Shown in pieces: positions 1 through 64,000 of a DNA stretch of 64,000 bases. This DNA comes from Nemertoderma westbladi (taxonomy: Eukaryota; Animalia; Xenacoelomorpha): contig JAUCBJ010007147.1 of NCBI GenBank assembly GCA_032718475.1, positions 44,083 to 108,082 of the forward strand, in the 5' to 3' direction. The notes beneath the pieces are model-generated. The model was not told where the DNA came from, ran no database searches, and saw nothing but the letters and a program-made list of their open reading frames with translations. Made by a program: the position numbers and the translations under genes. How positions within the stretch are numbered: position 1 is the stretch's first letter; every line of letters begins with the position of its first letter.

Positions 1-1
1 G

Positions 2-3000
2 GCGGATCACTACAGGCCGAAACCAGAGCACAATACATCAAACGCATTGCCGAGGCTCAGGCAATCATTGCCATACGCAGCGACGCAGGGGACTGCAAGT
101 CCACAGGCAAACGAAGATAAGACAACATCATGGAACGGACAGGGGAACAATAACAACATGAATAAACATAACCCCAGTACGTCCAGTAGGCCAAACCCAG
201 TCAATAAGAATAGTAGGGACTTTGGTACGAATATAACTGCGATACGCAATGCATTGTATAAAGAGGGCTACGACCCAAAGAGCAAATGCCAGTTACACGC
301 AAATGCGCTTCATAAAACCATGAACTGCAGGTAATGGCAGGCGCTACCGAGGCAAGACCAGATAGATTACGCGTCGAGCAATAAAATCTGCTCGCGATGT
401 GTGAAGAGTGGACACAAGGCCAGGGAATGCCAAGAGAAGCCGGTCAAGTTTGGCCAAAGGAGAGGCCAAACGATGGCAACGAGCACGGTAGGGGCGAAGA
501 AGAGAGGCACGGTGTTACTTGGAGTAGTACCGGTGCGAGTGATCGGGGAAGGCAATCGATCAGTAACAACACTAATGCTGGTTGATAGTGGAGCTGCCTT
601 CACATTAGTCGAGGAATGGGTAGCCGAAGAAATAGGATTGAGAACAAGGCCAAGCAGAATGGCGGTAACAACCATCTCTAGCAAAGATGAGATCCTAGAG
701 ATGAGGACAGGACGGTGCGCAATTGCAGCAGTGGCACCAGGATGCGATTATGGGGCAACCATCGACCCCATCCAAGTAATAGAGTCAATTAACATCAATG
801 CCAGGCGGCCAACCAACATCGAGGTCGAGCAATACAAATTCCTGGACGACATTGACTTCTCGATCCCAGACGTGGACGTTAGGAAGGTATCCATCATAGT
901 AGGAATGGACTGCCCGACGGCCCACGAAAGAATGCAAACGGTCTTCGGCGAAGACAAGCAGAGTGACCCGGTGGCCATATTAACACCATTCGGGTGGACG
1001 CTGAGTGGTCCAATTAAGAGCAAGATACCATTCAGGATGTCGGAGACATCAGGATGCATGTTCGCGGGAACAATGCAGGAAATGGGTGATGAGGGAGCAG
1101 AGGAGCAGCTTAAAAGACTGCTCAGACAAGACTTTGAGGGACTGAAAGAGACCGGGGTCGGGACCTCGGTAGAAGACAAGCAGGCTCTACAAAGCGTGGA
1201 GGAATCGATGACGTGTGATGAGGGGCGGTATACAATAGGAATGGTATGGAAACTACCGAAAATACCGCTACCCAATAATAGAGGGATGGTACTCACGAGA
1301 CTCCGCAAGCTGAAACAAACACTAAAACGGAGCCCCGAGAAGAACGAGTACATTCACAAAACGATTAAGAAGTACGTTGAGAAAGGATGGGCCGTGGAGT
1401 TACCGGTCGACGAGCCGAACACGGACAGGACATACTACCTGCCACTCCACGTAGCTTTAGACCCAAAGAAAGGTCAACTTAGGATGGTAGTCGATGCATC
1501 GGCAAAGACCGACGGAAAGTGCTTAAACGACTACCTACTAGAGGGCCCAAACATATACAATTCGGGCATAGAAGTACTACTTAGATTTAGGAATGGGAAA
1601 CACGCCTTCACGTGCGACATAGAAGGCATGTTCAACCAAGTCCGTGTAACAGAGGAAGATAGCGACAGTCAACGCTTCTTATGGTATAACGGCGAGGAAG
1701 AACCGCCTATAATACCGGCATATAAGATGGTAGTACAAAACATGGGGGCCAAGTCGTCCTCATTTACGACGACTATGGCAGTGAGAGACACGGTCAAGGG
1801 GAAGGAAGATAGATACAGCAGTAGGGCCGTCGATATGATCCGACGCGGCTTCTACGTAGACGACGGTATGGAGTCTGGAAATACGGTTGAGGAGATACTG
1901 GAAACAGGGCGCGAGGTTCGCGACATCCTGAAAGGATCCGGCTTCAACCTGACCAAATTCCAATCCAGTTCAGAAGAATTTATCAAGGCAATAGAGGACA
2001 AGAAACCAGAATCGACCATGGACAACCCTACAACAGCCAAAGGACAGGACATGGCGAATAATAGAACACAATCTCAGCAAAAGGCATTGGGAATCGTGTG
2101 GGATAGAGGAACAGACGAACTGAAGTATCAGCTGAGCCAGGAGGGCGCAGACACCCATACGAAGAGGGGTTATGTATCGTATATAGCAAGGATATACGAT
2201 CCCCTAGGCCTAGCATCCCCATTACTAGTCACGGGGAAACAGATACTCAAGAGAGTATATAAATTGAAAGATGAGTGGGACGTAGAGGTACCAGAGGACA
2301 TCAAGAAACAGTGGAGCAAATGGACAGGAGACTTGGAGAGGATGGGAACATACAACATGCCGCGAGTGTATTTTCCGGATGGGAACATGACGAATCTGGA
2401 CCTACACATGTTCTCCGACGCGTCGTTGGAAGCGTACGGAGCGGCACTCTACTTAGTACAACGAGAAGGGGCTCACAAGCCAAGGCTAGCCTTTAGCAAA
2501 GCAAAGTCAACGCCGCCAGATTCAGCATCTGTTCCCAAGTTAGAATTGACAGCTGCGAGACTAGGAGTAAGAGCCACAGCCTACCTAGTGGATACTATTC
2601 CCAACATAGTGGAGACACACTACTGGACGGACTCCATGGTAGTGCTTGGTTGGCTACACAACGAAAAGACGAGATACCCGATATTCGTCGCGAATAGAGT
2701 GGACGAAATCAGGGCGAGCACAGAACTGGAAAGGTGGCACTACTGCCCAACAGACGAGAACCCAGCGGACTTGCTGTCGAGGGGCGTGGAACGCCACACT
2801 TTCTTAAAGAAGGAAGTATTGTGGCAACATGGGCCACAATTTCTGAGTGATAAAGAGGCCTGGCCGCCAATGAGAAAGGTGGAGCCGGGCTCAGAAGTGG
2901 TGTCAGAGGGAGAAGAGGGAGACTCAGAGGGAGAAGAGATATACTCCCAGATGGTAAGGGAGATTAGGGACGTGCAACCAAAGCAAGAACTATGCGATAA

Positions 3001-4492
3001 CCCGACGGACAAACTCCTCAGCTACAGTTCTAGTTGGTACAAGACCAAGAAACTAGTGGCGTACTGGAGAGCTTTCGGGAATTTCCTCGCGGGAGTTAAT
3101 AAGGAGAAGAAAACCAGGGAAACCATAGATCTGGAAGGAGCGGCCAAGGCAATAATCCGCTACGAACAACGGAAGAACTACAGCAACGATGTGGAACGTG
3201 TCGGCAACCAACAGCACCTCTGACGGGACAGCGAGTTGATTACGCTATCGCCACAACTCAACGACGATGGGATTCTAGTAATGAATTCTAGGGTGGGATA
3301 TAACAACAGCATAATCGTGCCACCGAAACCCATCATCATTCCCACAGGATCGCCTATAGTCCACCAGATCATATGGGACTCCCACAAATCGATATTGCAT
3401 GGGGGCACCAACCGAACCCTCACAGAGATAAGGAGGACCTATTGGGTCAAACAATTAAGGAAGAAGGTTAAAGCGGTAGTGGGGCAGTGCCAGACCTGCC
3501 GACGGGCGAAGAAGGAACGAGCCATACAGGAGATGGCGCCACTACCGGCGAGTAGGGTAAGGCAGCACGACCCGCCATTTACGCATTGCGGTGTGGACAT
3601 GTTCGGGCCGATAAAGATCAAGGTGATGCGACACACGGAGAAACGCTACGGTATTATCTTCGTATGCAACAATACGCGGGCGGTAGGGATAGAACTCGCC
3701 CAAGATGCAACCGCATCAGCATTCATTAACGCCTTAGAAAGGTTTAGGGACCGCAAAGGTGGGACGATCGCAGTGATATACAGCGACAACGGCACCAACT
3801 TTGTGGGCGCAGAGAGTGAGATGGCAGAAGCCTTGGACATCTTAGAAGGAGAAGAAGTCAGGGCGGCCATGAGAAGACGACAAGTAAAGTGGGAAAGAAG
3901 GACGCCGTATGCACCACATACACTAGGATGCGTCGAGAGACTGGTGGGCAGTTCAAAGCGTCTAATGACGAAGTTAATGAACACCCACATGGTCACTGAA
4001 GACGTCTTACGGACAGTACTTGCGAAGTGCGAGGGGATCATTAATAGCAGACCGCTATATCCGGAGAATGATGACCCTGAGTCATTAGACGTGTTGACGC
4101 CTAGCCATTTCCTGATGGAAAGGCCAGCGACCATCGATATGCGGGGTGTAGACCCAGATGACATACACTCCCGCCAAAGTTGGAAAGTCGCTAAAGCAAT
4201 AAGCGCAGAGTATTGGAGGAGGTGGGTCGAGGAATACCCACCCACGCTCCATAAGCGAAGCAAGTGGAGGAAACCGAACCGGGAGTTAGAAGTAGGAGAT
4301 CTCGTAATCGTTACGGATGATACTATCATCAACAACCAGTGGCGGTTGGCGAGAGTCGTACGCACTTACTCCGATGAGGACGGAAGAGTCCGATCGGTAG
4401 AAGTGCGAATAGGTGGGAAGATAGGTGCGAAGGACAGAAAAACCTACAGGAGAGCGGTAGGTAAATGCTGTCTCCTAGAAGGGGCACCTTAG
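2..4492 (+). pseudogene. BEL/Pao gag-pol polyprotein with two in-frame stops (TAA 332-334, TGA 3221-3223)
   Basis: ORFs 47-334, 401-3223 and 3236-4492 share one frame. Gag knuckle CSRCVKSGHKAREC; protease LVDSGA; RT YYLPLH, CLNDYLLEGP, FYVDD; RNase H FSDAS, PKLEL, WTDS, NPADLLSRG; integrase HHCC, GVDMFGP, SDNGTNFVGA, INSRPL. Confidence 0.95.
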
Positions 4493-4584
4493 AGTGGAGT
4501 TACAGAAAAGTTTAGTCGTCCAAGTTTTGGACTGAGGGGGGCAAGACGCCCTTTCCACACAAATAAAATAAAAATAAAATAAAA

Positions 4585-5205
4585 AATAGTTAGTTAGTTA
4601 GTAGGTACGTAGTGCCTAGAGTTAGAGAGTAGGTACGTAGTACCTAGAGTTAGTTAGTTAGTTAGTAGGTACGTAGTACCTAGAGTTAGTTAGTAGGTAC
4701 GTAGTGCCTAGAGTTAGAGAGTTAGTAGGTACGTAGTACCTAGAGTTAGTTAGTTAGTAGGTACGTAGTGCCTAGAGTTAGAGAGTAGGTACGTAGTACC
4801 TAGAGTTAGTTAGTTAGTTAGCAGGTACGTAGTACCTAGAGTTAGTTAGTAGGTACGTAGTGCCTAGAGTTAGAGAGTTAGTAGGTACGTAGTACCTAGA
4901 GTTAGTTAGTTAGTAGGTACGTAGTGCCTAGAGTTAGAGAGTTAGTAGGTACGTAGTACCTAGAGTTAGTTAGTTAGTAGGTACGTAGTGCCTAGAGTTA
5001 GTTAGTTAGTAGGTACGTAGTACCTAGAGTTAGAGAGTCAGTTAGAGGGTACGTAGTACCGCCAGTTAGAGTTAGAGTTAGAGGGTACGTAGTACCGCTA
5101 GTTAGAGTTAGAGTTAGAGGGTACGTAGTACCGCCAGTTAGAGTTAGAGTTAGTAGGTACGTAGTACCGTTAGTTAGAGTTAGAGGGTACGCAGTACCAT
5201 TAGTT
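4585..5205 (+). repeat. Array of ~19 TAGGTACGTAGT(A/G)CCTA hairpin units separated by (GTTA)n/GAGA linkers
   Basis: Directly visible; period about 28-36 bp; TAGGTAC/GTACCTA is a perfect 7-bp inverted repeat. Confidence 0.9.
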
Positions 5206-5693
5206 AGAAGAGAGAGAGTAAGAGGTAAAAGGGGTAAATAGGATATAGATATTAGTTAGCAGTAAGTAGAGTTAGTAGCGAAAGGGGGGCATGTGAGTAC
5301 AGCTGGGTAAGTCGTGTGGCCACACGACGTATACTGCTGTACTGCATAGGCCCACAAAGTAGGCCAGAATATGGATTAGAGAATAGAATAATCCATAGGC
5401 AGTAATAGGTAGTAAGACAGTAGAATTAAAATAAATAGAATAGGGCTGAAAGTTAGAAAATAGTGGCAACACAAGGGAAGTCGTTCTAGAACATAATAAA
5501 AGTAACGGACAGAAATTGTAAATTAGGCTCATTTACTAGCTTCAAAATTAATTAGGTTAAATTTAGGCTAAAAGGCGCAATTAAGTAGAAAGTAGGCCAT
5601 TATCGAACCGTACGAAACATCTTAATACATCACTCATCTGTATAGCGCCTTGGTAAGGCACCACCCTGCAGGTGAGCGAGTGTAGTGTTCGGA

Positions 5694-8243
5694 ATGGCGA
5701 GTAAGTTGATCAGGAAGAGGAAGGCGGAGTCAGGAGGAAAAGAAATACTGGTGGATTTCACCGAAAGACACCCGGAAGAGAAGACGAGAGAATACTACGA
5801 GAAGTTGGAAAGGGGTCACGCGGCACGAGCGCTGCAGGACCACTTCCGGGAGATGCACGAGCAGCGGCTGGTCGGGACCTACGGAACGCTGTCGCTGGAC
5901 AACGCGATCTTCCAACACTTCCACTACGTGGTGAAAGGGGACGAGGCGAAGTTCGGGATTCCGAAGTATCCGAGGGAATCACCGAGGAAGGACTGGAAGA
6001 GGTTCATAGAGTCCGTCAACAGGGGAGGATATATGATCCTAGATGACGAGGGAACCGTGGAAGACGAGGCGGATTCGAGACGAGGATCAGCGGGGTCGGC
6101 CAGGACCATACTCCTACATTTGGCCGCGCCAAATGGGGACATCTTCCTATTCGATTTAGGGACGTATGGGAAGAAGGACGGGCCGAAACTGAGTCAGTTA
6201 CCGAAAGCGGTACAAGTCTTGGTAAGAGAGAAGTCGACGACGAAAGTGGGATCGGCGATTCGCGAGGATGCGGAAAGGATCATCGGTCCGGACGCCACCA
6301 ACCTCCTGGATATGCAGAAGGTCTTTATGGCTATGACGGCACCGGATGGGTTGGGGCTAGTCGAAAACACAGGTCTATGCGGGGCAGTGGCGATGGGCCA
6401 ACTATTGGGGCTCGTATGTCACAAACCGATGGACTGGGGGAAGTTTAGGGAAGAATACGGAGCAGAACAAGCGAACTCGCTAAAGTGGGGAACGAGACCG
6501 GGAAAGCAGGAGGTATATCAATTTCGCAGAGGAGCGATAAAGGTATATCAGAAGCGATATATCTTGCAAGAAGACTGGATTATGATAAGTTTGCTTAACT
6601 TATTTATGACCGTAGTCATCGAGAGGGAACCAGGAGCATTTCTGTTATCGGGATCACCCCTAAGCTGCAGGAGAGCCTTTAAAGTGGCCTTTGACGGTCT
6701 GGTAGACCACCCGGGGCTGAAGGGCGAGTCGGTGTACTACAACAGCCGACATCTGGTAGACGGGGAGACAGATACACCGTATCAGAGATGGGAGCAGCTA
6801 GAGGCGGACAGACGAGAAGCAAAGCGACTGGAAGAAGTCGCTAGACGGGAGAGGATAGAAGCAGAGGAGAGGGAAGAGGAGGCCAGGGCACAGAGTTACG
6901 GCTTCGAGGAACAGGCGGGCCTAGACGAACTTCATTGGACTTTGTCAGGGAGTTCGGGGGAGTCTCTAGGGCGAGAATTGGGATGGACGGTGGGATCGCC
7001 GAAACAGTCGACGTCGGGGTTGCAAACGATGCCCATACCAGCGGGCGCCGAGGGCGACCAACCGCCAAGGAAGCTAAGGGAGCTAGAGGGATGGAAAGCT
7101 ACGGGCGAGAGCCAAGGCGGGAAAGGACATAGTGGATCCATCGGGATACCGGGATTGGAGACACTACCAGAAGAAGAGGACGACGACGACGAGTTCGGAG
7201 AGATGCCGCCCATCGAGAGGATAGGCCACTCGGACACGGACTGGGTTGGCGGAAGGGTGGTGACGGCCAGTGGGGCGAGGGCCTTCTGGAACAGATCCGG
7301 CAAGCGGACCTGGGTGCACGAGGAGCCGGCGATGGATTTCGCGGGGAGCACCATCAGGTTGGGCGAGCAACCGGGGACGGCACCACGGATAGTATTCGGG
7401 GAGACGATGCCTGAGAGGGGCGGAGAGATCGACGTAAACAGGGAGACCAACGTAGAGAAGTTCGCCTACCAGCGACTCCACAGACTGCGGAGATCGCTTG
7501 GGACGAAAGACGAGGTGGGACGGGAGACATTGGTACTCGGCTGCGACTACTGTGGGAGACAGACCCATCAGGAAAGCAGCTGCCTATACCGGTTCCAAAA
7601 GGGAACCTTTTGTCTCTACTGTAGAGAACCAAGCCACAGGATGGGGGCGTGTCCACGGTTGCACAACCGATGTCCAAAGTGCCACTTTCGGGGACACTAC
7701 GGGCGCGAGTGCGACTGGATGAGCGACGAGGAGAAGTTCACGAGGTTCGAGGAGTGGGCCGACGTCGGGGCCATGACGTGCCAGCGCATGAAGGCCCAAG
7801 AGTTCAAGTGGGGTTTCTTCCTTATCAATCAGGAGACCCACATGGAAATCATAAAGCGGAGGCTACCGTTTACCTACCAAGAGGTAGCAACGGCGGCGTC
7901 GTTCGCCGGAGTTATGAACACGCAACGGTACCTGGACAGGTGGACGCCAGAGAACCGAAGGGAGTTCAGGGATTTCTTGGCGGAGCACGTACCAAAGGCA
8001 ATGAAAATTATCCTATGGGACGCCACTAGAGGGAGACAACCGGGCCATTCTGAGGGGCCACCGGCGAAGCGATATCGGGCACTAATAACACCAGCGCCCA
8101 AGGAGCCAACGACCGGGATTAGCAAGGAAGTGGCGGCGAAGGACCGAAAGCAGAAAGCGGATGATGCCAGAGGAACGGTGATAACCAAGAAACGGCCCAG
8201 GGAAGAGGACGCCAGGGGGAACTACCCCCGGAGGAACAGATAG
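5694..8243 (+). CDS. Retrotransposon accessory protein (~849 aa): WRN/EXD-like DEDD 3'-5' exonuclease + coiled coil + three CCHC zinc knuckles
   Basis: Uninterrupted ORF. ExoI-like MILDDEG, then LLHLA..IFLFDL; ExoII-like LPKAV..KVGSAIRED; LLDMQ; ExoIII-like YILQE. Knuckles CDYCGRQTHQESSC, CLYCREPSHRMGAC, CPKCHFRGHYGREC. Basic NLS-like patches RKRK and KKRPR. Confidence 0.8.
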   Translation: MASKLIRKRKAESGGKEILVDFTERHPEEKTREYYEKLERGHAARALQDHFREMHEQRLVGTYGTLSLDNAIFQHFHYVVKGDEAKFGIPKYPRESPRKDWKRFIESVNRGGYMILDDEGTVEDEADSRRGSAGSARTILLHLAAPNGDIFLFDLGTYGKKDGPKLSQLPKAVQVLVREKSTTKVGSAIREDAERIIGPDATNLLDMQKVFMAMTAPDGLGLVENTGLCGAVAMGQLLGLVCHKPMDWGKFREEYGAEQANSLKWGTRPGKQEVYQFRRGAIKVYQKRYILQEDWIMISLLNLFMTVVIEREPGAFLLSGSPLSCRRAFKVAFDGLVDHPGLKGESVYYNSRHLVDGETDTPYQRWEQLEADRREAKRLEEVARRERIEAEEREEEARAQSYGFEEQAGLDELHWTLSGSSGESLGRELGWTVGSPKQSTSGLQTMPIPAGAEGDQPPRKLRELEGWKATGESQGGKGHSGSIGIPGLETLPEEEDDDDEFGEMPPIERIGHSDTDWVGGRVVTASGARAFWNRSGKRTWVHEEPAMDFAGSTIRLGEQPGTAPRIVFGETMPERGGEIDVNRETNVEKFAYQRLHRLRRSLGTKDEVGRETLVLGCDYCGRQTHQESSCLYRFQKGTFCLYCREPSHRMGACPRLHNRCPKCHFRGHYGRECDWMSDEEKFTRFEEWADVGAMTCQRMKAQEFKWGFFLINQETHMEIIKRRLPFTYQEVATAASFAGVMNTQRYLDRWTPENRREFRDFLAEHVPKAMKIILWDATRGRQPGHSEGPPAKRYRALITPAPKEPTTGISKEVAAKDRKQKADDARGTVITKKRPREEDARGNYPRRNR

Positions 8244-8948
8244 GTTCCCAGAGTCGAGGGGGAGGGACTGGGACTTAGACGTGGTACGCCTGGCAGGCGC
8301 CGCGCGGGATGTACGAACTATTAAGTACAAATTCAATTAATGCAAATAATCATATAAGTGCAATTTGTATGTACGTACGTAGTAATTAGTAATCTAGTAA
8401 AATACATACGTTTGGAGTAAGTACTATAGTCATACAACCTTTCTCAATTAGCTACTGGGACTGGGGGATAACTGACTATGGCACCATGGACGAGACAACT
8501 GACAATTTCACGCTTCTTGAGTGCGACGGCACGAGAGGGGGGGGAGGTTCGTCAGGAGAGATAAAACAGTCACAGTGGAGTTGAGGATCGGAGTAAGAGT
8601 GCGAAGTGCGGAGAGAGTGCGAACGCAATTCTAGTGTGGGGGGGGGGGAGAATAAGAGGCTGAGTGAGGGACGAGGAGGTCCGGGGGTATGAGAGAGTTA
8701 GGGTGAGAGTGGAGGGGAGATAGGGCGAAAGTGTTGGGGAAACAAAAGTCGCGTGAAGAGGTGAGCGCGATCGGCCCGACATGAGACGCCAGGCACACAG
8801 GGTAGCGTTATCATACCCATAAGGGGCGGCCTGGAAAGCCGGCTCCTAGAGAAAAGAATTCCACCCCACACCCGATACTAGATCGGGATCCAGCGGGATT
8901 GTAACGCACTTTTTGGTTGATGCTATCTTCTTACCGGGAAGATAGCAT

Positions 8949-8957
8949 GGGGGGGAG
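8949..8957 (+). other. Polypurine tract of BEL element copy 1
   Basis: GGGGGGGAG immediately 5' of the TG-starting LTR; same arrangement at 11638-11646 and 19951-19959 (minus). Confidence 0.85.
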
Positions 8958-9497
8958 TGTTAGCTTATTCAATCCCGCCAACACCCCATAAAGTTATAAG
9001 CCGATAAGCAATATTGGGAGCCACGAGATTGGGCAATTAACCAACTCGTGCCATCCCAATAAGAGTGGGAAGGAAGCACACAACAAGGGTCAGGGGCCAA
9101 ACCCCTAACCCAGAGGAGATAGGTGGAGTGAACGGGAATACTCCACGGGGCGCCAACAAGGGTATTAACCAATCAGAGGGGGGAAAGGCATCGATTGAGT
9201 AGCAATAAGGCCACCGTGCAATATAACCAATAACCTATTAATCAGTGATTCAGTTATCTCAGTGCAGCAGTGCTAGCGTAGGTTGGTAGTCAATTAGTTT
9301 AGTTAGGGGATCACGGGACTTTAGTTACCGTATCCCGCCTTGTACACATTATATCTATATCTATATCCTATGCCCTATTATTATTATACACCGAACTTCA
9401 GAACTCAGTTACTTTGTTTCATCCTTATACACGGCGGGGACGCGTGGACTAAATTACCACACCGGATAAATCGGGATCCCTCCTGGATCCCGTCACA
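8958..9497 (+). repeat. 3' LTR of BEL element copy 1 (~540 bp, TGT...ACA)
   Basis: TG...CA ends; homologous to 11647-12219 and 19392-19950. Confidence 0.85.
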
Positions 9498-10956
9498 GAC
9501 GGGGAGGTGGATACGCCATATCAGAGGTGGGAGCAGCTAGAGGCGGATAGACGAGAGGCGAAGCGATTGGAAGAAATCGCTAGGCGAGAAAGGAGGGAGG
9601 CAGAAGAAAGGGAGGAGGAAGCAAGAAGGGAAAGCTACGGGTTCGAGGAACAGGCGGCCTTAGATGAACTTCGTTGGAAATCATCAGGGAGTTCGGGCGA
9701 GTCTCTAGGGCGAGAATTAGGGTGGACGGTGGGATCACCAAAACAGTCGACTTCGGGATTGCAGAAGACGCCCATTCCAGCGGGCGCCGAGGGCGATTAC
9801 ACACTGAGGGGGCCAGGGGAGCTGGAAGGATGGAGAATCACGGGCGAAAGCCAAGGCGGGAAGGGACACAGTGGGTCCACCGGGATACTGGGATTGGAGC
9901 CACTCCCAGAGGAGGACGAGGATGACGACGAGTTCGGAGAGATGCCGCCCATCGGGAGGATCGGCCACTCGGACACGGACTGGGTTGGCGGGAGGGTGGT
10001 GACGGCCAGTGGGGCGAGAGCCTTCTGGGATAGACCCGGCAAGCGGGCCTGGGTGCATGAGGAGCCAACGATGGATTTCGCGGGGAGCACCATCAGGTTG
10101 GTCGAGCAACCGGGAACGGCACCACGAGTAGTATTCGGAGAGACGATACCCGGGAGGGGCGAGGAGATAGACGTGGACAGGGATGCTAACGTCCAAAAGT
10201 TCACTTACCAGCGACTCCACAGACCGAGGAGATCGCTTGGGACGAAAGACGACGTGGGGCGTGCTCGGCAGCGATTACTGCGGGAGGCAAACTCACCAGG
10301 AAAGGAGCTGTTTGTACCGATTCCAGAAAGGGACTAGTTGTCTCTACTGCCGCGAGTCGAGCCACAGGATGGGGGCGTGTCCACGGTTGCACAACCGGTG
10401 CTCTAAGTGCAACTTCCTGGGGCACTACGGATGCCAGTGCGACTGGATGGATGACGAAGAGAAGTTTAGGATCTTCGAGGAGTGGGCCGATGTCGGCGCC
10501 ATGACACAGCAGCGTATGAAGGCCCAGGAGTTCCGATGGGGCTTCTTTAATATCAACCAGGAGGCCCACCTGGAGATTATTAAACGGAGACTTCCGTTTA
10601 CCTACCAGGAGGTGTCAACGGCGGCGTCGTATGCCGGGGTGATAAATACGCAGAGGTATTTGGACAGGTGGACGCCACAGAACCGAGGAGAGTTTAGAGA
10701 TTTCTTGGCGGAGCATGTGCCGCGGGCGATGAAAGTGATCCTATGGGACGCCACTAGGGGGAGACAACAGGGCCATTCGGAGGGGCCACCCGCGAGGCAA
10801 TACCAGGAGCTGATAACTAGAGAGGTGAGGGCGAGGGTCAGGAGTCTGAAGGGAGATAAGGCCAAGGGAGCGGCAGCGGCCAGGAAACGACCAAGGGAGG
10901 AGGATGACAGAGGGAAGGAGTTGAGATCGTTCCCAAAGTCAGGTGGAACGAACTAG
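9498..10956 (+). pseudogene. C-terminal part of the exonuclease/zinc-knuckle ORF, copy 2; frameshifted by an ~11-nt deletion near 10260
   Basis: ORFs 9507-10337 and 10183-10956 align with the C-terminal half of 5694-8243. Confidence 0.9.
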
Positions 10957-11646
10957 AACTTGGATGTGGGATGCCTGGAAGGCACCACGTGAGAAGTACG
11001 AACTCCTAAGTGCAAAATTTAATTAATTAAAAGTGCAATTAGTATGTACGTATATAATAATCATTAATTTAGTCAAATAAGTAAATATAATCAAATAAGT
11101 ACTATAGTCATATAACCTTTTCCCATTAGCTACTGGGACTGGGGACCAATTGACTATGACAGAACGAGACACTGGACGACTTCATACTTCTTGAGTGCGA
11201 CGGCACAAAGGGGGAGGGTGAGGCCCGTCAGGAGAGAGTGGGTTGAGATAGGGGTTGAGTACGGAACGCGCGGAGAGAGTGCGGGTGCAATTCAAGCGTG
11301 GGGGGGGGGGGGAGAAGTAGGAGGTAGATTGAGGGACAGGGAGGTCCGAGAGTGAGGGTTGAAGAGAAGTTAAAGTCAGTTAGAGTGGAGAGAGTGTTGG
11401 GGAAACAAAAATTGTGTGAGAGAAAGCCACAATTGGCCCGACACGGGACACCAGATGTCTTGGTGCAGATAGATAAAGTTGCACCAAGACGGGGTAGCGA
11501 TATCATACCCATAGGGAGTGGCCTGGAAAGCCGGCTCGGAAAAAATAACTCCACCCCACACCCGATAGTAGATCGGGCTCCAGCGGAATTGTAGCGCACT
11601 TGAGGTAGATGCTATCTTTCCACCGGGAAGATAGAATGGGGGGGAG

Positions 11647-12219
11647 TGTTAGCGAATTCAATTCCGCTAACCACCCCATAAAGTTGGGAAAGCGGCGCCT
11701 TTAAGCAATATTGGGGAGTACGAGGTTGATTGCCAATCAACCTCGTATCACCCCCAATAAATGGGGACGACAAACCCCAAAGGGCCGCACACAATGGAGG
11801 TCAGAGGTTAAGCCTCCAGGGAGAAGGAAAGTAACAGCAGCGGGGGGGAAACACATCCCGCAGAGGTGAAGGCGAGAAGTAGGTTATCAACCAATGGGGG
11901 GACAGGAGAGGCATCATCTGAGTAGTAAGGCCAACACAGTGCAATATATTACCAGTTGGTGTTATATATTACAGTTTAGTTTACTCAGTTCAGTTAGGGC
12001 AGAACGGTAACTTTTATTACCGTCGCCGCCACCATCACCAATTATATTACCGGTATTTACATTATACATCCATTAACTGTGCTTTGTGCTTCACTCTACT
12101 ATATTCTATACATATCTGTTAATAACATCAGAACTCTTTCAATTTAACAACGAAGTCTTTCACACATGGCGGGGACGCGTAAATAAAATAACCGGTCGGG
12201 ATTCTCGGATCCCGTCACA
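11647..12219 (+). repeat. 3' LTR of BEL copy 2
   Basis: PPT then TGTTAGCG...GGATCCCGTCACA. Confidence 0.85.
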
Positions 12220-13051
12220 CACAATTAGTTCAAACAAACTACATTTTTTACAAAACTATGTAAAATGAAATCATTTAGACAAAAAAAAATTTTAAATATG
12301 ACTTTTTCCAGTAGTTCAATAACTTCGCAAATTCGCACGAAATTCCGTAACGATCTGGTTTGTAATTCCATAACGACGGGACACCAATAAAGCTGTAACA
12401 CCAAATTGATTGCTAAATCTGCTTAAAAAGGGGGGGGGGGGGGGGGGGGGGTTCACCCCTTGTCTATTTTTCATCAGAATTTTTATAATGTGTTTTCCGA
12501 TGTAAATTTTTGTGGTGATTCCAAATCTGAAATCAGATTTTCGATAACTTGTTTTGTTTTCGAGTTATGGCAACTTTTGTTAATTTCATCTAAAATTTGA
12601 AAATTTTTAATTTTGATGCAGCACCACATTTGACACCAAAAATGACCAATAAACACCCAGAAATATCGAAATATTTTGCCATTTTCGGACGGAATCAGCG
12701 CCGAAAATTAGCCTATAGGTATGAAAACCGCAAAAGAAGATCATTTTTGAAAAATTTTAAAAAAATTTCACTTTTGGTGCATATTTGGTCAGTTGTAATC
12801 AGGAGGAAATATCAGATTCGGTTTAACATATTTTTTCCTACTAGTTCTGTAATTTTTAACCGATTTTAATTCTGTTTGCGTTTTTTCGAAGCTCCTGGTG
12901 TTGCCAACAAACGATACTACCAGATTGATTTTTTTTTTCATTATATCAAAAGTTTCTGCATTTAGTCGAGTAGACGCTTGGTACATGTTACTGACGAACC
13001 GTTCTCCAGCGTATGACTGCAATTTTATTTGCTCATGATGTTGATCCACAT

Positions 13052-13886
13052 GGTACTAGTGTGTTATAGGTACACCCCCCCCCCCTCAATTTTTTTTACT
13101 AGCTACAGTAGTTTTTGCAATTTCTTATTATGAAATGTTCTAGAACATGAGATACATTTGAAAAAATAATAAAATGTTCTAGAACAAATATTTTTTGTTT
13201 TAAAACAAAATTTAAAAAAGCTTACAAATTTTACTTTTTGTTAGTTATGTTTTATTTGATGGAAAAGAAATTGAATTTTCTAGAATTTTCGAAATTCTTC
13301 AGCTAAGATTTGACTTTCGCCCAACAACTAGCTGAGTTTCGTTGGAAGCTTCTACACAAATAAAACCTATTTTCTGCTCTGTTGGATTTCATCAGAAAAT
13401 ATTACCCGCTGTCTGCAAAATAATAAATATTATACAGTATACGTATTCTAAGCATATCATTAATTTCTGAATATAATGACATCAATACAATGTATTTTTT
13501 TTATTTTAATTAGCTATTAAACCCCTATTACCACCCCCCCCCCAAACCCATCTTGCCAGCAACGATTAAAAATTATATGAAACAAATTCTAAACAAAATT
13601 AAAAAAAAAATTTATATTTTTGAACTGTTCTAGAACAAAAACTATTTGTTCTAGAACTTTTTTTTTCTAGTTCTGAATAGCTAACATGTTCTAGAACATT
13701 ATTAAAAAATAAAAATAGAACATTAATTTTTTTTAAATAATTCTAGAACAAAAAATAGTTTTTCTAGAACATATATATATATTTTTTAATAGCTAACATG
13801 TTCTAGAACATGTTCATAAAAAGAAATAGCAAAAACTAGGTAGTAAAAAAAATTTGAGGGGGGTGTACCTATAACAGACTAGTGCC
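13052..13886. mobile_element. MITE / non-autonomous DNA transposon with ~70-bp imperfect TIRs and internal TGTTCTAGAACA palindromes
   Basis: Left GGTACTAGTGTGTTATAGGTACACCCC..CTCAATTTT is inverted to right AAATTTGAGGGGGGTGTACCTATAACAGACTAGTGCC; AT flanks both ends. Confidence 0.8.
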
Positions 13887-14689
13887 ATACACATTATAAC
13901 AATACATTTTCGCTATAAAGACTTTGGGAAAGGTTGAACAATTTTTTTTATTGCCGTTTGTTTGGAGGGTAAAATCATAAACAAATTACCGAAATATGTT
14001 AAGCTATGTATATAGAGAATGTGTTAGCAACAACATTAAACATTCTAGAATATTCTGTTTAATGTGTGGCCATAAAGAGAGTTGGAGGAGACGAGTGCTT
14101 TGGCTAACATAACTAAATAAATTGTGATTAATAGTGACATTTCGTTTTGAGAAAGATTGCCTTATCTGGATGTACTGCTTTATATTGATCCAAAAAATCC
14201 AAAACTTGGAAACCCAAGATGCAGCGATAGCAATATGAGAAAGGACTTCTTTTGTCCTTTGGGAAACAAGATTGCCGCGATACGAAGAATTAGATGGAAA
14301 TGTGAAGATTCCTTTGGATTTGGTAGATAGATGGTGAGCTTGAAGACCTAACTATTTTGGGAACCCGATTCTATCGAAGTTGCTGCGTCAATTTTAAAGG
14401 TAAATATACGCCGCCATTTAAATATGTAGAAAATCTCCCTATTTAAGAAGATTTGTATTTTCGCTTTACAATAATTATTGTTTGAAAAGAATTTAAAAAC
14501 GTCTCCATCCAATCTAATCTAGCCACGGCCCTATCAAGCATTATTGATCATTTTATGATACTCTTTATGTAGCCCAATGCAGTAGGTAACGGTTCCGTGT
14601 GCCACTACACTTTTTAATCATAAATAATTGTTACTATGGCAACCATGGAGAGTTCTAAAATTCTAGAGTGCTAAACCGGAGTGCTAAAC

Positions 14690-15968
14690 AGACCATTATT
14701 GAATGTTTGCAAGCGGATGTTAAAAGGGGAAAAGCCACCACCAATTTGGTCTAAAGGTCAACTAAAGACTCCCCAAGAAAGGAGACCTCGGCATACCAAC
14801 AAACTATCGTGGGATCTGTCTGCTTGTGGTAGCTGCCACAATATACAATAAAATGATTCCATATAGGATTAGGCCTCACATAGAGAAACTACTGCGTAAG
14901 AGCCAAAACGGATTTCGACCAAGTAGATCAACAATAGCTCAGATACTTGCACTACGGAGACTGATTGAAGGATTTAAGTCAAAGAATCTCCCCGCAGTCA
15001 TGACTTGTGGACTTCAAGAAGGCATTCGACTCCATCCATAGAGGTAAAATGCTTGAAATCCTAAGAGCTTATGGAATACCAGAAGTAATTGTTGCTGGCA
15101 TTTGGATTGTTATATTGTGACACAGAAGCGCAGGTACTCTCACCAGATGGTGAAACTGAGTTTTTCTCAATCCTTGCTGGGGTACTGCAAGGTGACAAAT
15201 TAGCACCATTACTATTTGTAATTGTGCTGGATTACGCAATGAGGACGGCCACAAAGGGTGAAGATCTGGGATTCACACTTCAAGAACGCAGAAGTAGTAG
15301 ATATCCGGCAACTACAGTCACATACACCGACTTTGCGGATGATATCGCCCTGCTCTCTAATACCCTAGCCGATGCACAGCTTCTACTAAATAAAGTGGAG
15401 AGGGCTGCTAAGGAGGTTGGATTGCATATAAATGCTACAAAGACCGAATTCATGACCTTTAATGTTGATGGAAACTTGACAACCATTGATAATAATCAAC
15501 TAAGGAAGGTCGATGACTTCCAGTACCTTGGATCATGGATAGAGGGTAGCAAAAATGACATAGAAGTTAGGAACGCAAAGGCTTGGGAAGCTCTATCAAA
15601 AATGGATACCATCTGGAAATCAGATCTCTCCAGACACCTGAAGACTAAGTTCTTTCGAGCCACAGTGGAAAGTGTATTTTTATACTGGGGTGAGACCTGG
15701 ACACTGACTAAATCACTTGAACAACGAATTGATGGTTGCTACACAAGACTACTAAGGGCAGCCCTAAACATCAGCTGGAGACAACACTTGACAAACGCCG
15801 AGCTTTATGGTACAATACCACCTGTATCAACCACCCTCCGTGAACGCAGATTAAGATTCCGTGGGCACTGCTGGCGAAGTAAAGACGAGGTCATACCAGA
15901 TCTACTTCTCTGGCAACCAACTCATGTAAAGCGTAGTCGTGGACGACCGGCCATAACATATATAGATT
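14690..15968 (+). pseudogene. RTE-clade LINE family A, reverse transcriptase fragment (frameshifted), interrupted by an L2 insertion
   Basis: PKKGDL..NYRGI, QNGFRPSRST, GVLQGD, DFADD, FQYLGS; near-identical to 58456-59551. Confidence 0.9.
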
Positions 15969-18900
15969 GGAGGTTAGGATTTTAACTGAACGGACCACAC
16001 TATACTACTCTGTACCGGTACAATTTGTGCTACTGACATAGGCCTATATGAGTGGTGATTTCAGTATTCTGTAAATTCTACAATTATCTAAGTTTAAACT
16101 CGCTACGATAACTCCATTAATTCTGTTCCTATCATGGTAGTAATACGTCGTGACTTGGTTTTCTCCATACCAGTAGTCGCGGCGTTGCTCCTACTGGTCA
16201 ATGCACTCATATTTCCAGTGTCTGAAGTAATGGCGGAGAAACAAACTCAACGACGGCGGGGATGTGCTGATAAGGAATATTCCCTAAGATGCATGTATCA
16301 GAATGTGCGCTCGCTGAATGAGAATAAAGTGTATGCTGTCAAAGAGGACATAATAGCTACAACGCTAGACTTAGTATTCATAGTCGAGCTATGGAACAAC
16401 GTTGAGTTCTTGAATCTCGCCACTCCGGAGGATTACTATAATCGGCATTTGACGAGGAAAGACCGTACTGGAGGAGGGGTGGCCGTTATAGCGCACAACT
16501 CGGTGAAACTGCGAAAAATACCCATCCCGGCTAATGAACAGTTTGAATCCTTGCTTCTAGCAACCGACAAAGAGCTTGTTCATGGGCGTTCATCGCCTCC
16601 CAAATAGTAAAAGGTATCCAACTTCAATTGTCGAGTATAAGAAAATTATTGATAGTACATTGGAAGACATGTCGTTAAAGTTCGACACAATTACTATTTT
16701 TGGCGATGCGAATTTATGGTTAGAATCTGACAAGTCGTTCCAATATCTATTGGAGACACACGGTTTCGATTTCAAGAAGACGGGTCCAACGCATAAGGAC
16801 GGTCATACTCTAGATTTTGTAGCTAGCCTGGGCTATAAAATCGCTGATGTTGATCTGGATCCTATAGATGAAGTGTTTAGTGATCATGCCAGTATGCGAT
16901 GGATATCGAATCTGTCCAGAAATGTCTCTAAATCTTATGAGGTACAGATAAGTTTTCGAGCCTGGAAAAACTTTGATAAGGATAAATTTATAACGGAGCT
17001 GAAAGTTAATGGATTGGATAAGAGTAGTGGAGATTTAACATGCAAAGGGTTTGAGGCGTGTGTAAAGAACCTGAGGAATTTGTTTGAACGACATGTTCCC
17101 ATGAAAGAGAAGATTGTAAAGATCAACACTAAACACTCGAAAATCAGGGAGGAAGATAGGGAGGGGATCCAGACTAAACGGAAGGAGAAGAGACGGTGTG
17201 AACTTGCGTTTCACAAAAACGGACTGAGCAGAACAAAGTTAATTTAAATATAGCAAAGTCGGACCTAGCGAAATTGCTTCGCGATTCTACAAGGGCGTTT
17301 TACTGCGATTATATTAATACCAATTCGACTAACTCAAAACTTCTGTGGAAACAGTTCAAAAGGTTATTGGGAAAGGGAGGAAACCTTGTTTTACCGACTA
17401 AGCATGGCAATAGTGCTGAGTTGGCAACAAAGTTCTCACATTTTTTCACTGAAAAAATTAACACTATTATGTTGACATTCAATACGAGCAGTCGATGTAA
17501 TAATCTCCCGAAATTGTATAAAACAGACTTTTGTGAATTTCAGCCTTTTCAAGAGGAGGACTTAGCTCAACTCATAAGGAAGATGTCAAATGCAACCTGC
17601 GAACTGGACTGTATGCCAACGCCTTTATTTAAATCAGTAATTCCCGTTGTTATTCAGCCCTTAACGATGTATATAAACATGGTTTTAGCAGATGCGGAAT
17701 TCCCAGCCTTTCTTAAACTGTCTATCGTAAGACCTCTCTTAAAGAAACCGGAGTTGGATGCTGAGATATTAAAAAATTATCGACCAGTGTCAAACCTTAG
17801 TTTCTTATCTAAGGTAGTTGAGAAAGTGATACTTGATAGAGCTACACCACAGCTAGCTTTTCACCAGACACAGTCTGGTTACAGACGGCACCATTCCACT
17901 GAAACTGCTAATCTATTTCTTCTAAATAAATTTCTTAAGGGAATAGAAAATCAACAAGTTACTTTGTGCTCCTATATTGATTTGAGTACGGCGTTCGACA
18001 CTGTCCATCACAAAAACCTTATATTTAAGCTCAGTAAAGAATTTGGGTTCACTGGTGCTGCACTTAATCTCTTTGAGTCCTATTTAGCTGACAGACATCA
18101 ATGCGTGAAAATTGATGAGAGTACATCTGATAAAACATTGCTTCAAACCGGCGTGCCTCAGGGAAGTATCCTTGGGCCAGCACTTTATAATGCATATATG
18201 ACTGACCTGTTCTGGCGTGTGGATGCATTAGGAGTGAAAGGTGCTAACTATGCTGATGACACACAATTCTTTGTGACTGGATATGCTGAAGATATAGAGA
18301 CCCTGAAGACTCGTATCACTGCTGTGCTACATATTGTTGCTGCTTGGATGGACGTTAATCACCTACAAATTAACCCAGATAAAACTGAACTGATTGTATA
18401 TGGCACGAAACAACAAAGAATGAAGATACCTCTGAATGCTAGAACAATTGTATACAGAAACGTTAAGATAGATTTCTCTGATAAGGTTAAATCTCTCGGA
18501 GTTGTGTTTGATAGTGAATTGAAATTTAAAGATCAGATAGTAGCAACAGCAGCGAAATCGAAATATTATATCCGGTCTTTGTATAAAATTCGGCCTTACC
18601 TTACAACTTCAGCTCTAGAAACCCTAGTCCACGCATTCATAACCAGCAGAATCGACTATTCAAACGCTGTCCTTAAAACATCCGCTAAATCAGTAGTTAA
18701 ACGTCTACAAATGATACAAAACAGCGCTGCAAGATTGGTTACTCATTCTCCACGATATCGTGTTATCAATGGACAATACAAGTACACCTCGGCAGCGGCA
18801 ATGCTGAAATCCCTTCACTGGCTGCCCATTGAATCACGGATTAATTATAAGCTTGCTTGTATCACATTTAAATGTCTGTCTGGGACTGCCCCGACTTATT

Positions 18901-19225
18901 TGCGCAATGAAATATCTATCCTTGAGGATACCCGTAAGTTGCGATCCAGCAATCTCTCAAAGCTTTCTGTCCCACTTGTGAAAAACACCCTAGCATCGAA
19001 GAGCTTCTACTCGTTTGCCCCTCGTTTGTGGAATAAACTACCGCCATCGACCCGATCAACTGAATCCATGATGACCTATGACTCATTTAGGCGCGAACTG
19101 AAAACCCTTTTGTTTACCGGTAATTGTAAATTAGATTAGTGTGGCAGCTGCAGGCGCCCTGATAAGAGTGTAAATACTCCCTAAGGGCGCCTGCAACACC
19201 AAATACAAATATCATTTATTATTAT
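15969..19225 (+). mobile_element. L2-clade LINE with APE-RT ORF, 3' stem-loop and (ATT)n tail; TSD TATAGATT
   Basis: TATAGATT at 15961-15968 and 19226-19233; the host RTE frame resumes after the insertion. Confidence 0.9.
16134..19139 (+). pseudogene. L2-like ORF2 (APE endonuclease + RT) with two frameshifts (~16580, ~17250)
   Basis: YQNVRSL, GGGVA, GDAN, PTHKDGHTLD, SDH; NYRPVSNL, GVPQGSILGP, YADD, LHWLPIESRINYK. Confidence 0.9.
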
Positions 19226-19233
19226 TATAGATT

Positions 19234-19335
19234 AACTTGAAAGGGATACTGAACTTGGGAGAAACGAAATTGTGACAACTATGGAGAATCGGGAAGCCTG
19301 GAAGGATCTCATATCCACTGTCCGAGTTCGCCTAC

Positions 19336-19367
<32 letters not shown>

Positions 19368-19368
19368 A
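19234..19368 (+). mobile_element. 3' end of RTE family A with (TAG)n tail
   Basis: Continues the frame (LERDTELG..MENREAWK) and ends in about 10 TAG repeats. Confidence 0.8.
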
Positions 19369-19391
19369 ACACCATACAAATGTTATTTAAC

Positions 19392-19950
19392 TGTGATGGG
19401 ATCCGAGAATCCTGATTTATCCGGTGTCCAATCTACGCGTCCCCGCCGTGTGTGTGTGAAAAGAGTTCTGGATTGTTGATTGATCGGTGTATATAAGTAT
19501 AGGGGTATATTATAATCGGATAAGATATGGCACAGTTAAAGTGAATGATAATATAGTGTACCGGTAAAATGGCTGAATAATGGATAACTGGTGGCAGTAG
19601 ATGGAGACGGTGATTAGAGTTCCGGTACTGCCCTAACTAATGGAATGACACAACAACTGGTAATATATTGCACTGGTTGGCCGTATTACATTACTCAGTG
19701 GATGCCTTCCCCCCCATTGGCTAATAACTCACTTCTCGCCTCCCATCTCCCTGGGAGTGTTCCCCCCCCCCCGCTGCTGTTATTCTCTCTCTCGGAGGTG
19801 TAACCTCTGACCCCTTTTGTGTGTTCCCTTGGGGCCTGTTGTCCCCGTTTATTGGGGTGACACGAGGTTGACTGGTTATCAACCTCGTGCTCCCAATATT
19901 GCTTAAAGCTAACTTTGTGGGGCTGGCTAGCGGAATTGAATACGCTAACA
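19392..19950 (-). repeat. 3' LTR of BEL copy 3
   Basis: Minus strand TGTTAGCG...GGATCCCATCACA. Confidence 0.85.
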
Positions 19951-20618
19951 CTCCCCCCCATGCTATCTTCCCGGTGAGAAGATAGCATCCACCTCTAGTG
20001 CACTAGAATTCCGCTGCATCCCGATCTACTATCGGGTGTGGGGTGGAATTATTTTCTCTGGAGCCGGCTTTCCAGGCTGCTCCCTATGGGTATGATATCG
20101 CTACCCTGCTTTCCTGTTGTCCCGTGTCGGGCCGATCGCGCGCTCCTCTCACACGACTTTTGTTTCCCCAACACTTTCACCACTAACTCCACTCCACTTT
20201 TACCCTAACTCTTCCATACTCTCGGACCTCCTCGTCCCTCACTCTGCCTCTTACTTCCACCCCCCCCCCACACTTGAATTGCACCAGCACTCTCTCCACA
20301 CTGTTACTCAACCCCTATCTTGCCCACTCACTCCTGATGAGTCTCACCCCCCTCCTGTGCTGTCGCACTCAAGAAGTGTGAAGTCGTCCAGCGTCATGTT
20401 TGTCATAGTCAATTGTTCCCCAGTCCCAGTAGCTAATTGGAAAAAGGTTGTATGACTATAGTACTTACTTTGCTTGTATTCGTTTACTAAACTAATGATT
20501 GCTACGTAGGTACGTCGTACATACTAATTGCACTTTTTAATCATTTAAATTACTTGAATTTGTACTTAAGAGTTTGCACGTCTCACGTGGTGCCTTCCAG
20601 GCATGCCACATCAAAGTC

Positions 20619-22911
20619 TTAATTCGTCCCACCTCGCTTTGGGAACCACCTTAACTCTTTCCCTCTGTCATCCTCCTCCCTGGGTCGTTTCCTGGCCGCT
20701 GCCGCTCCTTTGGTCTTATCTCCCTTCAGGCTTCTGACCCTCGCTGTCACCTCTCTACTAATCCCGGTCGTCGGCTCCTTGGGCGCTGGTGTTATTAGCT
20801 CCCGGTATCGCTTCGCGGGTGGCCCCTCCGAGTGGCCCTGTTGTCTCCCCCTCATGGCGTCTCATAGGATCACTTTCATCGCCCGCGGCACATGCTCCGC
20901 CAAGAAATCTCTGAACTCCCCCCTATTCTGTGGTTTCCACCTGTCCAAATACCTCTGCGTATTTATCACCCCGGCATACGACGCCGCCGTTGCTACCTCC
21001 TGGTAGGTAAACGGAAGTCTACATTTGATAATCTCCAAGTGGGCTTCCTGGTTGATATTAAAGAAGCCCCACCAGAACTCCTGGGCCTTCATACGTTGCT
21101 GAGTCATGGCCCCAACATCGGCCCACTCCTCAAAGACCCTAAACTTCTCCTCATCATCCATCCAGTCGCACTGGCGTCCGTAGTGTCCCTGGAAGTTGCA
21201 CTTCGAACACCGGTTGTGCAACCATGGACACGCCCCCATCCTGTGGCTCGACTCGCGGCAGTAGAGACAAATAGTCCCTTTCTGGAACCGGTACAAACAG
21301 CTCCTTTCCTGGTGGGTTTGCCTCCCACAGTAGTCGCAGCCGAGCACCAATGTCTCCCGCCCCACGTCGTCTTTCGTCCCAAGCGATCTCCGCGGTCTGT
21401 GGAGTCGCTGGTAAGCGAACTTTTGGACATTAGTGTCCCTATCCATGTCTATCTCCTCGCCCCTCCCGGGCATCGCCTCCCCAAACACCACCCGCGGTGC
21501 CGTTCCCGGCTGCTCGCCCAGCCTGATGGCGCTCCCCGCGAAATCCATCGCCAGCTCCTCATGCACCCAGGCCCGCTGCTTGCCGGGTCTATCCCAGAAG
21601 GCCCTCGCCCCACTGGCCGCTGGTATGGGTGTCATCTGCAATCCCGATGTCGACTGTTTCGGTGATCCCACCATCCACCCTAATTCTCGCCCTAGAGACT
21701 CCCCCGAACTCCCTGACGACGTCCAACGAAGTTCGTCTAAGGCCGCCTGCTCCTCGAAGCCATAGCTCTGCGCCCTAGCTTCCTCCTCCCTTTCTTCTGC
21801 TTCCCTCCTCTCCTGTCTAGCGATTTCTTCACTTCTCGTCTATCCGCCTCTAGCTGCTCCCATCTCTGATACGGCGTATCTACCTCCCCGTCTACCAGAT
21901 GTCGGCAGTTATAGTACACCGACTCGCCCTTCAGCCCCGGGTGGTCTACCAGACCCTCGAAAGCCATCTTGAAGGCTCTTCTGCAGCTTAGGGGTGATCC
22001 CGATAATAGGAATGCCATTGGTTCTTTCTCAATGACGACTATCATGAATAGGTTAAGCAAACCCATCATTATCCAGTCCTCCTGCAGGATATATCGCTTC
22101 TGATATACCTTTATCGCTCCTCTCCGGAATTGATACACCTCTTGTTTTCCTGGTCTCGCTCCCCACTTCAGCGAGTTCGCTAAGTCCGCTCCGTACTCCT
22201 CTCTGAACATGCCCCAGTCCATCGGTTTGTGACACACGAGCCCCATTAGCTGGCCCATCACCACCGCCCCACAATGGCCGGTGTTCTCCACTAACCCCAA
22301 CCCATCTGGTGCTGTCATAGCCATGTAGACCGTCTGCGTATCCAGAAGGTTGGAAGCATCGTCGCGAATCGCCGATCCCACTTTCGTCGTCGACTTCTCT
22401 CTCACTAGGGTTTGCACCACCTTCGGCAACTGTTTCAACTTCGGCCCGTCCTTCTTTCCATACGTCCCCAGATCGAATAGGAATATATCCCCATTTGGCG
22501 CGGCCAAATGCAGGAGTATGGTTCTGGCCGACGCCGCGGATCCTCTCCTCGAACCCTCCTCGTCTTCCACGGTTCCCTCATCGTCTAGGACCATGTATCC
22601 TCCCCTGCTGACGGACTCTACGAACCTCTTCCAATCCTTCCTCGGTGGATCCCTTGCGTACTTCGGAATCCCAAACTTCGCTTCATCTCCTTTCACCACG
22701 TAGTGGAAATGCTCGAAGATCGCGTTGTCCAGCGACGGCGTCCCGTAGGCACCTCCCTGAAATGGTCTTGTAGCACTCGCGCTCCGTGACCTCTCTCCAA
22801 CCACTCGTAGTATCCCCTCGTCTTCTCTTCCGGATGCCTCTCGGTGAAATCCACCAGTATCTCCTTTCCTCCTAACTCCGCCTTTCTCTTCCTGATCAGT
22901 TTCCCCGCCAT
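20619..22911 (-). pseudogene. Exonuclease/zinc-knuckle ORF copy 3 (frameshifts, deletions, TGG>TGA at 20862-20864)
   Basis: ORFs 22693-23007, 21737-22804, 20862-21674 and 20619-20855 tile the protein of 5694-8243. Confidence 0.9.
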
Positions 22912-23252
22912 TCCGAACTCTCTCACTCGCTCACCTGTAAGGTGGTGCCTTGCCAAGGCGCAGTACAGATGAGTGATAAGGTTAAGATGGTCTGTACAGT
23001 TCGACAATGGCTTATTTCTTACTTAACCTCGAGTTATAGCCTAATTTTCCCTACTTAATTTCCAAAACCGCTAAATTGTACCCTAAATTGTAATTTTGTC
23101 CATTACTTTAATTATGTTCCAGAATTTTCCTCCTACTGTTACCATAATTTGTTTAATTTCTATTTCTATTTTATTTTAATATTTAATCTAACCCTATTAC
23201 TGTGCTACTACTTCTGCCAGTGGATTATCCTACTTTATAATCCGCATTCTGG

Positions 23253-23645
23253 TCCGATCAGAGACTTGCTGAGGACTTTCAAAGTTAACTGTCAAAATTT
23301 TGGTCTTTCTGGAGTTAATAAAAATACCAACACTAGAAGCAGCATGTTCTAATGAGCTGAGCAGCCGTTGGGCTCCCTCTAATGATTCTGAGAGTACTCC
23401 TAAGTCATCAGCAAAGTCTAGATCAGTTAGGTACTTGGCAGGATTTCCTCGACTTCTGGAGCCAGTAGGTGGAGTTATCATCACCCCATCAACATTATGA
23501 TGATCTAAGGACATGCGTAGAACATAGTCAACCACAATAATGAACAAGAATGGTGCAAGTGTGTCTCCTTGGAGGACGCCCCATAACACTTCAAATGGTT
23601 CTGTTTCACCGTCGACAGTAGACACAAATGTTGTCGAACCATCGA
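23253..23645 (-). pseudogene. Internal RT fragment of RTE family B
   Basis: GVLQGDTLAPFLF, LDFADD; near-identical to ~57413-57803. Confidence 0.9.
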
Positions 23646-24999
23646 AACATTTCAGTATACAGTCTAACACAGTAAATTGAATTTAACGAAGTGGAAGGTC
23701 AAAACTACAGTACTTAGATTACATAATTTGTAAAAGCTTCTGTGGGATATAACTGGCCCTTTTGCTTTGCAATCCAGTTTCCCCCCAGGCGCTGGAATAC
23801 TCTAAAAAGCTCTCTAACTCGAATGATGCAAAGCGACCGGCTGATTGGCTGATTTGTTATACGAGAGGCTCTTTACTATGTTCTATCGGCCAACCAGAGC
23901 TATAGCAGCAGAGTATGCAACCAGGACAACCGAGCGGAGTGACTCATTTTGTGTGTTGGCCAAGGGTTGCAAAATTCCTGATAGTTCGGCATTTAGATAT
24001 TCGTGGAACTTGTGGAATCTGGTGTTCTGCCAATGAGAGCTATTCCTCTCTGTGTAAAAGATACCTGCAACGGTGTTAGGGACAGTAGCAGTTTTTTCTT
24101 GATACTGTTTTGTTGTTTCTATCTAGGCCAGGAACACCGGCTCTAGAGTCAATTCGTTTCAGACTTTAGAAGAAACATTAGTAGGCTTAAATTATAGAGC
24201 GTATAACTGTTATCAATTCATAACAATCAACTTATCTCAATTCAGTCTTACATTATCGGTTCAACATACATTATTATACTGCTGTTTACTGTTGTGTTTT
24301 GGTTGAATATTATTTGGAGAACATCTATAAAGAACCCAAATTTCCCAATTTTCTTGATACACTACAGGTTAGAGAGACGGGTTATATATAGCGATTGCGA
24401 CTTATATTATTGTGGTTTGTAGTGAATTTAATGCTATTTGATAAGCACTACATGAGTCCGTTGCTGTTCTCTTTATATATGATAAAATTCATTGACGGTC
24501 GGCAAATTAGTGAGCAGTATTGTGTGTTACCGGTAGTGTGCATGATTGTGACTGATAACTAAGCATTTCCTAAAGAATGCGCCTCATACGTGAATCATAA
24601 GCCTTACCGACTTGCCGTTGTGATTAGTATAAGTCATATCTCTGTTTACCTAGATAGAGCGCCACGTCCTAAAGGAACTGTTAATATTTCCCGAAAGTGA
24701 ATAATATTAGTCAGAAATTATTTATTAACGATCAATCGAATAATACAGTAAGCTTACACTGCAATAATAATCTAAGCCCTCAGAATCCAGTCTCCCGGGT
24801 ATATCCAGCGGGTGAATGGACGCGCACTAGGCTGGCTTCTGCTAATGTTGTGTTTATTGGTATTAAATATTTGTCAACTTCTAAAGTCTATTTATAAACC
24901 AAAAGACATATAAATTTTGGCAGGTTAAACTGCTAAAGGTCTTCAAAAGCGCGTACATAATTTAAATGATTAAGTTTTATCGATAATTAATTACAGTTG

Positions 25000-25625
25000 G
25001 ATATTTCTTAGTTTGATTAGGCTTCAATAGAATGCATATCTGCCAGATATGAATGTAATTTATATTTGAAGATTCTAATAGATTGTGCCTGCCATACAGT
25101 TTCTGGGACTCCATCATTCCAGACTTCCGGGGCCCTGAGTTTGATGGATTGTTTGGCAATCTGTAATCTTTTATGGGGTACAGTACATTGTCCGATAGTA
25201 GCATTACTTGCATGGTGATTGTGCGTGGTAGATGTGAGTGTAAGTAGTGTTGGTAGGATGTTTGGTGGTAGTAATTTATGTAAGTAGTTATAGCAAAGTA
25301 TCGCAACTTGTTTTTTGAAGATTGAAGTAATAGTGAGTGGTTGGAAATCTATGTTTCCTCTAGACTGCACAGTTTTTATGGCCCTGTTTTGTAAACTCTG
25401 CAGTGATTTTATTGTGGTTGTAGGGTTTTCCATGGTTTTTCTGCTTTTTCTCCTCCGCCTGTAGTGATTTCTGTGTTGGTTTGTGGAAGTATTGGATTCT
25501 GACTTGTATGTTGTTGCTGCCCAGACAGCATTGCAGTACTGTAAATATGGGTCGATCATCGTATGGTAGAGTAGTTTTAGTGCGTGTGGTGAAATGAAGT
25601 TTTTTATTTTGTTAATTATCCCTTA
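25000..25625 (-). pseudogene. 3' fragment of a CR1/L2-group (Daphne/Crack-like) LINE ORF2
   Basis: IDPYLQYCNAVW, LQNRAIK, APEVWN, FKYKL are typical ORF2 C-terminal motifs. Confidence 0.7.
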
Positions 25626-26740
25626 ATAACAGACAGAAGACAGTGAAGAAAGAAGAACCAACCTGTTGAAATGTAAAACGACACTAAAGATTGCTACAAT
25701 GAACGCACGCACGCTGAAAGCACATACCAAACAGGGTGACATGGTCGCTCTGGCAATGGAATATAACATCGACATCATCTGCATCCAAGAACAACGGATT
25801 TGTCATGAAGACACTGCCATGAAGTACGATCACATTGGAAATGGATGGACGTTAGTAACAAGCTCAGCAGTAAGAAACTCGGCCAATCCATCAATTGGTG
25901 GAGTAGGAATTCTGCTAAGCCCATTTGCACTTAAGACCCTAAACAACATCGAATCTATAAATTCCAGGGTTATGATCGCAACATTTGATGGGAATCCCAA
26001 GGCAACAGTTATATGTTGCTACAGTTTAACCAATGCCTCAGAGCCAGAACAAGCAGTCAAGTTTTATGAAGAACTGACTGGACTTATAAAGGACATTCCG
26101 AGACACAATGTTAAAGTCATTGCTGGTGACCTGAATGCGCAAATTGGCCCAGAAGACATCAAGGGTTATACCTATAACACCAGTTCTAACAGAAATGGGT
26201 ACTTACTTTTAGACCTAATGAAAGAATGTGAATTGATACCAATAAACAACACATTCGAAAAGAGAAAGGGGAAGCTATGGACCTTTCAATACCCTAATGG
26301 AACCAAAGCACAACTGGATTACATCCTTATAAACAAAAAGTGGAGAAACAGCATGGTCAACTGCGAGGCATACAGCTCGTTCAACCTAATTGGTTCGGAC
26401 CACAGAATTGTGACTGCAGAGATAAGACTCAGTTTGAGAGCCAGCAAATCCAGGACAAGCAAGCAAATCAACTATGACTGGGAGAAACTCAGAACTGACA
26501 ATGCTGTATAGGATGCTTATACAGTAGAAGTTCAAAACTGCTTTGAAGCATTTCAGTCAATGGATGAAGACCAATCCACCGATTCAATATACCAGAATAT
26601 AATAACAGCCCACAAGGAATCAGCTAAGAGGCATATCCCCCAGAAACCCAAACGAAAACAGTATGTGCCATGGCAAAACTCTGAGGTTACTTGTAAGAGA
26701 GAAGATCTTAAGATAGCCTACAAAGTTAAACGAACGAATG
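25626..26740 (+). pseudogene. RTE-clade LINE 5' part: APE endonuclease
   Basis: IATMNARTL, CIQE, GGVGILL, AGDLNA, QLDYIL, GSDHR; stop at 26509-26511; truncated at the Penelope junction. Confidence 0.9.
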
Positions 26741-26841
26741 AAGTGGTAGGCATTCACCAGCGGCAGCATAGTGTAAAGATGATAGAAAAAATAAAGTATT
26801 GAGGGTCTTTAGCTGGTTATATTATATTAGGTAAAGATACA

Positions 26842-26881
26842 ATAGTAAACGTTTTCGACCTACCGGTCTGCATCAGACTAT
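26842..26881 (-). ncRNA. Minimal type I hammerhead ribozyme, variant core
   Basis: Minus strand ATAGT-CTGATGCA-GACC ggta GGTC-GAAA-ACGT-TT-ACTAT: stem I, stem II and palindromic stem III AACGTT. Confidence 0.7.
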
Positions 26882-27391
26882 GTACTGGCAACTAACAGGA
26901 AAAGGTGGGGTCTATATATATATATATAAGTTTTAAAGGGGAATACCTGATAGGTGAATCCCAGAAAAGTTAACGTGTATGTATGTACTGTATAACGTAA
27001 GCGTAATTGTGATAGAGAAACTACACTGAGTTAGTTGTAAGCTGTCAATCTAAAGTACAAATATAGGGTTGCAGGTTGGGTTATAAGGTTGGGAGAAGTT
27101 GATAGGGAAATCCCAGGAGTGGTCATGTGTCTACATACTGAATGGTATAATTGGATTAGGTAGGTTACATAGGATTATGAGGTATCTACTTAAAGCGCAT
27201 GGTTAGGTAGAATGCAACATAATGATAGCTGTAATTTTTACAGAGTAAGAAATCACAAGAAACAGAAAAACCAAGACAAAAACAAAAAGGAAGGTAGGGG
27301 AAAAGCACATAAAAACCCCGGAAATTCGCTATAGAGGGCACTGTAGTTATGTAAGATATAGAATATAGGGTGTATTATATAAAACTTTACA

Positions 27392-27822
27392 TTGGGAGAT
27401 TTACTAAAGGTTTTAAAATGCGAGGACCTAATAAGCGCGTTGCCCGGATGGGAAATAAAACGACTGGGAAGAGAACTGGGTCAGGGGCGTGTTGCTGACG
27501 GGAGGCCAAGTCTCGGCAGTGGTTCTCCCAATAGAATCAGGCCTCTGCTAATAACCATACATAGCCCTGGCCACCGTAGCAAGATCTTGGCTGCAGCAAA
27601 GAACCTAAAGGGCAATGATCGGTTCGGTAAGGTGTATATCAAGCCAGATGTTCACCCTTCAGTGCGACGTGAGGAAGGACGTCTACGTCACCTCGCATGG
27701 GAAGAAAGGAAACGTCCTGAGAATGCGGGGGGGGGGTCACTGTGCGCTACGATTATAAGCGCCGGGTAGTGACACGCGGTAATACTGTTATTGATAGGTT
27801 TAATCCTATAGGTGCCCTATAG
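27392..27822 (+). pseudogene. LINE ORF1 C-terminal part; frame change in the G10 run 27727-27736; ends at TAG 27820-27822
   Basis: RPLLITI..KILAAAKNLK..VYIKPDVHPSVRRE, then VRYDYKRRVVTRGNTVIDRF in the shifted frame. Confidence 0.7.
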
Positions 27823-30800
27823 GGGGGAGCTGCACAACACCTATTTAGAACTTTGTCTCTATGCTCGTGGAATATCTGTGGTCTGAAAGATAAACTCCTA
27901 GATCCCCAGATTCTCCGATATATACATTCCCATGATATCGTATTCCTGTCAGAAATTAAAACTAATAAACCCACACACGTACCCGGCTTCACCCAATATA
28001 TTAATACGCCAACACCATCCCATCGCGGGGGGATATTGGCATTGGTGAAATGTACATTAGCTAAATTCGTGTTAGAAGTGGATACGAGTAAGGAGGATCA
28101 GCTATGGCTGCGGTTTAGTTTCGCGCCTGATACCTTGATCGGTACCTCCTACATAACCCCTTGTGACTCTCGCTATTTTTCGACCCAAATGTTCGGGAAC
28201 CTGAATGCCACCCTTGAAGAGAACCGAAAGGTTATAGTTGTTGGCGACCTCAATGCACGTGTTGGGGTCCCTAAATACACCGGTGAACGGCATGTGATTA
28301 ACCGAAAGTATCACGGGGTGGAAGATAACGCTGTAAATAGCAATGGGGAACGGTTACTACGTATATGCTCTACCACTGGGAGTGTAGTCGCAAACCATTT
28401 AGAAACAGGGAGGGGTGTGTTAGGTGGGGGTTTATCCTATAGGAAGGGTAAATCATGGGTAAGCTCATTGGACCTATGTGTAATTACGAGTTGTTTGGTT
28501 AGTAATGTAGTTAAAGTTAGTGTAGACAGAAACCAACATGGCTCGGATCACGCACCTTTATTGGTAGAAGTAGAAATTAATATTAATAATAAAAAATATT
28601 TAACAAGTGCGATATATGACAGAGCAGGTGATTTGGGTGCGGTGTGGACTGAATTAAATTTTAATAATTACCGTACAACCCCACTTGGGGAGAAAGGACC
28701 CAGCCATTGCAATACTAACTTAGACCAGTTTAAAGACCTTATTACAAGTATTCATCCACCGATAATTAATGACGCTAGTAGAGAGGGTGGGCAGAATATA
28801 GTAGAAACTGCAACACAAATTTTAAATGAAACGGCCAAAAGTTGCAAAGTTAAAAAGCAATACGATTGTATACACAATGTTAATCTACCTGAATCTAATA
28901 ATGATCGGTGGGCGAGGCTAGTTTCTTTGAATGACCCTAAATTAATCTGGCATGCAGTAAACTGGAAAGGTGAAATTGATAAACTAAAACCCAGGAGAGA
29001 GAGTATGCCAGATGACAACCAATTTAAAAGCCATTTTGAAGCGTTACTGAATCCTCCATCTGCGGAAACAGTGCATATGACTGACGAATTTTCAACCGCT
29101 CCATATGTTCCGATTCTAGATGATCCGTTGTCAGAAAAGGAATTTGCGGAAGTTTTAAGTGAAATAAAAATAAATAAAAGTTACATAGGTGTCGCACTTG
29201 GATTGTTCACTTCGCTACCTGGTAATTGGCTTATATTTTTTCTTGCATTTTTTAATTTCGTGTTTAAATTTGGGGCGTACCCCACATCGTGGTGCTACAG
29301 TAAATTAATAATAATTTTCAAATCGGGGAGCCGAGCTATTTGTGGTAATTACAGAGGTATATCAATTATGGAGACCTGTGCTAAGATTTATGATATGTTA
29401 TTATCAGCTAGACTGTCCTTATGGTGCAATATAAGTAGGTGTCAGGCAGGGGGTAGAAAAAACCGCAGTTGCACTGAACATATATTAGCACTGCGTCTAC
29501 TTATAGATTATGCGATTTTTAAAAGGGAGAAACTTTTTGTACTATTTGTAGATTTCTCAAAGGCTTACGATAATATACCTAGAATGAAACTTATTGAAAG
29601 ATTAAGAAAATTGGGTTGTGGAAAAGTAATGTTAATGGCAATCTTAGCTACTTATACATGTACTAAAAGTATATTGAAATCCGCTATAATATGTACAGCC
29701 ATAGGCGTAAGACAAGGTGCAGCTACTAGTGTAATATTATTTAGCTTATATATTGACAATCTGGTAACAATGGTGTGTAATACTGTAACCCAGGATGGTT
29801 ATTTGGGTATTTTGCATATTATGTTACTAATGGATGATACTATAATTCTTTCTACTAACCGTAATTTGTGCCTGCGTAAATTGGGTGCTCTTATAGCTTT
29901 TTGTAAAGAGTCTGGTATGAAGATAAATGTAAAAAAGACAAAGTTTTTCGTTGTTAATGGTGCAATGTACGATAGAACTCCTCTAGTTGTAAATGACGTA
30001 ACAGTTAACCATTGTACTACATACACCTATCTTGGATCTATTTTTACAGAAGATGGTAAATTCAACTCAGTTTTTAATCTACATAAAACTCGGTGCGAGG
30101 AGATTGTAAATAAATTTTCTATATTTTGTGCGCACAATACAAATATTGCTTTTTGTGTTAAAAAGCAGGTGTTTGAGGCTGCAGTAGCTACAGCATTCCT
30201 ATATGGTTGCGAAGGCTGGTTAACTAATAATACTAAGAGTTTAGATATATTTTATGGCCGTATGATAAAAATATTATTAGGTGTACGGGAACAAACCCCG
30301 ACCGACATTTGTTTAATAGAAGTAGGGATGCCTTCCATTCAAACACGTATAATGAAATACCGCAAACGGTTCCTACAGAAAGCTCTACATACGCTACCAG
30401 AGGACACACCTTTCCGACAGGCACTTACCATTTGTAAGAATGTAAACTCACCAGGGTACAACATGATAAAGTGTGCTATGGCGTGGTCCGAACCAAGCCC
30501 GACTAACAGCGACATTCTTACTAGAATACGCAAGAAGCCAAGCACGGCGACCAAGTTTGTCACATACAGGACGTCACTGAATATGGACCTGACATGCCAC
30601 TCGATTTACAGCCTGAAATCCCCGTATGTACCGGATTATATTAGGGTGCACTTCAGCAGAATGCGATTAATGTCGCACAACCTGTTTGTAGAACGAGGGC
30701 GATGGTCGCGGATTCCACACGAGGAGCGAGTGTGTCCCTGTGATAACAAATCCGTTCAGGACGAAGTGCACACACTGTTACATTGCCCAATATCACTACC

Positions 30801-30918
30801 AATACGCAGACAGTACCCACAGTTAAATATGCAAAATATAAGTATATTTTTCAATGGTAATATGGATAATATTGAACAATTGTGTAGGTATATAGAGTCA
30901 GTAATGTCTGTATATTAA
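27823..30918 (+). CDS. LINE ORF2: APE endonuclease + RT + C-terminal Cys/His motif; uninterrupted but no ATG before the APE domain
   Basis: SWNICGL, FLSE, GDLNARVG, GSDHAP; NYRGIS, FVDFSKAYD, GVRQG, LMDD, YLGS; RVCPC..DEVHTLLHC. Confidence 0.9.
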   Translation, partial: GGAAQHLFRTLSLCSWNICGLKDKLLDPQILRYIHSHDIVFLSEIKTNKPTHVPGFTQYINTPTPSHRGGILALVKCTLAKFVLEVDTSKEDQLWLRFSFAPDTLIGTSYITPCDSRYFSTQMFGNLNATLEENRKVIVVGDLNARVGVPKYTGERHVINRKYHGVEDNAVNSNGERLLRICSTTGSVVANHLETGRGVLGGGLSYRKGKSWVSSLDLCVITSCLVSNVVKVSVDRNQHGSDHAPLLVEVEININNKKYLTSAIYDRAGDLGAVWTELNFNNYRTTPLGEKGPSHCNTNLDQFKDLITSIHPPIINDASREGGQNIVETATQILNETAKSCKVKKQYDCIHNVNLPESNNDRWARLVSLNDPKLIWHAVNWKGEIDKLKPRRESMPDDNQFKSHFEALLNPPSAETVHMTDEFSTAPYVPILDDPLSEKEFAEVLSEIKINKSYIGVALGLFTSLPGNWLIFFLAFFNFVFKFGAYPTSWCYSKLIIIFKSGSRAICGNYRGISIMETCAKIYDMLLSARLSLWCNISRCQAGGRKNRSCTEHILALRLLIDYAIFKREKLFVLFVDFSKAYDNIPRMKLIERLRKLGCGKVMLMAILATYTCTKSILKSAIICTAIGVRQGAATSVILFSLYIDNLVTMVCNTVTQDGYLGILHIMLLMDDTIILSTNRNLCLRKLGALIAFCKESGMKINVKKTKFFVVNGAMYDRTPLVVNDVTVNHCTTYTYLGSIFTEDGKFNSVFNLHKTRCEEIVNKFSIFCAHNTNIAFCVKKQVFEAAVATAFLYGCEGWLTNNTKSLDIFYGRMIKILLGVREQTPTDICLIEVGMPSIQTRIMKYRKRFLQKALHTLPEDTPFRQALTICKNVNSPGYNMIKCAMAWSEPSPTNSDILTRIRKKPSTATKFVTYRTSLNMDLTCHSIYSLKSPYVPDYIRVHFSRMRLMSHNLFVERGRWSRIPHEERVCPCDNKSVQDEVHTLLHCPISLPIRRQYPQLNMQNISIFFNGNMDNIEQLCRYIESVMSVY

Positions 30919-31238
30919 GCTGTTTTTGTATACGAGGTTCAAAAATTATTCGATTGATAGCATCAATACATTAGTATTAGTAATGAGGCATTAGTAATGT
31001 GTCAATTAAAATAATCTTGTGCTAATTATATTTAAATGTTTATTTTATTAAATTACAGTAGGAATTATTATTTTGATGATTATGTATAACATGTATATTA
31101 TTAATATCAGGACGTAAAGTGATGTTGTGCTGGTTAATAATTGTTTATCTCATTTATATACAATCTAACTTTATGTCAATAAACTAACTAACTAACTAAG
31201 ATATAGAATATAGGGTGTATTATATAAAACGTTGGGTT

Positions 31239-31460
31239 TTAGATTGCTGGTCTTGCTACGTTAAGTGGGGGGTTGTATGTATAGATTAGGTTAGCTTCCG
31301 TCGCTAGTAGTTCGGGTATGTTTGTGAATTGTTTTATGGTTGCGGTGCGTAGATTTTCTAAACCACAACCATATATGTGCCTAGCTAGGAGTATGTCTTC
31401 ATGTGTTTTTCCGTCAGTGGCTCGTGAGGGGTAGTGTCGTATGTTGTTGCGGTGTCCATT
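31239..31460 (-). pseudogene. Penelope GIY-YIG endonuclease, C-terminal remnant
   Basis: My translation: NGHRNNIRHYPSRATDGKTHEDILLARHIYGCGLENLRTATIKQFTNIPELLATEANLIYTYNPPLNVARPAI*. Confidence 0.7.
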
Positions 31461-32063
31461 AAAAAAACGACACTACCCCTCACGAGCCAATGACGGAAAA
31501 ACACACGAAGACATACTCCTAGCTAGGCACATTATTTCCTCATATTTATGATAGAGTCAGTCATCGTGGACCTCTCCCCCACACACACACCCACACACAC
31601 GCATGCATATACCGCGCTATGCTATTATATTGATTGCCAACTCATCTATTTACCCTCCGCTACTCGACTGCTGTTACCAACCAACTAACCAACCGTAGTC
31701 ACATTTTCATAGTTACTCAACCTAACCCTACAGCATCTGTGCCATATTGATATGCTTAACATTATACTGCACGTTTTTATTATAATTATTGATTATTATT
31801 ATTACACACAACCCAATGATTTTCATTTGTACTGTATTTCCCAACTAATCAACCAACCAATAAACCGAATTTAGGCTATTTCACGGTTTAAGACCTGTAT
31901 TATTTTTGAAAATATCTTATATATAATCTCTTGCTTTAATCACAATTAATCATTTATATTGGTTTTAGTTTAAAAGTTTTTACTTTGTTTGTTTGATTTA
32001 CGATAAAATAAATTAAATAATGTCTTCTGATTCCGATATGGTTATGCCAATAGTAAGGCATTC

Positions 32064-32462
32064 ATGTTTGCAGAAGATGGCGAACCCTATATTGTTATTG
32101 ATTATACAATTTACCGTCGAGGAGATGATAAATATAAAATCGATTTTTCTGAAAAAGCCAGGAAAGTTTTAAGCTCAATTGATATTGATGCTTCTGAAAA
32201 TACCATTCATCTCTTAGATTACAACCTAAAAGTTGATCATGAGGGAAAATTAATTAACATCTTACTATTATCAATGATAGATGGGTTAATTGTTATTACA
32301 CAATACAACGAAGCTGGTGAAAAGTTTGAAATACAACTAAATCGACATAATCCCTACGAAATTATGTCTTTCTTTATTGTAATGATTTCAAAAGAATCCT
32401 TTGTCGAGACTGAAGAATTAACAGATAATGTTGAATTTGTTGATAATATCATCGATTCTTGA
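32064..32462 (+). CDS. Hypothetical acidic protein, probably Polinton-associated (5' end may be frameshifted from the ATG near 32019)
   Basis: 132-aa ORF in very AT-rich DNA, co-oriented with the Polinton genes; no motif recognised. Confidence 0.45.
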   Translation: MFAEDGEPYIVIDYTIYRRGDDKYKIDFSEKARKVLSSIDIDASENTIHLLDYNLKVDHEGKLINILLLSMIDGLIVITQYNEAGEKFEIQLNRHNPYEIMSFFIVMISKESFVETEELTDNVEFVDNIIDS

Positions 32463-32644
32463 CTTTTTCTCTTATATTATAAATATTTTATGATTATTTT
32501 TAAAATTTTGATCTTTTTAACTATGAAAAAAAAATCAAATTTTAAATAATCGAAAATTGTAGTAGTATTTGTATATACAGTATATCAGATTTGTTTGTTG
32601 TGTATTGTGGTAATTATTTTCAATTTACTTTAAGATTTAGAAAA

Positions 32645-32941
32645 ATGGATATTTTAAACGAAAAATGTCCTGTTTGCTATTCTAAATTATTGCAACATCG
32701 AGATTATTATAAATGTGAAAATAAACATGGAACTTGTGCGAGATGTATTGTACAATATACCGAAATGAATAATTATTGTTCTCAAATTTGTCCTATTTGT
32801 CGCGCACCTATATCTAAGTTAAATATGAAGTTGGCGAGATACGAACCCTATTATTGGAAAGAGCTACGAAATATAACTTATATTTCCACACAAAGTAATG
32901 ATTCCGGTGATATATTTACAATATTGGAGAATATTTTTTAA
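32645..32941 (+). CDS. Small C3HC4 RING-finger protein
   Basis: CPVC-x11-CENKHGTCARC-x14-CPICR. Confidence 0.75.
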   Translation: MDILNEKCPVCYSKLLQHRDYYKCENKHGTCARCIVQYTEMNNYCSQICPICRAPISKLNMKLARYEPYYWKELRNITYISTQSNDSGDIFTILENIF

Positions 32942-33326
32942 AGAAATGTAATACGACGGTGTTACTACTATGTCCCTTATTTTTTCAGCATCGAACATAG
33001 AAAAATCATTAGCACAAAATTCCAGGGAAGTGATTTCCAAGCTGCTAATATTACCTATCATTTTCTCGCGTATAAAGATGCAAATACTCATTGAATTACA
33101 TTGATTAAGTCTATACAACAACAACAACAATCGGAAATAGCGCCTATAGTTGGGTGACAGTTGCGACACGTGTTTATTAAATATACAGTACTAATATTGT
33201 AGTTGCATCAATTATTGTTATATACATAGTAATGGTGATGATGGTTCTTTATGTTATATTATATTATATTGTATTGTATTGTATTGTATTGTTGATATAT
33301 CTTAATAATAATAATAATAATAATAA

Positions 33327-34010
33327 ATGGCTGACTTTAATTCAGGTCCATATATTTTAAACTTTCAAATGGGAACGAGTATGATAATTTCTGGCCCATC
33401 TGGTTCCGGAAAGTCTACTTTTGTTGCCTATTTAATTAAACACAAGAATGGTTGCTTCAACGAACCCCCCTTGCGAGTATTGTATTGTTACAGGAGCAAT
33501 CCCCCAACTATTCCGGGTATTACTCACCTTTACAAAGGTTTGCCTGAAAATATAGATAGTTTAGTAAATAGTCGAGATTTATTAATTATAGACGATTTAT
33601 TAACAGAAACTGAGTCCAGTACAGCCTTAACTGTATTGTTTACTAAGGTTGCTCATCATTCCAAAATATTTATTTGTTTCATAACGCAAAACATGTTTTA
33701 CGGTGCGAACCATAACCGTACAAGATCAATTAATTGCCATACCTTAGTATTAATGAAAAATCCACAAGACAGTTTACCGGTTTTAAATTTCGCAAAGCAG
33801 ATGTTACCTGGGCATACCAAATTTTTAGTAGATTCCTATCAAGATGCGACTATTGAACCATTTTCGCATTTCTTAATTGATTTACGACAGGAAACACCTG
33901 AAGATTTAAGATTTAGATCGGATATATTTCGTAATCATAATTGTTACATTAAAAATTACATTGACTATAAACATAGCGAAAATAATAATAATAATTATTA
34001 TTATTATTAA
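33327..34010 (+). CDS. Polinton A32/FtsK-HerA-like DNA packaging ATPase
   Basis: Walker A GPSGSGKS, Walker B LLIIDD, ITQN, RTRSIN, LMKNP, LIDLRQETPE.LRFRS. Confidence 0.9.
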   Translation: MADFNSGPYILNFQMGTSMIISGPSGSGKSTFVAYLIKHKNGCFNEPPLRVLYCYRSNPPTIPGITHLYKGLPENIDSLVNSRDLLIIDDLLTETESSTALTVLFTKVAHHSKIFICFITQNMFYGANHNRTRSINCHTLVLMKNPQDSLPVLNFAKQMLPGHTKFLVDSYQDATIEPFSHFLIDLRQETPEDLRFRSDIFRNHNCYIKNYIDYKHSENNNNNYYYY

Positions 34011-35555
34011 CCCTATTAAACCCGGGGGGGGTCAATATGACCCCCCCCGTGGTTTTTTTATTATAATTCTGAAACAAACGCAGTTGGGAATCTGAAATTT
34101 AATGACTTTTCCTAAAAATCTATTGTCTTCCTAGTAGTGAAAACCGTTTTCAAAAATATTGGGTACTTTTCGAGTTATAGCACCATTTTTTAACCCTACT
34201 TTTGGCACTTTTTTTGAGACGTTTTTTGAAAATTACATTTCATTAAATATGAATTGTAACATCTCTATTTTTGATTTACACCGGTTTTTTGGTGTTAGAA
34301 ATTTGATGGAATTCATATAAATTGATTTAGAAATTTCAAACTTGTTTTTTTCGGCGGGTGCCAAATTTTGGTGCCAGCACCAAATTTCGAAATAAGTCAA
34401 TTTTGTAAATTGATCGTTTGAAAGTTGTTTTTTACGCAATTGGGGTTTTTTGGGTTTCTGGATTCGATGAAATATATACGAGTTGCACCAAGCGTATCAA
34501 ACTTGTATTTTTCGGTGCTGTGTGCAAATTTTGGTGCTAGCACAAAATTTTGAAAATCCATTCAATAGATAAAATTGCTTGTGACAATTTATTTCTTGCG
34601 TTTTAGAGGTTTATGGCTGTTCTGAATTCAATGGAAAATATAATTATCGATCTAGACATCTCAAACTTGTATTTTTCGGATGTGGGTGCAAAATTTGGTG
34701 CTAGAACCAAATTTTGAAAACCATCAAATATATCAATTGATTGTGTCACCTTGTTTCTTGCGTTATACGGGTTTGTGATGGTTCTGAATTCAATGGAATC
34801 AGTAAAAATTTCATAAGAGTTCTCAAACTTGTATTTTTCGCCGGTGGGTGAAAATTGTTGTGCCAGCACCAAATTTTGGAAAATATGCAAATTGATAAGT
34901 AGATAGTATCGCGTTATACGGGTTTATGAGGGTCCTGAATCCGATGGAATCAATAAAAACAGCACTGGACATCGCAAACTTGTACTTTTTGGTGATGGGT
35001 ACGAAATTTGGTGCTAGCACCAAAATTTGCTAAATTACGCCGAAAAATACAAGTGGCAATGATCTGGCATATTAGAAATGTATTCCATTAGAATCAGCGC
35101 TCTCGAAAACCTGAAAATGTGAATTTATAGCATCGTATAAGTGAATTACAAATTTTGTGTTCTAACTGAAAAGTGCTGGTTACTTGTTTTTTTCATTTTT
35201 TTCCTACGCAGAGAGGACTAAACAGCCATTTATAGTAATCATATCATTTTTTAATATTTTCCAATGTATTTTGCACCCCAGAAAACCTGTATTGAAAAAT
35301 AATTAGCCGAAAATGTAACTTTCAAATTTGGTGAAAATTGTGCACTACTTGTAATTTTGGTGCTGCAATATAACCACCCCAGTACATTTTTTCGAAATTT
35401 TTTTTTTTCGGTCGGATCCAGACAAGTGATACCTACGTACAAACAAAAAATCAGACGTTTTCGTAAATATTTGTAGATTTTAGAGGGGGGGGGGGGGGTC
35501 AATATGACCCTTCCCCGGTATTTGTACAACATTTTATAGCCCGGTACTAATAGGG
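34011..35555. mobile_element. piggyBac-type non-autonomous element (CCCT ends, TTAA TSD)
   Basis: TTAA|CCCTATTA...TAATAGGG|TTAA; subterminal GGGGTCAATATGACCC palindromes; empty site at 47551-47554. Confidence 0.9.
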
Positions 35556-35592
35556 TTAATATTTTGTAACAATTTTCAATAATGTTGCAACA

Positions 35593-35976
35593 ATGAATAG
35601 ACTTGTGCAGAAATATTGTAACGAATTGGAATTTCTACGCAGCGCTACCCCTCAACAAAGAACTTATTTTATTAACCATACCGCGAGTAATGAATTAATA
35701 TGGCTCATTGTAAATACTGCATTAAATGTTCTAAAAGGTAACATACAATTGACCCCCCATTCATTTAGAAATATTCGTTGTTATAAAAAGGTATTAAAAT
35801 CACTCAACCGCAAAACAAAAAATATATCAAGTTACAGAAAAAAGTTAACCAATCAATCTGGCAGTATACTTCCGTTTCTAATACCCCTACTCGGCATTGG
35901 CACGAAACTCGCTGCAGGAGCTGGTGCTGCCGCCGCTGGAGCGGCTATTGCGAAAAGAATTAACCGCGGACGGTAA
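35593..35976 (+). CDS. Polinton basic virion core/membrane-active-type protein
   Basis: Basic N-terminus then NQSG(S/G)ILPFLIPLLG, resembling the QxGG-hydrophobic protease-cleavage motif of Polinton proteins; second copy at 47588-47971. Confidence 0.7.
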   Translation: MNRLVQKYCNELEFLRSATPQQRTYFINHTASNELIWLIVNTALNVLKGNIQLTPHSFRNIRCYKKVLKSLNRKTKNISSYRKKLTNQSGSILPFLIPLLGIGTKLAAGAGAAAAGAAIAKRINRGR

Positions 35977-36197
35977 TAATGGTTAAAACGGGAGTAACAT
36001 TTAGAAAATTATATTTAGTATCGAGTAAACCGTTAGCTACTGATTTAAAACCTCAAGATACACCTAGAGTAAATACTACAAAAAGAAAACCCTTCAAAAC
36101 ATCAACTTCAAAGAAAATAAAAAAATTTCAGCTGTTTTTACGGTGATGCCCTTTATAAGAGATTTGAATATACATATTACTTGCGGTTGTCAAAAAG

Positions 36198-37284
36198 ATG
36201 CCGCGCAAGATGAGACCGATTTTAAGCCAAAGCTTCGACAAAAAACTGTTAAGAATTTCTTCAGATCCTTCATCACCTGCGGGTTTTGCAAGTATCGCAA
36301 AATTAGCAAAAGCCGCAAACATCAAACCATCTCAAGCTCTGAAATGGTTGAGTGGGCAAAAGACATACTCCCTTCACACACCACGTAGACATCATTATCC
36401 AACATCTAAAATATTTACGGAGGGTTAAAAGATATATATATGATAGATCTGGTGGATATGCAGCAATATAAATCTTACAATAATAATTATAACTATATAT
36501 TAACATGTATTGATGCCTTTAGACGGCTTGCTTTTGCCTATGGTATGAAAACAAAAACAGGTATTGAAATTATTAGTATATTGCAAAAAATATTCCAGAA
36601 AGGTAAACCAAACAGAATCGCGACTGATCAAGGGTCTGAGTTTCTAAATAAATCTGTAAGGAAATATTTAGATAGTATTGGAGTACAGTATTACGTAATG
36701 TACTCTGTGAATAAGGCGGCTATTGTCGAGAGATTCAATAGAACATTAAAAACAAAGATGTTCAAAATTTTCATGCAACGGGGGAATAATGCTTGAATAA
36801 AAATTTTACCGAAGCATATTTTCGCTTATAATAGGTCATTTCATAGGACTATACAAATGACACCCATTGAAGTTAATAAATTTAATGAAACTGAATTAAT
36901 TAATAGATTATATGGGAAATATAGACAGATTAATCACAAGAAAATAAAATTTCAAGTTGGAGATACAGTATGATTATCTATTGCGCGTACTGCTTTTGCT
37001 AAAGGCTATCGAGAACAATGGGCACGTGAATTGTTTATTATTCATCGGGTCAGATTGGATAGAGTACCAGCGGTAATGTTTGATATTAAGGACAGCGCCG
37101 GTGCTATAATAAATGGTTGATTTTATTCATACGAACTCCAAAAGGTCCACCCGAGTAGTAATATTTATCTTCCGATTGACAAAAATATTGGCAAACTTAA
37201 AGAATGTGTGTGCAATGGGAAAAAGAATATTTAGTCCGATTCATTGGATCCAAGAAACAGTCGTGGGTACAGCATATTAAATAA
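36198..37284 (+). pseudogene. Polinton retrovirus-like (RVE) integrase with several stops/frameshifts
   Basis: DPSSPAGF, WLSGQKTYSLH, IDLVDM, YILTCIDAF, DQGSEF, KAAIVERFNRTLK, FAKGY..W..ELF. Confidence 0.9.
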
Positions 37285-37553
37285 GTTTAGGTTTATACTG
37301 TATATTAATTCATTGCGCGAATAATGGTCACATATGGCCATAATTAATCAATATTAACTCGAATGATATTACTATACTATACTGTAAGTCTAATATCTAT
37401 AGTTCATTCGCTTTAAATAAAGCCAGTAAAATATTGATCCCTTGCATATACTGTAGAAGCAATGAACGTGGCGACAGATGTCTATAATTTAACATTATAC
37501 TGTATGTACAAAGGAGTCAAGTAGAGAGAGGGAGAGCTTAAATAATAATAATA

Positions 37554-39621
37554 ATGGCTATAGATACATATATCACTCTAGTTTCAGATAGCTCATTAAA
37601 CACATACCCCAATAATAACCCTAGTGAGTTTACTGTTGATTTAGCCGAAGAATTATATATTGGTGTAAACGCTAAAATTGGGCTTGCCGAGATTCAATAC
37701 CAAGCAACATACAGTAATATTACTTTGCAAACTCAAATCTCACTGTCAATCGGGGTAGATGCAAAAGATACCAAATCATACAGTTTATTTCCTGGTATGC
37801 ATAGCTCTATTCAAGTCATTATTGATGATATAAATAAACTGTTTAATTCTGAAGCGAAATATAAAGATTTCGAATTAATTTTTAATACAAATAATTCTAG
37901 AATTAAATTTAAATTTCCTAAAAAGTTGAAAAAAATACAATTAAGTCTACACGGTGATTTAATACAAATTCTAGGCTTAAAACAATTATTGGATCAAAAT
38001 CATCTGGGTATTCAGAATTGGGATATATACAGTACAACTACCGTAGATGAATTAAGCAATATTAATCGATATTATTAAACGATATATTAAACGATTAAAC
38101 GATATATTAAACCGATATTAATTTTAAATTTATTTAAATAATAATTTAATTATAATATATAATTATAATAAATAATTATTTAAAATAATAATTTTAAATT
38201 ATAGTGGACCAAAAATTTCAGAAATTGGTATTTTACATTTTCCGGATCCAACAAATATTACTGTAATAAAGATACAATCTTCATATATACAGATATTAGT
38301 GAAAGCTCTTTTGTTGGTGAAGCTTTAGCTATAGCTCCACTCTTAAGAACCTGTCCTTTAACCCTATTAAACCCGGGGGGGTCAATATGTCCCCTCCCAT
38401 GGTTTTTTTATTATAATTCTGAAACAAACGCAGTTGGGAATTTGAAATTTTATGACTTTTCCTAAATATCTATTGTCATCCTAGTAGTGAAAACCGTTTT
38501 CAAAAATATTGGGTACTTTTCGAGTTATAGCACCATTTTTTAACCCTACTTTTGGCACTTTTTTTGAGACGTTTTTTGAAAATTACATTTCATTAAATAT
38601 GAATTGTAACATCTCTATTTTTGATTTACACCGGTTTTTTGGTGTTAGAAATTGACAATGGAATCAGTAAAAATTTCATAAGAGTTCTCAAACTTGTATT
38701 TTTCGCCGGTGGGAGAAAATTGTTGTGCCAGCACCAAATTTTGGAAAATATGCAAATTGATAAGTAGATTGTATCACCTTGTTTCTTGCGTTATACGGGT
38801 TTATGAGGGTCCTGAATCCGATGGAATCAATAAAAACAGCACTGGACATCTCAAACTTGTACTTTTTGGTGATGGGTACGAAATTTGGTGCTAGCACCAA
38901 AATTTGCCAAATTACGCCGAAAAATACAAGTAGCAATGATCTGGCACATTAGAAATGTATTCCATTAGAATCAGCGCCCTCGAAAACCTGAAAATGTGAA
39001 TTTCTAGCATCGTATAAGTGAATTAAAATTTTGTGTTCTAACTGAAAAGTGCTGGTTACTTGTTTTTTTCATTTTTTTGCTACGCAGAGAGGACTAAACA
39101 GCCATTTATAGTAATCATATCATTTTTTAATATTTTCCAATGTATTTTGCACCCCAGAAAACCTGTATTGAAAAATAATTAGCCAAAAATGTAACTTTCA
39201 AATTTGGTGAAAATTGTGCACTACTTGTAATTTTGGTGCTGCAATATAACCACCCCAGTGCATTTTTTCGAAAATTTTTTTTTTCGGTCGGATCCAGACA
39301 AGTGATACCTACGTACAAACAAAAAATCAGACGTTTTCGTAAATATTTGTAGATTTTAGAGGGGGGGGGGGGGGGGGGGGTCAATATGACCCCCCCCCCG
39401 GTATTTGTACAACATTTTATAGCCCGGTACTAATAGGGTTAACACAATTAAATCGGAAATATATTAATTACGAATACGAGAGCATTTGCTATTACTCATT
39501 GTTGAATAAAAAACTAAAAACAATCTTAATTACTTTACGTGACGGTCAAGGTGAATTAATTAATTTCAACAGTGGTCGCACTGTTATAACACTTAAGTTA
39601 ATATGCGGCGGTGATGGATGA
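37554..39621 (+). pseudogene. Polinton minor capsid (penton) protein 1, disrupted and split by a MITE
   Basis: YITLVSDSS..YPNNNPSEFTVDL, IGLAEIQY; FIYTDI..SFVG..PLLRT (~38280-38357); ITLRDGQGELINF..TVITLKL (~39530-39600). Confidence 0.8.
38362..39438. mobile_element. piggyBac-type MITE, internally deleted sister of 34011-35555
   Basis: Same TIRs; TTAA at 38358-38361 and 39439-39442; lacks ~470 bp of the interior. Confidence 0.9.
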
Positions 39622-40015
39622 ATTCTATGTTAGGCTACCAAGTAACTCGTGTCCAATTGATTTTCCCCGTAATACTAATAGTAGTTATCAGATCAATTTT
39701 CATGGTGCCTTACCTATAAATCCAAACGAAAACTGGGTGGTTGGTATAAAAAGTATATTTTACTTAGCCACATTACCGTCCATATATAACAATATAGAGA
39801 ATGTTATTTTATTAAAAAAAGGGAAAAAAAACTTTGAGGATACACTTCCATCCGGTTTGTTCTACAGTATTAATGACATTATAGATTATTTTAACACTGG
39901 GGCGTTGAAAGATAAATTACAAATAGTTGAAAATACTCAGCAAAATAGATTGCAATTTATTTTATGGAAAACTGTACGAGAATTATTTATAGGTCAACAA
40001 TTAGCCTATTATTAA
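39614..40015 (+). pseudogene. Polinton minor capsid protein 2, N-terminal part (truncated)
   Basis: FYVRLPSNSC..FPRNTNSSY..L....WVVGIKSI.Y penton-type N-terminus. Confidence 0.75.
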
Positions 40016-42225
40016 ATTAAAGACGGCGTCGAGACGCCGTGAAGGAACCGAAGTTAAACCAAACCGAAACTAATATTTTTACAGGCCATAAGCCGCTAAC
40101 TATTTTTTTCAGGATATCAACTCTAAACCAGTTTCGAATCTGAGCGCCTGGTTACAAATCTGTATTTCCGCATTACGAATCAATGTGTTTGGTTAAAAAT
40201 ATGAGCACCTTGTCACGAATTGATGTCCCTGGTTACAATTTGTTACAAATGGTTGCAAATATGAGCACCCAGTATCAGCCAGCACTACCTATACTAATAC
40301 TGTAATTTGCACGTATGTTCAGCATTTGTAATCAAAAATTGCACCAAGGTAGTGAACAAAGCAGACAGGGGGGAAGTGGACGCAAAACCCACCTTGGCAA
40401 ATTAATATCCCGCCTCAATGTTAAATTCTCAATTTAGGGAAAAGAAACTCATATATCTCATAATCTGTTCCTAGTAATTATTAAAGCAGTTAGGGCAACA
40501 TATATCCTGTCTACATCAAAATTATATATAATACCAAACACCACTCATAGTATTAATGTTGCCAAAACATAATTAGACATCCAAACTCTGATTTTAATTG
40601 AACATTGCAACTAGTATAGTTTATCAATAGTACCCTACAGTTAGGTTCATATATGGCGAGTCAGAACTGCGAATAACCAGCGAACGTAGGTGTAGGTTTC
40701 AGTGTATGTGTGTGTCGGAAGCCAATATCAGAATATATAACTAGCCATAGTATAATTATAATTGTTCGCTGAGAGAGTTAGGCCTCACTGGTGTACACTA
40801 CTCTATAACTAAAAAGTCATTCAGGTGGCCAGCTTTTCCCAGGAACCTAATGTAATAGACAGTCACATTCATTGAATCCAGGGCAACAGTTTGTGTTGGA
40901 TTTTAAGGAGCTAACCTACGATTTTTCGTGAGAAAGCGATTAACTGAGACTGATGATAAACAGAAAGAAATAACTGCGGTGGAAGATGTACTCGTACAGT
41001 AGGTTTACTCTAAGCATGTAATGTAAGATAATAATACTTGAAATAAATTTATATCAAATAGCTTTGTTACCTATGATATTTAACTATCTATATGTAATGC
41101 AAGCAGAAGGTGATACCAATTCGATTCAAAATGCAATAATGATGCACATTATATTGGTTGCTTCCGATGTTTTTATTAGGCTAACTGAGAATGTATTAGG
41201 TATAAATAATTCGTGTTCTTTATTTTATTTATATAATACAGAAAGATCCCTCCGCAGATTAAACTGCTCTTTTCGGCCGTTTCCCAGGTTGCGGATAAGG
41301 ATAACTCTTACTTGGATTATTATCCGGACAGACACGTTGTGATAAACCTATGTTAACCTTCTGTACGCCCGCAATAAATATATTATTGGTGTAACTATAT
41401 TATATTTATATTTAACGTCAAGCTACTGTACTAATAGTAAAAACCGTACCGGTATGTAAGTAAATAAAAATCGACTGAGAGACCCAGACATGCATGTATT
41501 AGTGATCAGCTGACTGCAGACAGCTGTCGGTAGGTTTCGCCCCAATACAGTACAGTGGGCTTTATCAGGATGATCAAGCTAGCAGGACGACAGTAGTATC
41601 TAAAAGTTATATAAATCTAATCGGTACATAATGTAATTGTTGCTATTCGTTTATATCGTTGTCACTCTCGCTTTTACGTTCGATTTAAAGATTGTAAAAA
41701 CAAATTCTCTACAACGATGATTTTCCTATTTGTGGTAGACTGGCCGGATAACTGCAGATGGATAAGCGTCCCCGTAAAGGACCATGTGCATTGTCTAGCA
41801 TGTATATCTGGCAAGTTTCAGCTTGAATGGATAACAAATAACAAAATGAGGGAAGGTTTTCACTTTCAGACATTTCGATAGATAATAGTTGCACAATATG
41901 ATAGTATACTAGTAGCTACTAGTTCCGATCTCGTATAAAAGATACATAAGGTTGCAACTCAACCGGCTGGATAGATAAATCGGATGTAGGTATAACTATA
42001 CAACGCTGCACGAAGATGCATTACATTAAACCGATGTGATAATTATTTGTGTAATATATTTTACTATATAACACTATGCAGGAAGGAACTCTGATATTTT
42101 ATATTGTTAAACAAGAGTTTTAAAAAAATATTTCCTCGTATTATATTTTTCTCAAACCCCCCCACCCCCCCCCCCCCCTCTCCCTCTCCTTACACTACTG
42201 TAAGATTACTTGAGAAATGTGTAAA

Positions 42226-44836
42226 CTAAGCCCATCCTGATACCGAGATGGAAATTATCCGAACTTTTCGTGATTTATTTTTCTCCTATCCCATTTTGTG
42301 GTACTCTAAGCTTGTCAAAATACTCCTGTGCTATGGGACTCATCGGCGGCACCTTACCTAACTGCCTACCAAACCCCTTCATAGCTAGAAACTTGAATCC
42401 GTCCAATGGCAAAGCTCTCCGTTCTTGTCGAGTGTGCTGGTCTCTCGGAAGTAGGGAGTCTAGTTCTACCGAAATCCTGTGTCCCTTGAGGTCCCCTACC
42501 CCGTGCATGGACTTTAACTCTATTTGGATCTCCTCTGCGTCCTGGAAGCTAGAAACGGCTCTCGCCACTTCCTTGTCGATATAAGATAATATGGACACAG
42601 TGTCCAACATCACATATACTCTCTTCGATCTCTTATCTCCAGTAAGTTTCACCGGAATCACGCTAAATATCTCCGACGTGGCCAATGATAAATACGTCCG
42701 CACGCTGGTCGATGAACTATCCGCAGTGAAACCTTGGCAGGTCACCTCTCTCGCGCTCGCCTCGCCATCCTCGTCTGTCGAACCTGGTTGGTAACCGTCG
42801 TCCTGGATGCTGGTGTACGTATTTCTCCTTATCGATACGGGATCTCTGCTCCCCTTCCTTTGAGGATTTCTCTGTAAGTAACGGTCCGTTGGGGTATGGA
42901 AATCCGCATGTAGCAACTTGTGATGTAGTCTGCCGCATTCCATGCATCCGTCCTTGCTGTTCGGGCACTGCCGCCATACATGGCCTGGCGCAACACATGC
43001 CCAACAGGTGTCCAACATCCACACTTGAACGCTTCTCTGTTCCGAAGTTAATTCTTTGAACCGTCTGCAACTGTCTAACTTATGGTCGTCAGATCTTACC
43101 TCCTTTAGTAAGCAGAATTGGCAACCTACAAATCCAACCGGCAACTCCTGTTGCTTTATCTTAGGTCTATCTAACCGCTCACCTGACCATACTCGCGAGT
43201 CTGATCTAAAGGCAGGGGTACTCGAATTATATCTGTCTACTGAGTTGAAAGTCACAGTGGTCCTGTCATTGTCAAAACTTACCATTGACTTACTGGTAAC
43301 AGGTTTAACTCCCTCATATTCTCCTCTGAAAGTTTGATTTCATCTCTGCTACCGCATCTGTGGCTATCATGTCATGGATGTGTTGAAGTGTCAACACCTT
43401 ACCTTGACCCTCTAACTTATTCTCTAATTTGCGCCATTTCTGTCGGTAACGCATGTTTAAACGTCTTATTTATTATGCTCTTCAAAACTTTGGTGTGATC
43501 ACCATGATGAGGTAGATTCACCGTCCTCAAGATGTCTAATGCGTTTGAAATAGCGTTCGCTAAGTTCAACAGCTCTAACGGAGTTGTAATCCTTCCGCCC
43601 TTACCCAAGTCTACCGAATTCTCGAAATTGGGATTATGTATCGTCGGGACAGGCATTCTCACCTGAGGTCTATGTGGTATAGTTGCCTCCGATATACGTA
43701 CTCGTTGACTAGGTTGGACTTTATCTGACTCAGGCCTGCTAGGATTTGAATTACTTCTTACCTGGGCTGCTTCCTTTAACCGTAGGTTACTGAGCATGTC
43801 CGTTATAGGTTGGATGTGCGGCGATATAGCTTGCGCTAAACTAGCACTCAACTCATCCCTCGTAATAAATTCCTGGCTAGGGTTCTGTTGTGTTGTCGGC
43901 TCTATCTGAGTAATCCGCTGTCTCTCATATGATCCCTCTTCCGGTTTAACCCGGAAGTTATCCGTCGAACTGGGTCGGCGCTCCGTCCGCATATTCCAAG
44001 CCCGCGGGTTCGGTTCGCCAAATACTCGGCCCATCGGAGTTTCTCCTCTAAACTTTTCATTGTCACGTTCAGTATGTAGTGGTGCGGTGTTTTGATGACG
44101 TGGATTCTGCGCGATGGGTGAAGCACTAATACCAACTGGTCTGCGATATGTAGAGAACGGTTTAGCGATCCGAGTACTTGTAATAGCTGGACTGGGTATA
44201 GGAATTCTGGTCGTCGTCGACTCGCGTATAGTCGGAGTTCTCGCTTCCTGTTTGGCCTTCTGCAGTGTGAACAGTTCTCACAACTCGGTCCCTACACTCG
44301 CCCCACATTCTTCGATCATTCGCATCCCATTCTCGGCAATTTCATTCGCCTTCCTAGTCCGTTCTTCGCTCTCTAAATTTAATCTCGCACTTTCCAACTG
44401 CGCCAGTTTACGTTCTTCTTCTTCCCTCGCTCGTCTCGCTGCGCTCTCCTCTTTCACACGCGCCTTCTCTTCATACAATGCGTGTCTTCTTTTCTCAATC
44501 TCGAGTTCGCGTTCCTTGCGCTCATGTTCGAGTTGAAGCTCGCATTTCTTCTGTTCACGCTCGAGTTCCTTGCGCTCGCGCTCGGCTTGAAGTTCGTAAG
44601 ACGCAGCGAGACTACTTTACTTTACTTACTTCATAGCTACTTTACTTACTTTACTTATTGCCATCTCATAGCTGTCCTCTAATGCCTCACGCTCGAGTTC
44701 CTTGCGCTCGCGCTCGGCTTGAAGTTCGTAAGACGCAGCGAGACTACTTTACTTTACTTACTTCATAGCTACTTTACTTACTTTACTTATTGCCATCTCA
44801 GCTGTCCTCTAATGCCTCCTTCTCTGAGACACTCAT
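42226..44836 (-). pseudogene. BEL/Pao gag-protease, fragmented
   Basis: Coiled-coil N-terminus; CQFC..HKLDSC, CWACVAPGHVWRQC, CMECGRLHHKLLH; protease-like VIPVKL..YVMLDTVSILSYI. Confidence 0.85.
44557..44818. repeat. Tandem duplication (~130 bp x2) near the gag start, containing a (TTAC/TTTAC)n insert
   Basis: 44557-44687 is repeated at 44688-44818. Confidence 0.85.
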
Positions 44837-45475
44837 AGTCTAAATAATATTTGCCTTCCTGCCAAAATCTCGCATAAAATTCGAGATATATATAATTTAA
44901 TCGAAAATACGGTTAAATTATTTGTCAAATAATTGGTTGGTCACAAAATATCAAATAAATTCGCAATACAATATTGTGAATTAAATAGGATATAGTTATA
45001 GCAAATACTAGTACAATATTTAAACAAAAATATTATTTTATAGCTATTATGTAGCATTTAAATACTGGTATGACACAAATAATTTCTGAATCTAATTCAA
45101 AATATTCAAAAATGAACTTGCCACCCAAATATTTCTAATTTTACTATATAGCTCTAATCAACGCAATTTTAATTTCAAATATTATATGTATCCACTAGCG
45201 CGTGGCTACACCTTCGGGTTGCGACACTATCTCTCTCTCTCTCTAACTTGAGCGATTCAAAAAACCATGGCCGGCTAAACCTAACTAACCTAACTAATAA
45301 ATTGAGTTCAGCTTCGCAGTTAAACAACCGGTAATTTTTTACCGCTTCCACAAACACAATGGTGCCAACAGAACAACTAACCTTGTTTGCTGTGAGATTC
45401 CACGTCCGCGTCCAAAGTTTCAGGCTCTTCGCTGATTGCAAACCGAACCCGCAGACCCACACGAACCCCAAACTC

Positions 45476-45493
45476 AGAAGCTCCGTCTTGCCA
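45476..45493 (-). other. Putative primer-binding site TGGCAAGACGGAGCTTCT
   Basis: TGG directly after the LTR-terminal CA; cognate tRNA not identified. Confidence 0.55.
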
Positions 45494-46991
45494 TGTATCT
45501 CCAGATGGTATAAAACAACTAAGCGGTTATCTAATTATTACGCAACGGGTTGCACTAGTAGCAGTCTAAATACCGTATTATTTTCGACCTAATCAGTAAT
45601 TATTTATAGTAAACTAAGAAATAGAAATCAATCAAAGGGAAAAGAGCGCCTATCTAAGCATTCGTGATTTATTAGGCACACTTTAGTAACACACCAATCA
45701 GCGTAACAATCAATAATTAATACTTACCAATTATAGTTCCTAATGTACAATTCACAATCAGCAGTCAGCAATTCACAGTTCACAACTCGTAATCTACAGT
45801 TCGCACGTTGTTTGCGACGTAGTCTACAGTTTAGCTCGCAATGTAAAGCACGCAGGCCTCTCCCGGGTACATCTAGGCTTCCTAACTAAACCAATTCCTG
45901 CCCCCCTAATACTACAAAATAGAGACAAAATCTGGATCATCAGCCCCTAATTACTGTACCAGCGAGTGGTCTTCACTCTACAATGCTAACTGCCTGACCG
46001 CAACGGTGACCTCCCCGCCAGCGTTGCTTGCCTTTGAATCCTCCGCACTCCCTTCGTCGCTAACCCCCCGATGCCACGCCGCGCCTACTGGTACCTCAGC
46101 CCTCCATCTAATGGGTAGCTACCGTAACAGCGCATGCAATCACAAAGTCTGACAGTCTAAGAAAATCCCGTGGGATTATTGCATTGAAAGGAATCACATA
46201 GAACCATTAACTAAAGGGTAGAAATCATAGTTCCAGTTGTAATTAACAGTAATCATTGGGATTGATTGAGAAACACACCAAGAAATCAGCAGAGATTACA
46301 AATTAGTGAATTATTGCAAGAAATAATTGAAAAAGGCAGAAATACGCAAAAATACAGAATAATTAGTCTAAATTACGACTAGAATTACAAAGCACATACC
46401 GGAAATACCGCCTATTTATAGGTGATTCATGGAGGATGATGCAATCATTCTCTCATTGGCTCCCCAATCCACGCTACCATTAGACCAACCTGGAAGCAGT
46501 TAGGCCAATAAGGAAGCCGGATTGTGAACCTATCGCTCCCGAAATCACAAATTATTACCATATATGGTAATTTTGGCAATGCTTAATTTAGCGGTACTAA
46601 TAATATGATGCATAAAGATTAATTTAGTGCAATTATAAAGAAAATTAAGACCAATACATAGCTAGCCCTATTGAGGCTAATAACAGCAAGCTTATATCCA
46701 GGGTCCAACAGGAAACTTGCTACCCTGGAACTATTTACTTATATCTTATTACAAAATTACGTAGGTAGGGCTACATACTATACAAAATGGATAAATTCAA
46801 ATATATGGGCGTTTTATTTTCCTTATCTAAATATCGTTGCGCATTATTATGGCTTATCTAAATAATTATACTGTATAATGGCTAATATATTATACTGTAT
46901 AACGGCTAATATATTATACTGTATAACGGCTAATATATTATACTGTATAACACGACGGACTAATATAGGTACAGCGCCATATACCGCAACA
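45494..46991 (-). repeat. 5' LTR (~1.5 kb) of BEL family 2
   Basis: TG...CA ends; homologous blocks shared with 52038-53243 (e.g. CTAAATACCGTATTATTT, AGCGCCTATCTAA). Confidence 0.7.
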
Positions 46992-47554
46992 AGAATGGTT
47001 GCTTAAACGAACCCCCCTTGTGAGTATTGTATTGTTACGGGAGCAATCCCCCGACTATTCCAGGTATTACTCACCTTTACAAAGGTTTGCCTGAAAATAT
47101 AGATAGTTTAGTGAATAGTCGAGATTTATTAATTATAAATGATTTATTAACAGAAACTGAGTCCAGTACAGCCTTAACTGTATTGTTTACTAAGGTAGCT
47201 CATCATTCCAATATATTTAGTTGTTTCATAACGCAAAACATGTTTTATGGAGGGAAGCATAACCGTACAAGATCAATTAATAGCCATACCTTAGTATTAA
47301 TGAAAAATCCACGAGACAGTTTATCGGTTTTAAATTTCGCAAAGCAGATGTTACCAGGGCAGACCAAAGTTTTAGTAGATTCCTATCAAGATGCGACTAT
47401 TGAACCATTTTCGCATTTCTTAATTGATTTACGACAGGAAACACCCGAACATTTAAGATTTAGATCGGATATATTTCGTAATCATAATTGTTACATTAAA
47501 AATTACATTGACTATAAACGTAGCGAAAATAATAATAATAATAATAATAATTAA
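46992..47554 (+). pseudogene. Polinton packaging ATPase lacking Walker A (cut by the LTR junction)
   Basis: Aligns to 33327-34010; in-frame TGA at 47021-47023; Walker B IIDD changed to IIND. Confidence 0.85.
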
Positions 47555-47587
47555 TATTTTGTAACAATATTCAATAATGTTGCAACA

Positions 47588-47971
47588 ATGAATAGACTTG
47601 TGCAGAAATATTGTAACGAATTGGAATTTCTACGCAGCGCTACCCCTCAACAAAGAACTTATTTTATTAACCATACCGCGAGTAACGAATTAATACGGCT
47701 CATTGTAACTACTGCATTAAATGTTCTAAAAGGTAACGTACAATTGACCACTCATTCATTTAGAAATATTCGTTGTTATAAAAAGGTATTAAAATCACTC
47801 AACCGCAAAACAAAAAATATATCAAGTTACAGAAAAAAGTTAACCAATCAATCTGGTGGTATACTACCGTTTCTAATACCCTTACTCGGCATTGGCGCGA
47901 AACTCGCTGCGGGAGCTGGTGCCACCGCCACTGGAGCGGCTATTGCGAAAAGAATTAACCGTGGACGGTAA
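47588..47971 (+). CDS. Polinton core-type protein, copy 2
   Basis: 127 aa; NQSGGILPFLIPLLG. Confidence 0.7.
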   Translation: MNRLVQKYCNELEFLRSATPQQRTYFINHTASNELIRLIVTTALNVLKGNVQLTTHSFRNIRCYKKVLKSLNRKTKNISSYRKKLTNQSGGILPFLIPLLGIGAKLAAGAGATATGAAIAKRINRGR

Positions 47972-48218
47972 TAATGATTAAAACCGGAGTAACATTTAGA
48001 AAATTATATTTAGTATCGAGTAAACCGTTAGCTACTGATTTAAAACCTCAAGATATACATAGAGTAAATACTATAAAAAGAAAACCCTACAAAACTCTCT
48101 CAAAGAAAATAAAAAATTTCAACTGTTTTTACGGTGATGCCCTTTATAAGAGATTTGAATATACATATTACTTGCGGTTGTCGAAAAGATGCCACGCAAG
48201 ATGAGACCGATTTTAAGC

Positions 48219-50486
48219 TGGAGCTTAGACAAAAAACTGGGAACGAAAAGTACCCGCACGCCATTTCCTGCGCGATATTCCGAGCGCTTCTCCGCACTTT
48301 GGTCTTTATGTGGCTATTGGCGTAGGTTTCGAACATAACCATATTTCCCATAGCGGTTACATCCTTCGTAGGACACTTTATATTGCAGCGGGGGCTAGCG
48401 GAATGTCCACTGAAACCGCATGTTGTGCAGAGGTTATAGAGGGTTGGACAAAATGAAACATCATGTCCCGATGTCGCGCAGTAGGGACAATAAAGTATCC
48501 CGAGGAGCTGGAGGCACGAATCGGTTACCCGATTTCTCTTACCACTTGGGCACTGCTCCGAACCGCAGTTTCCGCACACCACCAGTTGCATCTCCCGACT
48601 GAAGAATATTGGAATCGGGATGCCAGCGTAATACTCAAGTCGTCGGTCGCATTTAGGAATATTCGCCGTGGCCGGTAGCCCGCGAAAAGCTGGGCTTTGG
48701 CGTAGTATGTTCTCGTTTCGATAACTTTCTTTATACCCTGCCAGTCGCATCCCGGGCGCCCGTTTCTGGGAGTGGATCCATTCGGTCTGCTAGGCGTACC
48801 ATCGGGTAAGTCGCATAGGGTCCTGTGGAACGGAAGGGGTTGTTGCCACAGCTGGTCGGCGAAGAGGTGCCGGGCGTTCGACGGAGGAATTCCGAGGAGA
48901 CACTGGGACCCTTTTCAACCTGTATCGCTGAGCGGGTCCATTGGGTGCTGGTACTCGGGATCTCCGAAGACCAGTCTTCTCCCCCTGGGAACGGATATGG
49001 AGACAACCTCTGACATATGTCGCCGAAGTCATTTAATGCGAAGGTAGTTACTAGCTCCCTAGCGGGACTACCGGAGCCAAGTGGGGTGGATACGCCTGCT
49101 TCCGTCGCAGGTTCGGCCGATCCCGGCGACTTCCGGATCGAGTTGTCGCTTTGGGGTGGACAGCTGTAGCCAACCTTCCTGTAGCCATAATTCCTCCCCA
49201 TCCGAAGAAATCAGTGGTTCCTCCGCACCGAGGAGATCAGCAATCGTAGGGATGTTGAACGGTCCATTCTTGTCCCAGGATGCGATGACGGTGAGCGTTT
49301 TCGTCTCTCCCGGTGAAATATTCTCTACCGCTTTGAACGCGTGGTCGATAACTTCGTTCCACTCATAATCGGTAAAGGATCTAGGAACCGCCTTAATGAG
49401 ACTATTGAGAGTTTTACAGATGAACTTAGCAACTGTGTATGATTCCATAACGACCTAGATATAGTTCCGTCGATCCGGATTCTCCCACTTGTGGTGGATC
49501 GTCCACTTTCTTTCAACATCCTTCCAGCGACTCTCTCGCTCACTCTTTATTTCTAATTCCGGGTAACCACCATATATCTTATTATAATCCTTGAATTTTT
49601 GGGGTTTAAAATCTATACCGCCATTTAGCACTGCGAGGTAGCCGATACCGGATTTCATCCATCTCACCTCTCGGAATCCACGCATGAATTCTGCGGATCG
49701 CAACCTGGCTAGCAGTGTTTGGGTGTCGACGCAATGACTAATGGCGTTGAGATCTTCTTGACGGTTTCTTCCGAAAGCGTAGTCGTTTCGGACGTCCGCC
49801 TTTATATCCGACCCGATTTTAATGATGTCGAAGTCAAATAGGATCTTTTGGATCTCAGGTGGTAATAGCCAGATCGCTCCGGCTGTCCGCACCTCCTGTT
49901 TGGGTGTCGGAAATATTCGACATACCAACACCAAACCGTCTAGGGTTCCGAGGACGACGACCAAGGATCGACCGTATTCCTTCGTCCTATATTTCTCTTG
50001 GTAGTCGTCGCGATTCTGGATAACTGATATACGTTCCTCTCGCAGCGTCGTTGTACACTCCGCTAGGTTTCCCCAGTGGGCGAGGTACGTACTCTTGTCG
50101 TCGACGAAACTTTGGCATCGCGCCAACGTAATCGCTTTCGAGGTGGGCGTCGCGTTTCCCTCGTTGTCATATATCAAACATCGGGATTTGTAGACGCTTT
50201 GCCGGAACGTTTCCCAGAACGACAACTCCTCTCCTCCGGTTGCCTTTGCGTTCCGAGTTCTTTGCAGTCTCGTACTAACATCGGTCAACCGGAGCTCACA
50301 TAGATTCCGGGAATCCGGTCCCTCTCGCCCGGAGAATTTAACGACTCGCACATTCTCATTTATCAGGGCATTCCATTTTGTATCAAACTTAGGAGATCCA
50401 GGCTGTGGATATTCCAGTAAATCGAGTGTATTACATATTTCGCCGAGAATTTGGCGATTTGGGTCCATATTTTCAATTATGTCCAT
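48219..50486 (-). pseudogene. Divergent homolog of the DEDD-exonuclease/zinc-knuckle gene (stops, frameshifts, 3'-truncated)
   Basis: LIYDNEG, LPPEIQKILFDFDIIKIGSDIKAD, CVDTQ, SGIGYLA; CPYCATSGHDVSFCPTLYNLCTTCGFSGH; FETYAN..AQEMACGYF. Confidence 0.75.
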
Positions 50487-50689
50487 TGCAAATTTACATC
50501 AGTTAATTATAAATCCAGAAAGTCTGATTCTATAGTGACTGCAGAATAATTCAGTTTATTTGTAATTCAGTTTATTAATTATTATTGCTATATAGGCATC
50601 TACCATCTTATTGCTACTACATTCAGTATTTACAGTTACTATAGCTATACAATTATCCAACCAGTTTTGACTTTTTATGTCCTCTTCTT

Positions 50690-50875
50690 TTTCCAATTCT
50701 TTTCTTTCTACATTTTATACATTTTTTTTTTCTTTTCTCATTTCTCATTTATTACTCATTTCACATTTCATTATTTCTTCACATTTCATTATTTCTTTCC
50801 ACATTTCATCATTTATTTCACATTTATTACACATTTCATTTATTTCCATATTTCATTTATTTCCATTTCATCATT
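50690..50875. repeat. Low-complexity (ATTTC/ACATTTCATT)n tract
   Basis: Directly visible. Confidence 0.8.
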
Positions 50876-51049
50876 GGGGTTATAGCCCCCCGGCTATCAT
50901 CATTTGTTATAAGTGCAGCACCAGGGTGCGCATCATTACATTTTCATCAGCATATGCGTCATCATTCAGTTTATAGTAGGGTTGTCTGTTTCTTTTCATC
51001 ATTTCCAACTACATTCAACCATCTTCTTTGGGAAATTTTCGTTGTGGAA

Positions 51050-51470
51050 GGGGTGTTACGCAGCAATCTGGGATCTACAGCTGGGCTAGTTACACCGCCT
51101 ACGCCCCAAACTGCACACGTAATGGACAATAAAGACGCTGGAAGTGAAGTCACGTAGAATGCACCAGGGACCAATCAGAATAACACTCCCAACAACATAA
51201 AGCTCAGCCGACAAAGTCATGTGGGATGGGGTTACGCAACATTCTGGGATCTACAGCTGGACTAGTTACACCGCCTACGCCCCAAAATCCACGCAACGGT
51301 CCCACCAGAATAACGAGACTGAGAAATATAAAACCTCTATCGACGAAGTCATGTTGATGCACCATGGACCCACCAGAATAACGGGATAGAGGGGGTGTTG
51401 TGCGGCAATCCGGGATCTACAGCTGGACTAGTTACACCGCCTACGCCCCGAACTGCACACGCAACGGACA
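51050..51470. repeat. Three ~170-bp-period repeats with a conserved ~40-bp core GGGATCTACAGCTGG(G/A)CTAGTTACACCGCCTACGCCCC
   Basis: Cores at about 51070, 51247 and 51412. Confidence 0.85.
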
Positions 51471-52037
51471 ACACAATACAACACAATGTGTTAAAGAAAT
51501 CTCAAAGGGGATTCTTCCTTTTGATATGTTCGTATTTTCGAATAAAACAATGAGGTTAATCAAACTATAACATACCAAGCTAATTGCCCTAAACACAAGC
51601 CGAAACAGAAACAACCAAAACAATAAATCTGATTTTGCTTCCCAAGCTACTTAATACGAGTGTTGGTGACTTAACACTCCAATTGTTCACCCTTCACAGA
51701 GAAATAAAGCAGTTCGTCAGGCGGACAAATGTTGAATGTAAGAATATTTAATAATGCAAAAGGGGGGAAATTATTTACCTAAACCCTGGTACCCTTAGCG
51801 CTGACTGTAATCAGCTATATTACTGCTCGCTACGCTTGCAACTACTGTAGACTTGCAAACCCGCTATTTTTTAGATAACCACCTAGTGTAAATTTGTCCA
51901 AAGATATTTCTGTATTTCCTAAGTGTAAATAACTAAAACTATTCTCCGCTATTCTTCGTACGAAGTCCTTATTTTATTCTAAATACTATCATACATAAAC
52001 TACATTTACTCAAATGTACGTTGCGAACTAATTATTA

Positions 52038-53243
52038 GGTATTCCAGAATTTGTAACGCTAATTAGTTACGTTACTGGGCTACACTAAAGACAGCCTAAA
52101 TACCGTATTATTTGAGCTAACAGTAATTTAACAAGCATAAATAGAAAACAGAAACAATCAAGGTATATAGCGCCTATCTAAAACATTACACATAAATAGC
52201 GTTAGCATTAGCATAGCATTAGCATAGCATTAGCATAAACGTAGCATTAGCATAAACGGCTAAGGTCACCCCAGATCAATGTGATCTTTCTACCTAAACC
52301 TAGCTAGCCTAATAGCAAATCTGAGAGACAAGATCTAGGTCGCCTTGCCCCTAACAGCCTTAATGGCGACCGGCCCTCGGTCCTAAACTTAATTCAGCCA
52401 ACCGCAGCCACCAGCCCCGCCGGTAGTGCCATGCATTGGATCCTCCAACTTCTCCCGTCGCTTCCAAACAGTGAGCCTGCGGTGCCTACCCCTAGCCCAA
52501 CATGTTAAAGAGGGCAGTTACCGTAACGGCGCAAACATAGTAAAAACCAATCAGACAGTCAGACAGTCGAAGGAAACAAACGTTGATTTTGGTTCACTAC
52601 ATTGCGGCAATTATATTTGCAATCAGAAATATATAATCAACAGTCAGACTAAGCAGTAATCATATTCAAAAGTCACAAATGTATGAAGAAAGCAGCAACA
52701 TTTACAACCAACGGAAGTGCAAAAAACGAAGAATAAAGATGGCTACTGCTAAACTGTAGGAATGATGCAAAGTCTAAATTTGCTCACATAATCAGGCGAC
52801 ATCCAGGGTTGTCTCAGCTGGATTTTCGACCAACCAGTGGGCAAAACTCAATTTAGGATCATTAATGCACGTAATCGCCTCAACTTAATTTGGCGATTAT
52901 TAAAAGCACAATTTAGGCGTTATTTTAGCACAAACATCGATTTATAGGGAAATGTAAATAAAATTAACACAAATGTATTAGATTCAATAGATATTGGAAA
53001 ACGGCAAAATTCATATTTTGTTTTAAAGAATTTTGCCACCGCAAATGAATATATCAGGGTTTTATTATAAAATGACGTAAATAGGGCTACATACTGTATA
53101 AAATCGACTGAATATAAAATGAACTTGTATATTTTTTTATTTACCCTATCTAATTATTACGGTTGCATATCAATACGCACTTATCTAACTTATTTTATAC
53201 TGTATAACGGGTTGTTCTGTACACAACGCCAAATATCGCAACA
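52038..53243 (-). repeat. 3' LTR (~1.2 kb) of a BEL family 2-related element
   Basis: Minus strand GGAGCGG (PPT-like) then TGTTGCGATATTTGGCG; homologous to 45494-46991; distal end inferred from where homology stops. Confidence 0.65.
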
Positions 53244-55307
53244 CCGCTCCAAGGGAAACATGTAATGTTTCTCTCCAATTGCAGAAGAAATATGGCGGTG
53301 TGGAATAACAAATAAAATTTACTTTCAAATAAATCAATAAACTTGGTTCTATTATAATTCTAATACATACAAAATATTGCTACCTTTACTGCATAAATTA
53401 TTACATACAAATACAAATTAGATTACAAAATATACTTCCTTCGAATTATTTACAAAATTAACAATTTACTTATTGAAATGAAACATGGCTAGGACTATGT
53501 CCCCCATTTCCCATCTCAAATTATAGAGAACAATAATAACAAAAGAACTAAAATATAAAACGTATTTGAGGCTAAATGTTTAACTAAATATTATTGCGTT
53601 TTAAGGCTGACAATCAAATTAAATATAAAATACGTAATAATTTCTTTCAATTTCGGACTTTACTTCATAAAAACGCAAATCATCTTGGTTTGATGATTGC
53701 TCAGGTAAGAGAAAGGAGTAAGCCAAACCCGCGGGTTTGTCTCCCCAATCACTTCCTTTGCCTCTTTCAATAAACTTTAGAGCAAATAAAGTCATATACA
53801 CAAATCAAATATAGTATAAAGTATTTACTATTTCCAACGGACTATAAAGTAAAAGTATTTCCTTTCAATATTTTTCGGCCTTTTTTTTTATATAAAAAAA
53901 AAATTCTGTCTAAACTAAATCAAATGAAAAATAAGTATAACATATATTAAAATCCACTTGTGATGGGTGGGCAATAAATCTAGACGTATATATCAGAGCG
54001 ACGATGATATATAAAGCATTGGACATATTCGGGCTTAATAATACATGCATCAAAACTTCCCGAAATAATTTGGAGTAAAATATCGTATAAATCGCGGATC
54101 GTGGGTATGGTTAGTAGACGGATGGATGGCGCGAGTCTATTGGATGTCGGGACAGCTTGCGTTGTCTTTTCGCGTCGTATCTTTACCTCATCGGCACTCA
54201 CATCGACATCTCGACTAAGGCAGGAGTAGTATGAGTTCCAATCTCACTATATAAGGATCTGGAATCGTAGTCGTCAGTGTAACAGACGTTGGGGGTTTCT
54301 TTCCGCTAAAATTGACGGTTATCATCGGGTTACTCATCGGATCGCTTTCGTCCTTCTGGGCTCCTCCAAACACCAACGGATGGCGCTTCAAAATTCTCGC
54401 GACTATGTCTGTTATCAAGCAAGTTACCGTGTTTGATTCCAACAATAGATAATACTGCAACGAAGCACGAGGTGGTGCGCAAATGTTCCAATATACCAAC
54501 GCTTGTCACTTGAAATGGGATTTGAACTCAGCTCCCGGCGGCGTATTATATTCACTGTACGCCTCCTCTTCTGCGTCTTCAACTTAAAACCCAATTAGAC
54601 AATAAATGAGCTATAAAGCCCATACCAGTCTTGGCTCGACATCCCGAGCTACCTGGCCTGCCTTCCAGCAGTTCAGGTTCGGCTCTCTAGATCCCGTCTC
54701 ATTCCTAAACTAACGTCTTAATCTATTCCCATGCATAGCGCAAAAACTTTGGAGATAAACTGGCCGTGACCGACTCACTTTTTTGATGCCCAAATTACTC
54801 CCCAAATACTTGTACTAGAATACAGTAGTTAGAACAGACATTATTTGGGGCGCTCGACTATACCAAACCCACGGGTTTGATTATCGAACACCTCTCTCCA
54901 CTACAAACTACTGAGTGGGGTCTGTGTACGTCGCTGGTGCTACTAACCTTTAGCACCTTTGGTTGTTGTACTGTTGGCACCAATCTGTGGAATCTACTGA
55001 ACTCAATTTACACTCCTAAATATAATATCCGTAACCATGGTGTTTAGATACTATGTCTTCCAACTTGTCACGACTTTCAAAATTACTATACTCTTATAAA
55101 CATGTTCACATGTTTATTCTACGTTTGAATTTGTCTTGGGTTCAACTGTAATTATAATTTTTAAACTTTCAAATGCAAAAAAAAAATTTATTTGATACCC
55201 ACCAACAAATTTTCAAACGCAATTCTCCACAAACCCGCTCCTATATTATGCATTTCCAAGTATTTGCATATGAGGAATGCATATAAAGTGAATCTGCGTT
55301 TCTGGCA

Positions 55308-56663
55308 TTAATTTTGTTTTGAGGCAGAAGACAAGTTATAGTCTTCTGTCTCAATGTGTGTTGGTGACAATTGCAATCCCACTGACGGAATCTTCGAATC
55401 CAAATCCGCAGATTTGTAAACCGAAGGCTCCACTGGTGTGGTCGTTTCTTGTCGGTTACTTACTAACTGGGACCCTGGAGCTCCTTGCGCAATCTGTAGG
55501 GGTGGCTTTATGTCATAGCTAACCCTTCCAGATTTTGTGGTCACGTATGTCTCTTGATCCAAGAAGTCTATAGGCCGTTCCAATGGGTCTCTAGGCCGCT
55601 CCACTGAGTCTCTAGGCCGCTCCACTAACTCTCTAGGCCGCTCCAATGAGTCTCTTGGCCGCTCCAATGAGTCTCTAGGCCGCTCCAATGAGTCTCTAGG
55701 CCGCTCCAATGAGTCTCCAGGCCGCTCCAATGAGTCTCTAGGCCGCTCCAATGAGTCCTTAGGCCGCTCCAATGAGTCTCTAGGCCGATCCAATGAGTCT
55801 CTAGGCCGCTCCAATGAGTCTCTAGGCCGCTCCAATGAGTCCTTAGGCCGCTCCAATGAGTCTCTAGGCCGATCCACTGAGTCTCTAGGCCGCTCCAATG
55901 AGTCTCTAGGCCGCTCCAATGAGTCTCTAGGCCGCTCCAATGAGTCTCTAGGCCGCTCCAATGAGTCTCTAGGCCGCTCCAATGAGTCTCTAGGCCGCTC
56001 CAATGAGTCTCTAGGCCGCTCCAATGAGTCTCTAGGCCGATCCACTGAGTCTCTAGGCCGCTCCACTGAGTCTCTAGGCCGCTCCACAACACCTACTTGA
56101 GACGTATCTAAGTTCTGACACTCTGTTATGTAGGTATATGTATTGACGTCACAACTGTGTTCTAACTGGTCGTTATCAGAACATAACTCCTCCTCCGAGT
56201 CACTAGCGTTTTCATCATGGTCTTTACAATCTCTTCTTGAGACATCTATGTCTGGAGGGCCTATGGACTCGCGTGAGTATAGAGATGTAGCTATTATCTT
56301 ACCTCTCACTTTATCCGAGTTTTCCTGTAGATAACGATTTGTAGGAGTATGGAAATCGGCTTGTAGCAGTTTATGATGTAATCTGCCACACTCTACACAT
56401 CCGTTTCCACTGTTCGGGCACTGGCGTCTTACATGACCTGGAGCAAGACATGCCCAACAGGTATCTAACGTCCGCACTTGAATCCGTCTCTGTTCTGAGC
56501 TCAGTTCTTTGAAGCGCCTACAATTTTCCAACTTGTGGTCGTCTGACCTTACTTCCTTTAAGAAGCAGAACTGGCATCCCACAAATCCAACTGGCAAATC
56601 CTGTTGCTTTATACTAGGTCTGTCTGACCTCTCACCTGACCAGACTCGCGAGTCTGATCTCAA
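55308..56663 (-). CDS. BEL gag C-terminus (three Cys/His motifs) fused to ~25 ERPRDSL heptads; 5' end cut off by an RTE
   Basis: CQFC..HKLENC, CWACLAPGHVRRQC, CVECGRLHHKLLQ; frame stays open across the repeat. Confidence 0.75.
   Translation of the reverse strand: MRSDSRVWSGERSDRPSIKQQDLPVGFVGCQFCFLKEVRSDDHKLENCRRFKELSSEQRRIQVRTLDTCWACLAPGHVRRQCPNSGNGCVECGRLHHKLLQADFHTPTNRYLQENSDKVRGKIIATSLYSRESIGPPDIDVSRRDCKDHDENASDSEEELCSDNDQLEHSCDVNTYTYITECQNLDTSQVGVVERPRDSVERPRDSVDRPRDSLERPRDSLERPRDSLERPRDSLERPRDSLERPRDSLERPRDSLERPRDSVDRPRDSLERPKDSLERPRDSLERPRDSLDRPRDSLERPKDSLERPRDSLERPGDSLERPRDSLERPRDSLERPRDSLERPRELVERPRDSVERPRDPLERPIDFLDQETYVTTKSGRVSYDIKPPLQIAQGAPGSQLVSNRQETTTPVEPSVYKSADLDSKIPSVGLQLSPTHIETEDYNLSSASKQN
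55562..56087. repeat. 21-bp minisatellite CTAGGCCGCTCCAATGAGTCT, ~25 copies
   Basis: Directly visible. Confidence 0.95.
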
Positions 56664-56670
56664 GGCGGGG

Positions 56671-58458
56671 GAATGGTTACTCTGGTTATATTTGTCTGCT
56701 TACTGGGCGGAAAAGCCAACCAACCATCAAGGTTAAGGCTGAATCACCAGCCGATCGCCTCAATGGTTGGAAAGCCCACTTTGAAAAGCTCCTCAATAAT
56801 GACAGGGTATTGCCTGATAACTTTATAGAAGTAAAAGTGTCTGAGTCTGTACTCCCAGATATTCCCATTGGCGATATCTCCTTTGCAGAAGTGAAGGCTG
56901 CTGCAAAGAGCATTAAGACCAATCGTGCCAGTGGAGTAGATGGTGTTCCCCCTGAGGTCTTTAAAATACCTGAGTGTTTAAAGCTCATCTATCCCATCAT
57001 AGTAGACATGTACCATACAACAAGAGTCCCACAAGAAATGAAAACAAATAAGTTGGTGCCAGTTCCCAAGAAGGGCAACCTAACACTCTATGGTTCTTTT
57101 CGGGGAATCTCATTGATCTCGATTGCTGCAAAACTATACAATAGAATTCTATTAAATCGCATCAGGGATCCCATTGAGAGACTGCTACGTGGAAATCAGA
57201 ATGGGTTCCGTAAAGGTCGTGGGACCATGGAGCCAATTTTGGCACTTAGAAGGATAATTGAAGAGTTATCAAAAAAGAAAGACAGGCATCTGGCTGTTAT
57301 CTTTGTTGACTTCTTCAAGGCCTTTGATTCAGTCTCTCGCTCACGTATGTTCAGCATACTTTCATTATATGGGATTCCTGATGAAATTATTGCAGCAATC
57401 AGATCAGTATATGATGGTTCGACAACATTTGTGTCTACTGTTGACGGTGACACAGAACCATTTGAAGTGTTATGGGGCGTCCTCCAAGGAGACACACTTG
57501 CACCATTCTTGTTCATTATTGTGGTTGACTATGTTCTACGCATGTCCTTAGATCATCATAATGATGATGGGGTGATGATAACTCCACCTACTGGCTCCAG
57601 AAGTCGAGGAAATCCTGCCAAGTACCTAACTGATCTAGACTTTGCTGATTACTTAGGAGTACTCTCAGAATCATTAGAGGGAGCCCAGCGGCTCCTCAGC
57701 TCATTAGAACATGCTGCTTCTAGTGTTGGTCTTTTTATTAACTCCAGAATGACAAAAATTCTGACAGTTAACTTTGAAAGTCCTCAGCAAGTCTCTGATC
57801 GGATGAGCATAAGCTCAAAGGATGGTATGCTTGAGCATGTGGACGACTTCTGTTACCTGGGATCATGGATCCGGAAGTCAGGTGAGGACCTTCGAATACG
57901 TAAGGGAAAGGCATGGGCAGCCTTGAATAGGCTTTCCAGGATTTGGAAGTCACCTAGAATTAATCGGAAACTTAAGGTCCGATTATTTAGAGCAGCAGTA
58001 GTTCCAGTACTCCTCTACGGGAGTCCATGCTGGGCTCTAACTGCTGAGGACACCAAATCTCTGGATGGCACATTCACAAGAATGCTACGCCGGGTACATT
58101 GTGTCAAGTACAATGCACACATCTCCAACCAGACACTATATAACATTGGAGGTGTCTCATTGGTTCCCCTAAGCTTGACACTAGAACAAAATCGCCTCCG
58201 CTTTCAGGACATTGCTTTCGCCGTGAGGAACAGCCAGTGCATAATCTTGTACTTTGGCAGCCTCATGGAGTGAATAAGCATGGTGGACAGCCCATGACTT
58301 TCTTGAGACGCATCTTAAAGGACACTGGCCTTAAAGATGCGGATGATCTAGCAAATGTCATGGGTGATAGGGAGTTTTGGCGGTGCAATTTTGTTGACAA
58401 GCCGGCACAGCATTCTTAAAAATGCAGCTGCAATGCAGCATGCCGATCCTAGTAGTAG
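56671..58458 (+). mobile_element. RTE-clade LINE family B, 5'-truncated; RT ORF 56810-58273 with a late frameshift; short (TAG)n tail
   Basis: ASGVDG, PKKGNL..FRGISL, QNGFRKGR, FVDFFKAFDS, GVLQGD, FADY (mutated FADD), FCYLGS. Confidence 0.9.
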
Positions 58459-59551
58459 CTGCCAAAATATACAATAAAATGATTCTATATAGGATTAGGC
58501 CTCACATAGAGAAACTACTGCGTAAGAGCCAAAACGGATTTCGACCAAGTAGATCAACAATAACTCAGATACTTGCACTACGGAGAATGATTGAAGGAAT
58601 TAAGTCAAAGAATCTCCCCGGAGTCATGACTTTTGTGGACTTCAAGAAGGCATTCGACTCCATCCATAGAGGTAAAATGCTTGAAATCCTAAGAGCTTAT
58701 GGAATACCGGAAGTAATTGTTGCTGCCATTGGATTGTTATATTGTGACACAGAAGCGCAGGTACTCTCACCAGATGGTGAAACAGAGTTTTTCTCAATCC
58801 TGGCTGGCGTACTGCAAGGTGACACATTAGCACCATTACTATTTGTAATTGTGCTGGATTACGCAATGAGGACGGCCACAAAGGGTGAAGATCTGGGATT
58901 CACACTTCAAGAACGCAGAAGTAGTAGATATCCGGCAACTACAGTCACAGACACCGACTTTGCGGATGACATCGCCCTGCTCTCTAATACGCTAGCAGAT
59001 GCACAGCTTCTACTAAATAAAGTGGAGAGGGCTGCTAAGGAGGTTGGATTGCATATAAATGCTACCAAGACCGAATTCATGACCTTTAATGTTGATGGAA
59101 ACAACAACCATTGATAATAATCAACTAAGGAAGGTCGATGACTTCCAGTATCTTGGATCATGGATAGAGAGTAGCAAAAAGGACATAGAAGTTAGGAAAG
59201 CAAAGGCCTGGGTAGCTCTATCAAAAATGGATACCATCTGGAAATCAGATCTCTCCAGGCACCTGAAGACTAAGTTCTTTCGAGCTACAGTGGAAAGTTT
59301 ATTTTTATACGGGGGTGAGACCTGGACACTGACTAAATCACTTTGAACAACGAATTGATGGTTGCTACACAAGACTACTAAGGGCAGCCCTAAACATCAG
59401 CTGGAGACAACACATGACAAACGCCGAGCTTTATGGTACAATACCACCTGTATCAACCACCCTCCGTGAACGCAGATTAAGATTCAGTGGGCACTGCTGG
59501 CGAAGTAAAGACGAGGTCATACCAGATCTACTTCTCTGGCAACCAACTCAT
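58456..59551 (+). pseudogene. RTE family A RT fragment (frameshifted)
   Basis: Near-identical to ~14830-15925. Confidence 0.9.
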
Positions 59552-61237
59552 GAAAGTCCTAACTTTGAAAGTCCTCAGCAAGTATCGGATCGGATGAGCA
59601 TAAGCTCAAAGGATGGTATGCTTGAGCATGTGGACGACTTCTGTTACCTGGGATCATGGATCCGGAAGGCAGGTGAGGACCTTCGAATATGTAAGGGAAA
59701 GGCATGGGCAGCCTTGAATAGGCTTTCCAGGATTTGGAAGTCACCTAGAATTAATCGGAAACTTAAGGTCCGATTATTTAGAGCAGCAGTAGTTCCAGTA
59801 CTCCTCTACGGGAGTCCATGCTGGGCTCTAACTGCTGAGGACACCAAATCTCTGGATGGCACATTCACAAGAATGCTACGCCGGGTACATTGTGTCAAGT
59901 ACAATGCACACATCTCCAACCAGACACTATATAACATTGGAGGTGTCAATTCAATTCAATTCAATATAAATTTAATCCTTCTTGATGTATGAAATTCATT
60001 GTATTGCACGCACCCAAATACCATAAAATGTGGATATATATTGTAAATAGTTAAGAAAAAAGTTGGAGGGGTGTCAGGGAACGATGTAAGGACACGGAGG
60101 CTAGCTAATAGCAGGGCTAGTAGACGCTAGCCACCGGGGGGGGGGGGGGGGGGGTGGGGGTGAGAGAGGAGTGGGTAGGGGGGGAGGGAGGTTACATCTG
60201 AATACTCATAATTTAGGGTAGTTTTTATTAGTTTCGAAATTTATTAATTATATTTTTGAACCGTGGGACTAATCTTGTAAATAGTTACTTTTGTATGTAA
60301 TAAGTAAGGTAACGTCAGCGGGAAATCTGTAGGCGACGGATGTACAATGCGGATGGAATTAAGATTTTTGCAATTTGAAATAAAATTAAAATTGGGCAAA
60401 GACGCAGGCCAGTGATATGGTTTGTATGGGAGTGAAATTGGTTATAATTTAGAAATTAGATGAAGTTTGTAATTTTTTGAAAATGTCGGTTTGGATTTTT
60501 TGTTACGCATATCACAAGGGATGGTACTCCAAATAGATGGGCCTTGAAAACACATGGATTTTTGGGAAGAGGTTAGACGAAATAGCGGTAAACAAAAGTT
60601 TCCTAAAGATGAAAAGCGGGTGGCGTAATTGTGTATGGATGAAGTTTTAGTAAATAAAGAACCGAGATCAGAGGTGGGGCTTATAATGTGGTGGTGGATA
60701 TCATGCATGAAAAGGCCGGCCTGGTGTTTATACAGTAAGTTTAAAGGTAGAATTCGTAGTGATTTGTATAGAGGCGCAGAGGACGATTGTGAGTGACTGA
60801 AAGTAATGCATCTGATAATTTTGTTTATTTTAACTCTAAGTGGATGAAGGGTGGTGGAATGAGTACTTCCCCAAAGTAGAATACCGTACTGTATGTAAGG
60901 GTGAATTAGGGTGAAATAATTAGGGTGTCTCATTGGTTACCCCAAGCTTGACACTAGAACAAAATCGCCTCCACTTTGCAGGACATTGCTTTCGCCGTGA
61001 GGACCAGCCAGTGCATAATCTTGTACTTTGGCAGCCTCATGGAGTGAATAAGCATGGTGGACAGCCCATGACTTTCTTGAGACGCATCTTAAAGGACACT
61101 GGCCTTAAAGATGTGGATGATCTAGCAAATGTCATGGGTGATAGGGAGTTGTGGCGGTGCAATTTTGTTGACAAGCCGGCACAGCATTCTTAAAAATGCA
61201 GCTGCAATGCAGCATGCCGATCCTAGTAGTAGTAGTA
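59552..61237 (+). mobile_element. RTE family B 3' fragment with (TAG)n tail, split by a LINE insertion
   Basis: Matches 57770-58458. Confidence 0.9.
59948..60923 (-). mobile_element. 5'-truncated Daphne/Crack-like LINE with (ATTGA)n tail; TSD GGTGTC
   Basis: LIHPYIQYGILLWG, SAPLYKSLRIL, HNYATR, GPSIW; GGTGTC at 59942-59947 and 60924-60929. Confidence 0.85.
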
Positions 61238-61465
61238 CTGTAAAAAATTGACGTTAAAAATTAACGTTAAAGTAACGTTAAAAAATGTGATATTGTTAGA
61301 TAATTGTAAATTTTTGACGTATAATTGCTGTAAAAAATTAACGTTAAAAATTGACAGAATTCTAACGTATTTTACCGTAGGTTTATGGTTAAATTCTAAC
61401 TGTCATTTTTTAACGAATGTCTAACATAAACCCAACATTAGATTAACGTTGGTGGTTTGCAGGGT

Positions 61466-63122
61466 AAGTAGGACTGTAAAATGTATCGTATACAAGTTAG
61501 GGGCTATCTGCTATCAGATTTGCGTACAAGTTGATAGGTGATTTCTCCCCAGTGCTCTGAATGTCACGTTGAAGAAATTCATTGAAGCACGGGTAAACAG
61601 TGGGAGTAAATTTGACTCTCTTAAGGGGAAGTTGAAGAACCGTATATAAGTCAAAAACCGTATATAAGTCAAAAACCGTATTTAAGTCAAAAACCGTATA
61701 TATGTTAAGTGGACTGTTAAAATGTACCGTCTACAAGTTAGGGGCTACCTGCTATCAGATTTGCGTACAAGTTGATAGGTGATTTCTGCCCAGTGCTCTG
61801 AATGTCACGTTGAAGAAATTCATTGAAGCGCGGGTAAACAGCAGGAGTATCTATGACTCTCTTAAGGGAAGTTAAAAACCGTATATAAGTCAAAAACCGT
61901 ATATAAGTCAAAAACCGTATATAAGTTAAGTAGGACTGTAAAATGTATCGTATACAAGTTAGGGGCTACCTGCAATCAGATTTGCGTACAAGTTGATAGG
62001 CGATTTCTGCCTAGTGCTCTGAATGTCACGTTGAAGAAATTCATTGAAGCACGGGTAATCAGCGGGAGTATCTATGACTCTCTTAAGGGAAATTAAAAAC
62101 CGTATATAAGTAAAAAACGGTATATAATTCAAAAACCGTATATAAGTAAAAAACGGTATATAATTCAAAAACCGTATATAAGTTAAGTAGGACTGTAAAA
62201 TGTACCGTATACAAGTTCGGTGCTACCTGCTATCAGATTTGCATACAAGTTGATAGGTGATTTCTGCCCAGTGCACTGAATGTCACGTTGAAGAAATTCA
62301 TTGAAGCACGGGTAATCAGTGGGAGTATAACTATGACTCTCTTAAGGGAAATTAAAAACCGTATATAAGTCAAAAATGGTATATAATTCAAAAACCGTAT
62401 ATTAGTTAAGTGGACTGTAAAATGTATCGTATACAAGTTCGGTGCTACCTGCTATCAGATTTGCATACAAGTTGATAGGTGATTTCTGCCCAGTGCACTG
62501 AATGTCACGTTGAAGAAATTCATTGAAGCACGGGTAAACAGTGGGAGTAAATTTGACTCTCTTAAGGGGAAGTTAAGAACCGTATATAAGTTAAAAAATG
62601 TATATAAGTCAAAAATCGTTATAAGTTAAGTGGACTGTAAAATGTATCGTCTACAAGTTCGGTGCTACCTGCTATCAGATTTGCATACAAGTTGATAGGT
62701 GATTTCTGCCCAGTGCACTGAATGTCACGTTGAAGAAATTCATTGAAGCGCAGGTAAACATTGGGAGTAGTAACTATGACTCTCTTAAGGGGAAGTTAAA
62801 AACCGTCTAGAAGTAAAAAAACGTATATAAGTCAAAAACGTATATAAGTTAAGTGGACTGTAAAATGTATCGTCTACAAGTTCGGTGCTACCTGCTATCA
62901 GATTTGCATACAAGTTGATAGGTGATTTCTGCTCAGTGCACTGAATGTCACGTTGAAGAAATTCATTGAAGCGCGGGTAAACAGCGGGAGTATCTATGAC
63001 TCGCTTAAGGGAAATTAAAAACCGTATATAAGTCAAAAACGGTATATAATTCAAAAACCGTATATTAGTTAAGTGGATTGTAAAATGTATCGTATACAAG
63101 TTTGGTGCTACCTGCTATCAGA
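61466..63122. repeat. Satellite of ~7.3 monomers (220-257 bp), each with a variable number of ~20-bp AAAAACCGTATATAAGTC subrepeats
   Basis: Monomer starts near 61466, 61704, 61925, 62182, 62406, 62626, 62848 and 63068. Confidence 0.95.
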
Positions 63123-64000
63123 TGATATGGTCTACTGCTGTACTGGTTTAGTTGGTTAATATCATAATGTCACTAAGACTAGATTCGTCACTACAACAAG
63201 ACCCATCCGACGGACCCGATCCATCTGTCCTTCATTTGTTGATGCTCCCGGTGTTCGCGCTTTCAGACCTTTGGCAGTTTAATCCGCCAAATTAAGATGT
63301 CTTCTAGATATTAAATCGCTTTTTAGCCTATGACAAGTATTTGATTCACTACACTAGTCGAAACCAATCTGTGCGCGATCATTCACCCGCTGGATATTCC
63401 CGGGAGATTGGGTTCGACGGTTTAATTTTATTGCTATGTAAGCCTAATGTATTATTCGACTGACAGTATTATATAATCTCTGACAATATTATTCACTTTA
63501 GGGAATATTAACAGTTCCTTTAGGACGTGGCGCTTTATTTATATAAACAGAGTTATGACTTAAACTACTCACAACGATATGGCTTAATTATAATTCACAT
63601 ATATGGCGCATTCTTTAGGAAATGCTTCTTTAACAGACTCACTCGTACACAATGCTGCACAATACTGCACACTAATCTGCCAATCTTCACTGATTTTAGT
63701 CACATATAAAAGGAACACAGACTGACTCATGTAGGGTCTATCAAATAACATTAGATTCACTTCAAACCACTTTAACATAAGTCACAATCGTTATTGGTAA
63801 CCTTTCTCTCTTACCTTCGGTATATCAAGAATATTGGGTTTTCGGGGTTATTTCTCGTTATTCCAATATAATAATTCATCAACCAATATAATGAATAACC
63901 GACAACAAATAGCAATATACAGTATTGATTGAGCAGGTAAATTTTAGCAGTGAGATATTCAAGTGATTAAAAGCCAGTGTACAGTTGCAGCCGCCAGATC

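Follow-up and report, generated by a model that had tools for sequence, protein, structure and literature searches.

ORF3, a long open reading frame lying between pol and the 3' LTR of a BEL/Pao retrotransposon in Nemertoderma westbladi, is an accessory gene of its retrotransposon family and is kept by selection. Its arrangement is a variant of one already described in other elements: ORF3 is real, selected and probably encodes a DEDDy nuclease with zinc knuckles. The function that we favour, at a probability of roughly 0.55, is that of an RNA-binding 3'-5' exoribonuclease that would act for the element and be made from spliced RNA. The analysis covers a stretch of 64,000 nucleotides (the window), in which ORF3 occurs in one intact copy (copy 1), two broken copies (copies 2 and 3) and a distant relative (family B). 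All coordinates are those of the window (Table 1).

Table 1 Coordinates of ORF3, its carrier element and its relatives in the window
Feature	Position	Strand	Details
Gag end and pol, BEL/Pao	2..4492	+	One frame; stops interrupt at 332-334 and 3221-3223
A-rich AATAAA run	4561-4585	+	5' of tandem array
Tandem array in pol-ORF3 spacer	4588..5208	+	~32-nt units; TRF
Conserved pyrimidine-richer block	5620..5693	+	CAG/G at 5669-5672, 22 nt upstream of ATG
ORF3	5694..8243	+	849 aa, one terminal stop
Predicted DnaQ/DEDDy 3'-5' exonuclease domain	5991..6623	+	~residues 100-310
Three CX2CX4HX4C zinc knuckles	7542..7712	+	Residues 617-630, 640-653, 660-673
Stem-loop then PPT	8922..8957	+	Common to all three copies; fold z -3.1, -1.1, -3.1
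PPT	8949-8957	+	Directly 5' of 3' LTR
3' LTR, copy 1	8958..9497	+	540 nt, TG...CA; 81% identity (aligned columns) to LTRs of copies 2 and 3
Copy 2	9498..12219	+	ORF3 3' part from ~residue 360, frameshift near 606-610; PPT; LTR 11647-12219
Copy 3	19392..23252	-	Part of spacer, broken ORF3, PPT, LTR 19392-19950
Family B ORF3 relative	48100..50498	-	Nuclease-like and knuckle domains; stops and one frameshift break gene

The carrier element

The gag-pol frame of copy 1 encodes, in order, a knuckle, a protease with the sequence DSG, a reverse transcriptase with YVDD, an RNase H, an integrase and DUF5641. Pfam matches in pol are to PF05380 (E 1.7e-40), PF18701 (DUF5641; E 9.5e-24) and PF17921 (the integrase zinc domain; E 6e-13), the first of these being the RNase H of BEL/Pao elements according to PMC3985635. 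The domain order PR-RT-RH-IN, the Pao-type RNase H and DUF5641 assign the element to the Belpaoviridae, and the hallmarks YVDD (reverse transcriptase), DSG (protease) and DAS (RNase H), given for BEL/Pao in PMC554778, are all present in the pol of copy 1. A first-pass annotation, made from the sequence alone, had named the element as BEL/Pao, an assignment that the Pfam matches, YVDD and the domain order bear out, and had placed the extra frame in the env position; it does lie there, between the integrase stop (4492) and the PPT and 3' LTR (8949-9497). The two in-frame stops of copy 1 gag-pol were absent from that annotation.

Within the window, the end of gag shows a single canonical knuckle and a variant box, with a stop between them. 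A triple Cys-His box is a BEL/Pao trait, and the Tas element is without one in its Gag (PMC554778, in part). The 5' LTR and PBS of copy 1 are beyond the window edge and only its 3' LTR and PPT are seen, the family norm being two LTRs of 0.2-1.2 kb. Copies 1-3 each end in a PPT and an LTR, with 81-87% identity among the three LTRs. Stem-loops abut the PPTs at 8922-8948, 11612-11634 and 19960-19988.

Straight after the integrase stop, the AATAAA run and the 32-nt array (together 4561-5208) could be a polyadenylation site or a protein-binding array. The block that immediately precedes the ATG of ORF3 is 82-85% identical to copy 3, compared with 65-78% farther upstream, and its CAG/G site ranks sixth of 404 YAG sites by upstream pyrimidine content. 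This site is likely to be a splice acceptor (5671) for a subgenomic RNA encoding ORF3, although as CAG/GTGAGC it is readable as a splice donor too. A spliced subgenomic RNA is described as the usual route of ORF3 expression in PMC5408684.

Copies and selection

Copy 2 begins inside ORF3 directly after the copy 1 LTR, which suggests that copy 1 was probably inserted into copy 2. In copy 3, ORF3 is damaged by frameshifts near residues 54-62 and 378, by in-frame deletions and by an early stop near residue 775, and the upstream side of the copy is truncated by a LINE fragment. Comparison of copy 1 ORF3 with copies 2 and 3 gave dN/dS values of 0.07-0.21 in every one of 13 segment comparisons, values that are not those of a chance reading frame. 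The nuclease domain gave 0.09 (187 codons, dS 0.63) and the knuckles 0.09 and 0.07 in two comparisons. With purifying selection evident throughout, ORF3 is a long-standing component of the family that selection has maintained, even though copies 2 and 3 have since decayed.

The ORF3 protein

From N- to C-terminus, the protein consists of a basic patch, a DEDDy-like domain, an acidic low-complexity linker, three CCHC knuckles, a conserved post-knuckle domain and a basic tail. Much of what the first-pass annotation had read from the letters holds: the frame is uninterrupted for 849 codons, with a single terminal stop; the motifs that it quoted are all found, at residues 112 (GYMILDDEG), 140 (LLHLA), 150 (IFLFDL), 184 (KVGSAIRED), 204 (LLDMQ) and 236 (QLLG); the triple zinc knuckle comprises three canonical CX2CX4HX4C boxes within residues 617-673; and its NLS-like patches correspond to basic stretches at both ends of the protein. 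It had also reported the lack of a signal peptide or transmembrane segment. A hydropathy scan found neither a signal peptide nor a clear transmembrane segment, the 19-residue Kyte-Doolittle mean peaking at 1.44 (residues 290-309) and the N-terminus being charged, and ORF3 is thus not an Env-like glycoprotein.

The knuckle region has CCHC clusters among its ESM Atlas matches, all scoring below 0.9, and its matches in the PDB are weak (Gag knuckles, E 0.11; the Trypanosoma brucei RNase D, TbRND, 7c42, E 0.45). Relatives of ORF3 were found in none of 7989 candidates from a homolog search with the full protein, and in none of 7997 from a search among longer proteins that used the knuckle alignment as query. 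A phmmer search of 1.84 billion representatives with residues 85-369 gave one low-complexity match only; no related loci were seen in metagenome, viral or prokaryote contigs, and tblastn against plasmids gave seven chance-level rows in one search and none in another. These empty searches do not imply novelty, because the collections searched hold few animal transposon proteins.

Evidence for a DnaQ fold

That residues ~100-310 adopt a DnaQ fold is a prediction in which we place high confidence, because several individually weak results agree. An ESM Atlas search with residues 85-345 returned 30 matches with best scores of 0.94-0.95 (scores that are uncalibrated for parts of proteins), 25 of them in clusters bearing PF01612 and five in unnamed clusters; all ten of the best named matches belong to one family or clan. 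Alignment by hhalign of a three-sequence alignment with 59 bacterial PF01612 domains (59 of 60 loci were used, one being dropped for its low score) gave a probability of 59%, a pairwise E of 9e-5 and a score of 35.4, which none of 100 column shuffles reached (maximum 23.3). Against three subgroup profiles, the probabilities were 2.4, 6.6 and 3.3%. Copy 1 alone scored 23.9, beating 60 of 60 shuffles and all six control segments (11-17), and family B alone scored 19.7, which was reached by two of 60 shuffles. The score in hmmsearch was 4.1 bits, exceeded by one in 1000 shuffles.

When the three-sequence profile was compared with 177,635 PDB sequences, EXD2 ranked first (E 1.3). Foldseek placed RICE1 and EXD2 in its first two rows with the second of two AlphaFold models, both at a nonsignificant E of ~0.9, and the TbRND nuclease domain (7c4c) at rank 18 (E 2.1). 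In a wide structure search, actin-depolymerising folds led (Z 4.0) and EXD2 had a Z of 2.5. Confidence is low in both AlphaFold models (pLDDT 33 for the single-sequence model and 38.5 for the other); the predicted order of strands and helices agrees with an RNase H-like fold. PF01612 was not matched at E values up to 10, Pfam and NCBIfam being empty for the nuclease domain, and none of the single fold tests reaches significance at database scale. The DnaQ-like exonuclease proposed in the first-pass annotation is accordingly best called probable rather than proven: the ESM Atlas, the profile-profile alignment and the ranking of EXD2 speak for it, the Pfam null and the poor AlphaFold models against.

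In the hhalign register, D117 and E119 fall at Exo I and D192 at Exo II, and LLDMQ corresponds to the IDTQ-type motif; the PDB profile search also aligned Exo II with that of EXD2. Exo III was left unaligned by the programs; by eye, Q286-x-x-Y289-x3-E293 fits the Q-x-x-Y-x3-D of the reference sequences, with D294 adjacent, and the last position is then Glu instead of Asp. Copy 3 shares Y289, E293 and D294 with copy 1; the corresponding place in family B holds no acid. Because Exo III is placed by eye only, with Glu for Asp, catalysis is left less sure than the fold, and the balance tips somewhat towards the domain being catalytically active.

Family B, a second family member

In family B the nuclease part is 20% identical to that of ORF3, with a nonsignificant pairwise E of 0.39, and has a 46-residue insertion after Exo I; it retains D-x-E-G, K-x-G-S-x-I-x-x-D, D-x-Q and K-P. 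The knuckle region is 31% identical and matches the three copies by tblastn within the window at E 6e-8 to 3e-6, and residues after the knuckles are also held in common. Family B is repetitive in public contigs (depth 3,000-19,000). No pol adjoins it in the window. An LTR-like sequence is found upstream of family B at ~52040-53242.

Relation to known systems

Daidara gypsy elements, another class than BEL/Pao, reportedly carry DEDDy exonuclease cargo, in an account attributed to Kojima in 2023. Juno and Vesta are Ty3/gypsy-type LTR retrotransposons. DEDDy ORF3s have been described in these elements, and in the Athena/Terminon retroelements, of bdelloid rotifers (Rodriguez, Kenefick and Arkhipova 2017; PMC5408684, in part). 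The Juno and Vesta ORF3s, as given there, resemble that of Nemertoderma in being separate non-envelope ORFs downstream of pol that encode a DEDDy-type 3'-5' exonuclease with no transmembrane domain and an altered motif (DEED in rotifers), and the same candidate roles apply (PMC5408684). The Nemertoderma ORF3, which is likened to them by description, differs in its BEL/Pao carrier and apparently high copy number, and its length of 849 aa, three CCHC knuckles and further conserved domain have no counterpart in what that paper, from abstract to discussion, says of the rotifer ORF3s. The Juno, Vesta and Terminon ORFs were themselves absent from the results of our homolog searches, in collections poor in animal transposon proteins. 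The same paper reports mostly neutral variation within the rotifer ORF3s that were sequenced (env and GDSL), and a DnaQ-like domain is named as a known retroelement accessory domain in a later opinion paper (PMC6338049).

The first-pass annotation knew of no BEL/Pao lineage with a standalone exonuclease. As a concept the arrangement is not new: LTR elements with DEDDy ORF3s where env would lie are on record (PMC5408684, in part), which goes part of the way to the prior description that the annotation had itself named as grounds for refutation. The BEL/Pao carrier and the fusion to knuckles are what we have not found in print. Our search found no report of an exonuclease in a BEL/Pao element or of a knuckle fusion on an LTR element, with Repbase, Dfam, GyDB, supplements and subscription papers lying outside the search, where a BEL entry may exist. 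The word 'exonuclease' never appears in the body of a survey of BEL/Pao elements (PMC3118150), and the third genes given for Belpaoviridae in the ICTV profile are env-like only. The Nemertoderma element would bring BEL/Pao into the range of elements with exonuclease cargo where env usually lies, and its knuckle fusion parallels a known guide-RNA-trimming enzyme.

That enzyme is TbRND, in which a DEDDy domain is likewise followed by a zinc-finger cluster; TbRND trims guide RNAs, and its zinc-finger domain markedly enhances the ability of the DEDDy domain to bind and trim RNA (PMC7797062, in part). TbRND is, however, a cellular enzyme with four fingers adjoining the nuclease, whereas ORF3 belongs to a mobile element and its three knuckles lie ~300 residues away. 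Among cellular proteins, EXD2, WRN-exo, Mut-7 and EXD1 (PF01612) give the best profile and fold matches to ORF3, in which the residues of Exo I and Exo II are equivalent to D108, E110 and D171 of EXD2 (PMC6648332, in part). ORF3 differs from the cellular DEDDy proteins in its low identity (~13-20%), in the spacing of Exo II and Exo III (97 versus 71) and, by eye, in the Glu at the last ligand. DEDDy exonuclease cargo is also found in Dada DNA transposons, a different class of element in which it lies inside the transposase (PMC3706591, in part).

Proposed function and alternatives

If ORF3 is an exoribonuclease, its protein would be translated from the spliced subgenomic RNA made via the acceptor at 5671 and, through its basic patches, would enter the nucleus. 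The zinc knuckles may hold single-stranded RNA there, and the putative acidic site (D117/E119/D192/E293) would trim the held RNA from its 3' end, in the manner of the zinc-finger-assisted RNase D of trypanosomes. Small guide RNAs of the host, or the precursors of these, would be the likeliest substrate, in which case silencing of the element could be weakened in trans; the second likeliest would be the element's own RNA or primer. Taken overall, host small RNAs are a tentative choice of target, at less than even odds. Should ORF3 act on them, it would be a rare example of a counter-defence enzyme encoded by an animal transposon. A broader and slightly more doubtful proposal is that the BEL/Pao elements of N. 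westbladi carry an old, diversified family of knuckle-guided exoribonucleases, comprising two or more subfamilies with ~20% identity, by which piRNAs or siRNAs of the host are destroyed or wrongly trimmed. If so, this would be an element-encoded enzymatic suppressor of small-RNA silencing, helping to explain the very high abundance of the element. The clear purifying selection and the one intact copy make the role of retrotransposon DEDDy proteins directly testable here.

ORF3 might instead be a catalytically weak or dead RNA adaptor with a DEDDy fold, like EXD1, Maelstrom and Egalitarian, that serves the nuclear export, localisation or protection of element RNA; Egalitarian, Rev and CERV offer likenesses for such a role. 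This is improbable, but has several observations in its favour: the atypical Exo III with its Glu for Asp by eye, the lack of an acid there in family B together with the 46-residue insertion, the basic patches at both ends of ORF3, and the inactive DEDD derivatives known in piRNA biogenesis (PMC5408684, in part). Set against these, all three sequences retain, at 20% identity, the D-x-E of Exo I and the Asp of Exo II, and Y289, E293 and D294 persist in copies 1 and 3.

Somewhat less probable again is an active nuclease that works on the element's own replication intermediates (the tRNA primer, the 3' end of the genomic RNA or cDNA overhangs) or proofreads for reverse transcriptase in the particle, a reading that overlaps with the one we prefer in that both assume catalysis. 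Nucleocapsid-like knuckles could recruit ORF3 to particles, as the weak matches to Gag knuckles would allow, and 3'-end processing has been proposed both for element RNA (PMC5408684, in part) and for the DEDDy domain of Dada transposons (PMC3706591, in part). ORF3 is, however, separate and unfused to Gag-Pol, and BEL/Pao elements have been described without such an ORF (PMC8742986; PMC3118150, in part), so that the core cycle can do without it.

It is very unlikely that ORF3 lies behind pol by chance, either as part of a non-autonomous unit of its own or as a host gene captured recently. Only copy 1 of the three copies has pol beside ORF3, family B is likewise without it and the 5' LTR is beyond the window. 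Copies 2 and 3 are, however, cut by insertions on their 5' side and no LTR copy was found within the pol-ORF3 spacer. ORF3 is intronless and resembles pol in composition and codon bias: third-position T is 0.09 in ORF3, 0.11-0.14 in pol and 0.34 in the LINEs of the window, and a purine bias common to ORF3 and pol is not shared with those LINEs. In two DNA runs, public contigs cover the stretch from pol through the spacer to ORF3 continuously and without a drop, with every bin between 1 and 8200 above 21,000 in summed depth. This figure is not a copy number and comes from runs both found using ORF3, and the pol-to-ORF3 span is in no single contig. Near-identical long contigs elsewhere have a depth of 27-32. 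The coverage reads as a many-copy family in which the junction of pol and ORF3 shows no sign of being unique. Just as poorly placed is the idea that the domain has some fold other than DnaQ and that its motifs match by chance, which accords with the lack of a significant Pfam, PDB or Foldseek match but not with the agreement of four methods on one family, the catalytic residues being in register.

Other elements in the window

A second BEL/Pao-like family is present on the reverse strand (42240-46990 and 55308-56699). It has a probable 1.5-kb 5' LTR at ~45500-46990, which is 71-75% like 52059-53210 in two patches; its gag bears a triple Cys-His box and its protease is decayed. A 21-nt tandem array (55453-56191) comes after a second gag scrap. 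Three ORFs on the forward strand (33327-34010, 47024-47554 and 37542-38078) are presumably fragments of a Polinton/Maverick packaging ATPase (GPSGSGKS) and minor capsid protein. ORFs of LINE type with endonuclease and reverse transcriptase were recognised by eye at 27823-30918, 16098-19139 and 56618-59992, one of them running for 1031 aa with no stop. A further tandem array, of seven copies of a unit of ~220 nt, lies at 61385-63123.

Follow-up and report, generated by a model that had tools for sequence, protein, structure and literature searches.

Juno and Vesta, two LTR retrotransposons of bdelloid rotifers, have a third open reading frame (ORF3) that has been described as an exonuclease of the DEDDy type and that also occurs in Athena/Terminons (PMC5408684); the DEDDy third ORFs of Juno, Vesta and Terminons are covered in two reviews as well (PMC6431247 and PMC5718144). 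In the Belpaoviridae, the extra genes are given as env-like only (ICTV profile, PMC8742986). No exonuclease ORF of a BEL/Pao element was found in the main texts searched, and one may exist in Repbase, GyDB or older Genome Research and EMBO Journal papers; the term 'exonuclease' is absent from PMC3118150, PMC2774666, PMC13524379 and PMC3587641, and nothing was added by passages of PMC3985635 and PMC11662393. Among cellular enzymes, RNase D of Trypanosoma brucei (TbRND) has zinc fingers that raise both RNA binding and cleavage (PMC7797062).

The window, that is, the whole stretch of 64,000 nucleotides that was analysed, consists of animal-type repeat DNA in which BEL/Pao pol occurs together with Polinton-like pieces and a number of LINE fragments, and it harbours copies of an accessory ORF from two subfamilies (A and B). 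Our overall reading, held with reasonable confidence, is that the subfamily B copy (copy B) is a dead copy of a BEL/Pao accessory gene, the product of which is predicted to be a zinc-finger-tethered 3′–5′ RNA exonuclease that likely counters host small-RNA silencing.

Copy B and its subfamily A relatives in the window

Copy B (48240–50486, minus strand) is a decayed accessory ORF that comprises a DEDDy exonuclease, a linker and a Cys/His module and is truncated at its 3′ end. The exonuclease domain (49374–50219, minus; profile match at E 7e-26 plus alignment) harbours an insertion of ~55 residues after ExoI, with the D-x-E of ExoI at 50160–50168, the Asp of ExoII at 49794–49796 and, based on alignments, a Glu at the ExoIII acid column at 49443–49445 (all minus). 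A TAG stop (49455–49457, minus) lies within the ExoIII motif. The linker (48577–49373, minus; from three-frame translation) is partly Ser/Pro/Thr-rich and has no single frame that is open throughout, which implies at least two further breaks. The Cys/His module and the start of an unnamed conserved domain follow (48240–48576, minus) and are cut at a junction; one of the knuckles is canonical (C-x2-C-x4-H-x4-C), one has a x5 spacing and the first of the three is degenerate. The positions of ExoI, ExoII, the stop, the Glu and the Cys/His module on the minus strand agree with the original prediction, as does the reading of the TAG as in frame with the next ORF (49068–49454).

The 3′ end of copy B is not natural, as the conserved tail ends at a junction beyond which the sequence (47551–48239) matches a Polinton stretch, with 95% identity to 35556–36248; and as this Polinton-matching sequence runs up to 48239, positions 48219–48239 are outside the gene. 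Copy B is dead: it carries the ExoIII stop and at least two more breaks, and its 3′ end is cut by the Polinton fragment. The fragment itself (46989–48239, plus; an ATPase piece and a small ORF) is Polinton/Maverick-like, shares 95% identity with 33442–34009 and 35556–36248, and adjoins the 3′ end of copy B as a neighbour, not as a carrier. Its ATPase piece gives a weak Pox_A32 match, and we take the name Polinton also from the gene order, the ORFs after the small ORF being presumably integrase-like and capsid-like. The Polinton/Maverick-like element, with a packaging-type ATPase and a small ORF, is present as two fragmented copies (33327–38078 and 46989–48239); BEL-related sequence truncates the second on either side. 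An LTR-like segment of ~1.4 kb that starts with TGTTG begins at the ATPase-gene junction, and a small RING-finger ORF (32546–32941; below curated cut-offs) lies by the Polinton-like region.

Sequence like that of copy B is repeated in the host, as seen in host contigs. Copy B very probably derived from a BEL/Pao element with the accessory ORF, the pol of which is absent from the window. No pol remnant was found within 6 kb upstream of it; on the same strand, an LTR-like segment (52059–53245, minus; colinear with the segment upstream of BEL gag at 42275–44700) and a gag fragment are located farther upstream, and the 3′ end is cut. Contig depth of this LTR-like segment is below that of the 5′ part of copy B. 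The spacer upstream of the ORF (50725–51471) features AT-rich repeats and three copies of a ~180-base unit. Two BEL gag fragments (42275–46991 and 55308–56699) are ~80% identical with no pol nearby, and the latter contains 25 copies of a 21-base in-frame repeat.

Subfamily A includes an intact accessory ORF (copy A1; 5694–8243, plus) with ExoI at 6042–6050, the ExoII Asp at 6267–6269, ExoIII as Y-x3-E at 6558–6572 (all plus) and three CX2CX4HX4C knuckles. Upstream of it is a BEL/Pao gag-pol (335–4492, plus) that encodes protease, RT, RNase H and integrase, with one in-frame stop at 3221–3223 and with Pfam matches to Peptidase_A17 (1.7e-40) and DUF5641 (9.5e-24). Behind it are a purine tract (8949–8957) and an inferred 3′ LTR from TGT at 8958 to ACA at 9497 (8949–9497 together, plus), so that the element runs in the order of the pol end at 4492, the ORF, the purine tract and the LTR. 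Copy A2 (9498–10956, plus; LTR end at 12219) is without its 5′ part, and copy A3 (20634–22930, minus; LTR end at 19392) is frameshifted. The LTR end of A1 at 9497 adjoins the middle of the A2 ORF, which suggests that one family member was inserted into another. A 32-base tandem array occupies the spacer upstream of the A1 accessory ORF (4588–5208).

In the A1 model, a nuclease, a long disordered linker, three knuckles and the unnamed domain are found in this order. The nuclease region, mostly at pLDDT 70–95, matched Nibbler with Z of 14.3 over 202 residues (rmsd 3.5), followed by a polymerase proofreading domain (13.8), WRN (13.5) and RNase D (13.4), with TbRND (12.9), Exd1 (12.7) and Egalitarian (12.4) lower and the top rows tied; such scores do not discriminate RNA from DNA enzymes, as the domain at 13.8 is that of a DNA polymerase. 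By this model, the A1 nuclease is predicted to adopt the DEDDy (DnaQ-like, RNase H-like) fold, and that of copy B would be placed there by profile only. Sequence profiles matched TbRND, EXD2 and WRN, with TbRND the best over both parts (E 7e-10). The unnamed conserved domain after the knuckles, which had been noticed earlier, was borne out and features the motifs F-E-x2-A-x2-G-x2-T and W-G-F. For the Cys/His module plus this domain, there was no match in Pfam and no PDB sequence match at E 0.1, and for the Cys/His module no Atlas match above 0.86.

Extent, carrier and descent of the family

As had been stated, copy B has no DNA similarity to 5694–8243 (best blastn match of 12 bases, E 0.72). 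The proposed homology of the two proteins held for a profile of outside proteins and for BLASTP of the knuckle parts (pairwise E 1e-8), but not for pairwise BLASTP of the nuclease domains, where the best E was 0.18 and 34 of 211 aligned residues were identical. The family profile, built from the 33 longest outside proteins with zero window sequences included, matched the nuclease part of copy B at E 2e-23 (71.7 bits) and its knuckle part at E 2e-18 (55.2 bits). A profile of the exonuclease only scored 88.3 bits on copy B, with a maximum of 5.1 among shuffles (563 of 1,000 reported) and −0.6 for the reversed sequence. By these comparisons, copies A and B belong to one family, beyond chance.

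That the family is old and diversified, as the original prediction held, is supported by 62 clusters at 50% identity and at least 120 metagenome loci. The former are the 62 relatives that A1, as query, retrieved from 1.84 billion representatives, matched chiefly via the knuckle region; the latter came from a search with a DNA pattern of the H-x4-C-x2-LH-x2-C-x2-C-x2-RGH motif, which is present in 50 of 65 proteins, and 80 of them, among the matches listed, have flanks. Many of the metagenome loci have similar record names, and their hosts may be few. Pfam gave zero matches in any window copy of the accessory ORF and recognized the nuclease in one of 36 family members; HRDC was found by Pfam in none of the 36, in 35 of which it also misses the nuclease. 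In word-based protein searches, neither A1 nor the 36-row alignment gave a match, a third search of this kind returned five proteins without a name, and cluster annotation of 20 family proteins read solely 'hypothetical protein'. Four loci (L005, L015, L043 and L051) have accessory ORFs of 1300–1600 codons with long N-terminal extensions that have no Pfam match, and in protein P0002 the Cys/His module is present twice.

The type of element that carries the family, which the original prediction left unnamed, is BEL/Pao for A1 and for most outside loci. The queries for the flanks were window proteins of the BEL, LINE and Polinton types, none of them Gypsy. Among the matches listed, 40 loci extend 3.5 kb or more upstream, and in 34 of these a BEL-like integrase lies directly upstream on the same strand; three of the remaining six have the exonuclease and three (L071 and two others) have neither and may be chance matches of the pattern; five of the 40 shorter loci also have both integrase and nuclease, and the order of integrase, exonuclease and motif was found in 37 of the 80 flanked loci. 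All six of the upstream polyproteins tested contain Peptidase_A17, RVT_1 and DUF5641 (Pfam). Behind the ORF, outside loci such as L006, L060 and L076 show a purine tract, a TG start and a primer site. Given these upstream integrases and polyproteins, the purine tract and LTR behind the ORF and the layout of A1, the family is a third-slot gene of BEL/Pao elements, located between pol and the 3′ LTR. TGGCGCC primer-binding sites, which we take to be of the tRNA-Lys type, follow the LTR in L006, L009, L013, L029, L033, L060, L076 and others. An exonuclease has reportedly been noted in nematode Cer7-type BEL elements.

Trees of the integrase and of the accessory ORF agree. For 33 elements among the matches listed, the Mantel r was 0.89 (0 of 2,000 permutations), and strong splits were shared in 13 of 16 cases and in 12 of 12, with none in conflict; these trees comprise only elements with both genes, from hosts that may be few. 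Such agreement suggests that a BEL/Pao lineage captured the gene once, long ago, and has since passed it on by inheritance. The earlier view of an old, diversified family is retained, but 'not a one-off gene capture' is not, as the trees point to one. In the Glu-type subfamily A, dN/dS was 0.10 for the nuclease domain and 0.07–0.08 for the Cys/His module; among outside pairs, where one value is saturated, it was 0.04–0.54 for six pairs of a catalytically dead clade and 0.08–0.52 for seven Asp-type pairs. Judged from these ratios, the accessory ORF is under purifying selection, the dead clade included.

The ExoIII residue and the catalytic states

The D-x-E of ExoI and the Asp of ExoII are present in A1, A3 and B. 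The canonical ExoIII Y-x3-D was found in none of them: A1 and A3 read Y-x3-E, and B has a Glu with a stop within the motif, so the window proteins are variants of the DEDDy fold. In the A1 model, the ExoIII Glu is within a confidently predicted helix (residues 283–310). The original prediction of YxxxE in both subfamilies is correct as to a Glu at the ExoIII acid column of each, but the full motif is legible only in the 5694 subfamily; in B, two alignments place the residues upstream of the Glu differently and the stop is inside the motif.

The Glu of the proposed variant DEDE-y site, although each window subfamily has it, is the less common state in the family. The outside set consists of 86 rows (59 loci and 27 proteins, near-duplicates included, among the matches listed), of which 37 have the full Asp site, 4 have Glu with intact ExoI and ExoII, 29 lost at least one catalytic residue and 16 are incomplete; among the 41 with intact ExoI and ExoII, therefore, ExoIII is Asp in 37 and Glu in 4, and Glu was rejected as a hallmark of the family. 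The first position of ExoIII is Tyr in 34 and His in 3 of the 37 Asp members. Thirteen of the 29 rows with lost catalytic residues carry Glu at ExoIII. The catalytically dead forms make up one strongly supported clade, both in an 80-row tree, which omits nine rows that were incomplete or duplicates, and in the integrase and ORF trees. Two further clades were observed, one with Glu at ExoII (L003, L041 and L058) and one in which His replaces the ExoIII Tyr (L010, L077 and L079).

No canonical Asp was found elsewhere, in keeping with the original prediction. The residue after the Glu is D, S, N, C and N in the Glu members, and this variation means that no conserved Asp serves as a replacement; the Asp beside the Glu in A was accordingly rejected as a substitute ExoIII acid. 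The Glu is thus real and uncommon within the family: subfamily A conserves it and B carries it. It is probably a variation that one subfamily tolerates or that weakens the enzyme there, not a new chemistry. In the Klenow exonuclease, a Glu at the ExoIII position reportedly leaves partial activity. We lean slightly towards a Glu-type nuclease that still cuts.

Possible roles and comparison with known systems

Two alternatives concern what copy B is. Its contact with Polinton sequence at 48239, with no pol upstream, would be expected if subfamily B travelled as cargo in the Polinton next to it, or in some other type of element, and not in BEL/Pao. However, the junction cuts through a conserved domain, contig depth differs several-fold across it, and the other Polinton copy continues into unrelated sequence without B, as do host contigs; moreover, no Polinton ATPase matched among the at least 120 loci listed, and two motif patterns had 0 matches in viral contigs. 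Polinton cargo is thus very improbable, and was rejected, as other Polinton copies lack the gene at the corresponding position. The ExoIII Glu might instead be the mark of a single DEDE-y subfamily, ancient and catalytically distinct, to which A and B both belong, which we regard as rather unlikely. Each window subfamily has the Glu, as do four proteins from outside, and the residue after it is N, D, S or C, versus A, V, H or G otherwise. When the catalytic columns were masked, A fell together with two Glu proteins (91/84); among 32 picked rows, a single clade for the six Glu rows tested, both window subfamilies included, was not rejected (AU p 0.41; 0.78 in a quick run); the '100/99' of the Glu group is against the dead group alone and is no clade support. 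Yet B remains an unplaced long branch, and Glu also occurs within the dead clade, nested among Asp members.

As for the role, a counter to silencing ranks highest, at somewhat under an even chance, followed by escort of the element's own RNA and, far behind, by editing of cDNA. The less likely escort role (packaging or germ-line transport), like that of the nuclease-dead Egalitarian or EXD1, would account for purifying selection on a catalytically dead clade, for Egalitarian and Exd1 among the fold matches and for the nucleocapsid-like knuckles; it is at odds with the 37 of 70 complete outside rows that retain the full catalytic set across very deep divergence, and Gag already has knuckles. 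Editing or polishing of cDNA or RNA ends in reverse transcription, by proofreading or end trimming, is improbable: RNases match no better than do WRN and the proofreading domains of polymerases, but such a role needs catalysis, and 15 of the 33 elements in the integrase tree are of the clade without catalytic residues; the ORF is, in addition, separate from pol.

In the counter-silencing reading that we prefer, the knuckles would quite probably, by analogy with TbRND, hold on to single-stranded RNA and guide its 3′ end into the nuclease site. As a whole clade without catalytic residues is conserved, RNA binding would probably be the core job, with cutting optional. The targets may be silencing RNAs or their precursors, which active forms would trim and dead forms sequester, although we put this at less than even. 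More speculative, and doubtful as a whole, is an undescribed ancient Belpaoviridae branch with a dedicated anti-silencing protein in the env slot, in which a captured Nibbler/EXD-type nuclease, joined to a new zinc-binding RNA module, would have diverged during an arms race with the piRNA pathway of the host, so that active Asp forms, variant Glu forms and catalytically dead decoys arose.

Copy B by itself is only a fossil, but the family has natural members that are intact, dozens of them, and these cover three catalytic states. They would allow a natural test of whether an ExoIII with Glu can work, and they include a conserved domain without a Pfam or PDB sequence match. BEL/Pao extra ORFs have been described as env-like, and here a conserved, inherited accessory gene of nuclease type is found instead. 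What a retrotransposon gains from a DEDDy nuclease, a question from the rotifer work, becomes testable.

With the Belpaoviridae of the ICTV profile, the elements share a gag-pol of PR-RT-RH-IN, an extra ORF before the purine tract and 3′ LTR, and a length of ~10 kb; they differ in having a nuclease ORF instead of an env-like third gene and, in many cases, TGGCGCC primer sites versus tRNA-Arg or -Gly in the profile (PMC8742986). Nibbler/mut-7, EXD2, WRN-exo, EXD1 and Egalitarian (DEDDy domains of the DNA_pol_A_exo1 type) share the fold and the layout of ExoI, ExoII and ExoIII, but are host genes without the knuckle module and are 11–16% identical. TbRND (PDB 7c42 and 7c45) likewise joins a DEDDy domain to C-terminal CCHC fingers, yet is a cellular mitochondrial enzyme with a short linker, four fingers and no conserved domain after them (PMC7797062), and the common architecture may be convergent. 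The closest likeness in an element is ORF3 of Juno and Vesta, an RNase D-like DEDDy exonuclease in a separate ORF past pol, in the env slot, with an acid swap in its motif that reads DEED there (PMC5408684). The carrier here is BEL/Pao, and the ORF has three knuckles plus an unnamed domain as fused extensions; the present family also includes ExoIII-Glu and dead forms. Finally, purifying selection acts on this family, which looks ancient and co-inherited with the integrase; the rotifer ORFs, by contrast, are described as recent and near neutral (PMC5408684).
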